Source: Patescibacteria group bacterium
GTDB lineage: Bacteria > Patescibacteriota > Patescibacteriia > 2-12-FULL-57-11
Assembly (NCBI GenBank): GCA_004297205.1
Contig: SCUL01000002.1
Coordinates: forward strand, 252,594 to 316,593
Length of the DNA stretch: 64,000 nt
Direction of reading: 5' to 3'
Position numbers and translations under genes: made by a program. Of the stretch, positions 1 through 64,000 are shown one piece after another; position 1 is the stretch's first letter, and each line of letters opens with the position of its first letter. Below the pieces are notes generated by a model. It was not told where the DNA came from and ran no database searches. It saw only the letters and a program-made list of their open reading frames with translations.

Positions 1-146
1 TCCTGTCCCAGGAAGGAACCTTCCCGTCGTAGACCTCCTGAAGCGCGACCACATCGGGCTTGGTCGCACGAATCAGGGCCAGCACCTCATCCATGAGGTG
101 GCCGCCCAACCAGACGTTGAGGCACAGAAACTTCAACTGCATGGGC
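1..146 (-). CDS. endonuclease/exonuclease/phosphatase (EEP) family protein, N-terminal fragment (gene continues beyond window start)
   Basis: Minus-strand ATG at 144-146 followed by MQLKFLCLNVWLGGHLMDEVLALIRATKPDVVALQEV..., typical EEP-family N-terminus (hydrophobic run + NVW motif); open to window edge. Confidence 0.4.
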
Positions 147-201
147 CATATTCAAACAGAAACGGCGGAAAAAGGGAAGCATGAACCTCACAGCAGGACA
201 A

Positions 202-230
202 TTGATTGAATGGAGGAACCATGATATCTT
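202..230 (+). promoter_or_regulatory. candidate sigma70-type promoter (TTGATT-17-TATCTT) for the 258-4226 operon
   Basis: TTGATT at 202-207, 17-nt spacer, TATCTT at 225-230; located in AT-richer divergent intergenic region, ~28 nt upstream of ATG 258. Confidence 0.4.
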
Positions 231-257
231 CTTCTGGTCTTTATCGGACCAGACAGT

Positions 258-1064
258 ATGCTCGCTACGGTCAAATCACGGCTCCGCCGCAGCTGGGCGG
301 CCATCGGCCTGTACCGCGCCTTGAAAAACGCCGCGGTCTTCCCGTTGCGTTTTACACCGCTGCGCACGCTTCAGCTCAAAAACATGCCGCTTGCCGACCT
401 TGCCAAACCGTGGAAGATCGATCTCCTCCGCAAGGTGAGCCCCTACACCAAGAATGGCTATCCCCGGCTGTCCAACATCTTCGACTGCGCGACGGACGTG
501 GAACGCAGGAAGCTGCCGGGCGCCTTCGTGGAGTGCGGTACCTGGAAGGGCGGAACGACCGCGGTCATGGGCGCGGTCGCGCACCGCTTCGGCGGCACGC
601 GGACAACCTGGTATTTCGATTCGTTCGAAGGCATGCCGGCGCCCGCGCCGCAGGACGGCAGCAAGACGGACGAAATTGCGGGTGATGTGCTCAAAGCGTC
701 CGTTGCCGACGTCGAGGAGCTTGTCTTCGGTACGCTCCACCTTCCCCGGGAGAAAAACCGCATCGTCAAAGGGTGGTTCGAGCACACGTTGCCGGACACC
801 AAAGCGCAGATCGGCCCGATCGCGTTGCTGCGTCTCGACGCGGACTGGTACGAAGCGACGAAACTCATCTTGAACGAACTCTATGACCAGGTCGTCCCCG
901 GCGGCTGGCTGATCTTCGACGACTACGGCCGCTGGCAGGGCTGCAAAACCGCCGTCGACGAATTCTTCGCGGCGCGCGGCCTGTCCCCGAAACTGCACTT
1001 CGTCGGCAGCCGCGGCGGCGTCTACGGCGACCGGCTGGCACCGATGTTTTTCCGAAAAACCTAG
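258..1064 (+). CDS. TylF/MycF-family (macrocin-type) SAM-dependent O-methyltransferase
   Basis: Motifs ECGTWKGG (SAM-binding), LLRLDADWYEATK and IFDDYGRW characteristic of TylF/Methyltransf_24 family; ATG verified at 258. Confidence 0.8.
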   Translation: MLATVKSRLRRSWAAIGLYRALKNAAVFPLRFTPLRTLQLKNMPLADLAKPWKIDLLRKVSPYTKNGYPRLSNIFDCATDVERRKLPGAFVECGTWKGGTTAVMGAVAHRFGGTRTTWYFDSFEGMPAPAPQDGSKTDEIAGDVLKASVADVEELVFGTLHLPREKNRIVKGWFEHTLPDTKAQIGPIALLRLDADWYEATKLILNELYDQVVPGGWLIFDDYGRWQGCKTAVDEFFAARGLSPKLHFVGSRGGVYGDRLAPMFFRKT

Positions 1065-1070
1065 TCTCGT

Positions 1071-1847
1071 ATGGAACGTCTCGCCGCGCTGCCGATCGCC
1101 GAACTCCGGCGGCGCGCACAATCGACGGCGCCGGAGGCCGGACGCGATCCCCTCATTGGATTGACGATCCGGTTTTTTTCGATCTACGTCACGAAGGTGC
1201 TGATCGGCACGCCGATCACGCCGAACCAGGTCACGGCGCTTTCGGTGTTCGTTTTCTTGGCCGGCATGGCGCTGTTCGCGTTCGCATCCGTCCCGCTGTA
1301 CGCCGTCGGCATTTTTCTCGTCTACCTCTCGGTGGTGCTCGACGGCGTGGACGGCGAAATCGCGCGTTTGAAATTCCCGGGGCGCAAAGTCGGCAGCCTG
1401 TGGACCGAACCGGTCAGCCATGACATCCAATACGCGCTCATGTACGTGCCGCTCGCGATCAACGCCTGGCAGGTGACCGGATCGGTCGTTCCCGTTTTCG
1501 TCGGACTCGGCGCCGCCATCACGAAACTGCTGTATCGTCTGCTCGACCACCGTTTCGCCCAGCTGCAGTACTGGCTCAAGGTGGAGGCGGGCGCGGCCCA
1601 ATCGGTGCAGACCTTCCAAACGCCGTTCGTGAAAAACGTCGGGTTTCCGCAACGCGCGTATCGCCTGCTGAACCGGAACGTTTTCAGCTCCGTCGGCCTG
1701 GTGGTGCCGCTGGCCGCGTGCGCCGCGTTCAACCGGATCGACGTCTTTCTCTGGATGTTCGGCGTCTACTACCTGACCGTCACCGTCATCGCGTTCCTGA
1801 AGCACGTCCGGTACGTTTCCGGTCTGGCACGCCCGCCCGCGCCCTGA
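1071..1847 (+). CDS. CDP-alcohol phosphatidyltransferase family membrane protein
   Basis: Multi-TM protein with signature LDGVDGEIAR...G...D (D-G-x2-A-R core of CDP-OH_P_transf); 6-nt gap after upstream stop. Confidence 0.75.
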   Translation: MERLAALPIAELRRRAQSTAPEAGRDPLIGLTIRFFSIYVTKVLIGTPITPNQVTALSVFVFLAGMALFAFASVPLYAVGIFLVYLSVVLDGVDGEIARLKFPGRKVGSLWTEPVSHDIQYALMYVPLAINAWQVTGSVVPVFVGLGAAITKLLYRLLDHRFAQLQYWLKVEAGAAQSVQTFQTPFVKNVGFPQRAYRLLNRNVFSSVGLVVPLAACAAFNRIDVFLWMFGVYYLTVTVIAFLKHVRYVSGLARPPAP

Positions 1848-1853
1848 CCTCCT

Positions 1854-2630
1854 ATGCCGAGACCCTTCACCGGGGTCATCCTCGCCGCGGGCATGGGCAC
1901 GCGCCTGGGAGAAATGACCCGGGACATTCCCAAGCCCCTCCTCGCCGTGAACGGCAAGCCGCTCATCGCGTACGGCACGGACTGGATGCGCGCGGCCGGA
2001 GCGGAACGCGTCGTCGTGGTCGGCGGGTACCGCATCGAGCAGCTGCGCGCTTTTTTATCCGCGCACGATCCGGACGTGATCGTTGCAGAGAATCCCGATT
2101 TCGCCACGACCCAGCGCATGGTCAGCCTGTTGGCCGCCGAGCCGCACGTCACGGGCGACCTTCTCGTCCAAGACGGAGACTACATCTTCACGCGTGCCGC
2201 CGCGGAAGCGCTGGAGCAGGATCCCCCGGAGACGATCGTCGTTCACGGGACGCGCCGCCGGGACGCATGCTGGTCGGCCATGGACGTCATCATCCGCACG
2301 GCAGCGGACGGCAGCATGACCGACATCTTCAAGACGTCCGGCACGCAGCCTTTGGGAACGGGCGAATACTATTTCAACAGCCAGGCGTTCTGGCCTGCAG
2401 ACGCCGTCGCGCCGTTCTTCCGCCACGCCCGCGCATTGATCGCCGCCCGCGGGCCGGTCCTGCACGTGGAGGACGCATTGATGGAATACGTCCGGCATGG
2501 TAAGAGCGTGAACGTCCGTCCGATAGAAACGGGCTACTGGGTCGAGGTGGATACCCCCTCCGAAAAAGAGGCCGCGGAACGCTTCGCCGCCGCCTATCTG
2601 AACGATCTCCCGAACGCATGTCCACGCTGA
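1854..2630 (+). CDS. sugar-/alcohol-phosphate nucleotidyltransferase (LicC/IPCT-like cytidylyltransferase)
   Basis: N-terminal GVILAAGMGTRLG...KPLL (G-x-G-x-R NTP_transferase motif), ~258 aa; starts 7 nt after upstream stop. Confidence 0.75.
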   Translation: MPRPFTGVILAAGMGTRLGEMTRDIPKPLLAVNGKPLIAYGTDWMRAAGAERVVVVGGYRIEQLRAFLSAHDPDVIVAENPDFATTQRMVSLLAAEPHVTGDLLVQDGDYIFTRAAAEALEQDPPETIVVHGTRRRDACWSAMDVIIRTAADGSMTDIFKTSGTQPLGTGEYYFNSQAFWPADAVAPFFRHARALIAARGPVLHVEDALMEYVRHGKSVNVRPIETGYWVEVDTPSEKEAAERFAAAYLNDLPNACPR

Positions 2631-3193
2631 ACATCGGTCTCGATTTCGACGGCGTCATCGCCGACACCAGCGCCCTGAAGCGGGAACACGCCCGGGCGCT
2701 GTTCGGCGTGGAGCTGCCGGCAGACCGCCTGAAGGAACAGATGGTGACCGCGGACGGCCTGATGACGCGGGACCAGTACCGCGCGCTCATGCGCGCCGTC
2801 TGTGCCACACGCGACCTGGGACTGCGCATGGCGCCGCTCCCCGGGATGGATGAGGCGCTCCGCGCGTTGGTCGCTTCCGGGCACGACTGCAAAATCATCA
2901 CCGCGAGATGCGAGGAGGAAGTTGCCGTCGCCCGCGAGTGGTGCCTGTCGCGCGCCCTGCCGGACCTGCCGTTCGTCTCCGTCGGCTACGGCATGCCGAA
3001 GACGGAAGCGGCGCGCGGCCTGGACGCGTATATCGACGATGACCTCCAGAAACTCCTCCCGCTGGTCGGCGCCGTACCGCACCTGTTTCTCTTCACCCAG
3101 CCGCACAACGCGGGGGACGCTGTCCCGCCGGGCATCCGCCGCGTCGCGTCGTGGTACGAATTCACGACGCACCTCGCCGCCGTCCCCTCCTGA
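2618..3193 (+). CDS. HAD-superfamily hydrolase (phosphatase-like)
   Basis: N-terminal IGLDFDGVIADT (HAD motif I DxDG), internal KIITAR/DDD-like motifs; overlaps upstream gene by 13 nt. Confidence 0.65.
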   Translation: MSTLNIGLDFDGVIADTSALKREHARALFGVELPADRLKEQMVTADGLMTRDQYRALMRAVCATRDLGLRMAPLPGMDEALRALVASGHDCKIITARCEEEVAVAREWCLSRALPDLPFVSVGYGMPKTEAARGLDAYIDDDLQKLLPLVGAVPHLFLFTQPHNAGDAVPPGIRRVASWYEFTTHLAAVPS

Positions 3194-3194
3194 T

Positions 3195-4226
3195 ATGCAG
3201 CCCGCGGAACCCCGCCAGCCCGAAGACGCGCATTTTGCGCCGATCGCCGAAATCTTCGGCCTGCGCGGCGGCGTGAATTCAGAAATCCGTTACGTGCGTT
3301 CCCCGCTCGGCACCCTCACGGTGGAAGCGCGGTACGGCGCAAAGAAGGGCGGCTTCCCCCACGCGGAGGCGGTACGCTGGAGCGACGACATCGCCGCGTA
3401 CCACGATGAGCTCGCACGCCGCGGCGTCCCCTTGCCTCCCTTGGAACGGATGGTCATCGAACATGACCGCGCGACGGAACGCGCCGTCATCGTAAAAACC
3501 TCTCCGTGGACCGGCCACGACGTCAGCCACCTGTTGGAACATACTCCGGTCGGCGGTGACCCGGACGCCGTCGCGCGCCTCGTCCGGCAGATCTGCGCCA
3601 TCCTCGTGCCGATCTGCGCGGAACGCCATGTGGGGTGGGAAACGGAAGTCGGCATCGACCCGCGCTGCAGCAACTTCACCGTCGACGCCGACGCACGGAT
3701 GTGGTTCGTGGACCTGTTTCCCCCGCGCTTCCGCAAAAACGGCATCCCCATCGTCGAATGGCCGCACCCGCAGAGCGATGAAGGGTTCCGTCTCGGCGTG
3801 TTCAAACACTTCGACGTCCGCGGCATCGCGCTCACCACCATCGCCCAACTCTCCCGCATTCTCCCTCTGCAGAAAGCGGCGTTCGAGAACGACGTGATCG
3901 CGGGTCTCGCCGCGGCGCTCCGCCCCGAAGAACGGACGGAGCTTGCCGACGGGCTTGCGAGAAGTCCGTGGCACCGCGTACGGACGGCGCTCGCCGCGGG
4001 AAACACGGCCGAGGTGGCGGCGATCATCGCCGGCGCGCCGACGGAACCGGTCTTCGGCGCCCCGTATGGCGTCTATGCATTGCGCGAAATCGCGCTCGAA
4101 CTCGCCGCGGCCGGACGGCTGACGCGGCAGGCCCTGGAAGATTTTTTCCGCGCCTCGCACTACGAGGATGCGCTTCCCAAGGAGAGGCTGGAAGGACTGA
4201 TCCGACAACTCCAGGCGGCCACATAA
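3195..4226 (+). CDS. hypothetical protein, possibly kinase-like (APH/choline-kinase-like fold)
   Basis: ATG at 3195 two nt after HAD stop (TGA-TA-ATG); the long upstream extension of ORF 2802-4226 is Arg/Ser-rich junk; segment GIDPRCSNFTVD...WFVDLFPP loosely resembles a kinase catalytic/Mg-binding region. Confidence 0.5.
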   Translation: MQPAEPRQPEDAHFAPIAEIFGLRGGVNSEIRYVRSPLGTLTVEARYGAKKGGFPHAEAVRWSDDIAAYHDELARRGVPLPPLERMVIEHDRATERAVIVKTSPWTGHDVSHLLEHTPVGGDPDAVARLVRQICAILVPICAERHVGWETEVGIDPRCSNFTVDADARMWFVDLFPPRFRKNGIPIVEWPHPQSDEGFRLGVFKHFDVRGIALTTIAQLSRILPLQKAAFENDVIAGLAAALRPEERTELADGLARSPWHRVRTALAAGNTAEVAAIIAGAPTEPVFGAPYGVYALREIALELAAAGRLTRQALEDFFRASHYEDALPKERLEGLIRQLQAAT

Positions 4227-4256
4227 AACGCCGGTCCCGAAAGGACCGGCGTTTTG
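4225..4256. terminator. bidirectional rho-independent terminator between convergent genes
   Basis: Perfect hairpin AAAACGCCGGTCC-cgaaa-GGACCGGCGTTTT (4225-4255) starting inside TAA stop of 3195-4226 and followed by T-run; A-run on other side serves minus-strand gene ending 4270. Confidence 0.8.
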
Positions 4257-4269
4257 TCGATCCGCGCGG

Positions 4270-4923
4270 TTACTTCTTGCGGAGGAAGTAACAGACGCGC
4301 TTCGAGAACCATTTTGACGCAGGAAGCTTCACACCCGGCACGTACGGAACGAATCCGCCGTCGTATCGCACGTCCTCCCGCGTAAAGTTGACGAGGAAGG
4401 TCTTTGCAAAGACGTCACGGGTTAAAAAGGTGATATGGTTGTTGACCGTGTTGAAGCCCGTGATGTTATTCGAAACGAGGTATTGCACCCTCGCCCACAC
4501 GCTTTCTCCGCTCGGGAAGGAAAGGATGAATGACCCTCCTGGTTTCAACACCCGCGCCGCTTCGCGAGCAAATAAAAAGGGATTTTCCAGGTGCTCCATC
4601 ACCTGGATCGCGGTGACCACGTCGAATGACGCGTCCGCAAAGGGAAGCGCGTCGCGGGACAGATCCAGCACCCGTACCTTGTCCCGCAACGCCTCATGAC
4701 GCACGGAGTTCACGATGTCCGCGCCAAACACTCTTGCCGTTTCGTCACTCTCCTGGATCACCCGCATCGTGCCGCCGGAGCCGCAGCCCAAGTCAAGATA
4801 CGCCTGACCCTTCGGCTGACGGGCCAGGAACGCACGGAAGAACGGCCGCTTCGTCACCCACGCCTGGGAGAATGCGTACCGTTCATTTCCGTAGCTCCAT
4901 GTAGATGGCGCCGTGGTTGACAT
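4270..4923 (-). CDS. class I SAM-dependent methyltransferase
   Basis: LDLGCGSGG SAM motif, D..D acidic loop, Methyltransf_11-like; ATG start chosen at 4923 (M28 of track ORF; upstream part begins with GTG and overlaps next gene). Confidence 0.65.
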   Translation of the reverse strand: MSTTAPSTWSYGNERYAFSQAWVTKRPFFRAFLARQPKGQAYLDLGCGSGGTMRVIQESDETARVFGADIVNSVRHEALRDKVRVLDLSRDALPFADASFDVVTAIQVMEHLENPFLFAREAARVLKPGGSFILSFPSGESVWARVQYLVSNNITGFNTVNNHITFLTRDVFAKTFLVNFTREDVRYDGGFVPYVPGVKLPASKWFSKRVCYFLRKK

Positions 4924-4931
4924 AAGAGAGA

Positions 4932-5756
4932 TCAGGGTTTCCGTCCGACCAGGAAATGGGCCTGTGCCAATCGCGGACCCGTCTCGAGCGGATACTCCCG
5001 CCACAGGCGGCGAACGCGCGCGACGCCGCGATCCAGGTACGTGAGGGCGCTGTCCAGCGGAAGATAGACCGGCACGAACAGCGGGAACGGGTTGACGTGC
5101 GTGATCGTGAGATCCACGAACCCCGCCGCGGCGGCGTGCGCGGCGTATTGCTCCGCGGTGTCGTTGTTCCTGTAGTAATCCTTCTTCGGGGGCGTCGTTC
5201 GGAACGGACGGATCAGCCGCTTATAGACGGCGTTCAACGACTGCACCGAACGTTTCCCGGGGATGTTCAACGACACCATCAACCCGCCGGGGCGCAAGAC
5301 GCGCAGCGTCTCCGCCATCACCTCGCGGTAATCCTGGAAATGCTCCAAGAGTCCGATGGAACACGCGACATCGAACGCGCCGTCGGGAAAAGGCAAATGC
5401 CGTACGTCGGCCGCGACGAAGGTCCCCGTGCCGCCGTGGTGCGCGAAGTTCCTCCGGGAAAGATCGAGCGCGTCCTCGGAGAGGTCCACGAGCGTCACAT
5501 CGAGGCCGTCGTACGTGTTCAAGTACAGCCCCGCGGTCCCGCGGCCGCACCCGAGTTCGATCGCGTTCTTGAACCCCCGGCCGCGGATCGCGCGACGGAT
5601 GAAGTCGCTGTACCAAAACAGGGAAAACTGCCGCTGCGTCCGAGGCACGCCTCCCTTCGGGACGTAGACCGTCCATTCTTCGCGGTTCACGCCCCCAAGG
5701 CCGGCCATTTTCCACTTCGTTTCAAAAGCGGAGTTGTCCTGCGCAGGCGCGTTCAT
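4932..5756 (-). CDS. class I SAM-dependent methyltransferase
   Basis: IELGCGRGTAG...LVDLS...DVACSIGLLEHF motifs; real start MNAPAQD at 5756 (ATGA overlap with stop of upstream gene at 5753-5755); upstream part of track ORF is Arg-rich junk. Confidence 0.7.
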   Translation of the reverse strand: MNAPAQDNSAFETKWKMAGLGGVNREEWTVYVPKGGVPRTQRQFSLFWYSDFIRRAIRGRGFKNAIELGCGRGTAGLYLNTYDGLDVTLVDLSEDALDLSRRNFAHHGGTGTFVAADVRHLPFPDGAFDVACSIGLLEHFQDYREVMAETLRVLRPGGLMVSLNIPGKRSVQSLNAVYKRLIRPFRTTPPKKDYYRNNDTAEQYAAHAAAAGFVDLTITHVNPFPLFVPVYLPLDSALTYLDRGVARVRRLWREYPLETGPRLAQAHFLVGRKP

Positions 5757-7144
5757 ACCGACGCAGGGTACCGCCCGAGCGCGAACGCGGCAACCGCGCG
5801 GCCCAGGCGCTCGCCGGACTTTCCGTCGACCGTGCCGCAGAAGAATCGGACCAGCGACGCGCGCTCGCGCGCGCGCAGGGACGGGTCCGCGAGGAACGCG
5901 GCCACGGCCTCGTGCAGCCCCTGCTCGGAGCGCACCATCCACGGCGCCCCGCTCGCCACGACCCGGCGGTAGTACTCCGTGGTGTACCACTTCGCGATCG
6001 AATCCCCGAACGGCTTGCGCGCGTAGCCGTCGAAGGCGACGTTGATGACCGGTTTGTCGAATGCCGCCGCGTCGAGGGTCAGCGTCGAATTCGAGGTGAT
6101 CAGGAGGTCGCAGTGGCGGAGCAGGTTCGCCATGTGGCGGATCTGCGCGTCGCTGTAATCCCACTGGTCGCGGAAACCCGCGGACGGGGCGTAGGTGGCG
6201 TCGATGCGGACGTCCGGATCGGATGCGAACCGGGAAAACTTCTGTGCGTCTCCTTTGTAGATGAAATGCGGACGGATGAAGAGCTGGGCGGGCGCGCCAA
6301 AGCCTCCCGACCGGATCCCTTTGAGCAGCATGTCGACGATGTCCGGATCATGCTTCGCGATCTTCCCTTCCGAGGCGTACACGATCACTTTCTTCGCCGG
6401 ATCCAACCCGAGCCCGCGGAGGAACTCGGCGCGCGGCACGACGAGGCGCTCGTCGCGGTAGGCGTCGAACTGCGGAATCCCGGTTTCCACAACGTCGGCA
6501 TCCCGCATGTTCTGGAACGTCCGCGCCTCCTCCCGGGAATACGGCGCCCAGACGGCCATGCGGTCCGGTTTCACGCGGACGCTCATTTTGGATAGGTTGT
6601 CCCAAGACTTCGGCATGCCGATGATCGGGACGCCGCGTTGCCGCGCCTGCTTGGCCACGGACACGTCCATGTCTTCCATGATGCTGGTACAAAAAACCGC
6701 GACCGGGTCGTACCGGGCAAAAAGGTCGCCGTAGGTGCGGTCGCGTACGAGCGCCGCATCAAGGGCGCGCGCTGCTTCCTTGAGCCAGCCGATCGTACGC
6801 AACGGGCGGAAGACGATGCGCTTCGCCCAATAGCGCGCCGTGTTCGCTTCCTTGGGATCGTAAATGCCGTAGCGGTCGCGCATCTCGGTGCTTGCGTTGT
6901 ACACGAGCGCCTTGTGCAGGCCCACCAGCAGGCCGTCCAGCCAGCTCCAGCGCGGCTCGGACAACGGCGCGAACGTCACGCCGGGCGCGGAAAACTCCGC
7001 CAAGAATCGCGGGTCGTTCCAGGCGGGAGTGAGGACCACCAATCGCAGTCCGGACGCGCGCAGCACCCGGAGCACGTCCGTCTTCAAGATATTGCGCGCG
7101 GTGCCGCCGCGCGACACGGTGACGAAAAGGACGCGCTCGTTCAC
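5753..7144 (-). CDS. CDP-glycerol glycerophosphotransferase (TagB/TagF, Glyphos_transf) family protein
   Basis: C-terminal ...LLITSNSTLTLDAAAFDKPVINV... typical of Glyphos_transf; paralogue of 13546-14925. Confidence 0.55.
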   Translation of the reverse strand: MNERVLFVTVSRGGTARNILKTDVLRVLRASGLRLVVLTPAWNDPRFLAEFSAPGVTFAPLSEPRWSWLDGLLVGLHKALVYNASTEMRDRYGIYDPKEANTARYWAKRIVFRPLRTIGWLKEAARALDAALVRDRTYGDLFARYDPVAVFCTSIMEDMDVSVAKQARQRGVPIIGMPKSWDNLSKMSVRVKPDRMAVWAPYSREEARTFQNMRDADVVETGIPQFDAYRDERLVVPRAEFLRGLGLDPAKKVIVYASEGKIAKHDPDIVDMLLKGIRSGGFGAPAQLFIRPHFIYKGDAQKFSRFASDPDVRIDATYAPSAGFRDQWDYSDAQIRHMANLLRHCDLLITSNSTLTLDAAAFDKPVINVAFDGYARKPFGDSIAKWYTTEYYRRVVASGAPWMVRSEQGLHEAVAAFLADPSLRARERASLVRFFCGTVDGKSGERLGRAVAAFALGRYPASV

Positions 7145-7147
7145 AGG

Positions 7148-7909
7148 TTACGGGTGCGTTGCAGCGGGGTCGTAACTGGCGTATCCCTTCCAGGTGCCGA
7201 CGTCCACCGGCCGGTCGTGCCGCCGGAGCACGTAGCAGACCTTCTCGCTCAGCCGACGCTGCACCCATGCAACGGGGGGCAGGCGCAGCTTCCGACCCGC
7301 GAAACGGATGAACGGATTGCTGTAGTCCGTCCGCTCAAGAGTGAAATACGGCCCGACCATCTTTTGGAAAACGTCCGCGGTCTGGAACGAAATGTGGTTG
7401 TTGCGGAGGTTGAAACCGATCACGTTGCCTGAGCGCAGGAACCGCAGCCGGCTCGGCAGAGAAAAACCGTGCGGAATGGAGATCACGCACCGGCCACCGA
7501 CCTTGAGGACGCGGGCGAACTCGCGCACTGCGTGCCACGGGTTCTCTACGTGCTCCAGCATTTGCAGGGCAATCACGCCGTCGACGCTCCCGTCCGCGAA
7601 CGGCAGCCGGTCGTGGTTGGCGTCCCATTGCGTGAACGGAAGCGCCTGCGCGGCGGGTGAGGAACGGTAATCATGGATGTCGCACGGCTGGAGGTTGCGG
7701 AAGCCGAGCGACAGCAGCATCTCGGAGAGCGCTCCGCTGCCGCTGCCGATGTCCAGCACGCGGCCGGCCTTGGGAACGTCCCGCATCCACGAAGCCACCT
7801 TGTTCTCGCGGATGCCCCAAGAAGCCATGCCGGCGTAATGCGCACGCAGTTCGCCGGCCTTGGCACGGAGGGTTTCGGGATCGAGATGCGGATGGAAATG
7901 TTCGGCCAT
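7148..7909 (-). CDS. class I SAM-dependent methyltransferase
   Basis: VLDIGSGSGALS...DGVIALQMLEHV motifs; paralogue of 4270-4923. Confidence 0.7.
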   Translation of the reverse strand: MAEHFHPHLDPETLRAKAGELRAHYAGMASWGIRENKVASWMRDVPKAGRVLDIGSGSGALSEMLLSLGFRNLQPCDIHDYRSSPAAQALPFTQWDANHDRLPFADGSVDGVIALQMLEHVENPWHAVREFARVLKVGGRCVISIPHGFSLPSRLRFLRSGNVIGFNLRNNHISFQTADVFQKMVGPYFTLERTDYSNPFIRFAGRKLRLPPVAWVQRRLSEKVCYVLRRHDRPVDVGTWKGYASYDPAATHP

Positions 7910-7913
7910 ACCG

Positions 7914-8894
7914 TCACGCCGCGCCGGGCTCGCCCGGCAGCGATACGTTTTCGTCCCAATTCCACACCACGGCGCCCTGGGCGTCGCGCGAGGCGAAGCG
8001 GCCGCGGTAGTAGTCGCGGTTCAGCATTTCGGCATGGGAGAGCGGACGCGTTTCGCTTCCGAGCATCGCCGTGAATTCCGGAATCATCCGGCGCGCCTCG
8101 GCATGGCGGGCGTGGATCGGCAGCTTGGCGAACGCGGCGAGTTCCTTGAGCTCTTTCGGTCCGATGGACACCGGGCCGTCTTTGGTTTCCTCCGGCGGCA
8201 GGATCGTGAAGTGCCGTTCGATCACGTCGGCCCCCATCGCGAGCGCGGCAAGCGACGCCTTGATGCCGTCGCGGGCCACGAGGGTGTGGTCGCTGAACCC
8301 CACGGACGGCGTGAAGCGGCGCAGCCAGCGCATCCGGTTCAGGTGGGCCTCCGCGAGCGGTGTCGGGTAGATGCTCACGCAATGCAGAAACGAGAAGCTG
8401 TGGATACCCAACGCCTGGGCCGTCCGCTCGACTTCCCAGTCGTAGCACGTCCCGGTGGAAATGAAGAGGTGCGAAAAATGCTGCGCCAGCGAACGGATTA
8501 ACGGCAGCGACGCGCCGTCGAAGCTCGCGACCTTCACCTCTTTCCATCCCAGCGCGACCATGTCCTTCACGCGGCCGCGCGTGAAGATGGTCGTGAGCGG
8601 GCGGATCCCCACGCGCTGGCATTCATCGACGAACCAGGCGTAATCATCCATGGTCAGATCCATGGGACGAAGGCGGGCGTACTCCGCGCCGTAGGGGCGC
8701 TTGATCACCTGGACGACACCATGCTCGTCCGTGATCCCCTCCTCAAAACGGTCGCGTTTCACCAGGTCGTCGGCGAACGCGGTTTGTATCTTGGCATGAG
8801 TGGCGCCGGCCTCATGGGCGGCCGCGATCATCTCCCGGAGCGCGCCGCGGTCCCCCTTGTGGTTTTGGCAAAATTCGGCGATCAGCGTGGTCAT
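7914..8894 (-). CDS. nonulosonic (sialic/legionaminic/pseudaminic-type) acid synthase, NeuB family
   Basis: N-terminal IAEFCQNHKGD...AKIQT matches NeuB/PseI/LegI signature; C-terminal SAF-like region. Confidence 0.75.
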   Translation of the reverse strand: MTTLIAEFCQNHKGDRGALREMIAAAHEAGATHAKIQTAFADDLVKRDRFEEGITDEHGVVQVIKRPYGAEYARLRPMDLTMDDYAWFVDECQRVGIRPLTTIFTRGRVKDMVALGWKEVKVASFDGASLPLIRSLAQHFSHLFISTGTCYDWEVERTAQALGIHSFSFLHCVSIYPTPLAEAHLNRMRWLRRFTPSVGFSDHTLVARDGIKASLAALAMGADVIERHFTILPPEETKDGPVSIGPKELKELAAFAKLPIHARHAEARRMIPEFTAMLGSETRPLSHAEMLNRDYYRGRFASRDAQGAVVWNWDENVSLPGEPGAA

Positions 8895-8903
8895 ATTGCG
8901 GCG

Positions 8904-10073
8904 TCATGCTAGCACGGCATCGGCGATTTGGGAAGCCGCGTACCCGATTCCGTCGAGGGTGCCGAAGCGCTCCCGAAGCGCCGCATACCGCGCGTCAATC
9001 GCGGGCTGAAGCCGCTGCGCGGAAGCGATGGCCTCGGCCGGATCCGCACCCTGCCGCCAGATCGCGCCCAACTCCAAGGCCTCGACCGTCCGGTTGTTGT
9101 AGTAAATCTCAGGGAAGTCGTCCTCGAGGAACTCCGGACAGGCGAGCGGTTTCCGCGAAAGGTTCGCCAACCAGATCGTATTCCACGCCGCCCGCGCAAC
9201 CACCGACTGGATCGCCGGATGCGCGACGTATTTGGGATGGAGACGCACCGCGTTCGGGATTTCCGGTATTTCCTGGTTGACGTAGAGCCGCCATCCCTGT
9301 GCCGCCACGTGGCGATACAAGCGTCCCAGGTGCGGAATGCCGGACACGAGCACGTACACGCCCGGAGCGAGCTCTCCCTCGGTCACCGGCGCGGGCGGAT
9401 GGAACAGCGGCGGGGTCCGCCGTTCTTCGGGACGAAACGGCGCGCCGTCGGGGATCCAGGAAAACACGCTGGGTTCCGGCTGAAAGTAGATGTCCTGTCC
9501 GTCCTCCGCAGTGCGGGCGTTGTCCGCTGCTGCCGCGAGCAGGTCCGCGTCATAACGGCGGAATTGCGACTCGTCCAGGCTCTGGCGGAGAATGCGCTCC
9601 AGGTAGCCGATCGACGTGTAGAACGAGCGGATCCTCCCCATGCGGACGTTGGGATTGCGGCTGACGGAAAGGAAGAGTTCGTCCGGCGCAACCGTCACGG
9701 AAACGCCGTCGAGCGTGATCCCCGCAATGCGCTCGGCAAGATGGGCATCCACGGCGCGCTGGATCTCCGGGTACCGGCGCGCCAGCCGCTCAAGGGTGAT
9801 CGTGAAATCGCGACCGTCGTACAGCAGCGCGTCGAGGAGTTTTCCCAGCGCGGCATCCAGAACGAACAATCCGGGGTCCTTCTCCAATTCCGCCGAAAAA
9901 TCTTCCCGGAGCAGCCGCGGCAGCCGGTCGCCATAGACATGCGGAACGAGTATCCGGTACGTGACGTCCGGTTGAACGGCCGTGAGCCGTTCGCGGACGG
10001 CCAGCGCCAGGTCCACCGCGCGCAGCAACGGTCCGTTGCCGCAGCCGAAATTGACGACCAGATACCTGATCAT
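8904..10073 (-). CDS. hypothetical protein (possibly GT-B fold nucleotide-sugar hydrolase/transferase, PseG-like)
   Basis: 389 aa, N-terminal LVVNFGCGNGPLLRAVDLALAV Rossmann-like start; no confident family assignment from sequence alone. Confidence 0.4.
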   Translation of the reverse strand: MIRYLVVNFGCGNGPLLRAVDLALAVRERLTAVQPDVTYRILVPHVYGDRLPRLLREDFSAELEKDPGLFVLDAALGKLLDALLYDGRDFTITLERLARRYPEIQRAVDAHLAERIAGITLDGVSVTVAPDELFLSVSRNPNVRMGRIRSFYTSIGYLERILRQSLDESQFRRYDADLLAAAADNARTAEDGQDIYFQPEPSVFSWIPDGAPFRPEERRTPPLFHPPAPVTEGELAPGVYVLVSGIPHLGRLYRHVAAQGWRLYVNQEIPEIPNAVRLHPKYVAHPAIQSVVARAAWNTIWLANLSRKPLACPEFLEDDFPEIYYNNRTVEALELGAIWRQGADPAEAIASAQRLQPAIDARYAALRERFGTLDGIGYAASQIADAVLA

Positions 10074-10816
10074 GGCGTCATCCCCAGACGCTGCGCCATG
10101 GCGATGCGCGCCATTTCGAAATCGATCGCGCTGTCGATGTCGATGGCGTTGTCGGCGTCGACGATCATGCCCACGATGTTCTTCCCGCAGGTGGAATGCA
10201 GTTCAAGCACGGTGCGCGGGCGGATGACGGACAGGTACCCCAACGATGCGTACGCCTTGGGCAACGCCTGGCGCGGCGCGTTGTACGGCTCCGGGATGCC
10301 GTACACCGATTCCGGGATGAACGGCTGCAGCATGCCGCCGTCGGCGTCCAGGCGGTACGTCTTCATCGGGTGGTGCGGCGCTTTGGCTACGCAGCGCAGC
10401 GAATCGGCTTCCGGATGGGCCTGCAGCAGGGCGACGGCCCGCTCGATGTCGGCGGAGACGCGCAGCGGGCTGGTGGGCCGCAAGTGCACCAGCAGGTCCG
10501 GCATCTTTCCCTCGTTGTCCCGGAACCACGTCAGGGCGTGCTCCAGCACGGGCAAGTCGGGCGTCAGGTCCTGGGCGAATTCCGCGGGACGCAGGAAGGG
10601 CGTTTCCGCGCCGAACTCCCGCGCCACGGCGGCGATCTCTTCGCTGTCCGTGGAGCACACCAGCCGGTCGATCGACGGCGCGCTCTTGGCCGCCTCGATC
10701 GTCCAGGCGATCAGCGGTTTGCCGCAGAGATCCTTGATGTTCTTTTTGGGGACCGATTTTGAACCGCCCCGGGCGGTGATGAGGCCGTACACGAGCGGTT
10801 TCGCGGGCGAGGTCAT
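10070..10816 (-). CDS. CMP-nonulosonate (acylneuraminate-type) cytidylyltransferase
   Basis: GLITARGGSKSVPKKNI motif (CTP_transf_3); ATGA overlaps at both ends. Confidence 0.8.
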   Translation of the reverse strand: MTSPAKPLVYGLITARGGSKSVPKKNIKDLCGKPLIAWTIEAAKSAPSIDRLVCSTDSEEIAAVAREFGAETPFLRPAEFAQDLTPDLPVLEHALTWFRDNEGKMPDLLVHLRPTSPLRVSADIERAVALLQAHPEADSLRCVAKAPHHPMKTYRLDADGGMLQPFIPESVYGIPEPYNAPRQALPKAYASLGYLSVIRPRTVLELHSTCGKNIVGMIVDADNAIDIDSAIDFEMARIAMAQRLGMTP

Positions 10817-11766
10817 AGTGCGTTCTTCTTGCAGTGATCAATCACTTTTTGCGCAATGAACACCTGTGTCTTCTCAAGCGACTCGGCGGTCGTTCCCGCG
10901 ATGTGCGGCGTGATCAGCACGTGGTCGTGGTCGCGGGCGTACGCCACGAGCGGGCTGGTGCCCGCGCCGCTCCCCTCTTCCGCCGCCAGCACGTCGAGCG
11001 CCGCGCCGGCGACGGCGCCGGAGGCGAGCGCCTCCACCAGCGCCGCCTCGTCGATCACCCGTCCGCGCGCGGTGTTGACGACGATGGCGCCGGACTTGAG
11101 GCGTGCGATTCGCTCCCGTGACAGCAGGCCGACCGTGTCGTCCGCGAGCGGGACGTGCATGGAGACGACGTCTGACGCCGCGAGCAGCGCGTCGAAAGCG
11201 ACCGGCTCCGCGCCGCGCACGGTGATGTCCTCCGCGCTCAGGTGCGGGTCGTACGCCAGACAGCGCATGCCGAAGCCCCGGGCGATCCCCGCGACCGCCG
11301 TCCCGACGCGCCCGATCCCGACGATGCCGAGCGTCTTCCCCGACAGCTCGCGTCCCTGGAACGGGTCCTGTTCCCAGCGCCCGGCGTGCACCGCGGCCGC
11401 GGCGGCAGGGATGCGGCGCAGGAGGGCGAGCAGCAAGGCAAACGTGTGCTCGGGCGTGGCGCGCACCGTGCGCAGGAACGCGACTTCACCGCGCAAGCTG
11501 AGCACGGCGACGCCGCGGCGACCCGCCTCGGCGACGTCGATGTGGTCGAGGCCGGTCGTCGACGTGGCGACGACCTTCAGACGCGGCGCGGCGTCGAACA
11601 CGTCCCGCGTCACGCGGTGCGCGAGACGCACCACGAGGACGTCGGCGTCCGCCACGAGCGCGCGGATGTCGGCCGTACGCTCCGGGACGTACGCCACCTC
11701 CCCGAGCGTCCGCAGCAGGGCAAGCGCGGCCTGGCTGTATCCTGGTTCTGCCACGAGAATCCGCAT
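10813..11766 (-). CDS. D-isomer-specific 2-hydroxyacid dehydrogenase family (phosphoglycerate dehydrogenase-like)
   Basis: GKTLGIVGIGRVG NAD-binding motif, VVNTARG, catalytic region ...ITPHIAG; start at MRILVAEP (11766), upstream part of track ORF is junk. Confidence 0.7.
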   Translation of the reverse strand: MRILVAEPGYSQAALALLRTLGEVAYVPERTADIRALVADADVLVVRLAHRVTRDVFDAAPRLKVVATSTTGLDHIDVAEAGRRGVAVLSLRGEVAFLRTVRATPEHTFALLLALLRRIPAAAAAVHAGRWEQDPFQGRELSGKTLGIVGIGRVGTAVAGIARGFGMRCLAYDPHLSAEDITVRGAEPVAFDALLAASDVVSMHVPLADDTVGLLSRERIARLKSGAIVVNTARGRVIDEAALVEALASGAVAGAALDVLAAEEGSGAGTSPLVAYARDHDHVLITPHIAGTTAESLEKTQVFIAQKVIDHCKKNAL

Positions 11767-11767
11767 A

Positions 11768-13498
11768 TCACCCCCGGTCCGTTCCCAGAGCGTCGTACCG
11801 CATCCCGCGGGATCGGACGGCGTCCGGATGGTGCATGTTCCAGCCGTCGAAAAAATACGACGCGCCGCCGCTCGCCGCCAGCGCGCCGAAGTCCAGCGTC
11901 TCGTACCGCGGATGGTTCGTGAGCTGAAGGACGGCGTCGGATCCGGCAAACACGTCTTCGACTGCCGCGGGGCGGAATCCGGCGGCGGTGATCTCTTCCT
12001 GCGGCACCACGGGGTCATGGGCGACGATGTCCGCGCGGACGCCCCGCGCCCGCAGCGCGGTCGCGACGTCGAGCGTCACCGAACCGCGCACGTCGGATGT
12101 TTCCGGCATGCCTTTGAAGGCGACCCCCAACACGCCCACGCGCAGCTTCTCCGGCGCGATGCCCTTGTCCGCGGCAAACGCCAGGACTTTTTCGGCGACG
12201 CGTTCCGGCACCGCCCGGTTGAGGTCCCGCGCCGCGAGCGTGATGCGCGGATCGACGCCGGCGTTGCGCGCACTTTCCGCGAACAGGATGGGGTCCTTCC
12301 GCAGACAGATGCCGCCCACGCCGGGCGACGGCCGGGCGATGGGATTGCGCGGATACCCTTCGTTGGCCGCATCGATCACCGCCGTGCTGGAGATGCCGAG
12401 ACGGTCGCACAGGAGGGCCACCTGGTTGGCAAAGGCGAAGACGTAATCGCGGTAGCTGTTGTTGACGAGCTTCACCATCTCCGCGGCTTCCAGGCCGGAC
12501 GTCGCCACGATCGTCGGCGCGACCGCGCGGAAGACGCGGGCGGCCAGGTCCAAACTCCGCGCGTCCCATCCGCCGATCACCTGCGGCAACGTGCGCAGCT
12601 CCTCCAGCGCGCGTCCCTCCACGGTCCGCTCCGGCGCGAAGGCGACGGAAAAGTCGCGACCCGCGGCGAGGCCGGACCGCTGCTCGAGTATCGGAATGAC
12701 GCGGCTGCGCGTCGTACCGACGGGGACCGTCGAACGGAGGATCACCAGGTCGCCCACGCGCAGCACGTCGCCGATCGCTTCCGCCGCGGCGGTCAGGTGT
12801 CCGTAGTCGACGACATGCGTCGCCTCGTCGATCGGCGTGCCGACGCTGACGATGTAAATGTCCGCGCGCCCGGGCGCGATGGCATGTTCGAGCGTCAACC
12901 GCGACCCGACGTGTTTCTTCAGCAATGCGGGCAGGTTTTTTTCATGAAAATGCGGCGTCCCCTTCCGCAAATGCGCCAGCACGTCCGGACGCCGCTCAAT
13001 GCCCACGACGTCGTAGCCGACCTCGGCCATGGTCACGGCGAGCGTCAGGCCCACGAAGCCCAGCCCCACGATGCAGACGGTGCGCGCGCCCACTTCGCTT
13101 TCCTTCCAGAGTTCGAACGACGACACCACGTCCACCGGCCGACGGTCGTCGTCCACGAGGACGATGCGGTCGATCCGCCGGGTTTTGGCACCGCGCGCCG
13201 CAAGCTGGTCGCCGACGCGCCGCAGGACGTCCACGGACGCGAGGCCCGCCGGGACGGTGATCGGGTTCCTGTTGACGATCGTTTCGACCGGGAGCGACAA
13301 GTCATGGGACCGCAGGACCGCGCGCCGGACGTCGCCGTCAGTCACGATGCCCACAAGACGCTGCTCCCCGTCGACGACGAGGACGATGCCGGAAGGGGCG
13401 GCTTCCGGCGTCACTTTGGGCGCGGCGTTCATGATCTCCAAAACGGCACGGATGGGCACGTCCGGGGAAACCAGGATGGGGGTGAGGCGATGTCGCAT
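11768..13498 (-). CDS. CBS-domain-containing nucleotide-sugar dehydrogenase (UDP-glucose/GDP-mannose dehydrogenase family; WbpA/UDP-ManNAc DH-like)
   Basis: N-terminal CBS pair (...IVTDGDVRRAV...), then CIVGLGFVGL Rossmann motif and full UDPG_MGDP_dh N/central/C domains; start ATG 13496-13498. Confidence 0.75.
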   Translation of the reverse strand: MRHRLTPILVSPDVPIRAVLEIMNAAPKVTPEAAPSGIVLVVDGEQRLVGIVTDGDVRRAVLRSHDLSLPVETIVNRNPITVPAGLASVDVLRRVGDQLAARGAKTRRIDRIVLVDDDRRPVDVVSSFELWKESEVGARTVCIVGLGFVGLTLAVTMAEVGYDVVGIERRPDVLAHLRKGTPHFHEKNLPALLKKHVGSRLTLEHAIAPGRADIYIVSVGTPIDEATHVVDYGHLTAAAEAIGDVLRVGDLVILRSTVPVGTTRSRVIPILEQRSGLAAGRDFSVAFAPERTVEGRALEELRTLPQVIGGWDARSLDLAARVFRAVAPTIVATSGLEAAEMVKLVNNSYRDYVFAFANQVALLCDRLGISSTAVIDAANEGYPRNPIARPSPGVGGICLRKDPILFAESARNAGVDPRITLAARDLNRAVPERVAEKVLAFAADKGIAPEKLRVGVLGVAFKGMPETSDVRGSVTLDVATALRARGVRADIVAHDPVVPQEEITAAGFRPAAVEDVFAGSDAVLQLTNHPRYETLDFGALAASGGASYFFDGWNMHHPDAVRSRGMRYDALGTDRG

Positions 13499-13520
13499 GG
13501 GGGAGGGGGGGAAGTCCGTC

Positions 13521-13549
13521 AGTATGGGACCTCCGGCGCCATCGGTCAA
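13521..13549 (-). promoter_or_regulatory. candidate internal promoter (TTGACC-17-CATACT) upstream of dehydrogenase gene
   Basis: On minus strand TTGACC (13549-13544, overlapping upstream stop) 17-nt spacer CATACT (13526-13521). Confidence 0.25.
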
Positions 13550-14925
13550 GCCGGCGCGCCGGGACGCGCCATCGCGAGAATGGCCGCGGCGACGCGCTCG
13601 GCGGACCGTCCGTCGAGCGGGCCGCACATCCGCTCGCGCAGACGGGCCCGGCCGGCGGCATCCGCGGCGGGGTGCGCGATGGCATCCGCGATTTCCCGCT
13701 TCAGTTCCTCGTCGCTGTGCGCCATGCGCACGCCGCCGGACTTCAGCACGTCCTGGTAAAAATCGACCCCGTAGATCCAGCGCGTGACGTCCCTCCCCTT
13801 CTTGTCCACCGTGACGCCGTAGAGGATGTTGATGCACGGCCGATCAAGCACCGCCGCGTCGAGCGAGAGCGTCGAGCGGACGCACAGCACCGCCGCGGCG
13901 TGGCGGACGACGTTCATGAACCGCACGACCTCCTCGGGCGACGGATCCCAGCGGTCTTGGAAGTAGTCGCGCAAACGGTGCTGGTCGTCGATGACGACGC
14001 CGGGAACGCCCCGCACCGATTCGTACAACTTCTTGTCGACGTCGATGAAATACGGACGCACCACGAGGGACAGCGGCCCGAGCGATGCTTCGCGCACCCA
14101 CTGCGCAAGCCGCTCCACCAGCGCCGGATCGCCGGCGGACCAGGGTCCCTCCGCGCCGTACACGATGTACGGTTTTGCGGGATCGACGCCGAGCGCGGCG
14201 CAGGTCCGCTCCCGCGTCCACGCGTTCTCCGGCCGGAGGTACGCGTCAAACACGGGAAAACCGGCGAGCGTGATGTCTTCCGGCGCGTAGCGGTGGTTGC
14301 GGATCGCCTGTTCCCGCATCGGCTCGTTCTGCGCGACCAGCCGGTCCGGATGCACCTGCATCGTGAGCTTGTCGAGCGTATCCCACCCCTTGGGCATGGC
14401 CACCGTCGGGACGCGGCGACGTTTGGCTTCCTTCACCAGCATGATGTCCTCCTTCGAAAAAATCGAAAGCTGCACGGCGACCTCCGGTCGGTACCGGTCG
14501 AAGTACGGCGCGAACACCCGGTCCGCAAAGAGGCGGAGCTCCAACCACTGCAGCGCCGGACGGATGAACAGCACGTGCGACAACGGGAAGTAGAACGCGA
14601 ACGTCAGCGCATAAAGCCAGGGCGGCATCGCGGTCGCCTTTCCGGTGCCGTAGCGCATGTGGATGCGGCGGGTGCGGTTGAACAGCGAATTGCGCACGAG
14701 CGGAACGAACAGCTTGCGCCGCAACTTGCTGTACCCGATGGGCGGCAACGGCTCGAACACGACCCGGGGATCCGGAAAATCCGCACGCAGGTCGGGAATC
14801 GCGCGGTCCGGGACGAACAGCACGACCCGCGCGTCCGGCCGGTCGAGCAGGCGGGCGAGTGGTCCCATCCGCAGAATGTTGCGGCAGACGAGTCCTTTGT
14901 TGACGACGGCGAAGATGGTGGTCAT
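13546..14925 (-). CDS. CDP-glycerol glycerophosphotransferase (TagB/TagF, Glyphos_transf) family protein
   Basis: Paralogue of 5753-7144 (...RSTLSLDAAVLDRPCINI...); start uncertain (ATG at 14925 MTTIF aligns with paralogue; alternatives 14934 ATG, 14970 TTG). Confidence 0.55.
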   Translation of the reverse strand: MTTIFAVVNKGLVCRNILRMGPLARLLDRPDARVVLFVPDRAIPDLRADFPDPRVVFEPLPPIGYSKLRRKLFVPLVRNSLFNRTRRIHMRYGTGKATAMPPWLYALTFAFYFPLSHVLFIRPALQWLELRLFADRVFAPYFDRYRPEVAVQLSIFSKEDIMLVKEAKRRRVPTVAMPKGWDTLDKLTMQVHPDRLVAQNEPMREQAIRNHRYAPEDITLAGFPVFDAYLRPENAWTRERTCAALGVDPAKPYIVYGAEGPWSAGDPALVERLAQWVREASLGPLSLVVRPYFIDVDKKLYESVRGVPGVVIDDQHRLRDYFQDRWDPSPEEVVRFMNVVRHAAAVLCVRSTLSLDAAVLDRPCINILYGVTVDKKGRDVTRWIYGVDFYQDVLKSGGVRMAHSDEELKREIADAIAHPAADAAGRARLRERMCGPLDGRSAERVAAAILAMARPGAPA

Positions 14926-14979
14926 AGGTTCCATGCCGGGAAGTCTGTCACAAAAAAGAGGACGAAACAACCCGGGACC

Positions 14980-16353
14980 TCACCCCGGGGCGGGTCCGCG
15001 CCGAAGGCCGCGCAACCGGGAGCGGGCCGCCTCAACGATGCGCGCAACGGCCCGCCGGTCGAAGTCATCTACGGTCGCCAGGTCACGGAGCACGAAACTG
15101 CGGACACCCAACCGCCGCAACCGCCATTCGCGCACGACGATCATCGCCGCCGTGCTCGCCTGATGGACGAGCAACGCGCCGGCGGCGCCGAGCGCTTTGG
15201 AAAACGCCGGCAGCGCGGCCAACACGGCTGCCGTATTCACCGCGGAAACGGCCAGAAGGAACCGTTGCTGGCCGTGGGCATAGAGGAGCGGCGCATGGCT
15301 CATGGACAGCGCGTCCAGGAACAGCGACGGCAGGACGAGGTAAAACACCGGCACCGCGGACGCGTACTTGGGGAAGAAAAGCGCGACCGCCCACGGCATC
15401 GTGACGGCGGCCAACAAAACCACCGCGGCATAGAACCAGATGCCATACTTCGACATGCGCTGGGCGACGAAGGCACTCCCCCGCGTTTCAGAAGACATGC
15501 GGGCGAGCACCGGGAACAAGATCTGCCGGAACGGCAGCATCTGGCTGATCACGGATTTCACCGTGACCGCCAGGCTGTACACGGCCACGGCCTGCAATCC
15601 GGCGACGAGGCCGAGCAACCAGACGTCGACGCCGGAAAACAGTTGGTCGACGCCGCCGCGCGCCATTTCCCACTTGCCGCCACCGCGCATGAGCTTCCAC
15701 ACCTGCGCCGCCGCGGACCGCATGCCGTTGCCGGGGCTCAGGAACGCGCCCACGCCCGGCACGAGCAGGACGACACCCGCCCCCTTCGCGATGACGTAGG
15801 ACCAAAGCACCGTGGCAACGGAAAGCTGGCCCATGAAAACAAACGCGCCGACGACCGCCAACCGCACCGCCGACTCCGCAATCGTCGATGTGGCCAGCAC
15901 CGGGAAGCGCTCCTGGAGCTGGACACCGTGGTTGCCGATGACGGACAGGATGGTCATGGCGACCCAGCACTGCAACGGCAGGATGAACCCGCGCACCACC
16001 GGCTCGTACGTCGGGCCGAGCACTCCGGGAAGCAGACCCATGGCGACGATGGCAAGCGCCGCCATGAGGATGCGCTGCAAAGCGAATCCCCGCATCAGGT
16101 CCGCCGCGGCGGCGGCATGGTGTTCGCCCCGGAGCCGGGCGGCGGTGGCCAACACGACGTCATCCAACGCCAGGCCGGACAGGGTCAAGACGGGTCCGGA
16201 CACGCTGAGCGCCAAGGCCAGGACGCCGTAATCCTGCACCGAAAGACCCGCGGTGATCAGCAGGACCGAAACGAAGGAAAAGCCCCGGGTCGCCATGCGG
16301 GCGCCGCTGATCGTGAGCGACCCGAGCGCGAGCGTGCGGAAAAGGCGCGCCAT
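14980..16353 (-). CDS. polysaccharide/oligosaccharide flippase (Wzx, MOP superfamily)
   Basis: 457 aa, ~12 predicted TM helices, Ala/Leu/Val-rich, typical Wzx-like organisation inside glycan cluster. Confidence 0.7.
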   Translation of the reverse strand: MARLFRTLALGSLTISGARMATRGFSFVSVLLITAGLSVQDYGVLALALSVSGPVLTLSGLALDDVVLATAARLRGEHHAAAAADLMRGFALQRILMAALAIVAMGLLPGVLGPTYEPVVRGFILPLQCWVAMTILSVIGNHGVQLQERFPVLATSTIAESAVRLAVVGAFVFMGQLSVATVLWSYVIAKGAGVVLLVPGVGAFLSPGNGMRSAAAQVWKLMRGGGKWEMARGGVDQLFSGVDVWLLGLVAGLQAVAVYSLAVTVKSVISQMLPFRQILFPVLARMSSETRGSAFVAQRMSKYGIWFYAAVVLLAAVTMPWAVALFFPKYASAVPVFYLVLPSLFLDALSMSHAPLLYAHGQQRFLLAVSAVNTAAVLAALPAFSKALGAAGALLVHQASTAAMIVVREWRLRRLGVRSFVLRDLATVDDFDRRAVARIVEAARSRLRGLRRGPAPG

Positions 16354-16355
16354 AG

Positions 16356-17489
16356 TCAGGGAAGAGCGGCAAGAATCCGCTCGGCGCGGGCACGCCAGGT
16401 GCGACCGGCGACGAGCGCGGCTCCGGCAGCCACGCGCGCGTCGTCCCCCACCGCGGCGGCGATGCCCGCGGCCAGTGCCGCCGGATCGTCCGGCGGCACG
16501 AACCGCACCTCGCGCTCCGAAACGGCCTCCCGAATGCTCGGCAGGTCGGAGGACACGACCGGACGGCGTGCGGCGAGGTACTCCAGAAGCTTGATCGGCG
16601 ACGTGGTGTGCAAAGAGTTCCAGTCCTTTCCGGAGTTCGGCAACACGAGGACGTCGGCTGCGGCAAGATAGCGCATGGCCTCCGCGTGCGGCAGATGCGG
16701 CACGAGCACCACCTGGTCAAGTCCGCGCTCCGCGAGGAATCGGGTAAACGTCTCCCGGTCTTCCGGCGTGCCTCCGATCATGAGCACACGGAAACCCGGC
16801 GGCAACAGCGCGCTTGCTTCGGCCAGCACGTGCACGCCCTTCCATGCGTACAAATGTCCCGTGTACACGGCCAGATGCTCCTGCGGGGAAAGCTGCAGCG
16901 CGCGGCGCGCCTCGTCACGCGTCGGCAATGAGGCGTACGATTCCGGATCAACGGCATTCGGCGCGACGAGCACCGGGCGGCGCAACAGGCCCTTCCACGC
17001 GGCGCTGAGTCGTTCGGCATTCCAACGCGTGGTCGATACGACGAGATCGGCGGCACGCGCCACGGCACGGTGACGCGCGGCAAACCGCGGGGATACGTCA
17101 TGCGCCTCGAAGACGACCGCTCGTCCGCGGCCGGCAAGCGCGGGGGCGAGAAACTGATCGCGCGTGATCAGGATGGCGTCGTGCACGTCTTTTTCGGTGA
17201 GCCGCCGGCGCGCGGCGCGTCGGAATGACCAGACCGTCAGGGCGAAGGCGACGCGTCGCGGAATCCACCGCACGGCAAGGGCGTCAAACACCGGGAGACG
17301 CTCCACGGCGAACCGGGACCGAAGGCCGTAGTAGGCGAAGGCGTCCTGCCGAATCGACGTCGCCCGGTCGGGCACGACGAGGCGGACGTCGTGGCCGAGC
17401 GCCGCGTACGCCTCGCACATGTTGGCGATCTGCCAACCGTGCGCCTTCTCCGTGGGAAAGCGTACCGTGGTGACGTAGACGATCGTCAT
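16356..17489 (-). CDS. glycosyltransferase family 4 (GT4)
   Basis: Start MTIVYVTT at 17489 (ATGA overlap with upstream stop); C-terminal ...VLPNSGKDWNSLHTTSPIKLLEYLAARRPVVSSD (GT4 E-x7-E region). Confidence 0.75.
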   Translation of the reverse strand: MTIVYVTTVRFPTEKAHGWQIANMCEAYAALGHDVRLVVPDRATSIRQDAFAYYGLRSRFAVERLPVFDALAVRWIPRRVAFALTVWSFRRAARRRLTEKDVHDAILITRDQFLAPALAGRGRAVVFEAHDVSPRFAARHRAVARAADLVVSTTRWNAERLSAAWKGLLRRPVLVAPNAVDPESYASLPTRDEARRALQLSPQEHLAVYTGHLYAWKGVHVLAEASALLPPGFRVLMIGGTPEDRETFTRFLAERGLDQVVLVPHLPHAEAMRYLAAADVLVLPNSGKDWNSLHTTSPIKLLEYLAARRPVVSSDLPSIREAVSEREVRFVPPDDPAALAAGIAAAVGDDARVAAGAALVAGRTWRARAERILAALP

Positions 17490-18211
17490 GCGGGTTTTTC
17501 GTACGCCGCCATCACCGTCTGTCCCAGCAGCTGGACGCCGGGCAGCGACGCCACGCGCCGGTCGAACGCATGGATGAGGTTGTTGGAAAACCAGAACCGC
17601 GGCATGCCGTAGAGGTGCAACGGCGGGAACATCGTGGTCGCGCGGCTCACGACGAATCGGAAGCCGGCCCGCTCGACGATGCGCCGCCACTCCCGGACCG
17701 GCAACTCCCGTTGATGCTCGTCCGGATGCCAGCGGCCGGCATGGGCGTGCGGCGGCCGGCGGGTGAAGAACCGCGAAAGGGCCGCGACCGCATCCACGAA
17801 CCGGTCGTGCATGGCCGGGAAGGTGATGAGCAACCGACCGCCGGGCGCGACCGCGCGGAACAGTTCGCGCACGAACACGTCGGGGTGTTCGACATGCTCG
17901 ATGATGTCGATGGCCAATGCCGCGTCAAACGCGCCGTCCGGCACGGGAAGCCGCTCCACGTTCCCTTCACTCAGTTCGACGCCGGCAATCCGCATCGCAT
18001 CCATCAAACGGCGGGCGCGCGACAGCCGCTCCGCGTTCACGTCGATGCCGAGCATGCTCCTGAACGAACCGGCGTACACGAGGGCCTGCGGGCCGTCCCC
18101 GAATCCCGCGTTTAACACGCGGTCTTCCGGTCGCAGCGGAAAAAACTCCGGGTACACCCTGCTCGAGAGCAGCTTGCCGTGGAGGAAGGAAAACTCAGGA
18201 GGAAGCTCCAT
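17486..18211 (-). CDS. class I SAM-dependent methyltransferase
   Basis: VLNAGFGDGPQA...AIDIIEHVEHP...PGGRLLITFP Methyltransf_11/23-like. Confidence 0.65.
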   Translation of the reverse strand: MELPPEFSFLHGKLLSSRVYPEFFPLRPEDRVLNAGFGDGPQALVYAGSFRSMLGIDVNAERLSRARRLMDAMRIAGVELSEGNVERLPVPDGAFDAALAIDIIEHVEHPDVFVRELFRAVAPGGRLLITFPAMHDRFVDAVAALSRFFTRRPPHAHAGRWHPDEHQRELPVREWRRIVERAGFRFVVSRATTMFPPLHLYGMPRFWFSNNLIHAFDRRVASLPGVQLLGQTVMAAYEKPA

Positions 18212-19037
18212 ACCGCCGGAATGTCTGACGCATGCGCAACAGGCCGATACGCCAATGATACCGCACGAACCTCGACCAATGTTTTATGGAGAGAACGTCG
18301 CGACCGCCGTACCGGATGCCTATTGCCACGGAGACGAGCCCGATGTGAATCCCCTTCGCCAGATTCACCAGAGCCGATTTCAGGAGCTTCCGCCGCAGAC
18401 CGCGTTGCGGTGTGACGACTTCCGCCGCGACGAGCGCCAGATACCGCTCGTCCTTGGCGCGCGCATCGGCATAGGAAGGCCACGGCGCAAGGACCGGCGC
18501 GTCCAATGAGCGCACGGGCAGGTCCTGCGGAAGCAGAATCTTCTCGTGCAGCGCCTTTTTTGGATGGAATCCCACCCCCGCCACCATCGGATACAGCCGG
18601 ATATAACGGTCCGGATACAAGAACGCATGGCGGACGACGGTGCCGTTCACGATCGCGCGGCGCGGAACGGAATACGCCGCCGGCTGTCCCGCGACGGCGG
18701 TACGGATCTGATCGCGCAACGCCTCGGACATGATCTCGTCCGAGTCGAGATCGAAAAACCACGGCTGGGTGACGAAGGTGAACAATCGGTTGCGGGTCGC
18801 GGCGAAATCCGTGATGCGCACGTTCTGTTCCGCCGACTCCACCTGCGGGACGACGCGCGCGCCGAATCGCCGGGCAATGTCCTGGGTTCCATCGGTACTG
18901 TTCCCGTCGAAGACGATGACCTCGGCGAAATCGCGCACGGACGTCAAGCAGCGCTCGAGCGTCGCCGCGGAGTTGAGCGTGAGGATGCCGACGGTGCAGG
19001 GAATCTTCGGCATGGCGGATGTCGGAGAAGTACTCAT
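18195..19037 (-). CDS. glycosyltransferase family 2 (GT2)
   Basis: ...ILTLNSAATLERCL...FDGNSTDGT...DSDE motifs of GT2; start MSTSPTS at 19037 (ATGA overlap with upstream stop 19034-19036). Confidence 0.7.
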   Translation of the reverse strand: MSTSPTSAMPKIPCTVGILTLNSAATLERCLTSVRDFAEVIVFDGNSTDGTQDIARRFGARVVPQVESAEQNVRITDFAATRNRLFTFVTQPWFFDLDSDEIMSEALRDQIRTAVAGQPAAYSVPRRAIVNGTVVRHAFLYPDRYIRLYPMVAGVGFHPKKALHEKILLPQDLPVRSLDAPVLAPWPSYADARAKDERYLALVAAEVVTPQRGLRRKLLKSALVNLAKGIHIGLVSVAIGIRYGGRDVLSIKHWSRFVRYHWRIGLLRMRQTFRRYGASS

Positions 19038-19729
19038 TTGACCAGAAAAACCCGTCCTCCGTCCTGATACCACCGTAGCAAGGGGCTCATCTCTCGAGAG
19101 GAGAAGAACTCGTAGATCGCCTTGCGGCATCCTTCGAGATGATAATCGTCGAAGACGATGTAGCCGCCGGGAGACACGGAATCATACAGCATCTCAAGGC
19201 AGCACTTCGTCGACCCGTAGGTGTCTCCATCGAGATGCAGAACGGACAACTTCCCCATGCGCTCCTTCACGCCGGGGACGGAATCCTGGAACCAACCCCT
19301 GATGACCTCGAAACGCCGACGATCCGCGCCTACGGCGGTCAACGCCGCGAAAACATCCTCCTCGGTGACTGCGTAATCTCCTTTCTCCGCGCCTTTCCAG
19401 GAAGCGTCCTCCTTCGTCGGCTCCGGGAGCCCCTCAAAAGAGTCAAAGAGCCATACCCGTTTCTTCGACGCCAGCGTGTCGAGAATCTTCCCCATGACCG
19501 CACCGCACCCACCCTTCCAGCACCCGAGCTCCGCGATGTCACCCTCGATGCCGTTCCGTTCCACGGCCTCGACAACGTCCGACATCTGGCATAACGCCGT
19601 ATACGAAAGCATCGAATGGGGAAATGCCTTCCGGACGAGCGGATACCGCACGAGGCTTCCCGGATGATTGAGCAAGAAGCGCCTGTTGATACGGAAAAGA
19701 CTGAGCGTCCTTTTGGGTTTCACGAGCAT
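19034..19729 (-). CDS. TylF/MycF-family SAM-dependent O-methyltransferase
   Basis: ELGCWKGG, VLHLDGDTYGSTK, IVFDDY motifs; paralogue of 258-1064. Confidence 0.8.
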   Translation of the reverse strand: MLVKPKRTLSLFRINRRFLLNHPGSLVRYPLVRKAFPHSMLSYTALCQMSDVVEAVERNGIEGDIAELGCWKGGCGAVMGKILDTLASKKRVWLFDSFEGLPEPTKEDASWKGAEKGDYAVTEEDVFAALTAVGADRRRFEVIRGWFQDSVPGVKERMGKLSVLHLDGDTYGSTKCCLEMLYDSVSPGGYIVFDDYHLEGCRKAIYEFFSSREMSPLLRWYQDGGRVFLVK

Positions 19730-19735
19730 ATGGTG

Positions 19736-21175
19736 TCAGCGCTCCATCCGTGAAACAATCCGCTCGTAGGCATGCGCCCCGAACACGGCACCGGCGACGT
19801 AGTCGCGGAGGGCCGGAGTGAGATGCTGGTGCACCGGAAGGAAGATGGCGGCATTCTGCCAATAGTTTCCGCATTCGATGCCGAAACTCCGCACGAACGC
19901 GGACGTTTCCTGCATGTCCCGCTCGTCCCTCATCCGCAATACGAACGCACCCGGCGATACGCCGTCCGCCGGTGCGCCGAACAGCGCCCGCGCATCGCCA
20001 AACAGGCCGCGGTAGTATACCTCATTGGCCAACCGCGCCGCGCGCGCCTCCGGCAGCCGCGGAAGCATCTCCGCGACCGTCGGCAAAATCAGCTGTTCCT
20101 TGTTCTCATCCGCACAGCCGAACCGCTGCCAGACCTCGGCGGTTTCGAAACGCTTTCCGACGAGCAGGCCGCCGAACTGCACGGGAAAAATCTTCGGAAG
20201 CGAATAGACGGCAAAGTCACCGACGTACCCCACGCCCGCCGTCCCCCACGCATAGGCGCAATCTTCGATGAGCGGGATGCGCCGCGTGTCGGCCTCCGCA
20301 CGGAGGTCCGCGAGCGCGGGATGGGGAAAACCGAACTCGTGGATGACGAAGATCGCGCGTGTCCGCTCGGTCAACGTCCGGCTCCACCGGCACGTCTGTT
20401 CGATCGCGGAGGTGACGCAGCTGGACACGTACGGGGACTCGGTGGTCGTCCGGATGCACACCTCGTCCTCCGGTCCGATCGCCCCTTCGTCCCGCAACGA
20501 ACGGAACAGCGCATGGATCGCGTACATCCCGCGCGGGAAGAACGTCCAGGCATCCGTTCCCAGCGCCGCCGACACCGCGCCGCGCGTCGCCGCAAGGTTC
20601 GGCGGCCGTTGTCCGACCGGAAGAAGGGATCGTCCGTCGAACGGCGTGATGTCAATGCGCGGCGGAAGCACGGGCGGACGCATGATGACGGGATAGCGTT
20701 CGGTGGCGAAACTGGAGAAATACTTCTGCAGCGACGGACGGTACGATGCGCCCACGTCCAAATACCGGAAGCGCGACCCGGAGAAGGCCTCGACGATGTG
20801 CCACAACAGCACGCTCGGCACATGGTGCCGCTTCCCCTCCTCCGTCGCCGCGTGGAAATGCAGGTACAACCGGTCCGGCAGTTCGGTCACGATGATCCCG
20901 CCGGCAAGCGCGTCCCCCAGAAAAGCGAAAAACAGATGCTGGGTCGGCCGCAAACGTTCCGGCAGGTCGTCGCGGTTCGGACAGAACGGGGCGAACAGGG
21001 CGATGTCCTCGGACGTCCCCGCGCGCTTCTCGATCCGCGGCCCGTACGACTGCCCCTTGCGGATCGCGGTACGGACCCGCTTCTCAATACGCAGCCACGC
21101 CTCCTGCGGATCAAGCAGGAGGCGGCTGCCGAATATCACGAAATCTTTGGAGCGGTAGGGTTCGTACCCGGGCAT
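19736..21175 (-). CDS. fusion protein: N-terminal FemAB-like GNAT (Acetyltransf_6) domain + C-terminal DegT/DnrJ/EryC1-family PLP-dependent aminotransferase domain
   Basis: N-half YLHFHAATEEGKRHHVPSVLLWHIVEAF...YLDVGAS (FemAB-like GNAT); C-half GMYAIHALF...GPEDEVCIRTTTE..., IFVIHEFGFP...IEDCAYAWG...AVYSLPKIFP (DegT motifs incl. candidate PLP-Lys). Confidence 0.5.
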   Translation of the reverse strand: MPGYEPYRSKDFVIFGSRLLLDPQEAWLRIEKRVRTAIRKGQSYGPRIEKRAGTSEDIALFAPFCPNRDDLPERLRPTQHLFFAFLGDALAGGIIVTELPDRLYLHFHAATEEGKRHHVPSVLLWHIVEAFSGSRFRYLDVGASYRPSLQKYFSSFATERYPVIMRPPVLPPRIDITPFDGRSLLPVGQRPPNLAATRGAVSAALGTDAWTFFPRGMYAIHALFRSLRDEGAIGPEDEVCIRTTTESPYVSSCVTSAIEQTCRWSRTLTERTRAIFVIHEFGFPHPALADLRAEADTRRIPLIEDCAYAWGTAGVGYVGDFAVYSLPKIFPVQFGGLLVGKRFETAEVWQRFGCADENKEQLILPTVAEMLPRLPEARAARLANEVYYRGLFGDARALFGAPADGVSPGAFVLRMRDERDMQETSAFVRSFGIECGNYWQNAAIFLPVHQHLTPALRDYVAGAVFGAHAYERIVSRMER

Positions 21176-21178
21176 ACG

Positions 21179-22207
21179 TCACGGCGACTCCGGCGCCCCC
21201 CCTGCCGCAATCGAACGTTGCGCGGCGGCGATGATGCGGACGACGTCCAGCCCGAACTGCGCGTCGGTGAGCGTCGGCGCCCCTCCCCGTGCGGCCGCGA
21301 CGAACTCTTCAAGCTCCTGGACGAGCGCTTCCTTGTTTCCCAACCAGGGGATCACCACGTCCCCGCTGCGATACACGGGTTCGAACGTCGTCTCTCCCGT
21401 CAAATCCACGTCGACCCCGTGATCGTAGACCTTCACTTTTTCGATGGGCGCGATGTCGTCGTACGCCACCATCTTGCGGCTGCCGCCGACGAGCATTTTC
21501 CGGATCTTGACCGGCGAGAGCCAGCTTGCATGCACGTGGGCAACGATGTCGTTCGGATAGCGCAACAACAGATGCGCAACCTCCGACCGGGGCGAGGACG
21601 TCTTGCGCGTGACGTAGGCCGAACCCAACGCGGATACGCGCTCCGGCATGACGCCGAGCAGATACTGAAAGATGGAAAGGTCATGCGCGGCAAGGTCTGC
21701 GATCACGTCCACGTCCGGCTGAATCAGGCCGAGGTTGATGCGTTCCGAGTCGAGGTACCGGATGACGCCCAGGTCGCCCGCCGTGACGAGTTCCTTCAGG
21801 CGACGCACGGCGGGGGTGTACAAAAAGGTGTGGTCCACGTGCAGCACGCGTCCCCGGGAGGCGGCGAGCGTGACGAGCTCCTCCGCTTCCTGCACGGTCG
21901 CCGTCATCGGTTTTTCCACCCAGACATGCTTCCCTGCCGCGAGCGCCGCGCGGCACAAGGCGGCGTGGGTCGTGACCGGCGTCGCGATCAGCACCGCATC
22001 CACGTCGGGCGCGTCAAACACGGCCGCGGCATCGGTTTCGACGCGGACGTGCGGCGCCCCACGCTGCACGGCGGCAAGCGCTTCGGGCCGGCGGTCGCAC
22101 ACGGCGATCAGACGCGCCTCGGGGGCGGCGAGGGCGACGCGGACGAGGTTCTTTCCCCAGTACCCGGCGCCGATGATGGCGATGCGGAGCGGTTCCATAG
22201 GGGTCAA
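21179..22207 (-). CDS. Gfo/Idh/MocA-family NAD(P)-dependent oxidoreductase (WbpB-like UDP-sugar 3-dehydrogenase candidate)
   Basis: LRIAIIGAGYWGKNLV Rossmann start, EKPMT motif, full-length 342 aa. Confidence 0.75.
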   Translation of the reverse strand: MTPMEPLRIAIIGAGYWGKNLVRVALAAPEARLIAVCDRRPEALAAVQRGAPHVRVETDAAAVFDAPDVDAVLIATPVTTHAALCRAALAAGKHVWVEKPMTATVQEAEELVTLAASRGRVLHVDHTFLYTPAVRRLKELVTAGDLGVIRYLDSERINLGLIQPDVDVIADLAAHDLSIFQYLLGVMPERVSALGSAYVTRKTSSPRSEVAHLLLRYPNDIVAHVHASWLSPVKIRKMLVGGSRKMVAYDDIAPIEKVKVYDHGVDVDLTGETTFEPVYRSGDVVIPWLGNKEALVQELEEFVAAARGGAPTLTDAQFGLDVVRIIAAAQRSIAAGGAPESP

Positions 22208-22938
22208 CGCCGGCGTCCGGCCAGGACGTATAATTCGGCCGCCAACCGCGGGTCAAGCTGGGTGCCCACGGACCCGAATGCGGCGACCATCTCCGCCGGC
22301 AGGCGTTCCATGCGTCCGTTGGGGAACGGTTTGAGGAACAATCCGCCCGCGGCGCGGATACCGAGCCCCGCGGCGCGCACGTCCCGTTGCAACGAATCGA
22401 AGTCGTACACCTTCCGATGTCCGAAGAGCGCCACGTCCCGTTGGCTCAAGGCGTGCTCATCGCGGATCAGGCCCATGGCCTTGCCGATGCGGCGGTGGAG
22501 CGAATAGGCGTTGTGCGAGGTGATGTAGATGACGCCGCCACGAGTGAGCCATGCGGACGCGCGCCGCAGAAACGCGACCGGCCGCGGCAGCGCGGGAAGC
22601 ACGCCGGAAAGGACGATGGTGTCATACCGGCGATCCGGCTGGAAATCCTGAAACAGGGAGGCGTAATAACGCACGTGTCCCTTCCTGCGCGGGGCGACCC
22701 GCGCCAGGAGACGACGGACGCTGCGGATGTACTCCTCGGACGCGTCAACGACGTCGAGTCTGTGCGCCCGCGGCACCAGGAGACGCGTCATCAACCCCAT
22801 CGCACACCCCAACTCCAAGGTCGTCCCGAACCGCGGGCGCAGCTCGGCGAGTTTGTCGAACTTGTACGCCAGCAGCACCCGGTCGAAGTCCTTCCGGTTG
22901 TCGTATCGGCGGGCGTAGGATCCGAAGTCGGTCGGCAT
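22204..22938 (-). CDS. class I SAM-dependent methyltransferase
   Basis: Start MPTDFGS at 22938; LELGCAMGLMT...YDTIVLSGVLP; upstream part of track ORF is Arg-rich junk. Confidence 0.65.
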   Translation of the reverse strand: MPTDFGSYARRYDNRKDFDRVLLAYKFDKLAELRPRFGTTLELGCAMGLMTRLLVPRAHRLDVVDASEEYIRSVRRLLARVAPRRKGHVRYYASLFQDFQPDRRYDTIVLSGVLPALPRPVAFLRRASAWLTRGGVIYITSHNAYSLHRRIGKAMGLIRDEHALSQRDVALFGHRKVYDFDSLQRDVRAAGLGIRAAGGLFLKPFPNGRMERLPAEMVAAFGSVGTQLDPRLAAELYVLAGRRR

Positions 22939-22940
22939 AT

Positions 22941-24068
22941 TCAATGCGTCGCGAAATCGCGGATGGCGGCGACCACCTCGTCGACGTGCGTGTCCGGCAA
23001 TTCCGGATAGATCGGCAACGAGAGGATGTCCCCCGCGAGCGCCTCGGCACGCGGCAGCGACCCCTGTCCCTTGCCGGAATCCGCGTACGCCTTCTGCAGA
23101 TGGATCGGATACGGATAATGGATGCCGGTCTCGATCCCGGCGGCGGCGAGGTGGGCGGCCAGCGCGTCCCGGCGCGTCGAGCGGATCACGTACAAATGGT
23201 AGACGTGCTCGTTGCCCGGAACGACCCGCATCGGCCGAATGTCCGGCAGGTGCGCGAATGCCGCGTCGTACCGCGCGGCAATGGCGCGGCGGCGCGCGTT
23301 CCACGCGTCGAGATGCGGAAGTTTGACGGAGAGCACCGCGCCCTGGATGCCGTGCATGCGCGCGTTGAATCCGACCAGGTCATGGACGTATTTCCGGGGC
23401 ATGCCGTGATTGCGCAGCAGGCGGAGGCGCGCCGCAAGCTCCTCGTCGTTCGTGACCACCGCGCCGGCTTCTCCGGCGGCGCCGAGATTCTTCCCGGGAT
23501 AGAAGCTGAACGCGGCGGCTTTCCCGACCGACCCCGCGCGCTTCCCGTCTTGGCGCGCTCCGTGCGCTTGGCAGGCGTCCTCAAACACGGCGATGCCGCG
23601 GGGTTCCGCGACGGCGGCCACCTCGCGCATGGGGGCCATCTGTCCGTACAAGTGGACGGGAACGACCGCTTTTGTCTTCTCCGTCAACGCGGCCGCGACG
23701 GCGGACGGATCGATCAAACCCGTATCCGCGTCGCAGTCGACGAACACCGGCGTCGCCCCCGCCCGGCACACCGCCTCCGCGGTGGCAACGAACGTGTTGG
23801 CCGGCACGATGACCTCGTCGCCCGGACCGATGCCGGCCGCGGTGAACAGGAGAATCAACGCGTTCGTCCCGTTGGTCACGCCGACGGCATGTTTCACGCC
23901 GCAATAGGCCGCAAAGGACTCTTCGAAACGCGCCACGGCCGGACCCAGAACGAAACGGGATTCCTCGAACACCCCTTCGATCGCGCGGTGGATGTCATCG
24001 CGGATGGTGAGGTACTGCGCGTGGAGGTCCAAAAACGGGATGCGTGCGGGCGAAGGGACGGAATTCAT
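22941..24068 (-). CDS. DegT/DnrJ/EryC1/StrS-family sugar aminotransferase (WbpE/PseC-like)
   Basis: FLDLHAQY, GPGDEVIVPANTFVAT, AFSFYPGKNLGAAGEAGAVV (PLP-Lys region), full length 375 aa. Confidence 0.85.
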   Translation of the reverse strand: MNSVPSPARIPFLDLHAQYLTIRDDIHRAIEGVFEESRFVLGPAVARFEESFAAYCGVKHAVGVTNGTNALILLFTAAGIGPGDEVIVPANTFVATAEAVCRAGATPVFVDCDADTGLIDPSAVAAALTEKTKAVVPVHLYGQMAPMREVAAVAEPRGIAVFEDACQAHGARQDGKRAGSVGKAAAFSFYPGKNLGAAGEAGAVVTNDEELAARLRLLRNHGMPRKYVHDLVGFNARMHGIQGAVLSVKLPHLDAWNARRRAIAARYDAAFAHLPDIRPMRVVPGNEHVYHLYVIRSTRRDALAAHLAAAGIETGIHYPYPIHLQKAYADSGKGQGSLPRAEALAGDILSLPIYPELPDTHVDEVVAAIRDFATH

Positions 24069-24076
24069 AAGATGCG

Positions 24077-24105
24077 ATCATAGCCGAGAAAGGCGCGGAA
24101 AGCAA
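24077..24105 (-). promoter_or_regulatory. near-consensus sigma70 promoter (TTGCTT-17-TATGAT) giving an almost leaderless transcript of the DegT gene
   Basis: Minus strand: TTGCTT (24105-24100), 17-nt spacer, TATGAT (24082-24077), then only 8 nt (cgcatctt) before ATG at 24068; sits in the only 60-nt gap of the 27-gene cluster. Confidence 0.5.
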
Positions 24106-24128
24106 GACGCGCGGCCCGATGCGGAACT

Positions 24129-24932
24129 TCAGCCGGCGGCCGGCGGTTTACGGCCTGCGGCGTAGATGAAATCCCCCCAGCGCGGCGAGAGCAGCGATGC
24201 GGCCTGAAAAAAGACGTGGTGCATCTTGCGCGGATTGCGCAGCCAGCGCCACCGGAAATACCCGGGCCGCGCCACGACGGAGACGGGAACGAAACCGCTC
24301 CAGGCGAGCATGGCCCGGCACTCGGCGACCGTGAACTCGCGGACATGGCCGGTGAAATCCGTGCCCGCGTCAAAATAGTCCTTGATGTCCCAGTTCGGCG
24401 ACCGGCCGAGCACGAACCGGACGCGCTTCAACAGCGACGCGATGTTCGGCGTGGAGAAGACGAAGTGTCCGCCCGGCGCGAGCACACGGAAGGCCTCGGC
24501 GAACACCTGCTTGTGGATGCCATGGAAATGTTCGATCGCCGCGTGGCAGGTCACCAGATCGAAACTGCGGTCCGGAAACGGGAACGGGTCGGCCAGATCG
24601 TGCGCGAGCACGCGCACGCCTTCCGCCTGCCAGACGCGGGCGAGGCCGGCATGCGTTGCCGTGTCGTGACGGAACGGACTCTCCCCGCTCTCGGGAAAAA
24701 TGAATTTATCAAGACCGACGGCTTCGCTCGCGCCGGCGCGCCTGGCGGCAACGAGGTGGATGCCGACGGACGAACCGAGTTCGAGCACGCGTTTCCCCGC
24801 GTAGCCGCCGGCGACGCGGTCCGCGAAGGCCATGGCACGCACCAGACGGAACTCCTCGATGCGTTCCCGTTCGGCAGGCGCGCCCAAGACGCGGTACGCC
24901 TCGCCGACGAAACGGGAAAAATCGGTTGTCAT
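24129..24932 (-). CDS. class I SAM-dependent methyltransferase
   Basis: VLELGSSVGIHL...DLVTCHAAIEHF...PGGHFVFSTPN motifs. Confidence 0.7.
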   Translation of the reverse strand: MTTDFSRFVGEAYRVLGAPAERERIEEFRLVRAMAFADRVAGGYAGKRVLELGSSVGIHLVAARRAGASEAVGLDKFIFPESGESPFRHDTATHAGLARVWQAEGVRVLAHDLADPFPFPDRSFDLVTCHAAIEHFHGIHKQVFAEAFRVLAPGGHFVFSTPNIASLLKRVRFVLGRSPNWDIKDYFDAGTDFTGHVREFTVAECRAMLAWSGFVPVSVVARPGYFRWRWLRNPRKMHHVFFQAASLLSPRWGDFIYAAGRKPPAAG

Positions 24933-24935
24933 ACG

Positions 24936-26780
24936 TCAAGCAAGATAGGCCCGATACCAGGCCTGGAACGTCATCACCGCCCACACCTGCGTGAGGCCGT
25001 AGGCGCGCTGGGCGACGTGGTCGTCGAGCATCGTTCGTGCGGCGGCCAGGTCGATCCACTCCCCGCTCCCCGGCGCGTAGCCGTCGGAGAGCAGTTCCCG
25101 CGCGAGCGGCAGCAGGTCGCCGCGCAGCCACTTGGACGCCGGCGAAAAGAACCCCCGCTTTTTCTGACGCGCCACGAACGGCGGAATGACGTCGGCAAAG
25201 GCCGCGCGCAACACGCGTTTGCCGAGCGTCCTGCTCCCGAGCTTGCGGCGCGACGGAATGCGGAAGGCGAGCTCCGCGAGCATCGGGTCCAAGAGCGGCA
25301 CGCGCTGTTCGAGCCCGTGTGCCATGGTCATCTTGTCCGTTCGCATGAGCGATTCGTCCGGCAGCCACGTTCGCGCGTCCACGGCCATGATCTGGTTGAC
25401 GCCGTCCTTCCACGGCGCGGCGAACAACGGCGCAAAGTGCCGGCGCGCGGCCTGCGCATCGTTGACGCCGGGCGGCAGCAGCCGTCCGACGCGCTCCTCT
25501 TTCTGCGCCATGAATGCCAAGAACCGTTCGAGGCCCGACGCCAGCGCAGCCTTCTCAGCCAGCGATTCGGCGCGCGCCAGCCGTCCGACGGCGCGCAGCA
25601 CCGACGGATGCCGGAGCATGCCCGGAAGCTGGTCGATCCGGCCGAGCATGGCGTGATACCAGTACCGATCGTACCCGCCGAACAGCTCGTCGCCGCCGTC
25701 GCCGCCCAAGGCCACGGTGATGTGCGGCTTGGCGTATTTCGCAAGGAGATAGGTGGATGGCTGGACATGGTTGGAAACCGGCTCGTCCATGTGCCGGACG
25801 ACCTCCTCGAACACCGCGGCCACGTCACGTCCGGAAATGCGCAGCGCGTGATGGTCGGTGCCGAAGTGCGCGGCGGTACGCGCCGCCACGTCGAAATCCG
25901 CGTTGTATTTCTCCGCTTCGGCCGTAGCCTCGTAGCCGACGGAAAACGTCTTGATCGCGCCCGTCGCCTGCTGCCGCATGGACCCAAGCACGATCGTGGA
26001 ATCGATGCCGCCGGAGAGGAACACGCCGAGCGGACGGTCGGAGACGAGTTGGCGGTGCACCGCGGCATCCACGCCGGCACGCACGGCGGGAACGGTCTCT
26101 TGATCCGGCAACGGCTCCCCTTCCTTGATTTCCCAAAAAGGCCGCTCGGCGAACGCGTCGCCGCGCAGCGTCGCCACGTGACCCGGCTGCAGCTTGCGGA
26201 TGCCGGCGAACATGGTCCGCGGTCCCGGCACGTACAAGAAGCGGAAGTACAAGTTGAGCGCTTCCGGATCAACGCGCCGTTCCACGTCGCGGTGCGCGAG
26301 GATGCCTTTGATCTCCGACGAGAACAGCAGCCGCTTCCCATCCCAACGGTAATACAGCGGCTTCACGCCGAGATGGTCGCGCGCGAGCGTCAGCGTCCGC
26401 GTATCGCGGTCCCAGATGCCGAAGGCGAAGATGCCGTTCAACTTGCGGAGGCCGTCGATGCCCTCGCGTGCAAACAATGCCAGGAGCACCTCGGTGTCCG
26501 ACTGCGAACGAAAACGCGCGCCGCCGCGTTCAAGATCGGCGCGCACCTCCTTATAGTTATAGATCTCGCCGTTGAAAACGATGATGAACCGTCCGTCCGC
26601 GGTGGCCATCGGCTGACGGCCGAGCGGCGAGAGGTCGATGATGGACAGCCGGTTGTGCGCGAGCGAGACGCCGTCCTGCTCGAAGAACCCTTCGTCGTCC
26701 GGACCGCGGTGGCGCGTGGCCGCGTGCATGCGGCGCAAGGCGTCGGGATCGGAAAAGGAGAAGCCGTTGATGCCGCACAT
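24936..26780 (-). CDS. asnB: asparagine synthase (glutamine-hydrolysing) family amidotransferase (WbpS-like)
   Basis: N-terminal MCGINGFSF (Ntn Cys2 GATase), SGGIDS PP-loop, 614 aa. Confidence 0.85.
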   Translation of the reverse strand: MCGINGFSFSDPDALRRMHAATRHRGPDDEGFFEQDGVSLAHNRLSIIDLSPLGRQPMATADGRFIIVFNGEIYNYKEVRADLERGGARFRSQSDTEVLLALFAREGIDGLRKLNGIFAFGIWDRDTRTLTLARDHLGVKPLYYRWDGKRLLFSSEIKGILAHRDVERRVDPEALNLYFRFLYVPGPRTMFAGIRKLQPGHVATLRGDAFAERPFWEIKEGEPLPDQETVPAVRAGVDAAVHRQLVSDRPLGVFLSGGIDSTIVLGSMRQQATGAIKTFSVGYEATAEAEKYNADFDVAARTAAHFGTDHHALRISGRDVAAVFEEVVRHMDEPVSNHVQPSTYLLAKYAKPHITVALGGDGGDELFGGYDRYWYHAMLGRIDQLPGMLRHPSVLRAVGRLARAESLAEKAALASGLERFLAFMAQKEERVGRLLPPGVNDAQAARRHFAPLFAAPWKDGVNQIMAVDARTWLPDESLMRTDKMTMAHGLEQRVPLLDPMLAELAFRIPSRRKLGSRTLGKRVLRAAFADVIPPFVARQKKRGFFSPASKWLRGDLLPLARELLSDGYAPGSGEWIDLAAARTMLDDHVAQRAYGLTQVWAVMTFQAWYRAYLA

Positions 26781-26781
26781 A

Positions 26782-27795
26782 TCAATTTCCCGGACGGATG
26801 TAGGCCGCCATCTTTTCGACGAGCGCGTCGAGGCCGTGCTTCTCCCGGACGATGCGGCGCAGGTCCTCGCGCGGCGTCGGCGTGAGCGCGCGGATGTAGG
26901 CGGCGACCGCCTCCGGCGTATCGTCGGCCGGCGCGCCCGGATACCCGATGGCCAGCGCGTGGCCGCGCGTGATGACCGGCGTGACGCCGCAGAACATGGC
27001 TTCGACGACGGTCTTGTCGACCGTATCCGGCACCATGTTCACGAGCACCTGGAAACGCGGATAGACGGAACGGAGCTCCGGCATCGGCACCGACCCCATG
27101 AAACGCACACGGCCTTTGAGCGCCGGCGATTCGGCGAGCGCGCGGAGTTCTTCGGCGTAGGCCGGATCCTGGCGCGGATCGAGCGGGCGGCCGTAGTGCG
27201 TCAGCGTGTATTCCGGCGGCAGGAGCGCCAGCGCCTTGAGCGTGATCTCCATGCGCTTGGAGCGCGAAATGCGGTGGACGGCCAGCAGGTGCGTGGCCGG
27301 CTCGCGCGCGGGCGGTTCCGGCACGTCCCAGAAGGCGGTGTCCACGCCGTGGCCGGTGACGACTTTGCGCGGATCGCCCTCGTACTGCGGCAGGCAGTCC
27401 TTCGTTGCGGCGAACATGCGCTTCACGATCTTGTCGCCGATCTTCAGGGAAAGCGGGCGCGTGTAGTGCGTGTACCAAAGGTACGTCGGGGTGCGGCGCA
27501 GGAACCAGTACCAGGCGCCGGCAGCCAGCCAGCGCGGATTCATGTGCACGAAGACGCGGTCGTGCGGAACGGTCAGCAGGATGCGTTGGAACTCGAGGAA
27601 CGACCGCCAGGTGGGCCAGCCCTTTTCCCGGCCCAGCGAGTGCACAGGAAACGGCAGGCTGTGCTCGCGCACCTCAAGCGCAATCACGGTCACGGCAAAG
27701 CCCGCCCGCGCAAAGGCCTTGGCCCAGAGGCTCGTGAACGCGAAGTCGTCGTCGCGTTCGTGGATCTTCGGGGTGATGAAGAGCAGGCGCAGCAT
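26782..27795 (-). CDS. glycosyltransferase (GT4/GT1 family)
   Basis: Start MLRLLFITPK at 27795 (TGATG overlap with WecB stop); C-terminal ...MGSVPMPELRSVYPRFQVLVNMV...EAMFCGVTPVI. Confidence 0.65.
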   Translation of the reverse strand: MLRLLFITPKIHERDDDFAFTSLWAKAFARAGFAVTVIALEVREHSLPFPVHSLGREKGWPTWRSFLEFQRILLTVPHDRVFVHMNPRWLAAGAWYWFLRRTPTYLWYTHYTRPLSLKIGDKIVKRMFAATKDCLPQYEGDPRKVVTGHGVDTAFWDVPEPPAREPATHLLAVHRISRSKRMEITLKALALLPPEYTLTHYGRPLDPRQDPAYAEELRALAESPALKGRVRFMGSVPMPELRSVYPRFQVLVNMVPDTVDKTVVEAMFCGVTPVITRGHALAIGYPGAPADDTPEAVAAYIRALTPTPREDLRRIVREKHGLDALVEKMAAYIRPGN

Positions 27796-28868
27796 CACTT
27801 CAGGAGAATATCGGCGATGCGTTCCGCGGCGTGTCCGTCCCAGAGTTCTGGGACGCGGCCTTTCTTCCAAGTGCCGGCAAGCACGCGCTCCACGGCAGCG
27901 CTAATCACGGCCGGATCATGGCCGACGATTTCGCTCGTCCCCACGTCGACCGTGATCGGCCGTTCCGTTTGTCCGCGCAGGGTGAGACACGGCACGCCGA
28001 GCGCGGTCGTCTCCTCCTGGAGCCCGCCGGAGTCGGTGACCACGGCTTTGGCCGCGCGCACCAGCGCCAGCATGTCGACGTAACCGAGCGGTTCGATGAT
28101 GCGCACGCCGGGCGCGGCGGCGAGGGCCGTTCCTTCCAAACGGTCGCGGACGCGGTGATGGACCGGATAGACGAGCGGGAGACGCTCGGCGGTCTTGGCC
28201 AGCGTTTCCGCGAGCGCGCGGAAGGATTCCGGATCATCCACGTTCTCCGGCCGGTGGAGGGTCAGCACGCCATAGCCGCCGGGCGTGAGGCCGAGGCGCG
28301 CCAACACGCCGCTCTCGGCGGCCTGCGGTTCAAGCCGGCGCAGCGTATCGATCATGACGTTCCCGACCAGGTGGACGCGCTCGTCGGGAATGCGTTCGGC
28401 ATGCAAATTGGCGACGCCCGACGGCTCGGTCACGAACAGCCAACGGCTGTGGTGGTCGGCGATCATGCGGTTGAGCTCCTCGGGCATCGGCCAGTGGAAG
28501 GAGCGCAAACCTGCTTCGACATGCGCCACCGGGACGCCTGCCAGCACGCCGGCCATCGCCGCGGCCGCGGTCGAAGTGACGTCGCCGACGACGACGAGCA
28601 CGTCCGGCGCCTGCGTCTTCAGGATCGGTACGAGCACCTCGACGATCGCCTTGCTTTGGACGATACGGTCGCCCGGGCCCACGCCGAGGTGGACGTCCGG
28701 CGCCGGCAGCCCGAGGTCGCGGAAAAAGACGTCCGACATCAACGGATCGTAATGCTGGCCGGTGTGGATGAAGGTGATCCGCGCGCCGCGCGCGGCGAGT
28801 GCCGCGCGCAGGGGGGCGACCTTCATGAAATTCGGCCGTGCGCCGGCCACGAGCGCGATGTGTTTCAT
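27795..28868 (-). CDS. UDP-N-acetylglucosamine (or UDP-diacetamido-uronate) 2-epimerase, WecB/WbpI family
   Basis: MKHIALVAGARPNFMKVAPL..., HTGQHYD, DSGGLQEE motifs; AAGGAG RBS 6 nt upstream of ATG 28868. Confidence 0.85.
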   Translation of the reverse strand: MKHIALVAGARPNFMKVAPLRAALAARGARITFIHTGQHYDPLMSDVFFRDLGLPAPDVHLGVGPGDRIVQSKAIVEVLVPILKTQAPDVLVVVGDVTSTAAAAMAGVLAGVPVAHVEAGLRSFHWPMPEELNRMIADHHSRWLFVTEPSGVANLHAERIPDERVHLVGNVMIDTLRRLEPQAAESGVLARLGLTPGGYGVLTLHRPENVDDPESFRALAETLAKTAERLPLVYPVHHRVRDRLEGTALAAAPGVRIIEPLGYVDMLALVRAAKAVVTDSGGLQEETTALGVPCLTLRGQTERPITVDVGTSEIVGHDPAVISAAVERVLAGTWKKGRVPELWDGHAAERIADILLK

Positions 28869-29590
28869 AACGGACTCCTTACGATAGGCCGTTCGGACGC
28901 CCGGGTCAAACGGCGAATCCTCCACAAGTCGCGAACAATGCCGAACAGCGCGCCAGCGCGAACGGTGGTCGTTGCATCATGGCGCCAACGAACCGGCAGT
29001 TCGATGATGCGCAACCCGGCGCGTCGCGCACGCGCGAGCACGTCAACATCGAACGCCCAGCCGTCGGTGGCGACGTCCTGAAAGAGCGCCGCGGCCGGCG
29101 CACGGAAACACTTGAAGCCGCACTGGGTGTCGCGGAACGGCAGACCGACGATCAGACGCACCAACAGATTGAACACGCGGCCGCTCTTCTCGCGCCACCA
29201 CGGCTGACGCGCCACGAGGTCGGCGCCGGTCACGGCGCGGGACGCGATGAGCACGTCGTGATCGGAAAGATACGGTCGGAATCCCTCGAACGCCTCCGGC
29301 TCGGTGGAGAGGTCGGCGTCCAAAAAGATGCGCCACTCCCCCGTTGCCGCGGCCATGCCGGCGCGCACTGCCGCGCCTTTCCCCCGATTCTGCGGCAGCC
29401 GAAGCAGGCGGATGCGCGGTTCGCGCGCTGCCGCTTCGCCAACGATGCGTGCCGTCGCGTCCGTGGAACCGTCGTCCACGATGACGATCTCCCAGTCCCC
29501 GAGACGGGCGGCGTACGCGGACACGCGCGCCAGGGCTTCGCCGATGGCGGCGGCTTCGTTGTATGCCGGGATGATGAAGGAGTACGTCAT
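28865..29590 (-). CDS. glycosyltransferase family 2 (polyprenol-phosphate sugar transferase-like)
   Basis: YSFIIPAYNE...VIVDDGSTDAT...FLDADL motifs; start at 29590 (ATGA overlap). Confidence 0.75.
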   Translation of the reverse strand: MTYSFIIPAYNEAAAIGEALARVSAYAARLGDWEIVIVDDGSTDATARIVGEAAAREPRIRLLRLPQNRGKGAAVRAGMAAATGEWRIFLDADLSTEPEAFEGFRPYLSDHDVLIASRAVTGADLVARQPWWREKSGRVFNLLVRLIVGLPFRDTQCGFKCFRAPAAALFQDVATDGWAFDVDVLARARRAGLRIIELPVRWRHDATTTVRAGALFGIVRDLWRIRRLTRASERPIVRSPL

Positions 29591-30627
29591 GTGCGTGCCA
29601 ACTTTTCCCACGCCGCGACGATACGGCGGGCGATCTCTGCGGCGTCCGGCAACGCAGCTGCGGCACGGCGGGCGTTCTCACCACGGCGGCGCGCTTCGTC
29701 CGGATGCGCCAGCGCATCGGCCAACGCGGCCGCAAACGCGGCTTCGTCTCCCGGCGGCACGACCCAGCCGCTCTCGCCGTCGACGATCACTTCTCCCGCA
29801 CATCCGACATCGGTCATGACGATGGCGCGTCCTGCAAGCGCGGCTTCGATGGCGAGTCGGCTCCAAGATTCGTGGAGTGAAGGGATGGCGATGATCCCGG
29901 CAGTGTCGACCGACGCATCGCGTGTCCATCCCTGGATGATAATGGGACGCTCAATGTGAGCGTGGTCCTTATCTTCTTTACCAATAACGCGATCGATCTC
30001 GTCTTGAATTGTTTTCTGTTCAGGACCACCGCCGCGTATGCGCAGCAAAGGATGTGGAAATTGTTTGCGTACTTGAGCAAATGCTCTCACGAGCATGGGG
30101 AGATTCTTCTCTGTCGTCAGACGACCATCATAACGGATCTCGTTCCAATAGATGGTCTCGGTGCCGATGGCCGGCATCTTGGGCGCAACGGGAATGATCG
30201 TGATCCGGTCCGTAGAAACGATTTCCTGCAGCGAACGTGCCAGACGCGCACTCACGACGCGCACGCCGTCGGCGCGGCGCAGCTGGAAACGCGCGAGCAT
30301 GAGCCGAAGCGGACGATGCCACGCTTCCGCCGCCCACGCAGGATTGAAAAAGTCGCCGTGCATTTGCAGTTCGAGTTTCGCGCCGCGCAGCCGCGCAATG
30401 AGCCAGCCGGCGAGGCCGGCCTCGAAGGGGTCCTGCGCGGTCACGACCCAACCGTGGCGCACCGTCGCGAGGCCGCGCCACAGGACGGACGCGAACCGCA
30501 TCGGCGATGCGAAGACGACCGTGACCTCCGCCCCGAGCGCGGCATACCCCGCGATCCGTTTCGCCGTCGGCGAACCAGGACGCACGGCGTCCGCATCGCG
30601 GCTGATCATGAAAACCTGCACGGGCAT
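29587..30627 (-). CDS. glycosyltransferase family 4 (GT4)
   Basis: ...AIPSLHESWSRLAIEAALAGRAIVMTDVGCAGEVIVDGESG (E-x7-E); start MPVQVFMISRD at 30627. Confidence 0.7.
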   Translation of the reverse strand: MPVQVFMISRDADAVRPGSPTAKRIAGYAALGAEVTVVFASPMRFASVLWRGLATVRHGWVVTAQDPFEAGLAGWLIARLRGAKLELQMHGDFFNPAWAAEAWHRPLRLMLARFQLRRADGVRVVSARLARSLQEIVSTDRITIIPVAPKMPAIGTETIYWNEIRYDGRLTTEKNLPMLVRAFAQVRKQFPHPLLRIRGGGPEQKTIQDEIDRVIGKEDKDHAHIERPIIIQGWTRDASVDTAGIIAIPSLHESWSRLAIEAALAGRAIVMTDVGCAGEVIVDGESGWVVPPGDEAAFAAALADALAHPDEARRRGENARRAAAALPDAAEIARRIVAAWEKLART

Positions 30628-30628
30628 A

Positions 30629-32884
30629 TCAGGGAACGTCGGACAGCGCGGCAACGAGCCCCTCCGTCATGCGCGCCACGGTGTACTGCGCGGCGGTGCG
30701 CTGGCCGGCCGCGGCCAGGCGCGCGGAAAGATCGGCGTCCTGCAGCAGGCGGACGACGGCCTCAACAAGCGCATCCACGTCGCCGTAGCGCACGACGAGC
30801 GCGTTCTCCTCGTGGCGCGCGACTTCCGCATTGCCACCCGCGTCGCTGGAGACGACCGGCGCACCGGCGGCGAGCGCTTCCACCAGCTGGTGCGAAAAAC
30901 CTTCATAACCCGTGTAGAGCACGAACACGCGCGCAGCCGCGGCGCGCGCCAGCACGTCGCCGTGCGGCAGACGGCCGGTCAGCGTTACGGCGTCCTTCAA
31001 TGCCAGACGCGCAATCTCCGCCTCCACGGCTGTGCGTTGCGGCCCGTCGCCGACGAGCGTCAAACGCGCGCCGGGAACGCGGGCGCGGATCGCGGGGAGC
31101 GCGGCAACGAGCTGTGCCATCCCCTTCCACGGCAGGAACCGTCCGGCGCTGAGGATCTCCGGCGCACGCGCCGCCAGCGCGGCGGCATCCGCCGCCGGCG
31201 GCAGTCCGTGAGCGTCAACGGCATTTTCCACCACGCGCACCCGCGTCTCCGGAACGCCCCACTGCCGAACGATGCCGGCAAGGTAATGGCTCGGCGTGAC
31301 GACGCGGGATGCGCGGCGTACCACGAACCGCTGGATGCGGCGCAACCGCTCCACGCCGGCGGCGTAGCGTTTCGACTGGAACGGATCGAGCAGGTCGGTC
31401 ACGCCGTGGCGCGACTGCCCCTGCTCCCAGGCATAGTCGCCGACGATCTTGATGGCAAAGGAGCGGCGCGCAAGCAGCGCGGCGAGCGCCGCAGGAAAAC
31501 CTGCCGAGACCGGATCCATGGCGAACACGACGCCGGTGCTGCGGGAACGGCGCAGGACGCGCCAGAAATACGCGAGGTGACGGACGCCGGGCGGCAGCGA
31601 GGATGAAACAACGGCGCGCGCCCCACCGGGCGGCGCAGGAATGGTCTTGGTGTCGCCGTAGGTGACGATGTCGACGCGCCAGCCGCGTGCAGACAGAATC
31701 GGGGCCACCGTGTTGACGTATGTTGCTGGCCCGCCGATGGCCGGCGGGAAAATGCCGGTCGCAAACAAGACGTTCTTGGACGTACCCAGACGTTCGTACA
31801 GGTCGGCGTACGACGGCATGATCTTCTCCCAATCGAACCGCGCCGCCGATGCCAACGATCCCGCCGCGAGACGGACGCGCAACGGTTCGTCAGAGAACAC
31901 GCGCATCAGTGCGGCGGCGAGGCGTTCAGGATTTTCGGCCGGCACAAGCACACCGCTCTCCCCGTCCGTAATGACGTCGGGAATGCCGCCGACGTTGGTG
32001 CCGACCGGCGGAACGCCGCAGGCCTGGGCCTCGATGAAGACGATGCCGAGTCCTTCGGCCAGCGACGGACAAGCGAAGACGTCGGCGGTGCGCAGGACGG
32101 CCAGCGCTTCGGCGTTGGGCAACGCGCCGCGGAACGTCACAGCTCCGGCGATCCCGAGTTCTTTGGCACGCGCTTCAAGCGCGGCGCGGTCGGCACCGTC
32201 GCCGACAAGGACCAGGTGCGCGTCAGGAACCGTCGTGCGGGTCCGCGCCAGCGCGTCGAGCAAATCACCCAGGCCCTTCTCCCAGGCCAGCCGCGCGATG
32301 CAAACGATGCGGTGGCGCACCCGCTCCTCCGGCCGTTGCGGCGCGATGCGCGAAAGATCGACGCCGTTCGCGATGACGGACACCCGCGCCGGGTCCGCAC
32401 CCAACCGCGCCGCGCGCGCGGCCAGGAAACCGCTGATGGCGGTGACGCGGTCGGGACCGGTATGGATCCGCCGCCACAGCCAACCGGGAATGCGCCGTTG
32501 TTTTTTGTCGCTGTCCAAGTCGCCGCTCTGCAACGTCAACACGCGACGCACGCGCGGCCGCAGGAGCCCGAACACCCACAGGGCGATGCCGGCATACGAT
32601 TCCATGACGGCGTGCGCGACGCGGGCCCGGATGCCGAGCGCGGCGAGCGGCGCCAGGATGCAGAAGAGCCACTTGTCGATCGGGTGCCCGATGCCGACCC
32701 GGCGGATCTCACCGAAGCCGCGGGTTTCGCGGGCCGGAACGCGGCGGGAGAGGCGGGACGTCAAAAGCACAAAGTGGTAGCGGTCGGAAAGACGGTCTAC
32801 CACTTCTTGCACGCAGCGTTCGGCCCCGCTCATCCACGGATCGTAGAAAGCGGAGAAGAGGATGATGGTGCGTTTCTCAGGCAT
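30629..32884 (-). CDS. tandem double glycosyltransferase (two fused GT4 domains)
   Basis: Two complete GT4 modules, each with PSLAEGLGIVFIEAQACGVPPV / YTGYEGFSHQLVEALAAGAPVV E-x7-E regions; start MPEKRTIILF at 32884. Confidence 0.7.
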   Translation of the reverse strand: MPEKRTIILFSAFYDPWMSGAERCVQEVVDRLSDRYHFVLLTSRLSRRVPARETRGFGEIRRVGIGHPIDKWLFCILAPLAALGIRARVAHAVMESYAGIALWVFGLLRPRVRRVLTLQSGDLDSDKKQRRIPGWLWRRIHTGPDRVTAISGFLAARAARLGADPARVSVIANGVDLSRIAPQRPEERVRHRIVCIARLAWEKGLGDLLDALARTRTTVPDAHLVLVGDGADRAALEARAKELGIAGAVTFRGALPNAEALAVLRTADVFACPSLAEGLGIVFIEAQACGVPPVGTNVGGIPDVITDGESGVLVPAENPERLAAALMRVFSDEPLRVRLAAGSLASAARFDWEKIMPSYADLYERLGTSKNVLFATGIFPPAIGGPATYVNTVAPILSARGWRVDIVTYGDTKTIPAPPGGARAVVSSSLPPGVRHLAYFWRVLRRSRSTGVVFAMDPVSAGFPAALAALLARRSFAIKIVGDYAWEQGQSRHGVTDLLDPFQSKRYAAGVERLRRIQRFVVRRASRVVTPSHYLAGIVRQWGVPETRVRVVENAVDAHGLPPAADAAALAARAPEILSAGRFLPWKGMAQLVAALPAIRARVPGARLTLVGDGPQRTAVEAEIARLALKDAVTLTGRLPHGDVLARAAAARVFVLYTGYEGFSHQLVEALAAGAPVVSSDAGGNAEVARHEENALVVRYGDVDALVEAVVRLLQDADLSARLAAAGQRTAAQYTVARMTEGLVAALSDVP

Positions 32885-33857
32885 GGCCGATGCGGAACCA
32901 ATCGTAGGTGCGTCGCAACCCTTCGTCGAGCGGCACCTGCGGCTCAAAGGCAAGGAGTTCCCGCATGCGCGTCACGTCCGGGCAACGGTAGCGCACCTCG
33001 ATGGCGCGTTCCGGTTCGTGCACGGGGACGAGCGGCTTGCCGGACAACACCGCGATTTTTTCCGCGAGTTCGTTGATGGTCGTCTGCCGCCCGCTGCCGA
33101 TGTTGAACGTCTTGCCGTTCGCCGCGTCCGCCAACAGCGCATGCACGCCCGCCTCGACGTTATCGCTGATGAAGACGAAGTCGCGCGTCGCCTTGCCATC
33201 GCCGAAGATGACCGGCGGTGCTCCGGCCAGGGCGCGTTTCATGAATATGCCGACGACGAAACCGTACGCCGACGCGTTCTGCCGCGGACCGTAGACGTTG
33301 AAGAAGCGCAGCGAGCAGCCCGGGAGTCCAAAACGCCGCCAGTAGTTGCGGACCATGTTCTCGCCGACGAGTTTGGTGAGCCCGTACGGATCGTCGGCGT
33401 TGACGTTGAGCACGCCCTCTTCGCGCTCCGGCAGTTCCACCGGTTCGCCGTAGGCTTCCGACGATGAGGCGAAAACGAACTTCTTGACGCGGTGGGCATG
33501 CGCGAGCGCCAGCAGGAACTTGATACCGTCGATGTCCTTGAACACTTCCAACGGACGTTCGATCACGATCCGGACGCCGACCACGGCGGCGTAGTGGAAG
33601 ACATAATCGATCTTGTGCGCGGAAAAAATCTGGGCGACTTCCTCGAAACGATTGACGTCCGCGCGTACGAAAACGAACTCCGGGTGTCGGCGCGCCTCCG
33701 CAAGGTTCTGATCGGTGCCGGTGCTGAGGTTGTCGACACCGACGACCCGCGCGCCCAACGAAAGCAGCCGGTCGACGAGATGCGACCCGATGAAGCCTGC
33801 GGCACCGGTGACAAGCACCGTGCTGCCCTGTAACGCTCGGTAGTCCACGTTGGTCAT
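32877..33857 (-). CDS. NAD-dependent nucleotide-sugar epimerase/dehydratase (GalE/UDP-GlcNAc 4-epimerase-like)
   Basis: VLVTGAAGFIGSHL Rossmann motif, YGLTK catalytic Y-x3-K, 326 aa; first gene of the minus-strand cluster. Confidence 0.8.
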   Translation of the reverse strand: MTNVDYRALQGSTVLVTGAAGFIGSHLVDRLLSLGARVVGVDNLSTGTDQNLAEARRHPEFVFVRADVNRFEEVAQIFSAHKIDYVFHYAAVVGVRIVIERPLEVFKDIDGIKFLLALAHAHRVKKFVFASSSEAYGEPVELPEREEGVLNVNADDPYGLTKLVGENMVRNYWRRFGLPGCSLRFFNVYGPRQNASAYGFVVGIFMKRALAGAPPVIFGDGKATRDFVFISDNVEAGVHALLADAANGKTFNIGSGRQTTINELAEKIAVLSGKPLVPVHEPERAIEVRYRCPDVTRMRELLAFEPQVPLDEGLRRTYDWFRIGHA

Positions 33858-33859
33858 CG

Positions 33860-33889
33860 TTGTGTTTCAGCCAATTTCCTGCGTATGAT
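33860..33889 (+). promoter_or_regulatory. candidate promoter (TTGTGT-18-TATGAT) for the divergent GT4 gene
   Basis: TTGTGT 33860-33865, 18-nt spacer, TATGAT 33884-33889, ~23 nt upstream of ATG 33913; region is divergent intergenic and likely also holds the minus-strand cluster promoter. Confidence 0.35.
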
Positions 33890-33912
33890 GGGGCATTCTT
33901 CGCCTCCCGTCA

Positions 33913-35031
33913 ATGGACACGCACCGCCGTCTCCTCCTCGTCGTCACCCAGTCGGATCTGGGCGGCGCACAACGCTATGTGCTGACCGTTGCCCGCGCCG
34001 CGGCCGCTTCGGGCTGGCAGGTCACCGTGGCGGCCGGACCCGACCCCTCGACGCGGCTCGGGGCGGGCGGGCTCGCTGCGGCGTGCGCTGATGCCGGCAT
34101 TGCCTTCCGCACGGTCGCGTCGCTCCGCCGCGAGATCCGTCCCGGCAGTGACCTGGCTGCGATCCGCGAACTGCGGCGTCTGATCCGCGAGCTCCGTCCG
34201 GACATCGTCCACGCCAATTCCTCGAAGGCCGGATTCCTGACGCCGCTCGCGCTCGTCGGCCTGCGCCCGCGGCCGCGGCACGTCTTCACCGCGCACGGCT
34301 GGGTGTTCCTCGAACCGGGCCGCAGCGGCCTGCTGTACCGCTGCCTGGAACGGCTCGCCGACCGTGGACGGGATGCGACGGTCGTTCTCTCGCCCCAGGA
34401 ACGCGACGCGGCACGGCGCGCCGGCATCGGCGCGCGCGGCCTGCATGTCGTTCCGCTGGGTGTCGTCCCCGCGTCGCACGACCGGGCCGCGGCGCGGGCG
34501 GCGCTTTCGGCCGCGGGCATTCCGGCCGATGCGGTCGTCCTCGGTTGCGTCGCGAACGCCTATCCCGCAAAAAACCTTCCGGCACTGATCGCCGCGTTCA
34601 CGCGCCTGCACGACGCCGCCGCGCACCTCGTGTTGGTCGGCGGCGGAACGGAACGGCTGCCCGGCGGCGCGCGCATCCATCTGCTCGGTCCCCGAGCCGA
34701 CGCGCGCGCGCTCATGGACGGCTTTGACGTCTTCGTCCTGCCGTCCGTCAAAGAAGGGCTGCCCATGACGCTGCTCGAAGCCATGGATGCGGGACTCCCC
34801 TGCCTGGCCACGTCCGTCGGCGGCGTCCCGAGCGTCATCGCCGACGGCATGAACGGATGGCTCACCGCGCCGGACCGGCTGGAAGACGGGCTGCGACGCG
34901 TCTTCGCGGCGCGCGAGACCTGGCCGCGCGCCGGCAAGGCGGCGTCCGATACGGTGCGGACCCTCTTCACGGAAGAACGCATGACGCGCGACACCCTCGC
35001 GCTCTACCGCAGCCTCACGGAATCCGGCTGA
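33913..35031 (+). CDS. glycosyltransferase family 4 (GT4)
   Basis: ...VFVLPSVKEGLPMTLLEAMDAGLPCLATSVGGVPSVIADGMNG (E-x7-E); convergent 17-nt overlap with next gene. Confidence 0.75.
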   Translation: MDTHRRLLLVVTQSDLGGAQRYVLTVARAAAASGWQVTVAAGPDPSTRLGAGGLAAACADAGIAFRTVASLRREIRPGSDLAAIRELRRLIRELRPDIVHANSSKAGFLTPLALVGLRPRPRHVFTAHGWVFLEPGRSGLLYRCLERLADRGRDATVVLSPQERDAARRAGIGARGLHVVPLGVVPASHDRAAARAALSAAGIPADAVVLGCVANAYPAKNLPALIAAFTRLHDAAAHLVLVGGGTERLPGGARIHLLGPRADARALMDGFDVFVLPSVKEGLPMTLLEAMDAGLPCLATSVGGVPSVIADGMNGWLTAPDRLEDGLRRVFAARETWPRAGKAASDTVRTLFTEERMTRDTLALYRSLTESG

Positions 35032-37219
35032 GGAAGAGCACGACCGCTTCATTCAGGGTGGGATCAAGTTGCCGCGCCCGTTCCGCTTCGGAACGGGCGC
35101 GCTCGTATTCCCCCATCCCGAAGAGCACCTCGGCAAGAAGCATACGCGCGTTGCCGGCCTTGGGAAACGCCTGGACGAGCCCTTCCGCAAGCGGCAGTGC
35201 CGACGCCGGCTGGCCTGCCTGTTGGTAGATCTGAATCGCGGCCACGAGGTCGTCCCCGCGCGTCCACGGATACCCGAGTTCCCGGGCCCGGGTAACGGCG
35301 CGCGCGGCGCCTGCCGCGTTGCCGGCGGCCTGATACGCGATCGCCAAATTCCAATGCACGTCCCGCACCCGCTCCTCGTCGGCCAGGCTGGCCTCGAGCA
35401 ACGCGACCGCGTCCGCGGCACGGCCCTCCAGGAGCGCGAGCTGGACGAGCGCGAACGTGACTTGTTGCCGTTTCGGAGAGAGAGCTTGCGCTTCTTCCAG
35501 TACCGTACGCGCGCGTTGCGCGGCCGTCGGGTCGAATCCCATCCGGGTGATGTAGATCTGTCCCAGCAGAAGCGCGTCGTAGACGTCCTTGCGCCCGGCA
35601 CGGTTCTCCTCGACCCGGCGCACGGCCCAGTCGAGCGCGGCGCGGCCGGCGTCGGTTCCGGGCGAAGACGCGGCGGCGGTCAGCACCTCGCGCGCGCCGT
35701 CCGCACGCAGGTCGACCCGGTGCTGCGTCGGCAGGGCGATGGCGCGATCGTACCAGGCCATGCCCTGGGCGAGGTCCCCGTACAGTCGGAGGGCGGACGT
35801 GCCCAGAAGCCCGTAGCGGTTTGCCTGGTACGGCACCGCAGCTAGCCAGACGGCGAGCGTGATGCCGACCGCGGCCGAGACGGCGCCGACGGCGCCAAGC
35901 GCGGCGCCTCCCAGCGCCCGCCCGGGCGCGGCCTCGGGCAACGGCCGCGCCGCGATCATCGCCAGGAGCAGGAAAAAATAAAGGTACGAGGTGTGCGAAT
36001 CGAACACGGTGAGATTCTGCAGGACGTAAGCGATCAGCATGCCGCCCGTGAGGATCCCTTCCCATTTCGGCGTCTCGCCGGCACGAATCTTCCTCTCCAG
36101 CGTCCAGAAGGCGGCGACGAACAGCGCCAGGTACGCCGCGGCTCCGACCGCCCCCGTGGTGGCGAGCACGTCGAGCAGGGTGTTATGCGGCCGGTCGAAC
36201 CACGTCTCGTACTGGCCGAACCGGTATGACTCGGGGTTGTAGTGCGCGTTGAAAACGTAATAGAAGTTTTCCGGCCCCCATCCCACCACGGGTTTTTCTT
36301 TGAACCCCTCGAGCGCGATCTCCCAGGCGATGAACCGGGTCCGCAAACCGCCGCCTTCGGAAAGCGTCGTCGTCAGCAGACGGCCGAACCCGGGGATGCC
36401 CAGCACCGCGGGATGGGTGCGGTTCGCGTACAACACCCCGAGCGCGATGATCGCGGCCAGCAGAAGAGAGATGCCCGTTTTCCGGTATCGCTTCTCGCGC
36501 ACCGCCAGCCAGGAAAGGAGCGCGAGGCCCGTCACGATGATCGCCAACAGCGTCCCGCGCGTCTGCGTGAACAGCAGCACGATCCCTTCCGCGATGCCGA
36601 GCACGACGAGCAGGACGCGGACGGACGGCGGCAGCGATTTGCGCACCACCAGGATGGCGATGAAGTACAGGTGGAACAGCAGGTAGTTCGCCAAATAGAT
36701 GGTGTTGCCGAGCGTCGCCCAAGGACGGCCGCTGGTGTTGGCCATGAAGCCCGTGTGGCCGCGCTCCCAGAGCGCCAGGACGGTCATGATGGCGCTCGCG
36801 CCGAGCGAGGCGAGCAGCACCATGCGCCACTCGCGCCGCGTGCGGTAGACGGTCGCGGCCATCAAGAAGAACGCAGCGTAATGCAGCATGGCAACGACGC
36901 CCGTCATGCGCTCATGGTTGGACCACAAGCTGCGCCACGGGTCCACGCCGAACGCGGCGGAAATGAGCAGGACGCCCATGTACGCGCCGACGGCGATGAG
37001 CAGCGGTTCTTTCCGCGGACGGTAGCGCGGCGCAACGGCCACGAGCAGCACGTAGAACGGCAGCAGCAGATCGACGAGGAGGCGGAAGCTCCAGACCTTG
37101 CCGACGACGAACGGAAACGTCGTCTCGCCGATGTAAATGAGCGGCGTCAAAAAAACAACCGGCAGGCCAACCTGGAGCACGCGCAGCGCGATCCGTTCCA
37201 CTCGTTCGGGTGCGATCAT
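35015..37219 (-). CDS. O-antigen ligase (Wzy_C)-like polytopic membrane protein with C-terminal TPR repeats
   Basis: ~10-12 TM helices with central Wzy_C-like loop, then ~250-aa soluble TPR-like tail (Ala/Leu-rich repeats). Confidence 0.6.
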   Translation of the reverse strand: MIAPERVERIALRVLQVGLPVVFLTPLIYIGETTFPFVVGKVWSFRLLVDLLLPFYVLLVAVAPRYRPRKEPLLIAVGAYMGVLLISAAFGVDPWRSLWSNHERMTGVVAMLHYAAFFLMAATVYRTRREWRMVLLASLGASAIMTVLALWERGHTGFMANTSGRPWATLGNTIYLANYLLFHLYFIAILVVRKSLPPSVRVLLVVLGIAEGIVLLFTQTRGTLLAIIVTGLALLSWLAVREKRYRKTGISLLLAAIIALGVLYANRTHPAVLGIPGFGRLLTTTLSEGGGLRTRFIAWEIALEGFKEKPVVGWGPENFYYVFNAHYNPESYRFGQYETWFDRPHNTLLDVLATTGAVGAAAYLALFVAAFWTLERKIRAGETPKWEGILTGGMLIAYVLQNLTVFDSHTSYLYFFLLLAMIAARPLPEAAPGRALGGAALGAVGAVSAAVGITLAVWLAAVPYQANRYGLLGTSALRLYGDLAQGMAWYDRAIALPTQHRVDLRADGAREVLTAAASSPGTDAGRAALDWAVRRVEENRAGRKDVYDALLLGQIYITRMGFDPTAAQRARTVLEEAQALSPKRQQVTFALVQLALLEGRAADAVALLEASLADEERVRDVHWNLAIAYQAAGNAAGAARAVTRARELGYPWTRGDDLVAAIQIYQQAGQPASALPLAEGLVQAFPKAGNARMLLAEVLFGMGEYERARSEAERARQLDPTLNEAVVLFLSRIP

Positions 37220-39429
37220 AGCGAGCGTATATCTTCCTCAGGATACCCGTTCTGGCGTAGGAATTCGACGGCCTCCGCGCGCAGCGTCGGATCGAGGGCG
37301 ATGCCGCGCCGGGCGGCGTCCAGCGCCCGCTCGCGGCTCCCCATGGCAACGGCGGCGGCAACGGCCTGCGCATAAGCGTCGGCATCCCCGTTTTCGCCCA
37401 GTTGGTAGTTCAACGCGAACACGGTCTCGTAGTCTCCCACGGAAAGGAGCGCATGGAGGGCGACCGAAATTTCTTCCGGCGGACGGATCTCCGTGAACCC
37501 CGTTCTGCGCGCCGTGGCGAACTCCCGGGCCGCCGTGGCTTCATCTCCCGTCGCGGCAAGCCCGCGGCCGAGGTGCCAATGCGACTCCGGCACGGAGGGA
37601 TCCAAGGCCAAAGCGCGACGGAACACCGCGAGCGCCTCCTCCGGCATGTTGCGCGTGAGGTACAAATTTCCCAGCTGATAATCGACCATCTGCCGTCGCG
37701 GCGCGAGCAACCGCGCCTCTTCAAACGCGGCCGCCGCCGCCTCATAGGAGCCGCCATGGACCGCGGCGAGCAACAGGACGTTGGCGAGCGTGAAGCGTGA
37801 CGAAAACGAGGCGGGGCGGCGCCGGACGGCGTCGCGCAGCAGCGTTTCCGCCTGAGCCAGCGCGAGACGGTCCTCGTCCGCAAGCTGCGCCGACGCGCCG
37901 ACGCGTTTGAATATCTCGTTGGCGATGCGTTGTTCCTGCAACGCACGGTACGGGTTCTCGAACGAAACGATGCCGGCGGTGACCGGGGCAAAATCCGCGA
38001 CCGTGGTCGCGGTGACCGCGCGGTGGACGAGCGCGGATCCGCGCGCCAGCGGGATGACGCCCGCAAGAAGCGTCCACGCCCCGAGTCCCGCCGCACCGAC
38101 GGTGAGGGCGATCCGCGCCGCCGCGGGAAACGGCGCTGCGGATCGCTCCGGCGCGTTCTTCATCGCCGTGAGCAGCGGGACGGTTCCCGCCGCAGCCAGG
38201 AGCGTGGCATGCGTGTCGAACGACGTCAGGTGCGAAACGCCGAACGCCGCGATGCCCCCGAGCGCGGCTGCGGCGGCGCCGCCCGAAAGCACGCCGGACC
38301 GCCGCGCACGCTCGACCGCCCACGCAACGGCGGCAAACAGCGCCAGATACGCGCACAGACCGACCAGTCCCGCGACCGCGGCCACGTCCAGATAGGCATT
38401 GTGCGCGCGGTCGGAAAAGGAATTGCTGACGCCGAAGCGCGTGAAGTCCGTGGGATACAGACGGTCAAGCGCCATGTCGAACTGCTCCAGACCCCAGCCG
38501 AACACCGGCCGCTCACGAAGTGCCTCCCCTGCCACGCGCCACAGCTGGAGCCGTTGGATGATGCTCGGATCGTTCGCGGAAAAGAGCGAGGCGATCCGTC
38601 CCAAAAACGGCGCCTGCCGCACGGCGGGCACGTCGCGGACCAGATAGAGCGCGGGCACGGTCAGCACGCAGCAGACCGCGAGGACGACGCCGGCGATCCG
38701 CCACGACCGGCGGCCGGACCACAGGGCCGCCGCGATCCCCGCGACCGCAAACCCCGCGGCCGCACCCAGAAAGGCGCCGCGCGTCTCGGTCGCAAGAATC
38801 GCGAAACCGCCGAGGCCGAGCGCCACGGAGACGCCCGCCAACCGCCAGCGCGCCGGCAACCGCAGCGCCGCCGTGGCTGCGCCGGCAGTGGCAATGAGCA
38901 GGGCCTCGGCCAAAAAAATGGCGTTCCCGATGGTGGAGACGCTGCGCGATCCGCCCCCGTTGAAGGCGGACCAAAATCCGGGAACAAACCGCTCCAGGGC
39001 CGCCCATGCGGCAACGACCCCCCAGACGCCGAACCAGGACCAGGCATAGACGCGCGCCGGCGTGCCGCCGCGCGCGGCAAGCCGGTGGATGGCCGCGCCG
39101 AGCACCGCGAACGCCGCAAGCGTGACAAATCCGTTCAACCGCTCGCCGTTCCCCCAAAAACTCGTCGCGGGATGCGTGGAAAAAACAACGGCGAGCGCCG
39201 CCGCCGAAAGCGCGGCAAGCACGGCCGTGCCGACCACGCCCGGCCGCGTCGGCCGCGCCGTCCATGCCCACGCCAACAGGGGAAGCAGCAACGCGGCAAG
39301 GACGCGAACGGCGATGTCCTTGGCGGTCACGAACGGATAGCCAAGCCCCTTTGCAAACACCAGGGGCACGAACGCCGCCGCCACGGTCAGGGCGGCCAAG
39401 GCGTGCTCGCGGATCCTGCCGGCGCTCAT
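37216..39429 (-). CDS. O-antigen ligase (Wzy_C)-like membrane protein with C-terminal TPR repeats (paralogue 2)
   Basis: Paralogue of 35015-37219 (conserved ...RPVFGWGLEQF... / ...FDRPHN... loop); start MSAGRIREHAL at 39429 (ATGA overlap with upstream stop). Confidence 0.6.
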   Translation of the reverse strand: MSAGRIREHALAALTVAAAFVPLVFAKGLGYPFVTAKDIAVRVLAALLLPLLAWAWTARPTRPGVVGTAVLAALSAAALAVVFSTHPATSFWGNGERLNGFVTLAAFAVLGAAIHRLAARGGTPARVYAWSWFGVWGVVAAWAALERFVPGFWSAFNGGGSRSVSTIGNAIFLAEALLIATAGAATAALRLPARWRLAGVSVALGLGGFAILATETRGAFLGAAAGFAVAGIAAALWSGRRSWRIAGVVLAVCCVLTVPALYLVRDVPAVRQAPFLGRIASLFSANDPSIIQRLQLWRVAGEALRERPVFGWGLEQFDMALDRLYPTDFTRFGVSNSFSDRAHNAYLDVAAVAGLVGLCAYLALFAAVAWAVERARRSGVLSGGAAAAALGGIAAFGVSHLTSFDTHATLLAAAGTVPLLTAMKNAPERSAAPFPAAARIALTVGAAGLGAWTLLAGVIPLARGSALVHRAVTATTVADFAPVTAGIVSFENPYRALQEQRIANEIFKRVGASAQLADEDRLALAQAETLLRDAVRRRPASFSSRFTLANVLLLAAVHGGSYEAAAAAFEEARLLAPRRQMVDYQLGNLYLTRNMPEEALAVFRRALALDPSVPESHWHLGRGLAATGDEATAAREFATARRTGFTEIRPPEEISVALHALLSVGDYETVFALNYQLGENGDADAYAQAVAAAVAMGSRERALDAARRGIALDPTLRAEAVEFLRQNGYPEEDIRSL

Positions 39430-41615
39430 GCGCCGGGGACGGTCAGCGCCTCTTGGAAACGGCGCGCCTCCTCCGCGAAGGCGGGATCGAGTTCGGCCGC
39501 ACGCTGGGCTTCCAGCGCGGCGAGCGCCGGCTTGCCGAGCGCGGCATAGGTCGCCGCCAGGTGGACGTGCCACTGCGCGTTGTCCGGTTCGTGACGGATG
39601 AGTATCTCGTAGAGCGGAACGATGTCCGCGTAGCGCTTCTGTTCGTCGAACAACGCGATCACGTAGTCCATCTCCTGCCGTCGGGGCGCGTCTTTCCAGG
39701 CCCCGCGGCGACCGAGATCGAGGGACGTGCGCATCTCGTCCGCAGCCGCGGCCCGATCCCCCGCCGCGGACAGCGCCAACCCCAGGAACCAGTGCGGTTC
39801 CTGCAGCGTCGGATCTTCGGCGACGACCGCACGGGTCACCTCGACCGCTTTCTCCGGTTGTCCGCCGAGAAGCAGCGTCTTGGCGAGTTGGAATTTCACG
39901 GCCTGGCGGCGCGGGGAGATGGCGTCCGCTTTTTCGAGCGCGGCAAGCGACCGTTGCAGCCCCTCCGGGGACTCATACAACTCCCCTTCCAGGGCGTACA
40001 GCTGCCCGAGCATGAAAAACAGCGTGAAGTCGCCGGGGTGAAGATCCGTTTCCCGTTCCAGAGCGGCACGGACCGTGCGGACGTTATCTTTGTAAAACGC
40101 CTCGGTGCCTCCGGGACGCGCCGAGCGGTTCACGAAGTCGCGCGCCAGCTGCTTCACGACGTCGCGGCGCTGCACCGACCACGCCGCAAGGGCGAACCGC
40201 CCGTTCCGCGCCCAGGCCGCCGGCGAGTCCGCTTCAAGCGTCCGGAGCGCCGCAAAGCCGGATGGAATGGTCAGAGGACCGGCCACGAGCGCGACGACGG
40301 CAAACACCGACGCGCCCGCAAGCCCCGCGCGCGAGCGGCGCGCGGGAACGGCCGCGGACCCGGACCGCACGCCGAGCCAGGCGAGCAGGCTGAAAAAAAG
40401 CAACGAGGTGGGGAGGGTCTCGAAAAGGAACGCCCCGTGCACGAGATAGGCAGCCAGAGCGCCTGCGGCGCCGGCACCTTCCGCCGTCGTGAGCGTGCCC
40501 GCCCGCAGCCCGCGGACGATCAGCAGGATGCAGACGCCCAGCAATGCAACCCAGGCGAGGACGAGCGGCACGCCTCCGGCAACAAGCAGCTCGAGCGGAT
40601 AGTTGTGCGGCTTGTCGGAAACGGTTTCCGTGAACGAGAAACGCAACAGTTCCGGCCGGTAGTGGCGGTCGAACGCCGCCTGATAATTCTCCGGCCCCCA
40701 CCCCAACAGCGGTCGGGCGCGGAACGCTTCAAGCGCGATCTGCCATTGGAGAAGGCGCGTCGGATCATCGAAATAGGAACGGGCGTCGACGACGCGCACC
40801 ACGGGCGCGGGAAGACCGATGCGGACGAGGACGTCCTGGGGAACGAGGAACAACGAACCCGCGAGGACGCCGACCACGGCCGCGCCAAGGAGGATATGCG
40901 CGCGGCGGCGGCCGCGCGCGCGCAGAGCAACAACCGCACCGCCTGCGAGTGCGGCAGCGGCCAGGCCGACGATGCCGCTGCGCGATCCGGTCAACACGAC
41001 GCCGGCCACAGCGGCCGCCGCGAGCGCGGGGACTGCCCAGCGGATCCGTGACGGAAAAGACGAGAGGCAGAGCGGCGCCAGCGCCGCCGACATGGTCAGA
41101 TACCCTGCCAGGTATGACGGGTTCCCGAACAGTCCGGAGAAACGCGCTTCTTCCTGAAAAAAGGCACGGACGGCGGGAAACAACGCCTCGGCCACGAGCA
41201 TCGCCGTGGTGGCCGCTGCCGTCAGCGCCGACACCAGCCAGAAACGACGCCAGCCGGCGGCATCCAGGATCCGGGGGGCGGAAAGGCACCACACGGCAAG
41301 CGCCGCGGTCGTGACCAAGCCGGTGGCGCGGCTGACGCTCCCCCACAGCGACTGCGCGCCGTCCACGCCGAACAGCGCGGCACCGGCGCTGACGACGACA
41401 AAGACCGGAACCGCCACGAGGAGCGGCCGCGGGACGCGCGCCGCGGCCGGCCGTCCGGCGGCGACGAGTCCGAGCCCGGCGATGAGCGCCAGCAGGAACG
41501 GCATTTTTCCCGAGACCGCCGGAAAGAGCGTCACGGGCACATACCACAACGGACTCGTGGCCAGCGCCCAGGCGCCCCACTTTCCGGCTCGTACGATGCG
41601 GTCGCTCATGGACAT
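39426..41615 (-). CDS. O-antigen ligase (Wzy_C)-like membrane protein with C-terminal TPR repeats (paralogue 3)
   Basis: Paralogue (...RPLLGWGPENYQAAF...DKPHNYPLELL...), TPR tail with W/H..L repeats. Confidence 0.6.
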   Translation of the reverse strand: MSMSDRIVRAGKWGAWALATSPLWYVPVTLFPAVSGKMPFLLALIAGLGLVAAGRPAAARVPRPLLVAVPVFVVVSAGAALFGVDGAQSLWGSVSRATGLVTTAALAVWCLSAPRILDAAGWRRFWLVSALTAAATTAMLVAEALFPAVRAFFQEEARFSGLFGNPSYLAGYLTMSAALAPLCLSSFPSRIRWAVPALAAAAVAGVVLTGSRSGIVGLAAAALAGGAVVALRARGRRRAHILLGAAVVGVLAGSLFLVPQDVLVRIGLPAPVVRVVDARSYFDDPTRLLQWQIALEAFRARPLLGWGPENYQAAFDRHYRPELLRFSFTETVSDKPHNYPLELLVAGGVPLVLAWVALLGVCILLIVRGLRAGTLTTAEGAGAAGALAAYLVHGAFLFETLPTSLLFFSLLAWLGVRSGSAAVPARRSRAGLAGASVFAVVALVAGPLTIPSGFAALRTLEADSPAAWARNGRFALAAWSVQRRDVVKQLARDFVNRSARPGGTEAFYKDNVRTVRAALERETDLHPGDFTLFFMLGQLYALEGELYESPEGLQRSLAALEKADAISPRRQAVKFQLAKTLLLGGQPEKAVEVTRAVVAEDPTLQEPHWFLGLALSAAGDRAAAADEMRTSLDLGRRGAWKDAPRRQEMDYVIALFDEQKRYADIVPLYEILIRHEPDNAQWHVHLAATYAALGKPALAALEAQRAAELDPAFAEEARRFQEALTVPGA

Positions 41616-41658
41616 TCCACGACGGTAACACAGGATCGCGCGTCTTGGAAACGCAGCA

Positions 41659-41686
41659 CCCCGCCCCGTCGGATGACGGGGCGGGG
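41659..41686. terminator. stem-loop terminator downstream of giant S/T-rich gene
   Basis: Perfect 12-bp GC stem CCCCGCCCCGTC-ggat-GACGGGGCGGGG, 60 nt past stop (41746) on minus strand; U-tract weak. Confidence 0.5.
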
Positions 41687-41745
41687 CGTGTTGTGCGGCG
41701 GAACGCGTTCTTTATCAACGCGTCAGGCCGTACGCCATCCTAGGA

Positions 41746-44700
41746 TTAGTAGGAGAGCGTGTTACCGACGATCGGGAGCGAGTCGACGATGGTGATAGAC
41801 GCACCGTTCGTCGAGCCGTCCGACCAGACCACTGCGGGCTGGTTGCCGCCGTTTCCGTTGACACCGGCGTTGCCGATGCCGACGGTCAGGCGCTTGTCCG
41901 TCGCGGCGTCCTGCGTGTCGAGCGTGGCGTAGTACGTCCGCGAGCTGCCGGCAGAGATGTCGGTGTCCGTGAACGCAGCTTCCGTGTACGCGGTCGACGC
42001 GAAGCCGGTCGCGATGTGCCCCGTGTTGGCGAGCGAGTTGCCCGTCGTGACGGAGTCCTTCCACACCTGGATCTCACGGGAGGTCGTGCCTCCAGCGGTC
42101 GAGATCGTCGACCCGATGTCCAGGTTGAGGAGCTTCAGCGTGGCCGTGTAGTTCCCGACGTTCGCGCTGTTGCTGACCACGAAGATCGCAGCCGTCTGGT
42201 TGTCCGCACCGCTGGTGGTGCCGGACGGGGAAGACGAGTGCTTGGCGATCGTGATCTTGGTGCGGAACGCGTCGTGCGGGTTGCCCAACACCTGGAAGAC
42301 GTCCGTGTCCGAGTTCGACGACGAGCTGTTGTAGTCCAACGAGGTCGTCGAGATCGAGAATCCGGAGTCAGCGCCGGTGGCGATGATCGAGCGGTTGGCG
42401 TTGCCGCCTGCCGCCGCCGCGCCGTCCGTGCTGAGGATCATCGTGTTCCAGACCGGATTCAGGACGAGCCGGTGGGTGGAAGACGTGACACCGCCATCCA
42501 CGAAGGACGAGAAGTCCGACACCACCTTGATCACCACCGAACCGCTCCGCGGAACGGTCAGGTTGTTGATGTTGTCGAAGATCGCGACCGGGGTGACCGA
42601 GTTGCCCGTGGCATTGGAGCCGTCGAGCGAGGCGATCGTCCCGCCGTACTGCGTGCCTGAGGTGGCATCGATGAGCTTCAGGTTCTTGAGCGTACCGGTC
42701 GCGGAGACGAAGGCCGTCCCCGGGCCGCCGGCCGCAACGACGTGCGTCATGACATCGCCGATCACGAGCTTCGTGATGTTGATGTTTTCCTGCACCGTCG
42801 CGTCGAACTTGAAGCGGGCGAGTTCAATGCCCGTGCTGCCCAGAACCTGCGTCGCACGGATCGGCGTGGACGAGTCGGGGTAGACCGACAGGTTGCCGTT
42901 CGTGGAGATGTAGACGTTCTGGAGTTCCGTCGGGCCGTTGCCGTCGGAGTCGGAGACGTCCGTGCCGGTGGCGACACCGGTGGCGGACACCTTGTCGACG
43001 TCGACGACGCCGTCACCCTGGACGTCGGTCGCCGTGGCGCCGGACTTGATGTCGGCCGTCACACGGAAGACCTGCGTCGCGCCGGCCGTGACGCGGATCG
43101 CCGCGGACGGAGTGAACGTGTAGTTGGTCGTCACCGTGTCCGTGAGCGTGCCCACGGTGTTGCCGACCTGGGTCAGCGTCGAACCGACGACTTTCCAGAG
43201 CTTCAGATTCTGGAAGGTGTCGGCAAGCGTGTCGCCGCCCGTGGAGGCGTCGCCGATCACGATCTGCGTGATGTCGGCGTCTTCGCCGCCGCCCGTGACC
43301 ACGAACTGGCCGATGTTGACGCCCTGGGCGCCGAGCACACCGGTCGGGTTCCCAGACGTGCGGTCCGTGAAGGACGAGTCCTCCGACGTGACCACGGCGC
43401 CGCTCTTGACCGTCACCGTGCGGCCGGTTGCCGAAGAGGTGCTGATCGAGTCGAGCGTGACCGTGCCCTGGGCGTTGGACGAACCAGCGGAGAGCGAGGC
43501 CAGGAGCGTGTCGTCGGTCCCGATCGTGGCATCCGTCAGGTCAGCCACGAAAGACAGCGTCTTTGTGGAACCGGCCGGGATGACGAACGAGTTGCCGAAG
43601 GTGTAGTCGATGTCGGTCGTGCCGCCATCGCAGGTCTGCGTCGCATCGGTCGTGCCGACCTGGGAACCATCAAGCCTGAGCTTGACGTTCTTCAGAATGC
43701 CGGCGCTGTCGTTGGAAGCGCAGAACGCGGAGAGGTTGTCGACCTTCACGTCTTCACCCGCGGCGGTGAACGTCCACTTGGCGAGCGTCACCGCAGTGGC
43801 GCCGTCCGGAACGTTCGTGGCCGGGGAGTCCGAAGCCGTGGAGATCGTCAGGCGGCCGGAGTTGATGGTCGTGGAGACCGCGACTTCCGGAGACGCGCCG
43901 TCGTTCGGCTGGACCACGGAGAAGGCGTTGGTCGTGCCCTTCACCGCGACCGTGTAGACCTGGTAGTTCTTGTCCCAGACGATGGCGTCGGTGCGCTCCT
44001 GGATGGAGAACCGGTAGGTGCGACCGGAACCGGCGATGATGTCACCGACGAGTCCGAGCTGCTTGACCTGGCCGTTCGTCACCTTGTAGCCGCCGTCCGT
44101 CATGCCGGAGAGGTCGAAGGTGACCTTGGAGCCGGTCATGGTCGGAACCGTGGAACCGAGCTGGGTCACGCCGTCCATGAGCTTGAAGTTCTGGAGGGCG
44201 TTGTCCTGCACGGAACCGATCTGGGTGAAGGTCAACTTCTTGACGATCATGTCCTGATCAGCCGCCGTCACCTTGAAGCGCCACAGTTCGTAGCTCGTCT
44301 GGCCCGGATCGACCGTGTTGTTGGCCGTCGGGGTGACGCTCAGGAACTGCGCCTGGCCGAGATCGGAGACCGTGGAGATGGTCATGGTGTTGCCGATCGC
44401 CGAGCCGGAGACCGCCGTGGAACCAGTCATCGTGATGTCGGCCGCCTCAACGCTCATCGAGAGGGTCTTCGAAGAGTTGGACGCGCCGCCATCGGAGTTG
44501 ATGGCCAGGTTGCCGCGGACCATGACTTCCTTCGTGCCACCGGCCGGGACCGAGATGTTCAGCCCAGTGAAGGTGATCACGCCGGAGGAGATGGTCGTAG
44601 AGCGGCCGAGCTGCGTGTCGAGCGTGTCGCCCTCATAGAGGTAGACCTCGCCGAGGTTGGAGTCGGCCGTGATGCCGCCGCGGCGGACCTTGAGGCCGGA

Positions 44701-45615
44701 GATCGTCGCCGAGCCGTCAGCGGAAGCGGTGAGCTTCAGCTTGAGGAACGGGATCAGGGCCTGGGCCGTGCGGTTGCCGCTGTTGTCATCAACGATCGTC
44801 ATCGGCGCCGGGTTGTTGGAGCCCGTGGCGAGCGTCAGACCGGAGCCGGTCCCGACCGGGGGCGTCGTCGTCCCGCCGAGCTGCGCAGTGTCGTTGAACT
44901 GCGAATTGCCGGTGGAGATGTCCGTGCCGTTCGTGTAGACCGACAGGTCGAGCGTGGTGGTGACCACGAACTCGGTGCGGAAGCGGTTGGCGGTCCAGCC
45001 GTCAGCCGTGATCTTCCGCTTCGAGGTGCCGTCGATGTAGTAGATGTCCGGGGACGAGGCCGTTTTCACGAGCGCGCCCGTCGGATAGGTGTTGGACGTG
45101 ATGTCCGCGCCCAGCGTGTAGTTGCCGAACACGGAGTCGTCGACGTCGCGGACCCGGGTGGCCCAGCCGGAGCCCCAGAGCGCCGACGCGACGGCCTCCG
45201 AAGAGATGCCGCGAATAACGCCGCCGGGTTCCACGGCGTAGACCGTCGGAACCGTATTGATCTTCATGAGGTACGCGCCCGGGCGATGAACGATGTTCAA
45301 ACCCGAGAGCGGAATCGACGCCAGGTCGGCGTCGGAGACCGTCGTGACACCGCCGAAGTCGGGGTACCACGAAATATAGACCTTCTGATCAGGGAAAGCG
45401 TGGCGCTTGCCATCGGTGCCGACGTAGTAGACGGCCTTCAGGCTTCCCTTGACGAGGGACCCGGCCGGCAACGTAATCGCCGCTTTGGCAACCAACGGGG
45501 CGGCGAACGTCGCCACACCCATGGACCAAGCGATGGTCGTTGCGACCACGCCCCACGAGAGCGCCTTCTTTCCCATCTGAACTGCCTTTTGCATAGATTG
45601 GGAGAATGCTTGCAT
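41746..45615 (-). CDS. giant Ser/Thr/Gly-rich secreted/surface-anchored protein (1289 aa)
   Basis: N-terminal hydrophobic anchor, conserved N-domain (...AVYYVGTDGKRHAFPDQKVYISWYPDF...), then >1000 aa low-complexity T/S/G/N-rich beta-rich repeats; opposite-strand ORF is Arg-rich junk. Confidence 0.7.
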   Translation of the reverse strand: MQAFSQSMQKAVQMGKKALSWGVVATTIAWSMGVATFAAPLVAKAAITLPAGSLVKGSLKAVYYVGTDGKRHAFPDQKVYISWYPDFGGVTTVSDADLASIPLSGLNIVHRPGAYLMKINTVPTVYAVEPGGVIRGISSEAVASALWGSGWATRVRDVDDSVFGNYTLGADITSNTYPTGALVKTASSPDIYYIDGTSKRKITADGWTANRFRTEFVVTTTLDLSVYTNGTDISTGNSQFNDTAQLGGTTTPPVGTGSGLTLATGSNNPAPMTIVDDNSGNRTAQALIPFLKLKLTASADGSATISGLKVRRGGITADSNLGEVYLYEGDTLDTQLGRSTTISSGVITFTGLNISVPAGGTKEVMVRGNLAINSDGGASNSSKTLSMSVEAADITMTGSTAVSGSAIGNTMTISTVSDLGQAQFLSVTPTANNTVDPGQTSYELWRFKVTAADQDMIVKKLTFTQIGSVQDNALQNFKLMDGVTQLGSTVPTMTGSKVTFDLSGMTDGGYKVTNGQVKQLGLVGDIIAGSGRTYRFSIQERTDAIVWDKNYQVYTVAVKGTTNAFSVVQPNDGASPEVAVSTTINSGRLTISTASDSPATNVPDGATAVTLAKWTFTAAGEDVKVDNLSAFCASNDSAGILKNVKLRLDGSQVGTTDATQTCDGGTTDIDYTFGNSFVIPAGSTKTLSFVADLTDATIGTDDTLLASLSAGSSNAQGTVTLDSISTSSATGRTVTVKSGAVVTSEDSSFTDRTSGNPTGVLGAQGVNIGQFVVTGGGEDADITQIVIGDASTGGDTLADTFQNLKLWKVVGSTLTQVGNTVGTLTDTVTTNYTFTPSAAIRVTAGATQVFRVTADIKSGATATDVQGDGVVDVDKVSATGVATGTDVSDSDGNGPTELQNVYISTNGNLSVYPDSSTPIRATQVLGSTGIELARFKFDATVQENINITKLVIGDVMTHVVAAGGPGTAFVSATGTLKNLKLIDATSGTQYGGTIASLDGSNATGNSVTPVAIFDNINNLTVPRSGSVVIKVVSDFSSFVDGGVTSSTHRLVLNPVWNTMILSTDGAAAAGGNANRSIIATGADSGFSISTTSLDYNSSSSNSDTDVFQVLGNPHDAFRTKITIAKHSSSPSGTTSGADNQTAAIFVVSNSANVGNYTATLKLLNLDIGSTISTAGGTTSREIQVWKDSVTTGNSLANTGHIATGFASTAYTEAAFTDTDISAGSSRTYYATLDTQDAATDKRLTVGIGNAGVNGNGGNQPAVVWSDGSTNGASITIVDSLPIVGNTLSY

Positions 45616-45683
45616 TACATGAATATCGACACGGCGACGCCCCTCTCGAGGCTCGACTTTTCAGCCGCCGGTCATCTTTCAAG

Positions 45684-46868
45684 TTACCCGCCCGAGGACG
45701 GAGAGGTGCTGGTGCTTACCCCGGTGGGTTCACTTGCAGAGGAAGTCCCTTGCGGCTGCTGGCACGAAGACGTGCCGCAAGTGGTGGTCGATGTCGTCAA
45801 CGGCGTAATACCGACCGTGGTCTCGCCGCCGACGATGAGGGGATCAGCCACGGTGCTGGAAGCGGCGGACAGCGCCGAGAGCGCCGCGGCACCCGTGGTG
45901 GCATCGATGATTTTTTCGGCCGCCTGCACCAATTCCTTGCCTTCAATCACCTTGGTGAGGGCCGATAGGTAGTCTTGCTGATCCAAAAGGTCCTTCGCGG
46001 CGCCCAGCGCGGTCAGCGCCTGGTTGGCGGTTTCCGAGCCCGGCATGGCCGGCGTGGAGGTGGAGGTGTTGGCCACGAGGTTGGCCTTGTTCGTAATGGT
46101 ATCGATCTTCTCACCGACTTTGGCGGCGATGTCGTCGTTCGAAACGGCGCCGTTGGCATGAGCCTGGACGAGGACGGCCACGGCCTGCACGGAAATGTCG
46201 TCGACCAGCGCCTTGGCTTCCTTCACGGCCACCTGTTCCGGCACCCGCAGCTGGGTGTTGGTCTTCTCGAGCGCGGCCGAATACTCTTCGGATTTCTTGT
46301 CGACGAGGTTGGCGACTTCGGCCGCGTCGGCCGGTTCGCCCGTTTTGCTCAAATCGGAAAGGCTCTGCTGGACGGAACCCAAATCCTGCTTGATATGTTG
46401 AACGGCAGTGTTCAAACGCGCGCTGTTGTCGTTCTCCGGTTTGCCGGCGATGCGGGTGACTTCGTCCACGCGGCGGCCGACATATTCGATGCGCAGCGTG
46501 GCTTTGTCCGTGGCACTCTGGGCCACGGCAATGCGCGCCCGTTCGCTGGCGAGCTTGATCTGGTAGAGCGGATCGCCCGGGATGCTGCCCAGCGACGCCG
46601 AGACGGCGCCCACGCCGCTGCCCATCACCGCAGCCACGGCCAGCACGCCGGCCAAGACCGGACGAGCCACAAGCGTCGCCGCGTTGAAGGAAAACACGCC
46701 GCGCAGCGCGCCAAAGGTCTGGCGCGCACCGCCGCGCGCCGGCGCCTGTTCGGCGACGCGCGCCAGCAGCTGCGCGCGGGACGAGCGGACCCAGGAGGTG
46801 TCCGGCTCGCCGCCGATGCGCAACCGTTGCAGGTGCGACAGCGTGGTGATGATGTGTTTCGAGTTCAT
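45684..46868 (-). CDS. anti-sigma-factor-like membrane protein, DUF5667 family
   Basis: Single TM (PVLAGVLAVAAVMGSGVGAV), conserved PGDPLY motif typical of DUF5667, coiled-coil region, S/T-rich C-tail; ATGA overlap with sigma gene. Confidence 0.6.
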   Translation of the reverse strand: MNSKHIITTLSHLQRLRIGGEPDTSWVRSSRAQLLARVAEQAPARGGARQTFGALRGVFSFNAATLVARPVLAGVLAVAAVMGSGVGAVSASLGSIPGDPLYQIKLASERARIAVAQSATDKATLRIEYVGRRVDEVTRIAGKPENDNSARLNTAVQHIKQDLGSVQQSLSDLSKTGEPADAAEVANLVDKKSEEYSAALEKTNTQLRVPEQVAVKEAKALVDDISVQAVAVLVQAHANGAVSNDDIAAKVGEKIDTITNKANLVANTSTSTPAMPGSETANQALTALGAAKDLLDQQDYLSALTKVIEGKELVQAAEKIIDATTGAAALSALSAASSTVADPLIVGGETTVGITPLTTSTTTCGTSSCQQPQGTSSASEPTGVSTSTSPSSGG

Positions 46869-47434
46869 GTTCGGGAGGAGGGGGGCGCGGTGCGCAGAAG
46901 CGTCCGCAGGGTGTCGAGCGACCGGTGCAGGAGCACTCGGACGTTGCCCGGGCTCTTGCCCAGGGCCTCGGCGATTTCCGTCGTCGTCAGCTCGTCGACG
47001 TAGCGCAGGATGATGGCCTCGCGGTACTCGTCCTTGAGCAGCCGGAGCGCCTTCAGCACCTTGCCGATGTCGAGCGACTCCTCGATCTTGATGAGCCCCT
47101 TGGCGTCCGAGAGCAGCAAATGTTCAAGCTCGGGGGCGGCATCGATCGACAGCGCGTCCTGGCGCGTGCGGTAATGGTCCGCCACGAGGTTGCGCGCGAT
47201 TCGATAGAGGTAGGCGCCCACATGGGTCACCGGCGCGCCTTCCTGCACCTGGTTCCAGAACCGCAGGAAGGTCTCGGAGGTGATGTCCTGGGCGTCCTCG
47301 ACCAACGGGATTTTAAAATACACGAACCGGTAGATCCGATTCACGTACGCGTCGTACAGTTTCCCAAACGCCTGCGGGTCTCGTTGCAAGCGGATGCGAA
47401 ACAGGAGCAGTTTGTCCTGCAGGCTGTTCGACAC
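46865..47434 (-). CDS. ECF-type sigma-70 family RNA polymerase sigma factor
   Basis: Region 2 (...YRFVYFKI...DAQDITSETFLRFW...) and region 4 HTH (...TTEIAEALGKSPGNVRVLLHRSL...); GTG start at 47434. Confidence 0.8.
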   Translation of the reverse strand: MSNSLQDKLLLFRIRLQRDPQAFGKLYDAYVNRIYRFVYFKIPLVEDAQDITSETFLRFWNQVQEGAPVTHVGAYLYRIARNLVADHYRTRQDALSIDAAPELEHLLLSDAKGLIKIEESLDIGKVLKALRLLKDEYREAIILRYVDELTTTEIAEALGKSPGNVRVLLHRSLDTLRTLLRTAPPSSRT

Positions 47435-47493
47435 AACAATAGACGAGAAAACACCGACTCCGTTACACCACGGTCGACCAACGAATACCGCGG

Positions 47494-47522
47494 ACTATAC
47501 GGTTTCCGTGTGAAATTAGCAA
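47494..47522 (-). promoter_or_regulatory. sigma70 promoter (TTGCTA-17-TATAGT) for the sigma / anti-sigma / giant-protein operon
   Basis: Minus strand TTGCTA (47522-47517), 17-nt spacer, TATAGT (47499-47494); ~60 nt upstream of GTG 47434 in AT-richer divergent region. Confidence 0.55.
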
Positions 47523-47590
47523 AAGGCGGTGTGCCTTTATGCAGTTGGGATACGGTATGCGGCATCAAACGCTTGCATTATCCACATCAT

Positions 47591-47612
47591 TTGTATACGC
47601 TTGTGTATACAA
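47591..47612. promoter_or_regulatory. perfect palindromic operator candidate TTGTATAC-N6-GTATACAA
   Basis: 8-bp perfect inverted repeat (47591-47598 / 47605-47612) ending 4 nt before ATG of the HTH gene and overlapping its candidate -10 (TACGCT 47596-47601; -35 TTGCAT 47573-47578). Confidence 0.5.
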
Positions 47613-47616
47613 ACAC

Positions 47617-47952
47617 ATGTCGACGCCTGATCGCATCATCCGCGTTTCCGTCTCCGAAGCCGCCCGCCTCTTTGGCGTGAGCATGCAGACGGTCCGCCGC
47701 GCCATAGCCGACAAGGAGGTCCTCTATGTGGTCGTGGGAAACCGCTACAAGATCAATTTCGAGAGCCTGGTCACCTGGTCCCAGCGCTCCGTCACGGTCC
47801 GCAATAAAACCGAACGCCGCGGTATCGGACAATTCGTCCAAGCCTGGCGGATCCGCAACACCCGCTACTCGCCCAACCCACAGATGTTCACCCCGCCGCC
47901 GGGTCCGGCGGCCCGCCGCGGCAACGGCGACGAAACGGGCTCCGTGAAGTAG
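47617..47952 (+). CDS. helix-turn-helix DNA-binding protein, excisionase/MerR-like HTH_17 family
   Basis: MSTPDRIIRVSVSEAARLFGVSMQTVRRAIADKEVLYVVVGNRYKI... (HTH excisionase-family pattern); start at ATG 47617 (first part of track ORF lies in promoter region). Confidence 0.6.
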   Translation: MSTPDRIIRVSVSEAARLFGVSMQTVRRAIADKEVLYVVVGNRYKINFESLVTWSQRSVTVRNKTERRGIGQFVQAWRIRNTRYSPNPQMFTPPPGPAARRGNGDETGSVK

Positions 47953-47956
47953 GGGG

Positions 47957-47962
47957 TTGACA
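47957..47962 (+). promoter_or_regulatory. TTGACA -35-like box upstream of lipoprotein A (weak -10 GATGCT at 47980-47985)
   Basis: Perfect TTGACA immediately after HTH stop; -10 element poor, so promoter status uncertain. Confidence 0.25.
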
Positions 47963-48026
47963 CGATCGCTTTTTTAACCGATGCTGGCGTATCCCACGGC
48001 CGGCACGCGCCGGAGAAGGAGGATGT

Positions 48027-48809
48027 GTGGGGTTTCCCAGTTCTTTGATGTCGGCGGTCGGCGTTGCCGCCCCGCTGATGGCCATGGCCGCCCTGTCGGG
48101 CTGCGGACTGATCCTGGACCTCGATCCTTGGCCGCCCGCGCCGCCCGATGCGAGCGCCGGCGTGGACGGCGGTGATATCGACGCGGCCGTCGACGGCGGT
48201 CCGGACGGGATGCGCGACGCGTTCCTTCCGGACGCGCCCGCCGACGCAACGGCAGATGCCGCGCTCGATGCCGGGATGTTCGATGCGGCGTCCGACGCGG
48301 ACGCTGGATCGGACGATGCGGGAACGGACGCCGACGCCGGTCCGCCCGAAGGGTGCGCGGACGACTCGATCGAGCAGCACTATCCGGTCGATCCGGGAAC
48401 GGGACTGCTCGTCATGGTCGGCTGCGACGGCGCTCGCACGCAATGCGAGGCCGAAGAGCTGTGCGCACCGGGCTGGCGGCTTTGCACGTTCGCCGCGTAT
48501 CGGACGCGCGGCGGGACGACGATGCCCGCCACCGCCCGCCGCTGGCTTGCGGGCTGCGTCCGCGAAATGTGCGGGGACGTGACGGGTCCGGGAACGGCGG
48601 TCTGCGCAAGCTGCGCGACCGGGACCGGCACCACGCTCGAGCTGTCGTACCAGTGCGGCAGCGGAGAACCGGCGCGATCGGAAGACGATTGCAATGTCGG
48701 CATTGCGGCCGCGCCCGACGACTGGCACCTGGTCTCCCGTTCGCTGGAATGCATCATGGCCAGCGCCGAACCGGCCTCCGACCTCGGTGGAGCCACCTGC
48801 TGCCGCTGA
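48027..48809 (+). CDS. secreted lipoprotein, uncharacterised Cys-rich family (paralogue A)
   Basis: GTG start with AAGGAGG RBS (48016-48022); lipobox ...AALSGC; Asp/Ala/Gly/Pro-rich linker; C-terminal ~150-aa domain with ~12 conserved Cys (...VGCDGARTQCEAEELCAPGWRLCTFAAYRTRGG...ATCCR). Confidence 0.7.
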   Translation: MGFPSSLMSAVGVAAPLMAMAALSGCGLILDLDPWPPAPPDASAGVDGGDIDAAVDGGPDGMRDAFLPDAPADATADAALDAGMFDAASDADAGSDDAGTDADAGPPEGCADDSIEQHYPVDPGTGLLVMVGCDGARTQCEAEELCAPGWRLCTFAAYRTRGGTTMPATARRWLAGCVREMCGDVTGPGTAVCASCATGTGTTLELSYQCGSGEPARSEDDCNVGIAAAPDDWHLVSRSLECIMASAEPASDLGGATCCR

Positions 48810-48828
48810 GCGACTGGAATCACCGTGC

Positions 48829-48866
48829 CGCCCGCCCGTATCAACGGTCGGGCGCTTCTTTTTGCC
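48829..48866 (+). terminator. rho-independent terminator of lipoprotein A
   Basis: CGCCCGCCCG-tatcaa-CGGTCGGGCG stem (one G.U) followed by CTTCTTTTT. Confidence 0.7.
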
Positions 48867-48869
48867 GGG

Positions 48870-48898
48870 TTGACAAAATCCGGAAAAAGCGCTATATT
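48870..48898 (+). promoter_or_regulatory. consensus sigma70 promoter TTGACA-17-TATATT for lipoprotein B
   Basis: TTGACA 48870-48875, exact 17-nt spacer, TATATT 48893-48898; transcript would start ~48905 with a 5'-terminal stem-loop AATACCGC-agtgaaac-GCGGTATT (48909-48932). Confidence 0.7.
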
Positions 48899-48987
48899 CC
48901 AGCGTCCGAATACCGCAGTGAAACGCGGTATTGCGGCCAAACTTCGGGTCCATTCAGGTTCCCCAACGTCAACCCCAAGGAGCAGGA

Positions 48988-49842
48988 ATGCCCCTCCACC
49001 GTCTCGTTCTTTCCCTCGTCATCCTCACGGTCGCCACCCCCGGATGCATGCTCGACCGCAGCGGACTCGCGTACAACTGTGAGGCCCGCCTCATGGACGA
49101 CGCGGCGCTGCACACGGACGGCGCCATCCCCGGATGGTGCCTGGACCGTCTCCGCGACGGCTCCACAGCCGACGCCGGGGCGCCCCCGGACGCAGGTCCG
49201 GAAGACGGCGGCGATGCGGGAGACGCGGAGCTGCCCGACGCCGGACCGTCCGACGCCGGAACGGATGCCGGCAGAGATGCCGGACCGGAAGACGGCGGAC
49301 CGCCTGACAGCGGCCCTCCCGACGCCGGACCGCCGGATGCGGGACCGTCCGACGCCGGAACGGATGCCGGCAGAGATGCCGGACTCCCCCCTGTCGGCTG
49401 CGACGACGGCACGGTCGAACAACCGTACGTCGGCCGCGACGACATGGTCGGCTGCGACGGCGCGCTGACACAGTGCGAGGCCGCGGCGCTGTGCGGCGCA
49501 GGCTGGCATCTGTGCACCTTCGCCGAGTACCGGACCCGCGGCGGGGCCGTCGCTCCGGCGACGACCTACCGCTGGCTGGCGGGCTGCACGCGCGAGATGT
49601 GCGGCGGGCTGGTCGGTCCGGGAACGGCGGTCTGCGCGAGCTGCGCGCCGGGCACGGGTACGTCGATCGACGTCTCGTATGACTGCAGCGCGTCCCGCGC
49701 GCACGCCGAGGCCGCCTGCAATCAGGGGATCACGGCGGATACCGATCCGATCGGTAACCACCTTGTCTCCCCCGCGCTCGAGTGCGTCCGGGCCCGGATC
49801 TTCCCGGCAGCCATGACGCTCGGCGCAACGTGCTGCAGGTAG
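48988..49842 (+). CDS. secreted lipoprotein, uncharacterised Cys-rich family (paralogue B)
   Basis: ATG 48988 with AAGGAG RBS (48977-48982); lipobox LTVATPGC; DAG-repeat linker (PDAGPSDAGTDAGRDAG...); conserved C-terminal Cys-rich domain ending ATCCR. Confidence 0.75.
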   Translation: MPLHRLVLSLVILTVATPGCMLDRSGLAYNCEARLMDDAALHTDGAIPGWCLDRLRDGSTADAGAPPDAGPEDGGDAGDAELPDAGPSDAGTDAGRDAGPEDGGPPDSGPPDAGPPDAGPSDAGTDAGRDAGLPPVGCDDGTVEQPYVGRDDMVGCDGALTQCEAAALCGAGWHLCTFAEYRTRGGAVAPATTYRWLAGCTREMCGGLVGPGTAVCASCAPGTGTSIDVSYDCSASRAHAEAACNQGITADTDPIGNHLVSPALECVRARIFPAAMTLGATCCR

Positions 49843-49849
49843 GCACGGC

Positions 49850-49896
49850 CCCGGTTCGACGCATCGACAGCGATGCGCGGACCGGGTCATTTTTTT
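49850..49896 (+). terminator. rho-independent terminator of lipoprotein B
   Basis: Long imperfect hairpin (inner CGCATCG-acag-CGATGCG, outer CCCCGGTTCG/CGGACCGGG) followed by ATTTTTTT. Confidence 0.75.
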
Positions 49897-49957
49897 CGAC
49901 CCTTCCCCTTTTGCGCGGCGCCCGCTAGGGTGGCCGTGCGTGCCCAACGGAGGATGC

Positions 49958-50671
49958 ATGCGAACTCTCACCTCTGCGCTCCTGCTCCTGATGGCAGCCG
50001 GCGCAGGCCCCGGCTGCTCGCTCATCACGAATCCCGACACGAGCCGCCTGTACCCGCATCCGCGGGAGGACGGCGGAGCGGCCGATGCCGGACCGCACTC
50101 TGACGCGGATGTCGACGGCTCTTTGCCGCCGACGGATGCCGACCTGCCGGACGCGGACCTTCCGCCTCCGCCCGACGCCGACGTGCCGCCCGCGGACACG
50201 GGCGTCCCCGCCGGCCCCGGCTGCCTGGATGGGACGGTGGATCAGCCCTACCCCGGCCGCAGCGACATCGTCGGCTGCGACGGCGCGGTCGACCAGTGCG
50301 CGGCTTCCGCCCTGTGCGGCGCCGGCTGGCATCTCTGCGGCTGGGACGAATTCCAGACGCGGACGGGCGCCGCCACCGCCACGACCGTCCGCTGGATCGC
50401 CGGCTGCGCACGGGAGGCATGCTCGCTCGATCCGATGCGGGTCCGCGAAGGTGTCTGCGGCGACTGCACCTCAGGAGGAGCGATGCTGCCGATGGCCGTG
50501 TCGTTCGCCTGCAGCGGTGCCTCGCCGCCGCGCGAGGAGATCAGTTGCGACGTCGGCGTCGTGGCCTTCACCGACCCGATCGGTCGCCGTATCGGCAGCA
50601 CGACCGCACCGTGCCTCCGGGCCGAGGCGTTCCCGACGCGAGAGCGCTACGGCGCTACCTGCTGCAGATAG
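49958..50671 (+). CDS. secreted lipoprotein, uncharacterised Cys-rich family (paralogue C)
   Basis: ATG 49958 with GGAGG RBS (49949-49953); lipobox AGAGPGC; Asp/Pro/Ala-rich linker; conserved Cys-rich domain (...IVGCDGAVDQCAASALCGAGWHLCGW...ATCCR). Confidence 0.75.
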   Translation: MRTLTSALLLLMAAGAGPGCSLITNPDTSRLYPHPREDGGAADAGPHSDADVDGSLPPTDADLPDADLPPPPDADVPPADTGVPAGPGCLDGTVDQPYPGRSDIVGCDGAVDQCAASALCGAGWHLCGWDEFQTRTGAATATTVRWIAGCAREACSLDPMRVREGVCGDCTSGGAMLPMAVSFACSGASPPREEISCDVGVVAFTDPIGRRIGSTTAPCLRAEAFPTRERYGATCCR

Positions 50672-50672
50672 C

Positions 50673-50723
50673 AAAAACCCCGACTCCAACATCGCAGGAT
50701 GTCGGAGCCGGGGAATCTTTTTT
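50673..50723. terminator. bidirectional rho-independent terminator shared by lipoprotein C (+) and gene 50725-52500 (-)
   Basis: Hairpin CCCCGACTCC...GGAGCCGGGG with extended inner stem, flanked by AAAAA (50673-50677) and TTTTTT (50718-50723). Confidence 0.75.
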
Positions 50724-50724
50724 A

Positions 50725-52500
50725 TTACTCCAACGCGCCGCTGACGCGCGTCCCCTTTTCTGCGGCGCGCGTATCAGCCGGGACGTCGGTGGCCAAATAT
50801 CCCGTCGTCGCTTCCGTCGGTGCGCCCTCGGCATCCTGGCCCGACAGCCGCACGCTGCGCACGATCACCGCTTCCGCATCGATCTGATCGGTCGTCGGAC
50901 GGAAGGCCAGCGCTGCGGCAAAGGTGAAGGCACCGTCCCCGGCGATGACGTCCGGCCGCCACACCAGCGCGTTACCGACCTGCCGCGGCACGCCGGAGAC
51001 GGAGGCGCTGAACTTGCCAGCGTAGGTCACGTTGCCGCCGAGATCGACGCGTAATTCCGTGTCTTGCATGATCAAGCCGGGTTCAGCGCGCACCACCACC
51101 CAGTACTCGGTTTTTTCATCAACGCGCGGCGGCAGAGGCCCGCGGCCGAGCTGTTCCCCTTCTTCGGTATAGTAGCGAAGTTCTGCGGCCAGCGTCGGCG
51201 CGGCGGCTTGGATGCCGACACGCTCGGTCGACACGAAACCGACGCGCTCTCCGGTCCCTGCCCCATACGCGATTGCACGGACCGTCATCAGTTTCGGATC
51301 GGCCTCGGGACGCAACGGAACGCGGACGACCGTTTCATAAGAGTCGTTCGGTTCGAGCGTGAAACGTGCATCTGCCGGGACACCTTCGATACGCGAACCG
51401 CCCGGCAAGGCCGTCGGATCGACCATATCCCACGGCTCCGGAAAAACGCGCAGTGACCCCCAATCAATCCGATGGTCGCCGCTTGCGACCCCGACCACCA
51501 CTTCAAGCCCGTGGTCACCCAAGCCGGGTTCGAAGCGTGAGATCCGTAACTCATTCCACGCGGTTGCCGCACTCATCCCGAGCTCTTGCAGTATCGACAC
51601 AGGACGTTTCGCGTCGGAGATAGAAATCAACCAATCTTCTTCTGCCGCGAGTTCTTCCAAAACAATGGACTCCTGAGCGCCGGCGGAAAACTCGCGATCC
51701 ACAAATACCCGCTGCTCATTGCCATGCGCTATGACCAGGTGGAGACTATCAATCGCGTTTGCCGAGTCGTTGGTAAACAGAACCGGGCGGACGCTGCCGG
51801 GAGCCGCGATATGCGCATCGGCGATCTCCGGCACGCCCAGTCGGAGCGCCGTCCCGGCGATGCGAATCTGGCTGCTCCCCTTTTCCTGCACAGGAGGTCG
51901 TCCGGAAGGCGTTCCTGTCAGCGTCGCCTCAAGCACGGCGTCCGTGTCATGCCCGACAAGCACATAACCGGAAACGCGCACCGTGCCGTTGCCGCCGGGG
52001 CCGACGGTGCCGAGCGGAATGACGCCGTGCGCGGTCAGCGGCTCGACTGCGGCATCCGTCGCGCGCTCCGCTTCAAGCGACGTGGTGCGGAATCCGTCCG
52101 GCAGCGAGATGGCGAGCGAGGCGTTCTCAAGCGGCAGCTTGCCGCGGTTCTCGTAATGCACCACGAAGCCGACCGTATCCGCGGCACGGACCTCCGCATC
52201 GCTGGCAGTCACGCTCAAGCGCACCGGCGCGACCGCTCCCGGCGCAAGAACGAACGAACCGAGCGTCACGGCAAGCGCCAGCACCAGGGCTGCGGCCAGC
52301 GCATCGAACAGGAACAGGGCGGCGCCGAACGACCCCGGCCGGTTGTAGCGGCGGGCGAAGTGCGCGCGCACCGGCGCCGTGATGCGTTGCGCCGGATGCG
52401 TGAAGAGATGGAGGGAGCCAGGCACGATGCGCGTCGGCCGCGTTTTTTTTGCGCCGGCCAGCGGGACGATGGTGCGCGGCGGAATGTTCGGGGAAGCCAT
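50725..52500 (-). CDS. membrane-anchored hypothetical protein (N-terminal TM, large extracytoplasmic beta-rich region)
   Basis: 591 aa, TM segment AALFLFDALAAALVLALAV near N-terminus, no recognisable catalytic motifs; 3-nt gap to upstream gene. Confidence 0.5.
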   Translation of the reverse strand: MASPNIPPRTIVPLAGAKKTRPTRIVPGSLHLFTHPAQRITAPVRAHFARRYNRPGSFGAALFLFDALAAALVLALAVTLGSFVLAPGAVAPVRLSVTASDAEVRAADTVGFVVHYENRGKLPLENASLAISLPDGFRTTSLEAERATDAAVEPLTAHGVIPLGTVGPGGNGTVRVSGYVLVGHDTDAVLEATLTGTPSGRPPVQEKGSSQIRIAGTALRLGVPEIADAHIAAPGSVRPVLFTNDSANAIDSLHLVIAHGNEQRVFVDREFSAGAQESIVLEELAAEEDWLISISDAKRPVSILQELGMSAATAWNELRISRFEPGLGDHGLEVVVGVASGDHRIDWGSLRVFPEPWDMVDPTALPGGSRIEGVPADARFTLEPNDSYETVVRVPLRPEADPKLMTVRAIAYGAGTGERVGFVSTERVGIQAAAPTLAAELRYYTEEGEQLGRGPLPPRVDEKTEYWVVVRAEPGLIMQDTELRVDLGGNVTYAGKFSASVSGVPRQVGNALVWRPDVIAGDGAFTFAAALAFRPTTDQIDAEAVIVRSVRLSGQDAEGAPTEATTGYLATDVPADTRAAEKGTRVSGALE

Positions 52501-52503
52501 AGA

Positions 52504-54621
52504 CTATCGAACGGCCACGGCAGTCGAGCCCAGCTCGGCGGCCAGAGTGAGGTCGCGGGTGAACACCAAGATGTCACGCGAATTGTTGTTGTCGACGTCG
52601 GTCACGGTCACGCTGATCCCGGCGGTATTGCGCCGGTCCAGGGCGAAGAATCCTTGGCCGCGCGGCGTGCCCGTTCCCGAAAAGACGCGCACGTGCGGGC
52701 CGCCGCCGGGTCCCGCGCCGGTCACGATCTCGGCGCGCCCGTCGCCGGTCAACTCTCCCACGGCCACCGAGATGCCGCCGCGGAAACGCGGATCATAGGC
52801 AAAGAAGCCGCGGTCGCGCACCCGCCCGTCGCCGGAGAAGACGCGCACGTGCGGGCCGCCGCCGGGTCCCGCGCCGGTCACGATTTCCTCCTTCCCTTCG
52901 CCGTCCAGGTTGCCGACGGCCACGGACGCGCCGCCGGGAAAACGCGGATCATAGGCGTGGAAGGGCGGCGCCGCTTCCCGACCATCGAGCGACCAGATGC
53001 GGATGAGCGCATTGCCGGTCGTGGCCGGCGCAGTCACGATTTCTTTGGCACCGTCGCCCGTGACGTCGCCGACCGCGATGTTGATGCGCCCGCTGAGTTT
53101 GTCGCCGTAGGGCAGAAGATTCGCGCTGCGTCCGTTGGCCAAGAGGATGCGCACGCGGCGGCCGTCGGTGCCGACCACGTCGGCGGCGCCGTCGCCGTCC
53201 AGGTCCGTGCGGATGACCGTCTCCCCCGCCCCGAACCGCGCATCGGAGACGAAGAAGCCGTTGCGCAACGTCACCCCTTCGCGGTTGAACATGCGGGTGA
53301 AGGCGCCGTTCGGGAACGTGCCGCCGGTGACGTCTTCGAGCGGCTTGCGCAGGATGACGGCGTCGCGCGCTACGAGCCGCACCTCGTCCACGATGCTGCC
53401 GTCGTTCACGCGCGGATCCTGGGTGCCGCGCAGTTTCTCGAAGTCACCGCCCAGCGCCACGGTCTTGGCCGCGCCGCCGGCGTTCACGACCGCCGCGCCG
53501 CGCTCGAAGTCGCGCCGCCAGACGCCGGCTGCGAAATTGCCGGAGGCGCCGTCGACGCGCCGCGCACTGCCCACCGCCCGGCCGAGATTGGCGTCGTATT
53601 CGTCGTAGTAAAACCACTGGCCGTGATCCTGGTCGCCGTAGTCATAAGAGAAGTAGGCGTCGTTCAGGAGCGCGCTGGCCAGCCCGAAGCGCATGTTGCC
53701 GTACTCGGTGAACCGTCCGGTGTTGCCGGTGTTGCTGTTCAGGATCGGCACGGCCGGCGGAATGCCGCCGCGCGCCGTGCGTTGGATCTGCTGCTGGGTC
53801 AACGTCCAGTCGCCTTTGGGAAAATTTTCGAACAGCTGTCCCTGGACGTCGGCGTAGTACATCGGCCCGTCGTTTTGGAACACATAATAGTCGGGGTCGA
53901 GAACCTCACGGGCACGGCGGTAGATCTGCCGGAGCCCCTCCTGCCAGGCGCGGTTGGCGTCGGCCGCGGTCTCGTTGCGCCCGTCGCCGTCCAGATCCAC
54001 CGGACCGTGGGCGAAGTAGGTGATGTCGTCCCAGCCGTTGTCGAAGAAGACGCCGTCCCACATGCCGGAGGACATGACCTCCTCCTTCACGAAACGCGGC
54101 AGCACGTCCTGCCAGCGCTCCCCGTTTGCTGCAGGCGAGCGATTCGTGACGTTCAGAATCCAGGTGCCGGGCCAGAAGGTCCGCCGGTTCCCGCCCGCAT
54201 CCTTGAGATACCACGATTGCTGAATGCGGTTCGCGAGCTTGGCGCGCAGCGGCGCAGAATCCGAAAGCTGCGCGGCATCGGTGCGGATTTCTCCGGCCGT
54301 GATGTAGGCGAGGATGACGACGTCCGGGTTGCGGCGGCGGATCTCGCGCAGCATCTCCGGCGAGCGCTCCTGCAGTTCCATGTCGAGGATGAGCAGGTCC
54401 CAGCGCGCGAGTTCGCGCGCGTCCAGCTCGTCGATCGTCCAGTGCAGGTAGTAGTTGGCGATCTTGGGTGAAGCGTGCGCCGACAGCGCCGCGACCGCGG
54501 TGCGCGGGACGGCGGCGGCAAGCACGGCCACGAGCAGCAGCGATCCCAAAACACGCGAAGCGCCGGAACGGGCTTCGCGTGTCTGCGGGCGGCGGGGTTC
54601 AGTGGGCCTGGACGTCGCCAT
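52504..54621 (-). CDS. secreted glycoside-hydrolase-like (TIM-barrel, GH114/GHL-type) protein with C-terminal FG-GAP/VCBS repeats
   Basis: Signal peptide; N-domain with YYLHW...WDLLILDME...VILAYITAGE... pattern resembling GH114-like endo-glycosidases; C-terminal repeated GDG..EIVTGAGPGGGPHVRVF and DLDGDGAADVV (FG-GAP). Confidence 0.5.
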   Translation of the reverse strand: MATSRPTEPRRPQTREARSGASRVLGSLLLVAVLAAAVPRTAVAALSAHASPKIANYYLHWTIDELDARELARWDLLILDMELQERSPEMLREIRRRNPDVVILAYITAGEIRTDAAQLSDSAPLRAKLANRIQQSWYLKDAGGNRRTFWPGTWILNVTNRSPAANGERWQDVLPRFVKEEVMSSGMWDGVFFDNGWDDITYFAHGPVDLDGDGRNETAADANRAWQEGLRQIYRRAREVLDPDYYVFQNDGPMYYADVQGQLFENFPKGDWTLTQQQIQRTARGGIPPAVPILNSNTGNTGRFTEYGNMRFGLASALLNDAYFSYDYGDQDHGQWFYYDEYDANLGRAVGSARRVDGASGNFAAGVWRRDFERGAAVVNAGGAAKTVALGGDFEKLRGTQDPRVNDGSIVDEVRLVARDAVILRKPLEDVTGGTFPNGAFTRMFNREGVTLRNGFFVSDARFGAGETVIRTDLDGDGAADVVGTDGRRVRILLANGRSANLLPYGDKLSGRINIAVGDVTGDGAKEIVTAPATTGNALIRIWSLDGREAAPPFHAYDPRFPGGASVAVGNLDGEGKEEIVTGAGPGGGPHVRVFSGDGRVRDRGFFAYDPRFRGGISVAVGELTGDGRAEIVTGAGPGGGPHVRVFSGTGTPRGQGFFALDRRNTAGISVTVTDVDNNNSRDILVFTRDLTLAAELGSTAVAVR

Positions 54622-55822
54622 AGATGCGCATCAACCGCTCGTAATGCAGTTCCGGAGAGAATTGTGCCATCCTTTGGCGGGCCTTCTCCCCGGTCTGCGC
54701 GAGCATGGTCTCATCCTGCGCACACCGGCGGATGGCGTCAACCCAGCGCGGTACGTCGTCCGGCGGCAGCAGGATGCCACTGACGCCGTCCTCGATGATC
54801 TCGGGGATGCCGCCGGTGGACGACGCCAGAACGGTTTTGCCGAGCGCCATGGCTTCGAGCACGGCATACGGGAAATTTTCGAACCAGCGCGACGGCACCA
54901 GCACCATCCGCGCACCGGCAATCGCCGCGTACAACTCCTTCCCGGACAGGAAGCCGGAGAAAAAGACGTTCTTCAGGCCGTGCATCGCAACGGCATCCTT
55001 CAGCTCGCGCTCCAGCGGTCCGGCGCCGATGAAACGAAACGGCAGGTCCGGCAGCGCGGCCGCCATGTCCAACATGTTCTTCACGCCTTTTTCTTCCGAG
55101 AGACGCCCCGCGTAGACGATCTCGCCGCCGACCCGGGGGGCGATGCCGACAAACGATGTCGGATCAATGAAGTTCGGCACGTGACGGATGCGGGAAAGGT
55201 CCTTACCCCAGCGTTCCAAAAGATTGCGGAGGAAAGCGCTCGGCGTCACGGCCAGGGCGACGTCGCGTTCGTACCAACGGCCGAGGCGATGAATCGTCAT
55301 CTCCACGGCAGCAAGCGCCGAGGCGGCGCGCGAGTCGGAAACGCAGCGGTGGGCCACGGCGTTCCAATATTTGTAGACGTGACAGCGTTCGCACGGCGCT
55401 TCTTCCGTATAGAGCTTGTAGTTCGGACAGATCCACTTGAAGTCGTGGACCGTCCAGACCACCGGTATCCCCTCGCGCTTCAGCACGGACAGGATCGACG
55501 GCGAGAGGTGGTGGTAGATGTTGTGGAGATGGGCGACGTCTGGCCGGAATTCGCGCAGCAATGCGCGCAGCTTGGCGGCCGCTTCGCGCGACCAGATCAT
55601 GTTGGCGGCCTTCTCGATGTCGGCGCCGATCCCGTTGCGGCGGTCATACTGGCGCTCGTTCACGAAGAAACGGCTCCACGGCGTCGGCACGTTCTCCGGA
55701 TGCTGCATGGCGAACGGCACCACTTCGTGCCCTTTGCTGGTCAGCAACCGTGACAGATCGAACACGTACCGCTCGGCGCCGGCGCGGACGTAGTGATACT
55801 TGTTGATTTGCAAAATCTTCAT
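54599..55822 (-). CDS. glycosyltransferase family 4 (GT4)
   Basis: Start MKILQINKYHY at 55822 (ATGA overlap); ...VLVPSRWFENFPYAVLEAMALGKTVLASSTGGIPEII (E-x7-E). Confidence 0.75.
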   Translation of the reverse strand: MKILQINKYHYVRAGAERYVFDLSRLLTSKGHEVVPFAMQHPENVPTPWSRFFVNERQYDRRNGIGADIEKAANMIWSREAAAKLRALLREFRPDVAHLHNIYHHLSPSILSVLKREGIPVVWTVHDFKWICPNYKLYTEEAPCERCHVYKYWNAVAHRCVSDSRAASALAAVEMTIHRLGRWYERDVALAVTPSAFLRNLLERWGKDLSRIRHVPNFIDPTSFVGIAPRVGGEIVYAGRLSEEKGVKNMLDMAAALPDLPFRFIGAGPLERELKDAVAMHGLKNVFFSGFLSGKELYAAIAGARMVLVPSRWFENFPYAVLEAMALGKTVLASSTGGIPEIIEDGVSGILLPPDDVPRWVDAIRRCAQDETMLAQTGEKARQRMAQFSPELHYERLMRIYGDVQAH

Positions 55823-57063
55823 ACGCGCGGCGGCGGCAGTTGCGCGAGCACCGCTTCCAGCGCCTCCACGGAGCGCTCCCAACGCCAGTGCTCCTCGGCG
55901 TAGCGGCGGACGGCGGTCCGGCGGTTGACCCGCTCGGCTTCCGGCAGGGCCAGGAAGGCGCTCATGGCGCGCGCCAAAGATGCGGTGTCGACAGCGTCGG
56001 CGACGTAGGCGGGATTGATCGGTCCGAGGATTTCCGGCGTGGCGCCGACCGGCGTCCCCACGACCGGCAAACCGGAGGCCAGCGCTTCGAGCGTCGTCAG
56101 CCCCAAACCTTCGTAGGCGATGGTCGGCAGCACGTAGAGGTCGGCGGCGCCGTAGAAGTCGGCGAGCCGTCCGACCGGAATGCTGCCGATCAGCCGCACC
56201 ACATGCTCGGCCTTCTTCTGGCGAATCAGATTTTTCAGCTTGGCCTCGTCCGGCCCGCTGCCGCCGATCAAGCAGATGAGCTTGGGGTTTTTCTGGCGCG
56301 CCGCGATGCAGGCGTCGATCAGAAGCGGCAGGCCCATGCGCGGCACCAGCCGGCGGACGCTGAAGATCACATCCGCGTCCTCCGGAATGCCAAGGTGGAT
56401 GCGCAGCGCCCGGCGGCTCGGCCGCGGCGCGAAGGCGACGAGGTCCACGCCGCCGGGAATCTCCTGCGCTTTACCGGCCACGTCCGGATAGGTTTCCCCA
56501 AGCAGCTGGACCGAAAATCGGGACAGCGTGAGGATGCGCTCAGAGCGGGACAGCGCCCTGTGTTCGTTGGCTTTGGTGATGGCGAGCTGGAGCGGCGCCC
56601 CGAAGATGCCGATGATCTTGCCGAGCAACGAACGGGAGATGCTGCCGAACTTCCGATCGAGCTGCAATTCCTTATAGACGGAAGCATGGAAGAGGTACAC
56701 CGCAGGAAAGGCCCGGCTGTAGGCGGAACGGAAGTAGCCGGCGCCGGGAAACGGATGGTGCAGGATGACGGCGTCCGGCAGCCACTCCGTGAGCAGCGCC
56801 TCGAAGGCCTTGGGGACGGCCAACAGATCGACGAAACTCTTGCCGATGAGTTTGCGCAGCAATGGACGGCCGTAGCGGATGACGCGCACGCCGTCGATCG
56901 TTTCCTCGGCCGGCAGATCGGCCCGGTCGCGGTGGACGAGAACGACCACCTGATGCCCGCGCGCCGCCAACAACCGGGCATGTTCGGCCACGACACGCTC
57001 ACTTCCCCCGAAGGTGTCGGGAAAGTACAGCTGGCTGATGATCAGGATCTTTTTGGCCTCCAT
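55819..57063 (-). CDS. glycosyltransferase family 4 (GT4)
   Basis: Start MEAKKILIISQLYFPD at ATG 57063 (track ORF begins at TTG 57084); ...YVLPTIAYEGLGLTTLEALASGLPVVGTPVGATPEIL. Confidence 0.75.
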   Translation of the reverse strand: MEAKKILIISQLYFPDTFGGSERVVAEHARLLAARGHQVVVLVHRDRADLPAEETIDGVRVIRYGRPLLRKLIGKSFVDLLAVPKAFEALLTEWLPDAVILHHPFPGAGYFRSAYSRAFPAVYLFHASVYKELQLDRKFGSISRSLLGKIIGIFGAPLQLAITKANEHRALSRSERILTLSRFSVQLLGETYPDVAGKAQEIPGGVDLVAFAPRPSRRALRIHLGIPEDADVIFSVRRLVPRMGLPLLIDACIAARQKNPKLICLIGGSGPDEAKLKNLIRQKKAEHVVRLIGSIPVGRLADFYGAADLYVLPTIAYEGLGLTTLEALASGLPVVGTPVGATPEILGPINPAYVADAVDTASLARAMSAFLALPEAERVNRRTAVRRYAEEHWRWERSVEALEAVLAQLPPPRV

Positions 57064-57105
57064 AGATCGCATCCATGGTATCAAAAACCGCCGAAGTTCG
57101 CTCAG

Positions 57106-57158
57106 AATAAAAAAGGCGGTCGGGAGGGAGAGCGGTCGAAACCACTCCCCTCCCGACC
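57106..57158 (-). terminator. rho-independent terminator of the giant Cys-rich repeat gene
   Basis: Minus-strand hairpin GGTCGGGAGGG...CCCTCCCGACC (57118-57158) followed by UUUUUUAUU (plus 57106-57114 AATAAAAAA). Confidence 0.7.
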
Positions 57159-57209
57159 AGTCGCGTCAGCGTCCCAGGGGCATCTGGAACGCCGCGCGTG
57201 TACGCGCGA

Positions 57210-60200
57210 CTACGGGCAGACGACCCCGTTGTCGATCACTCCGTTGCAGTCGTCGTCGAGCCCGTTGCACACCTCGGCGGATCCGAAGGTGCTGGGGCTG
57301 CAGGGGCCGTAACCGGATCCGTCCGCGAAGCACGTCGTCGTGCCCGCGGCGCAGACGCCCGGCATGCCGGTGCTGCAGGAGAGACCGGCGCCAGCGGTGC
57401 AGGCGACACAGGTCTCGTCGACCATGCCGTTGCAGCTGTCGTCGATCGCGTTGCCGCACACCTCGGGGTTCCCGCCGGTCAGCAGCACGCACGGTCCGTA
57501 CCCGCTGCCCGAGGGCAGGCAGGTGGACTCGCCGCGCGCGCAGATCCCGGTGAGGCCCGTGGCACAGTTGATGACCGTGCCGGGCGTGCAGGAGGCGACG
57601 TCGTCGGTGACGCCGTTGCAGTCGTCGTCGGTACCGTTGCTCGGGATCTCCGAGACGGGACCGGCGACCGGCAGGCAGGCCGTGAACGACCGCCCGTCGG
57701 GACGGCAGGTCATCGAGCCCATGGTGCAGAGTCCGAGCAGGCCCGTGAGGCAGCTCTCGCTCAGACCCGGGGTGCAGACGCACCCCTCGTCCGCGGTGCC
57801 GTCGCAATCCGAGTCGATCCCGTCACCGGGGCACGTCTCGGGCAGCGGGGCGACCGTCGGGGTGCACGGCGTCCAGCTGCGACCGCTGTCGCAGGTCTGG
57901 ATGCCGGTGCTGCAGGCGCCGTCGAGGCCCGTCGTGCACGCGCGGCTCGCGCCGCTCGTGCAGAGGCAGCCATCGTCGGCGGTGCCGTCGCAGTCCGAGT
58001 CGAGCCCGTCGCCGCACAGGTCCGAGCTCGGACCGGTGGTCGACGTGCAGTGGCTCCAGCCGCGGCCGTCCGCGTCGCAGGTCTGCGTCCCGGCGGAGCA
58101 CACGCCCGGCAGCCCCGTGGGGCAGCCGCGCGTCGTTCCACCGATGCAGGTGCAGACCTCCTCGTCCGCGTTGGCGTCACAGTCGTTGTCGACGCCGTCG
58201 CAGACTTCGGAGGTGGGTCCCGTCGCGCCGACGCAGGGGCCGTAGCCCCGGCCGTCGGAACGGCAGGTGTGGGTGCCCGCGCCGCAGGCGCCGGCGAGGC
58301 CCGTGCTGCACGCCTCGGTCAGACCGGGGGTGCAGCTGCAGACCTCTTCGTCGGCGAATCCATCGCAGTCGTCGTCGAGGCCGTTGCAGGTCTCGCCGGT
58401 CGAGGGGATGGTCGGCAGGCAGGCCGTGAAGCCGCGCCCGCCGGCGATGCAGGTCATGATGCCCGCGCTGCAGACGCCCGGGAGCCCCGTGAGGCAGCCC
58501 GCACTCACGCCAACGGCGCAGGTGCAGACCTCCTCGTCGGCCGGACCGTCACAGTCGTCGTCGACCCCGTTGCAGGTCTCGGACGACGGCGCGATTCCCG
58601 GCAGACAGGGACCCCAGGTGAGGCCCGCCGCGCAGGTTTGGAGACCCGTGCTGCAGACGCCGGACTGGCCCGTCAGGCAGGAGCGCGTGGCCCCGGCCGT
58701 GCAGGAGCAGCCCTCGTCCGCGGTGCCGTCGCAGTCGTTGTCCGCACCGTCGGCGCAGACGTCGACCGTGGGGGCCGTCGTCGGCAGGCAGGTGCCCCAG
58801 CCGCGTCCGTCGCCGGAGCACGTCTGGAGGCCCGCGGCGCAGGCGCCGGGCAGGCTCGTGATGCAGCCGCGCGTCGTGGAGGCGGTGCAGGTGCACACCT
58901 CCTCGTCGGCGAGGCCGTCGCAGTCGTTGTCGCTGCCGTCGCAGATCTCGGAGCTCGGTCCCGCCGAAGGCAGGCACGGGCTCCAGGTGCGTCCGGCGTC
59001 GCAGGTCTGCGTGCCGGTGCCGCAGACGCCGAGCCGCTCCGTGTCGCACGTCCGGGTCACCCCGGGCGTACAGGAGCAGCCCTCGTCCGCCTCACCGTCG
59101 CAGTCGTTGTCGAGGCCGTCCGCGCAGACGTCGACGCTCGGCGCGCTCGTCGGCGTGCAGGGGCCGAAGCCCCGCCCGTCGGCGTCGCAGCGCTGGGTGC
59201 CGGCCGCGCACACGCCCGGCAGCGACGTCACGCAGGCGCGCGGCGCGAGGGGGGTGCAGGTGCACACGTCCTCGTCCGCGATCCCGTCGCAGTCGTCGTC
59301 CCGGCCGTTGCAGACCTCGAGGGTGGCGACGCCCGTCGGGATGCAGGCATCCCAGCGGCCGCCGGTGCAGGCCTGGAGGCCCGCGCTGCAGACGCCGTCG
59401 AGGCCGCTCGTGCACGGACGGCTCGCGCCGCTCGTGCAGGTGCAATCCTCGTCGGCGGTGCCGTCGCAGTCGGTGTCGAGGCCGTCGCCGCAGGCGTCCG
59501 CGGAGCGGACGAAGCCGCTCAGGCAGGCGCCCCAGCCGCGTCCGTCGCTGTCGCAGGTCTGGGTGCCGGCCGCGCAGCTGCCGGGCTGACCGGTGTCGCA
59601 GGCGCGCGTCGTCCCCGCGGGGCACGCGCACACCTCCTCGTCGGCCGTCCCGTCGCAGTCGTCGTCCTGGCCGTTGCAGACCTCGGCCGAACCCGCGGCG
59701 CCGGGGAGGCAGGCCGTGAAGCCGCGTCCCCCGCTCACGCAGGTCATGGTCCCGCCGGCGCAGACGCCGGCCAGGCCCGTGAGGCAGCTCGCGGAGGCGC
59801 CGACGGTGCAGGTGCACACGCCGTCGTCGTCCGCCAGCCCATCACAGTCGTTGTCGATGCCGTCGCAGATCTCGAGGCTCGGACCCGCCGAAGGCAGGCA
59901 CGGGCTCCAGATGCGTCCGGCATCGCAGGTCTGCGAGCCGCTGCTGCACGCGCCGAAGAGTCCCGTCAGACACGACTGGCTTGCGCCCGCCGTGCACGAG
60001 CACCCCTCGTCCGCGCTGCCGTCGCAGTCCGAGTCGACGCCATCGCCGCAGATGTCCACGGTGGGAGCGAGGCTCGGGATGCAGGCGTTCCAGCCGCGGC
60101 CATCACTGGCGCACGTCTCGACGCCCGCGCTGCAGAGACCGGGCAGCGACGTCACGCAGGGGCGGGTCGAGAGGCGCGTGCAGGTGCACACTTCCTCGTC

Positions 60201-62438
60201 GGCCGTCCCGTCGCAGTCGTTGTCGATGCCGTCGCACGTCTCCGTGCTCGACGCCACCGTCGGGGTGCAGGGACCCCACTCGAGTCCGTCGGTGCAGGCC
60301 TGGGTGCCGGCGGAGCAGGCGCCCGGGAGCGTCGTCACGCACGTCCGGCTCGCGCCGGGCGCGCAGTCGCAGCCCTCGTCCGCGGTGCCGTCGCAGTCCG
60401 AGTCGACGCCGTCGGCGCAGACGTCCGGGGAGGACGCCGTCGTCGGCAGGCAGGGGCTCCAGCCGCGGCCGTCGCCGTCGCAGGTCTGCTCGCCGGCGGC
60501 GCAGACGCCGCCGAGACCGCTCAGGCAGCCGCGGGTGGCGAAGGGCGTGCAGTCGCACACCTCCTCGTCCGCGACCCCGTCGCAGTCGTCGTCGACGCCG
60601 TTGCACGTCTCGGCGACGCTCCCGCTCGTGGGGAGGCAGTCGCCGTACATGCGGCCGTCGGCCGTGCAGGTCCGCGTTCCCGCGCTGCAGCGCCCAGGGA
60701 GGGTGCTGACGCAGGTGATCACGTCGCCGGGAGCGCAGGTGCACCCCTCGTCGGCCGTGCCGTCGCAGTCGCTATCCACGCCGTCTCCGCAGACGTCGGG
60801 GAAGGCCAGCCAGGGCCAGATGAACGGCTCGCACGGACTCCAGCCGCGGCCGTCGGCGCTGCAGAACTGGGTGCCGTCGGCGCACTCGCCGAAGAACCCG
60901 GTCACGCAGAGGCGGAAGTCGAAGGGCGTGCAGGTGCACACCTCCTCGTCGGCCGTCCCGTCGCAGTCGTTGTCGATGCCGTCGCAGGTCTCGGACGTCG
61001 GTCCGGACGTGGACAGGCAGGGACCCCAACCGCGGCCGGAGGCGTCGCAGGACTGGGTGCCCGCGGCGCACTGGCCGAACGAACCGCTCGCGCAGGCGCG
61101 GCTCGAGAGCGGCGTGCAGTCGCACACCTCCTCGTCCGCGGTGCCGTCGCAGTCGTTGTCCAGTCCGTCGCAGACCTCGGAGCCCGGACCGCTCGTCGGC
61201 AGGCACGGCGTGTAGCCGCGGCCGCCGTCGGCGCAGGTCTGGGTGCCGGTGGCGCAGACGCCGTCCTCGCCGCTGAGGCAGCTGCGGGTGGCGCCGGGCG
61301 TGCAGTCGCACACGTCGTCGTCATCCGCGATGCCGTCGCAGTCGTCGTCGACGCCGTTGCAGCGCTCGGGGCTCGGGACGTTCAGCGACAGGCAGGTGCC
61401 GTAGCTGCGTCCGTCGCTGGAGCACCGCTGCTCGCCGATGTCGCAGGCGCCGGGGATGCCGCTGTGGCAGGACCGGATGTCTCCGGGCATGCAGTCGCAC
61501 ACCTCCTCGTCCGCCGTTCCGTCGCAGTCGTTGTCGAGACCGTCGCAGGTCTCGGGGCTCGCGCCCAGGTCCGGGATGCAGTGGCCCCACACCGAGTCGG
61601 TGCAGGTCTGCAGGCCGCCGGCGCACTCGCCCGGGAGCGGAGAGACGCACGGTCGGCTCGCGCCGCTCGTGCACTCGCAGCCCTCGTCGGCCGTGCCGTC
61701 GCAGTCGTTGTCGACGCCGTCGTCACAGACCTCGTCGGACTCCGTCACCGTGGGCAGGCAGGGACCGAAGCCTCGGCCCGCCGCGGTGCAGGTCTGCGTG
61801 CCGGTGCGGCACGCTCCCGCGAGTCCCGTCAGGCAGCTGCGCGCCGACCCCGCCGAACACTCGCAGACGTCCTCGTCCGCGATGCCGTCGCAGTCGTTGT
61901 CGATGCCGTCGCAGGTCTCCGCGGATTCGCGCGCGCTCGGCAGGCACTCCGTGAAGGAGATGCCGTCCGGGCGGCAGCGCATCGTGCCGAGCGCGCAGGC
62001 GCCGGGCAGATCCGTGATGCAGGGCTCGGTCACGCCGGGGTCGCAGCTGCACCCCTCGTCGACCATGCCGTTGCAGTTGTTGTCCCTTCGGTCGTCGCAG
62101 ATCTCGATCTCGTCGCCGCACAGGCAGTCGATGTGATCGTCGATCTGACCGTCGCAGTCGTTGTCGACCGCGTCGCAGACCTCGCCGCTGGGCAGGCCCT
62201 CGCCGACGCAGTGGCCCCACGTGCCGTCCGGCGCGCAGAGCCGCACCCCGTTGGTGCACTGACCGAGCCCGCCGTACCCGCTGCAGATCCCGGTGATGCC
62301 CGGAACGCAGTCGCCGGACGGCGGCACGCCGCCGTCAGGACTAGGAATGAAGACGTTGGTGTCTCCCTCCTGGGTCGTACATCCGCTGAAGATGCCGAGC
62401 AGCACGCCGAGCGCGATCGCCCGACAGGTGTTGCTCAT
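57210..62438 (-). CDS. giant lipoprotein (1742 aa) composed of ~30 tandem MopE-like Cys-rich putative metal/Ca-binding repeats
   Basis: Start MSNTCRAIALGVLLGIFSGC (lipobox) at 62438 with GGAGG RBS (62443-62447); repeat unit ~55 aa: C.C.PG..R.C..G..G.C..G.Q.C...G..W..C.P.....E.CDG.DNDCDG.ADE; upstream 81 in-frame codons are Arg-rich and lack RBS. Confidence 0.8.
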   Translation of the reverse strand: MSNTCRAIALGVLLGIFSGCTTQEGDTNVFIPSPDGGVPPSGDCVPGITGICSGYGGLGQCTNGVRLCAPDGTWGHCVGEGLPSGEVCDAVDNDCDGQIDDHIDCLCGDEIEICDDRRDNNCNGMVDEGCSCDPGVTEPCITDLPGACALGTMRCRPDGISFTECLPSARESAETCDGIDNDCDGIADEDVCECSAGSARSCLTGLAGACRTGTQTCTAAGRGFGPCLPTVTESDEVCDDGVDNDCDGTADEGCECTSGASRPCVSPLPGECAGGLQTCTDSVWGHCIPDLGASPETCDGLDNDCDGTADEEVCDCMPGDIRSCHSGIPGACDIGEQRCSSDGRSYGTCLSLNVPSPERCNGVDDDCDGIADDDDVCDCTPGATRSCLSGEDGVCATGTQTCADGGRGYTPCLPTSGPGSEVCDGLDNDCDGTADEEVCDCTPLSSRACASGSFGQCAAGTQSCDASGRGWGPCLSTSGPTSETCDGIDNDCDGTADEEVCTCTPFDFRLCVTGFFGECADGTQFCSADGRGWSPCEPFIWPWLAFPDVCGDGVDSDCDGTADEGCTCAPGDVITCVSTLPGRCSAGTRTCTADGRMYGDCLPTSGSVAETCNGVDDDCDGVADEEVCDCTPFATRGCLSGLGGVCAAGEQTCDGDGRGWSPCLPTTASSPDVCADGVDSDCDGTADEGCDCAPGASRTCVTTLPGACSAGTQACTDGLEWGPCTPTVASSTETCDGIDNDCDGTADEEVCTCTRLSTRPCVTSLPGLCSAGVETCASDGRGWNACIPSLAPTVDICGDGVDSDCDGSADEGCSCTAGASQSCLTGLFGACSSGSQTCDAGRIWSPCLPSAGPSLEICDGIDNDCDGLADDDGVCTCTVGASASCLTGLAGVCAGGTMTCVSGGRGFTACLPGAAGSAEVCNGQDDDCDGTADEEVCACPAGTTRACDTGQPGSCAAGTQTCDSDGRGWGACLSGFVRSADACGDGLDTDCDGTADEDCTCTSGASRPCTSGLDGVCSAGLQACTGGRWDACIPTGVATLEVCNGRDDDCDGIADEDVCTCTPLAPRACVTSLPGVCAAGTQRCDADGRGFGPCTPTSAPSVDVCADGLDNDCDGEADEGCSCTPGVTRTCDTERLGVCGTGTQTCDAGRTWSPCLPSAGPSSEICDGSDNDCDGLADEEVCTCTASTTRGCITSLPGACAAGLQTCSGDGRGWGTCLPTTAPTVDVCADGADNDCDGTADEGCSCTAGATRSCLTGQSGVCSTGLQTCAAGLTWGPCLPGIAPSSETCNGVDDDCDGPADEEVCTCAVGVSAGCLTGLPGVCSAGIMTCIAGGRGFTACLPTIPSTGETCNGLDDDCDGFADEEVCSCTPGLTEACSTGLAGACGAGTHTCRSDGRGYGPCVGATGPTSEVCDGVDNDCDANADEEVCTCIGGTTRGCPTGLPGVCSAGTQTCDADGRGWSHCTSTTGPSSDLCGDGLDSDCDGTADDGCLCTSGASRACTTGLDGACSTGIQTCDSGRSWTPCTPTVAPLPETCPGDGIDSDCDGTADEGCVCTPGLSESCLTGLLGLCTMGSMTCRPDGRSFTACLPVAGPVSEIPSNGTDDDCNGVTDDVASCTPGTVINCATGLTGICARGESTCLPSGSGYGPCVLLTGGNPEVCGNAIDDSCNGMVDETCVACTAGAGLSCSTGMPGVCAAGTTTCFADGSGYGPCSPSTFGSAEVCNGLDDDCNGVIDNGVVCP
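57300..62100 (-). repeat. tandem ~165-nt coding repeats (MopE-like Cys-rich modules) inside giant gene
   Basis: Recurrent nucleotide blocks (e.g. gtcgtcgaggccgttgcagacctcgg / ccgtcgcagtcgttgtc) mirroring protein repeats; boundaries approximate. Confidence 0.6.
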
Positions 62439-62783
62439 TCTGCCTCCCATGTTCATGTTCCTCCGCAGTAGTCGTTTTGGCCTCCATACCGGCGATGCCC
62501 GCGCCGGCGTGAAGGACGTTGTCTCCGGATTGTCAACCTGGCGCTTTCCCGCATGGGCCAGACGTCGCCTCTGCCGCGTTCCCGACATGCGGAACGCGGT
62601 GAACATCGCTGCCTGACGCCGGCCGAGGGGGAAAGTCGAATCCTCAGCCGCCGTCTTCAGGGATGCTGCAAATCCGGGCAAATACAGAACCCGAACGAAC
62701 GCGGCACCTCACCAAAATCCTGGGCTTTTGTCAACCCTTATGTAACGAGCTACTGAGATTCCCCCGCCAGGCGGGGGAATGAC

Positions 62784-62838
62784 AAAAAAATGAACTCCGG
62801 ATCAGCGACCTCCCCAGGGGGAAGTCTCCGATCCGGAG
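62784..62838 (-). terminator. rho-independent terminator of lipoprotein gene 62868-63524
   Basis: Minus-strand hairpin CTCCGGATC...GATCCGGAG (62795-62838, with inner CCCC/GGGG pairing) followed by UUCAUUUUUUU (plus A-run 62784-62790). Confidence 0.65.
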
Positions 62839-62867
62839 CACGGGCAGCAGGCTGCCCGGGGTGTCGG

Positions 62868-63524
62868 CTAGCGACCGACGACGAACGACCAGTTGCGGCC
62901 GCCGCCTTCGGTGATGCCGACGACCGCGACGGCGTCGGTGCGGTCGATGTCCCACACCGAGTCGCAGTTGCGGTCCTCGCTCACGAAGAGCGTGCCGCGC
63001 GTCTGCACGGCGCCGTGCTCGTCGAGTCCGACGCCCCAGACCTCGCTGCCATCGGCGGTCTCGCCGTAGGCGTTGAAGTCGACGCGGTCGCCGACCGGGA
63101 CGCGGTCGAGGCGGCAGACGACGGTGCCGGTGTCGGACGAGCACTCGCCGTCCATGCCGACGAACCGCTCGACGATGCACGCACCGCCTGGACGACAGCC
63201 CTGGACCTGCGCATAGCGGAGGTCGAGGTCGCTGCGCCAGTAGAAGCGCACGCGGGTGGTGCCCGCGGCGCATCCGCTGACGGGCGGCGGGGCGACCGGG
63301 CCGCTGTCCGCCGCGGGACGCGGCCCGGCGTCGGCGACGGGAGCGGGGCCCCCGTCCGCCGGCCAGCAGTCCTGGTCGGCCTCGTTGAGGTAGCCGTCGC
63401 CGTCGTCGTCGACGGTGTTGTTGCAGACCTCGCGCGGCTCCGGTCCGTCGCCGGTGCTGTCGGCGTCGTAGCAGCCGGCGATGCTGGTGAGAAGAGCGAA
63501 CGAGAGCGTGAGAGAGGTGCGCAT
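62868..63524 (-). CDS. small lipoprotein with N-terminal MopE-like putative metal-binding motif
   Basis: Signal/lipobox LLTSIAGCY; motif CNNTVDDDGDGYLNEADQDC; GGAG RBS ~10 nt upstream of ATG 63524; overlapping track ORF 62731-63606 is Arg-rich junk. Confidence 0.7.
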   Translation of the reverse strand: MRTSLTLSFALLTSIAGCYDADSTGDGPEPREVCNNTVDDDGDGYLNEADQDCWPADGGPAPVADAGPRPAADSGPVAPPPVSGCAAGTTRVRFYWRSDLDLRYAQVQGCRPGGACIVERFVGMDGECSSDTGTVVCRLDRVPVGDRVDFNAYGETADGSEVWGVGLDEHGAVQTRGTLFVSEDRNCDSVWDIDRTDAVAVVGITEGGGRNWSFVVGR

Positions 63525-63577
63525 GGCGCAGGCTCCTGCCCAAGAGGGGGTTGAAAGTTGGTCCCTCCGGACTACGG

Positions 63578-63606
63578 TTTATATCAGAAATCGCCACCCC
63601 TGTCAA
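63578..63606 (-). promoter_or_regulatory. near-consensus sigma70 promoter TTGACA-17-TATAAA for lipoprotein 62868-63524
   Basis: Minus strand TTGACA (63606-63601), 17-nt spacer, TATAAA (63583-63578); ~45-nt leader to ATG 63524. Confidence 0.65.
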
Positions 63607-63621
63607 CCCTGGCGTTTACAG

Positions 63622-63676
63622 AATAAAAAAACGCCCTGCAGGAGCGTGCTCACGAAGAGCACTACTCCCGCAGGGG
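63622..63676 (-). terminator. rho-independent terminator of partial gene 63703-64000
   Basis: Minus-strand hairpin CCCTGCGGGAG...CTCCTGCAGGG (63634-63675) with inner GTGCTC/GAGCAC stem, followed by GUUUUUUUAUU (plus 63624-63630 AAAAAAA). Confidence 0.7.
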
Positions 63677-63702
63677 TTCGCCGCCTCAGAGGCAGCGCGG
63701 AC

Positions 63703-64000
63703 TCACGACCAGCGGCCGCAGTCCTCGTCGGCCGCGTCGTTGCGACCGTCGCCGTCGTTGTCGACACCGTCGTTGCAGCGCAGCTCGCGCGTGCTGCTCG
63801 AGGTGTTGACGCAGACGTTCGGCCATCCCGACGAGTCGTAGCACGGCTCGCAGGCGCCGGGGGCGAGCGTCGTCGGAGGCGTGTAGCCCCCCGACGGGAT
63901 GCTCGGCAGCGTGCAGGTGCTCCCGTTGATCTGGATCACCACGCCCCAGCCGGAGCGCAGGAAGATCGGCGAGAACGGCGTGCTGGTCTCCATGTAGGAG
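63703..64000 (-). CDS. secreted protein with C-terminal MopE-like motif, 3'-terminal fragment (start beyond window)
   Basis: Ends ...CNDGVDNDGDGRNDAADEDCGRWS* at 63703; frame open to window edge. Confidence 0.5.
   Translation of the reverse strand, partial: SYMETSTPFSPIFLRSGWGVVIQINGSTCTLPSIPSGGYTPPTTLAPGACEPCYDSSGWPNVCVNTSSSTRELRCNDGVDNDGDGRNDAADEDCGRWS

Follow-up and report, generated by a model that had tools for sequence, protein, structure and literature searches.

Gene content of the locus

The window analysed here, a 64,000-nucleotide stretch of a contig from a Patescibacteria group bacterium (CPR), is filled over all its 64 kb by one co-directional glycan island, in which we found three Wzy_C+TPR proteins. 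Proteins of the window are 100% identical to EPO33_02785, EPO33_02820 and EPO33_02840 of this organism, an ultra-small bacterium from groundwater that is possibly oxygen-poor or anoxic. Among named sequences, the best matches of the asparagine synthase are also from Patescibacteria. A myxobacterial origin, to which the names of distant matches had pointed, was rejected in favour of this host. The minus strand carries a gene for a giant cysteine-rich lipoprotein (hereafter, the giant), with the following features and neighbours, given in the direction of transcription:

63703-64000, minus strand: last 98 codons of another PF11617 protein, which has at least 387 aa and runs off the window
62868-63524, minus strand: conserved upstream partner EPO33_02840, an acidic lipoprotein of 218 aa that lacks Lys and has a single acidic loop, CNNTVDDDGDGYLNEADQDC; its identity to the counterpart at the L001 locus is 51%
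62706-62734, minus strand: promoter-like site, TTGACA, 14 nt and TGGTGAGGT (-35 and extended -10), kept in four loci
62457-62700, minus strand: conserved non-coding leader of ~245 nt, MFE -112.5 kcal/mol, z = -2.65
62602-62667, minus strand: leader hairpin P1, with arms GACGGCGGCUGAGG / CCUCGGCCGGCGUC invariant in four loci and a variable loop
62574-62599, minus strand: leader hairpin P2, CCGCGTTCC-N8-GGAACGCGG; a hairpin lies here in every locus, with differing sequence
62488-62508, minus strand: leader hairpin P4, GCCGGCG-CGGGCAU-CGCCGGU, conserved
57210-62438, minus strand: gene of the giant, coding for 1742 aa when read from the ATG at 62438 and closed by a stop codon at 57210-57212
62379-62438, minus strand: predicted signal peptide, with the lipobox I-F-S-G-C (Cys20) at its end
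57213-62312, minus strand: repeat array, residues 43-1742, an N-terminal partial module and then 27 units of 59-66 aa
57213-57842, minus strand: membrane-distal C-terminal 3.5 units, residues 1533-1742, with variant loops DDDCNG and DDSCNG and one 6-Cys unit
57109-57158, minus strand: intrinsic terminator behind the giant gene, with T6 after a G+C-rich stem of ~14 bp; kept in three loci
52504-57084, minus strand: downstream syntenic genes, two GT4 and one GHL15/FG-GAP
55819-57084 and 54599-55882, minus strand: the two GT4 glycosyltransferases
52504-54621, minus strand: GHL15 and FG-GAP protein with an N-terminal hydrophobic segment, probably exported

The coding sequence lies in a minus-strand ORF at 57210-62681 that includes the ATG at 62438. 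Further in-frame ATGs are found upstream at 62450 and 62456; of these starts only 62456 is kept in 4/4 related loci, so 4-6 residues may have to be added to the precursor. The initial annotation had described a lipoprotein gene built from tandem Cys-rich repeats and had named interruption by frameshifts, as in a pseudogene, as something that would speak against it. The gene proved real and its frame intact, and because orthologs of 1743 and 1744 aa exist we do not regard it as a pseudogene. A 1757-aa ORF on the plus strand over the same DNA was rejected as a shadow frame, with an Ala/Arg/Gly/Val composition. The giant gene, which heads the glycan and surface island, takes up ~0.6% of the ~0.86 Mb contig; for so small a genome this is a large outlay.

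The protein contains 220 Cys (12.6%), fewer than the ~240 first estimated, together with 205 Asp, 75 Glu (280 acidic residues in all), 57 Arg and no Lys. Its N-terminus, MSNTCRAIALGVLLGIFSGC, has the form expected of a bacterial lipoprotein, a signal peptide ending in a lipobox with the invariant Cys, and the orthologs keep a hydrophobic stretch followed by Cys (ending in ...LVGLFSGC and ...LFCGIGC). The lipobox recognised originally was thus borne out, and from it we infer that the giant would be lipidated at Cys20.

Upstream, the single loop of the 218-aa protein is a variant without the central Cys (VDDDGDG), and its gene has its own promoter (63578-63606) and terminator (62784-62838). The protein of at least 387 aa matches PF11617 positions 1-27. 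We rejected its partial ORF as the ortholog of a 759-aa PF11617 protein at L001; it matches the gene upstream in locus L002 at 82%. The local family that had been proposed from two small single-loop neighbours holds, with three PF11617-type proteins and a single loop in the 218-aa one, but the second neighbour is not small, the window containing only its C-terminus.

Downstream, both long orthologous loci preserve the gene order of giant, GT4, GT4 and GHL15/FG-GAP. A scan of the genome collection with the GHL15 protein returned no matches. Two distant homologs of the giant, P0003 and P0004, also adjoin Wzy_C, GT4 or sugar-nucleotide genes: at P0003 the giant gene is followed by one smaller PF11617 gene and then by Wzy_C and GT4 genes, and P0004 is surrounded by sugar-nucleotide genes.

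Transcription signals and a structured leader

The promoter pattern of TTGACA, 14 nt and extended -10 has no other match within the window. In the four loci that keep it, the TTGACA at 62729-62734 is accompanied by a correctly spaced TGnT(G/T)AGGT. Both elements that had been proposed for this region, a long structured leader behind this TTGACA and the hairpin now called P2, were recovered. We also considered that the leader might be coding from an upstream in-frame ATG (MFTAFRM...), and rejected this because ortholog indels there are not multiples of three. Rfam, searched with the region at E<=1 and with the whole window at the gathering threshold, gave no match to the leader, and a scan of the genome collection with the leader motif gave none either. 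The same motif in metagenomes identified only two short contigs from Hainich groundwater, of the same lineage.

Transcription would run from the gene's own promoter through the structured ~245-nt leader to its own terminator, and judging from these elements the giant gene is monocistronic. An operon with the glycosyltransferases could not be taken as a shown fact, since the conserved terminator speaks against it; the link to them is one of synteny.

Structure and conservation of the repeat array

The motif D-x-[DS]-C-[DN]-[GA] occurs 27 times in the giant, and 28 times with a looser pattern; the first interval is 88 residues and all later ones are 59-66. The tandem repeats are as first described, but there are 27-28 of them with a length of ~62 aa, rather than ~30 of ~55 aa. 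Each unit consists of an acidic loop with four Cys followed by a two-beta-hairpin module with four Cys, and C-x-C pairs occur in each. Exactly eight Cys, the number given originally, are present in 24 of the 25 aligned full units, and six in the other. Across these 25 units D10, C13, D18, C24, C32, G38, C40, G43, C47 and C57 are invariant, and C6, G8, D12, D14, G15, A17 and C22 are conserved at >=90%; neither set includes a His or Trp column. The loop E-x-C-D-G-x-D-N-D-C-D-G-x-A-D-E is near-invariant along the protein, and the modules are joined by short Pro/Thr/Ser/Ala linkers of the type LPTSGPTSE or TPTVASSTE.

Units within the giant are ~52% identical in protein and 73-75% in DNA, values that exclude the recent repeat expansion raised in the initial annotation. 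The array is colinear with that of an 84%-identical ortholog of nearly equal length and, on this comparison, is old and stable. The stretch best conserved between orthologs is the membrane-distal 3.5 units, with identities of 0.84-0.98 to ortholog P0001 and 0.76-0.87 to ortholog P0002; in the centre of the array identity to P0002 is 0.45-0.83. These distal units may represent a functional tip.

A member of the PF11617 repeat family

The giant matched Pfam PF11617, described as a "putative metal-binding motif", with E=7.6e-93 and 304.8 bits over 17 stretches, far beyond chance given the gathering cut-off of 27 bits, and a fragment of two units and three motifs still scored 54.5 bits. The MopE-type motif that had been suspected was thus found by Pfam, whereas TIGR02232, the second family named, gave no match even at E<=10. 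NCBIfam searched with the whole giant at E<=10 returned no family, hence neither TIGR02232 nor TIGR04201. The full 30-position PF11617 motif, including its N-terminal D-x-D-G-D-G-Y-G half, was not found in the giant, whose best stretches cover positions 14-30. Against NF033662, the acidic double-disulfide repeat (cut-off 41 bits), a fragment of the giant scored 13.2 bits, below threshold; the neighbour proteins, with 26.2, 32.9 and 29.3 bits, are related to it but also below the cut-off.

A search with the unit profile identified 15,386 cluster representatives at E<=0.001, 1,597 of them at E<=1e-30. The composite unit is common to the giant and the PF11617 repeat proteins (annotated at NCBI as "MopE-related protein") over its full length, profile positions 2-60. 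These proteins number thousands, with 700-5,150 aa, up to 73 copies of the repeat and a similar Cys content (median 9.9%). Giant in size and rich in Cys, they are lipoproteins or secreted proteins and come from Myxococcota, Bradymonadia, CPR and numerous metagenomic bacteria that are unclassified; 44 of the best 120 matches have a lipobox-like N-terminus. The subgroup of the giant has eight Cys and a period of ~62 aa, whereas in the family the commonest periods are 55-58 aa and 6-Cys units occur; the giant is Lys-free and without accessory domains, whereas many relatives carry PKD, VWA, fibrinogen_C, RCC1 or OmpA. The searchable literature holds no experimental datum on any member. The giant is a typical member of a very large, database-annotated, experimentally unstudied family, and not a new kind of system.

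The acidic loop and the cysteines

In the giant, the spacing D-x-D-x-D-G-x-x-D is flanked by Cys predicted to form disulfides, and its positions D10, D12, D14, G15 and D18 are all among the invariant or >=90% conserved columns. Across the family (4,895 motif instances in 228 proteins) conservation is 99% for D10, 82% for D12, 77% for D14, 92% for G15, 97% for D18 and 91% for E4, so that the Asp ligands, whose loss would have spoken against the initial annotation, are kept at both scales. An earlier study aligned the PF11617 consensus to the C-rich core of teneurin (PMC3278476), and in the crystal structure of that core from teneurin-4 three Ca2+ ions are held on just these acidic positions, in the thrombospondin type-3 manner (PMC9058538). 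The loop C-x-D-x-x-D-N-D-x-D-G-x-x-D has its acidic residues at equal spacing in the giant and in teneurin and thrombospondin type-3. In our own alignment, units of the giant with a C-x-D-G start (such as C-G-D-G-V-D-S-D-C-D-G-T-A-D) follow the teneurin spacing C(0), D(+2), D(+5), D(+7), D(+9), G(+10), D(+13). The loop therefore fits the thrombospondin type-3/teneurin C-rich calcium motif, and probably binds Ca2+.

The two differ beyond this motif: the giant has Cys in place of the teneurin Gly at +8, lacks the second half D-x-D-C-C of the teneurin motif, and continues after the loop into a beta-hairpin module that neither teneurin nor thrombospondin has. Pfam TSP_3 did not match the giant, PF11617 being the only family that Pfam returned. 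As far as sequence goes, the likeness is at motif level only. When PDB was searched by sequence with the complete giant, the profile of the unit, a fragment of two motifs and the motif in concatenated form, nothing meaningful came up. AlphaFold models of three units and of one unit (pLDDT 75.8 and 80.4, respectively) predicted beta-hairpin modules linked by irregular acidic loops of lower confidence; with these models Foldseek found no PDB structure at E<=0.001, the best E being about 1-2.

The number of Cys per unit was even in 1,182 of 1,192 full-length family units (99%): 953 had eight, 209 six, 18 ten and two had four. One unit of the giant has lost C6 and C22 together, a loss kept in all three orthologs. 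The even counts point to disulfides, although with groundwater that is possibly oxygen-poor their formation is an assumption.

A putative calcium-stiffened surface stalk

CPR bacteria (Patescibacteria) represent a large and mostly uncultured part of bacterial diversity, in which the building of the cell surface and attachment to hosts are poorly understood. Our preferred reading, with a probability of about 0.55, is that the giant is a calcium-stiffened, disulfide-stapled, polyanionic and lipid-anchored surface stalk or scaffold, tied to the surrounding glycan island. We infer its Ca2+ binding, disulfides, rod shape and biological role as follows. After cleavage of the signal peptide and lipidation of Cys20, ~1,720 residues would remain, consisting only of tandem ~62-aa modules without enzymatic or other recognisable binding domains. 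The acidic loop of each module would hold Ca2+ through its D-x-D-x-D-G-x-x-D spacing, the second part would fold as a small two-beta-hairpin module, and the eight Cys would form four disulfides. Ca2+ and disulfides together would yield a stiff, protease-resistant and strongly polyanionic filament projecting from the cell membrane, which would give the cell surface a structural stalk or scaffold and probably work with surface glycan made by the surrounding island. The conserved C-terminal units may be presented as a contact tip. The "metal sequestering" of the initial annotation is accordingly better restated as putative structural Ca2+ binding, while its "matrix scaffold" stays plausible, helped by the glycan-gene context.

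Giant Cys-rich proteins were already pointed out as a class in CPR genomes in 2016. The large Cys-rich proteins of Ca. Peribacter riflensis (Anantharaman et al. 2016, PMC4736985) resemble the giant in their CPR host, length of >1,000 aa, signal peptide and very high Cys content, as well as in belonging to a genome that invests heavily in surface glycans, with FG-GAP proteins nearby. Compared by description, the Peribacter proteins have 7.2 +/- 2.4% Cys and form a 14-gene cluster, whereas the giant has 12.6% and lies in a three-gene PF11617 cluster. With a CPR host, more than 1,000 aa, a signal peptide and Cys well above the proteome average, the giant falls in this class of large extracellular Cys-rich proteins. 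Such proteins have been proposed to give rigidity or attachment, with no function shown (PMC4736985).

Alternative explanations

The linkers between modules suggest a second reading, possible but unlikely, in which their Pro, Thr, Ser and Ala stretches are O-glycosylated and the giant is a mucin-like carrier of surface glycan, not a bare rod. The protein is rich in Thr (10.6%) and Ser (7.9%), and the genes around it are suggestive: the three Wzy_C+TPR proteins share its island, Wzy_C and GT4 genes lie downstream of the P0003 giant gene, and the surroundings of P0004 contain sugar-nucleotide genes. The Wzy_C family includes protein O-oligosaccharyltransferases of the PglL/PilO type. However, its members more commonly act as ligases or polymerases of O-antigen, CPR bacteria have no known glycosylation sequon, and the giant gene is a separate transcription unit.

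The high conservation and altered loops of the distal 3.5 units could also indicate a dedicated adhesin, in which the rod is a mere spacer and the C-terminal units bind a ligand on the host cell in episymbiosis. Attachment is one of the roles already proposed for CPR Cys-rich giants (PMC4736985), and TraA of Myxococcus xanthus (TIGR04201) has, like the giant, tandem Cys-rich extracellular repeats that are proposed to form a rigid stalk. But in TraA the head is an N-terminal PA14 domain and the anchor a C-terminal MYXO-CTERM, whereas the giant has an N-terminal lipid anchor and no head domain; the Pfam search revealed no distinct tip domain (lectin, PA14 or Ig) and no terminal adhesin domain was found. 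A folding nucleus or a contact in assembly might account for the conserved tip equally well, and we consider the adhesin reading improbable.

A more elaborate version of the preferred stalk is speculative, and we give it little credence. The giant would here be a Ca2+-loaded, possibly O-glycosylated, Lys-free filament of the order of 100 nm by which an ultra-small episymbiont makes contact with its host or sets its distance from it; with 3-4 nm assumed per unit, the length would come to roughly 80-110 nm. Its synthesis would be gated by the previously undescribed ~245-nt leader. The 5' end of this RNA would pair with the Shine-Dalgarno region, and the leader might act as a sensor of a divalent ion or of an envelope signal.

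The Pfam name of PF11617, "Cu-binding_MopE", and the fact that MopE and CorA of methanotrophs are surface-associated or secreted Cu(I) proteins raise the possibility of a MopE-like copper binder, in which each repeat captures a transition metal, Cu or another, to be taken up or detoxified; the abundant carboxylates would also bind divalent cations non-specifically. This reading, proposed initially by analogy, is very unlikely. The Cu(I) site of MopE and CorA consists of two His and a Trp-derived kynurenine inside a beta-sheet domain (solved in the MopE* and CorA structures), and both core and site are absent from the giant: we found no MopE-like domain by sequence or fold, and only six His and 11 Met in 1742 residues, none at a conserved repeat position. 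What the giant has in common with MopE/CorA is the short PF11617 motif. This motif spans only a short part of MopE, copper-protein specialists regard it as non-specific, and the giant repeats match it over positions 14-30 only. MopE/CorA also have a separate, structural Ca2+ site, and if the giant works like these proteins at all, it would be like their Ca2+ part and not their Cu part. The name "copper-binding" is misleading for PF11617, and a clean biochemical result on one fragment would re-annotate thousands of proteins.

Least credible is an extracellular metallothionein-like thiolate sponge, in which the 220 Cys, kept reduced in anoxic groundwater, would cluster soft metals (Cu(I), Zn, Cd) or Fe-S: the Cys content, the C-x-C pairs and a habitat that may be anoxic would suit it, but Cys counts are even and Cys are lost in pairs, and the fixed spacing of the Cys relative to conserved Gly and aromatic residues, with beta-hairpins predicted, is typical of disulfide modules and not of metallothioneins. 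Disulfide-forming systems with an adjacent VKOR have been reported to be widespread in CPR, and we identified a VKOR gene two genes from the homolog P0004, at a distance of ~1.2 kb.

Architecture and age of the giant lipoprotein

Two long overlapping ORFs occupy the locus of the giant Cys-rich lipoprotein, at 57210-62681 on the minus strand and at 57198-62471 on the plus strand. The product of the plus-strand ORF is rich in Ala, Arg, Gly and Val, as is usual for shadow frames in G+C-rich DNA, and we rejected it as a gene; only the minus-strand frame yields a sensible protein. Counted from the ATG at 62438, this protein (EPO33_02835, by the numbering of the locus tags) has 1742 residues, including 220 Cys (12.6%), 205 Asp, 75 Glu, 57 Arg, 11 Met and 6 His, but no Lys. 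Its N-terminus, MSNTCRAIALGVLLGIFSGC, is a signal peptide with a lipobox at its end. The start codon is ambiguous (62456, 62450 or 62438), though all three candidates give one and the same mature protein; only 62456 is kept in every one of the four loci.

The initial annotation had described a lipoprotein built from about 30 tandem repeats of ~55 aa, each with 8 Cys, and about 240 Cys overall. ORF, composition and alignment bear this picture out in substance, including the 8 Cys per unit, while the Cys total was too high, the units number 27-28 and each spans ~62 aa. The motif D-x-[DS]-C-[DN]-[GA] occurs 27 times (28 with a looser pattern), with a first interval of 88 residues and later ones of 59-66. 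Exactly 8 Cys are present in 24 of the 25 full units that were aligned, and 6 in the remaining one. In unit numbering, D10, C13, D18, C24, C32, G38, C40, G43, C47 and C57 are invariant across the 25 units, and conservation is 90% or more at C6, G8, D12, D14, G15, A17 and C22; the Asp loops thus hold up on careful alignment.

Mean identity between units is 52% (maximum 70%). Tandem Repeats Finder reports only 73-75% matches in the DNA, with a one-unit period of 186 nt and a two-unit period of 366-369 nt, the latter because two unit subtypes partly alternate. The orthologs P0001 (1744 aa, 84% identical) and P0002 (1743 aa, 66% identical) lie on contigs from the 0.1-um filter fraction of Hainich groundwater. 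Units of the giant and of P0001 correspond one-to-one and colinearly, except at one spot where the motif pattern merged two P0001 units, and orthologous units are far more similar than paralogous ones. Neither the unit comparison nor the two orthologs gave any sign of homogenisation or frameshift decay, and repeat homogeneity likewise gave no hint of recent expansion. The array is old and of constant length. The part best conserved between orthologs is the membrane-distal 3.5 units (57213-57842, minus strand; residues 1533-1742), with identities to P0002 of 0.76-0.87, against 0.45-0.83 in the centre. These units carry altered loops (DDDCNG, DDSCNG), and one of them has lost two Cys together. 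They may form a functional tip, their conservation hinting at a contact.

Family membership

PF11617 (Cu-binding_MopE, “putative metal-binding motif”) is the sole Pfam family of the giant (E=7.6e-93), as the initial annotation had anticipated. TIGR02232, which it had also named, was not recovered, since the NCBIfam scan, run up to E<=10, returned no family for the giant. The repeats align only to positions 14-30 of the 30 in the PF11617 profile, and the beta-hairpin half of the unit matches no Pfam family.

A word-indexed search scored 8,000 candidates, of which 2,596 reached E<=1e-10; those with a name are annotated as “MopE-related protein”, “Putative metal-binding motif” or “hypothetical protein”. 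In an exhaustive search, a one-unit profile matched 15,386 cluster representatives at E<=0.001, 1,597 of them at E<=1e-30. These matches span the whole unit, and the largest has 5,150 aa, with up to 73 copies in a protein. The best 120 have a median Cys content of 9.9% and, for the most part, repeat periods of 55-62 aa; the N-terminus is lipobox-like in 44 of them. The family is very large and annotated computationally; full-text literature searches yielded no experimental work on it. Complete CPR genomes had previously been seen to encode large, very Cys-rich extracellular proteins, alongside FG-GAP proteins and a heavy commitment to surface sugars; rigidity or attachment was proposed for them (PMC4736985). 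The giant is a new member of this known but uncharacterised family, of a class previously noted in CPR genomes.

Predicted structure, with probable calcium loops and disulfides

We modelled giant units with AlphaFold2, with the internal repeats serving as alignment (pLDDT 75.8 with three units, 80.4 with a single one). The predicted unit begins with an acidic loop, irregular and modelled with lower confidence, which would be expected without Ca2+, and continues with two beta-hairpins. The unit has no recognisable solved relative, because Foldseek against the PDB gave no credible match for the models, small disulfide domains being hard for this method. We infer that the giant would be a lipid-anchored, strongly polyanionic rod on the CPR cell surface, stapled by disulfides and stiffened by Ca2+, and that it would provide a structural stalk or scaffold there, in functional association with the surface glycan. 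The scaffold idea of the initial annotation holds, and copper binding does not. Rival readings would make the protein a copper binder, a thiolate sponge, a glycoprotein carrier or a dedicated adhesin.

In 228 family proteins, whose 4,895 motif instances were aligned to the unit profile, conservation is 99% for D10, 97% for D18, 92% for G15, 91% for E4, 82% for D12 and 77% for D14. Structural precedents for this acidic loop are at the motif level only. The C-rich core of teneurin has been aligned with the PF11617 consensus (PMC3278476), and its 1.5-A structure has three Ca2+ on the corresponding acidic positions, two of them bound as in thrombospondin type-3 repeats (PMC9058538). In our own alignment, giant units starting with C-x-D-G share the teneurin spacing C(0), D(+2), D(+5), D(+7), D(+9), G(+10), D(+13).

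The name of PF11617 would instead suggest a copper binder. However, the family covers only a small part of MopE, and MopE/CorA hold Cu(I) on two His and a kynurenine within a beta-sheet domain, with Ca2+ in a separate structural site; neither sequence nor fold search detected a MopE-like domain in the giant.

The number of Cys is even in 1,182 of 1,192 full-length family units (8 Cys in 953, 6 in 209, 10 in 18 and 4 in 2), and the one 6-Cys unit of the giant has lost both C6 and C22, a loss shared by both orthologs. Disulfide pairs would be expected to give this pattern, and it argues against a thiolate sponge, in which the Cys would bind metal. A VKOR disulfide-bond-formation gene lies ~1.2 kb, or two genes, from the more distant homolog P0004 (L007:14306-14839), and disulfide-forming systems with adjacent VKOR have been reported as widespread in CPR.

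Regulatory signals and upstream neighbours

The giant gene is a transcription unit of its own, with the following signals and upstream neighbours:

57109-57158, minus: strong terminator after the giant stop codon, conserved in three loci
62457-62700, minus: giant leader, ~245 nt; related sequences at L002:2218-2460, L003:18-267 (minus) and L001:9740-10003
62729-62734, minus: TTGACA of the giant promoter, followed by 14 nt and TGGTGAGGT; conserved in four distinct loci
62868-63524, minus: 218-aa acidic lipoprotein EPO33_02840 (TAK04911.1), conserved upstream of the giant
63703-64000, minus: C-terminal end, beyond the 218-aa lipoprotein, of a third PF11617 protein (at least 387 aa; L005:2-1165)

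The promoter pattern has a single match in the whole window, with none expected by chance. The leader is much better conserved than the protein, with invariant runs of 40 nt even against the locus with a 66%-identical protein, and it is non-coding, since indels in the orthologs are not multiples of three. As initially proposed, it is long and structured (-112.5 kcal/mol, z = -2.65). In hairpin P1 the arms are invariant and the loop varies, P4 is conserved, and P2 (62574-62599), the stem-loop noticed initially, is a hairpin in every locus although its sequence differs in each. Pairing is possible between the 5' end and the Shine-Dalgarno region, one position showing four pair types in the four sequences. 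No Rfam family matches the leader. With just four related sequences, these features suggest but do not prove that the leader is a new cis-regulatory RNA.

Two small neighbours with single loops had also been proposed. The 218-aa lipoprotein does carry one loop, of a variant type, and its gene has its own promoter (TTGACA-17-TATAAA) and terminator; this was only half right, because the second is the end of the longer PF11617 protein. All three PF11617-type proteins of the locus lack Lys, as do P0001 and P0002, against ~2-4% Lys in other proteins of the window. Protease resistance and avoidance of cross-linking are possible reasons. This complete Lys avoidance and the conserved structured leader are the most original by-products of the analysis.

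The surface-glycan island

Downstream of the giant lie two GT4 glycosyltransferase genes, a probably exported GHL15/FG-GAP protein (EPO33_02820) and a 591-aa membrane protein, in an order kept in both long orthologous loci. Between the giant terminator and the first GT4, a TG-n-TACCAT (57086-57093, minus), conserved at the aligned site in L002 and L001, resembles an extended -10 element, so a separate promoter for the glycosyltransferase genes is possible. The two more distant homologs P0003 and P0004 also adjoin glycan genes (Wzy_C, GT4 or sugar-nucleotide genes); after P0003 come a further PF11617 protein, a Wzy_C protein and a GT4 (L006:14795-19256).

Nearly the entire window (1-57084, mostly minus; contig of ~0.86 Mb) is one co-directional surface-glycan island, which includes a Wzx-type flippase, an asparagine synthase, a DegT-like aminotransferase, a glycerophosphotransferase and:

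11768-13837: UDP-glucose dehydrogenase with N-terminal CBS domain
30629-32953: double GT4
35015-41615: three paralogous Wzy_C+TPR membrane proteins
41746-45615, minus: 1289-aa Thr/Ser/Gly/Val-rich protein with N-terminal hydrophobic anchor or signal
45684-46868, minus: DUF5667 protein, paired with the ECF sigma factor
46865-47434, minus: ECF sigma factor

Regarding the host, the distant matches bore names suggestive of myxobacteria, but Patescibacteria are better supported. The DUF5667 protein is 100% identical to EPO33_02785 of a “Patescibacteria group bacterium” bin, on a contig of 855,898 bp, and the best named matches of the asparagine synthase are in Patescibacteria, Ca. Uhrbacteria and Ca. 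Giovannonibacteria; the groundwater origin of the orthologous contigs fits this as well. ARAGORN called a tRNA-Gly(CCC) of 80 nt (4469-4548, minus) and a tRNA-Arg(TCG) of 94 nt (34872-34965, plus), the latter within long ORFs; Rfam found no tRNA in the whole window at the gathering threshold, and both calls are probably false positives. In the stretch 47500-50700, the long minus-strand ORFs 47865-48953 and 48892-50199 had no Pfam match and failed the third-position G+C filter. The gene of the 1289-aa protein lies directly downstream of the ECF sigma factor and DUF5667 genes, on the same strand. G+C at its first codon positions is unusually low (0.53), and its product, which has no Pfam match, is probably an S-layer-like or other major surface protein.
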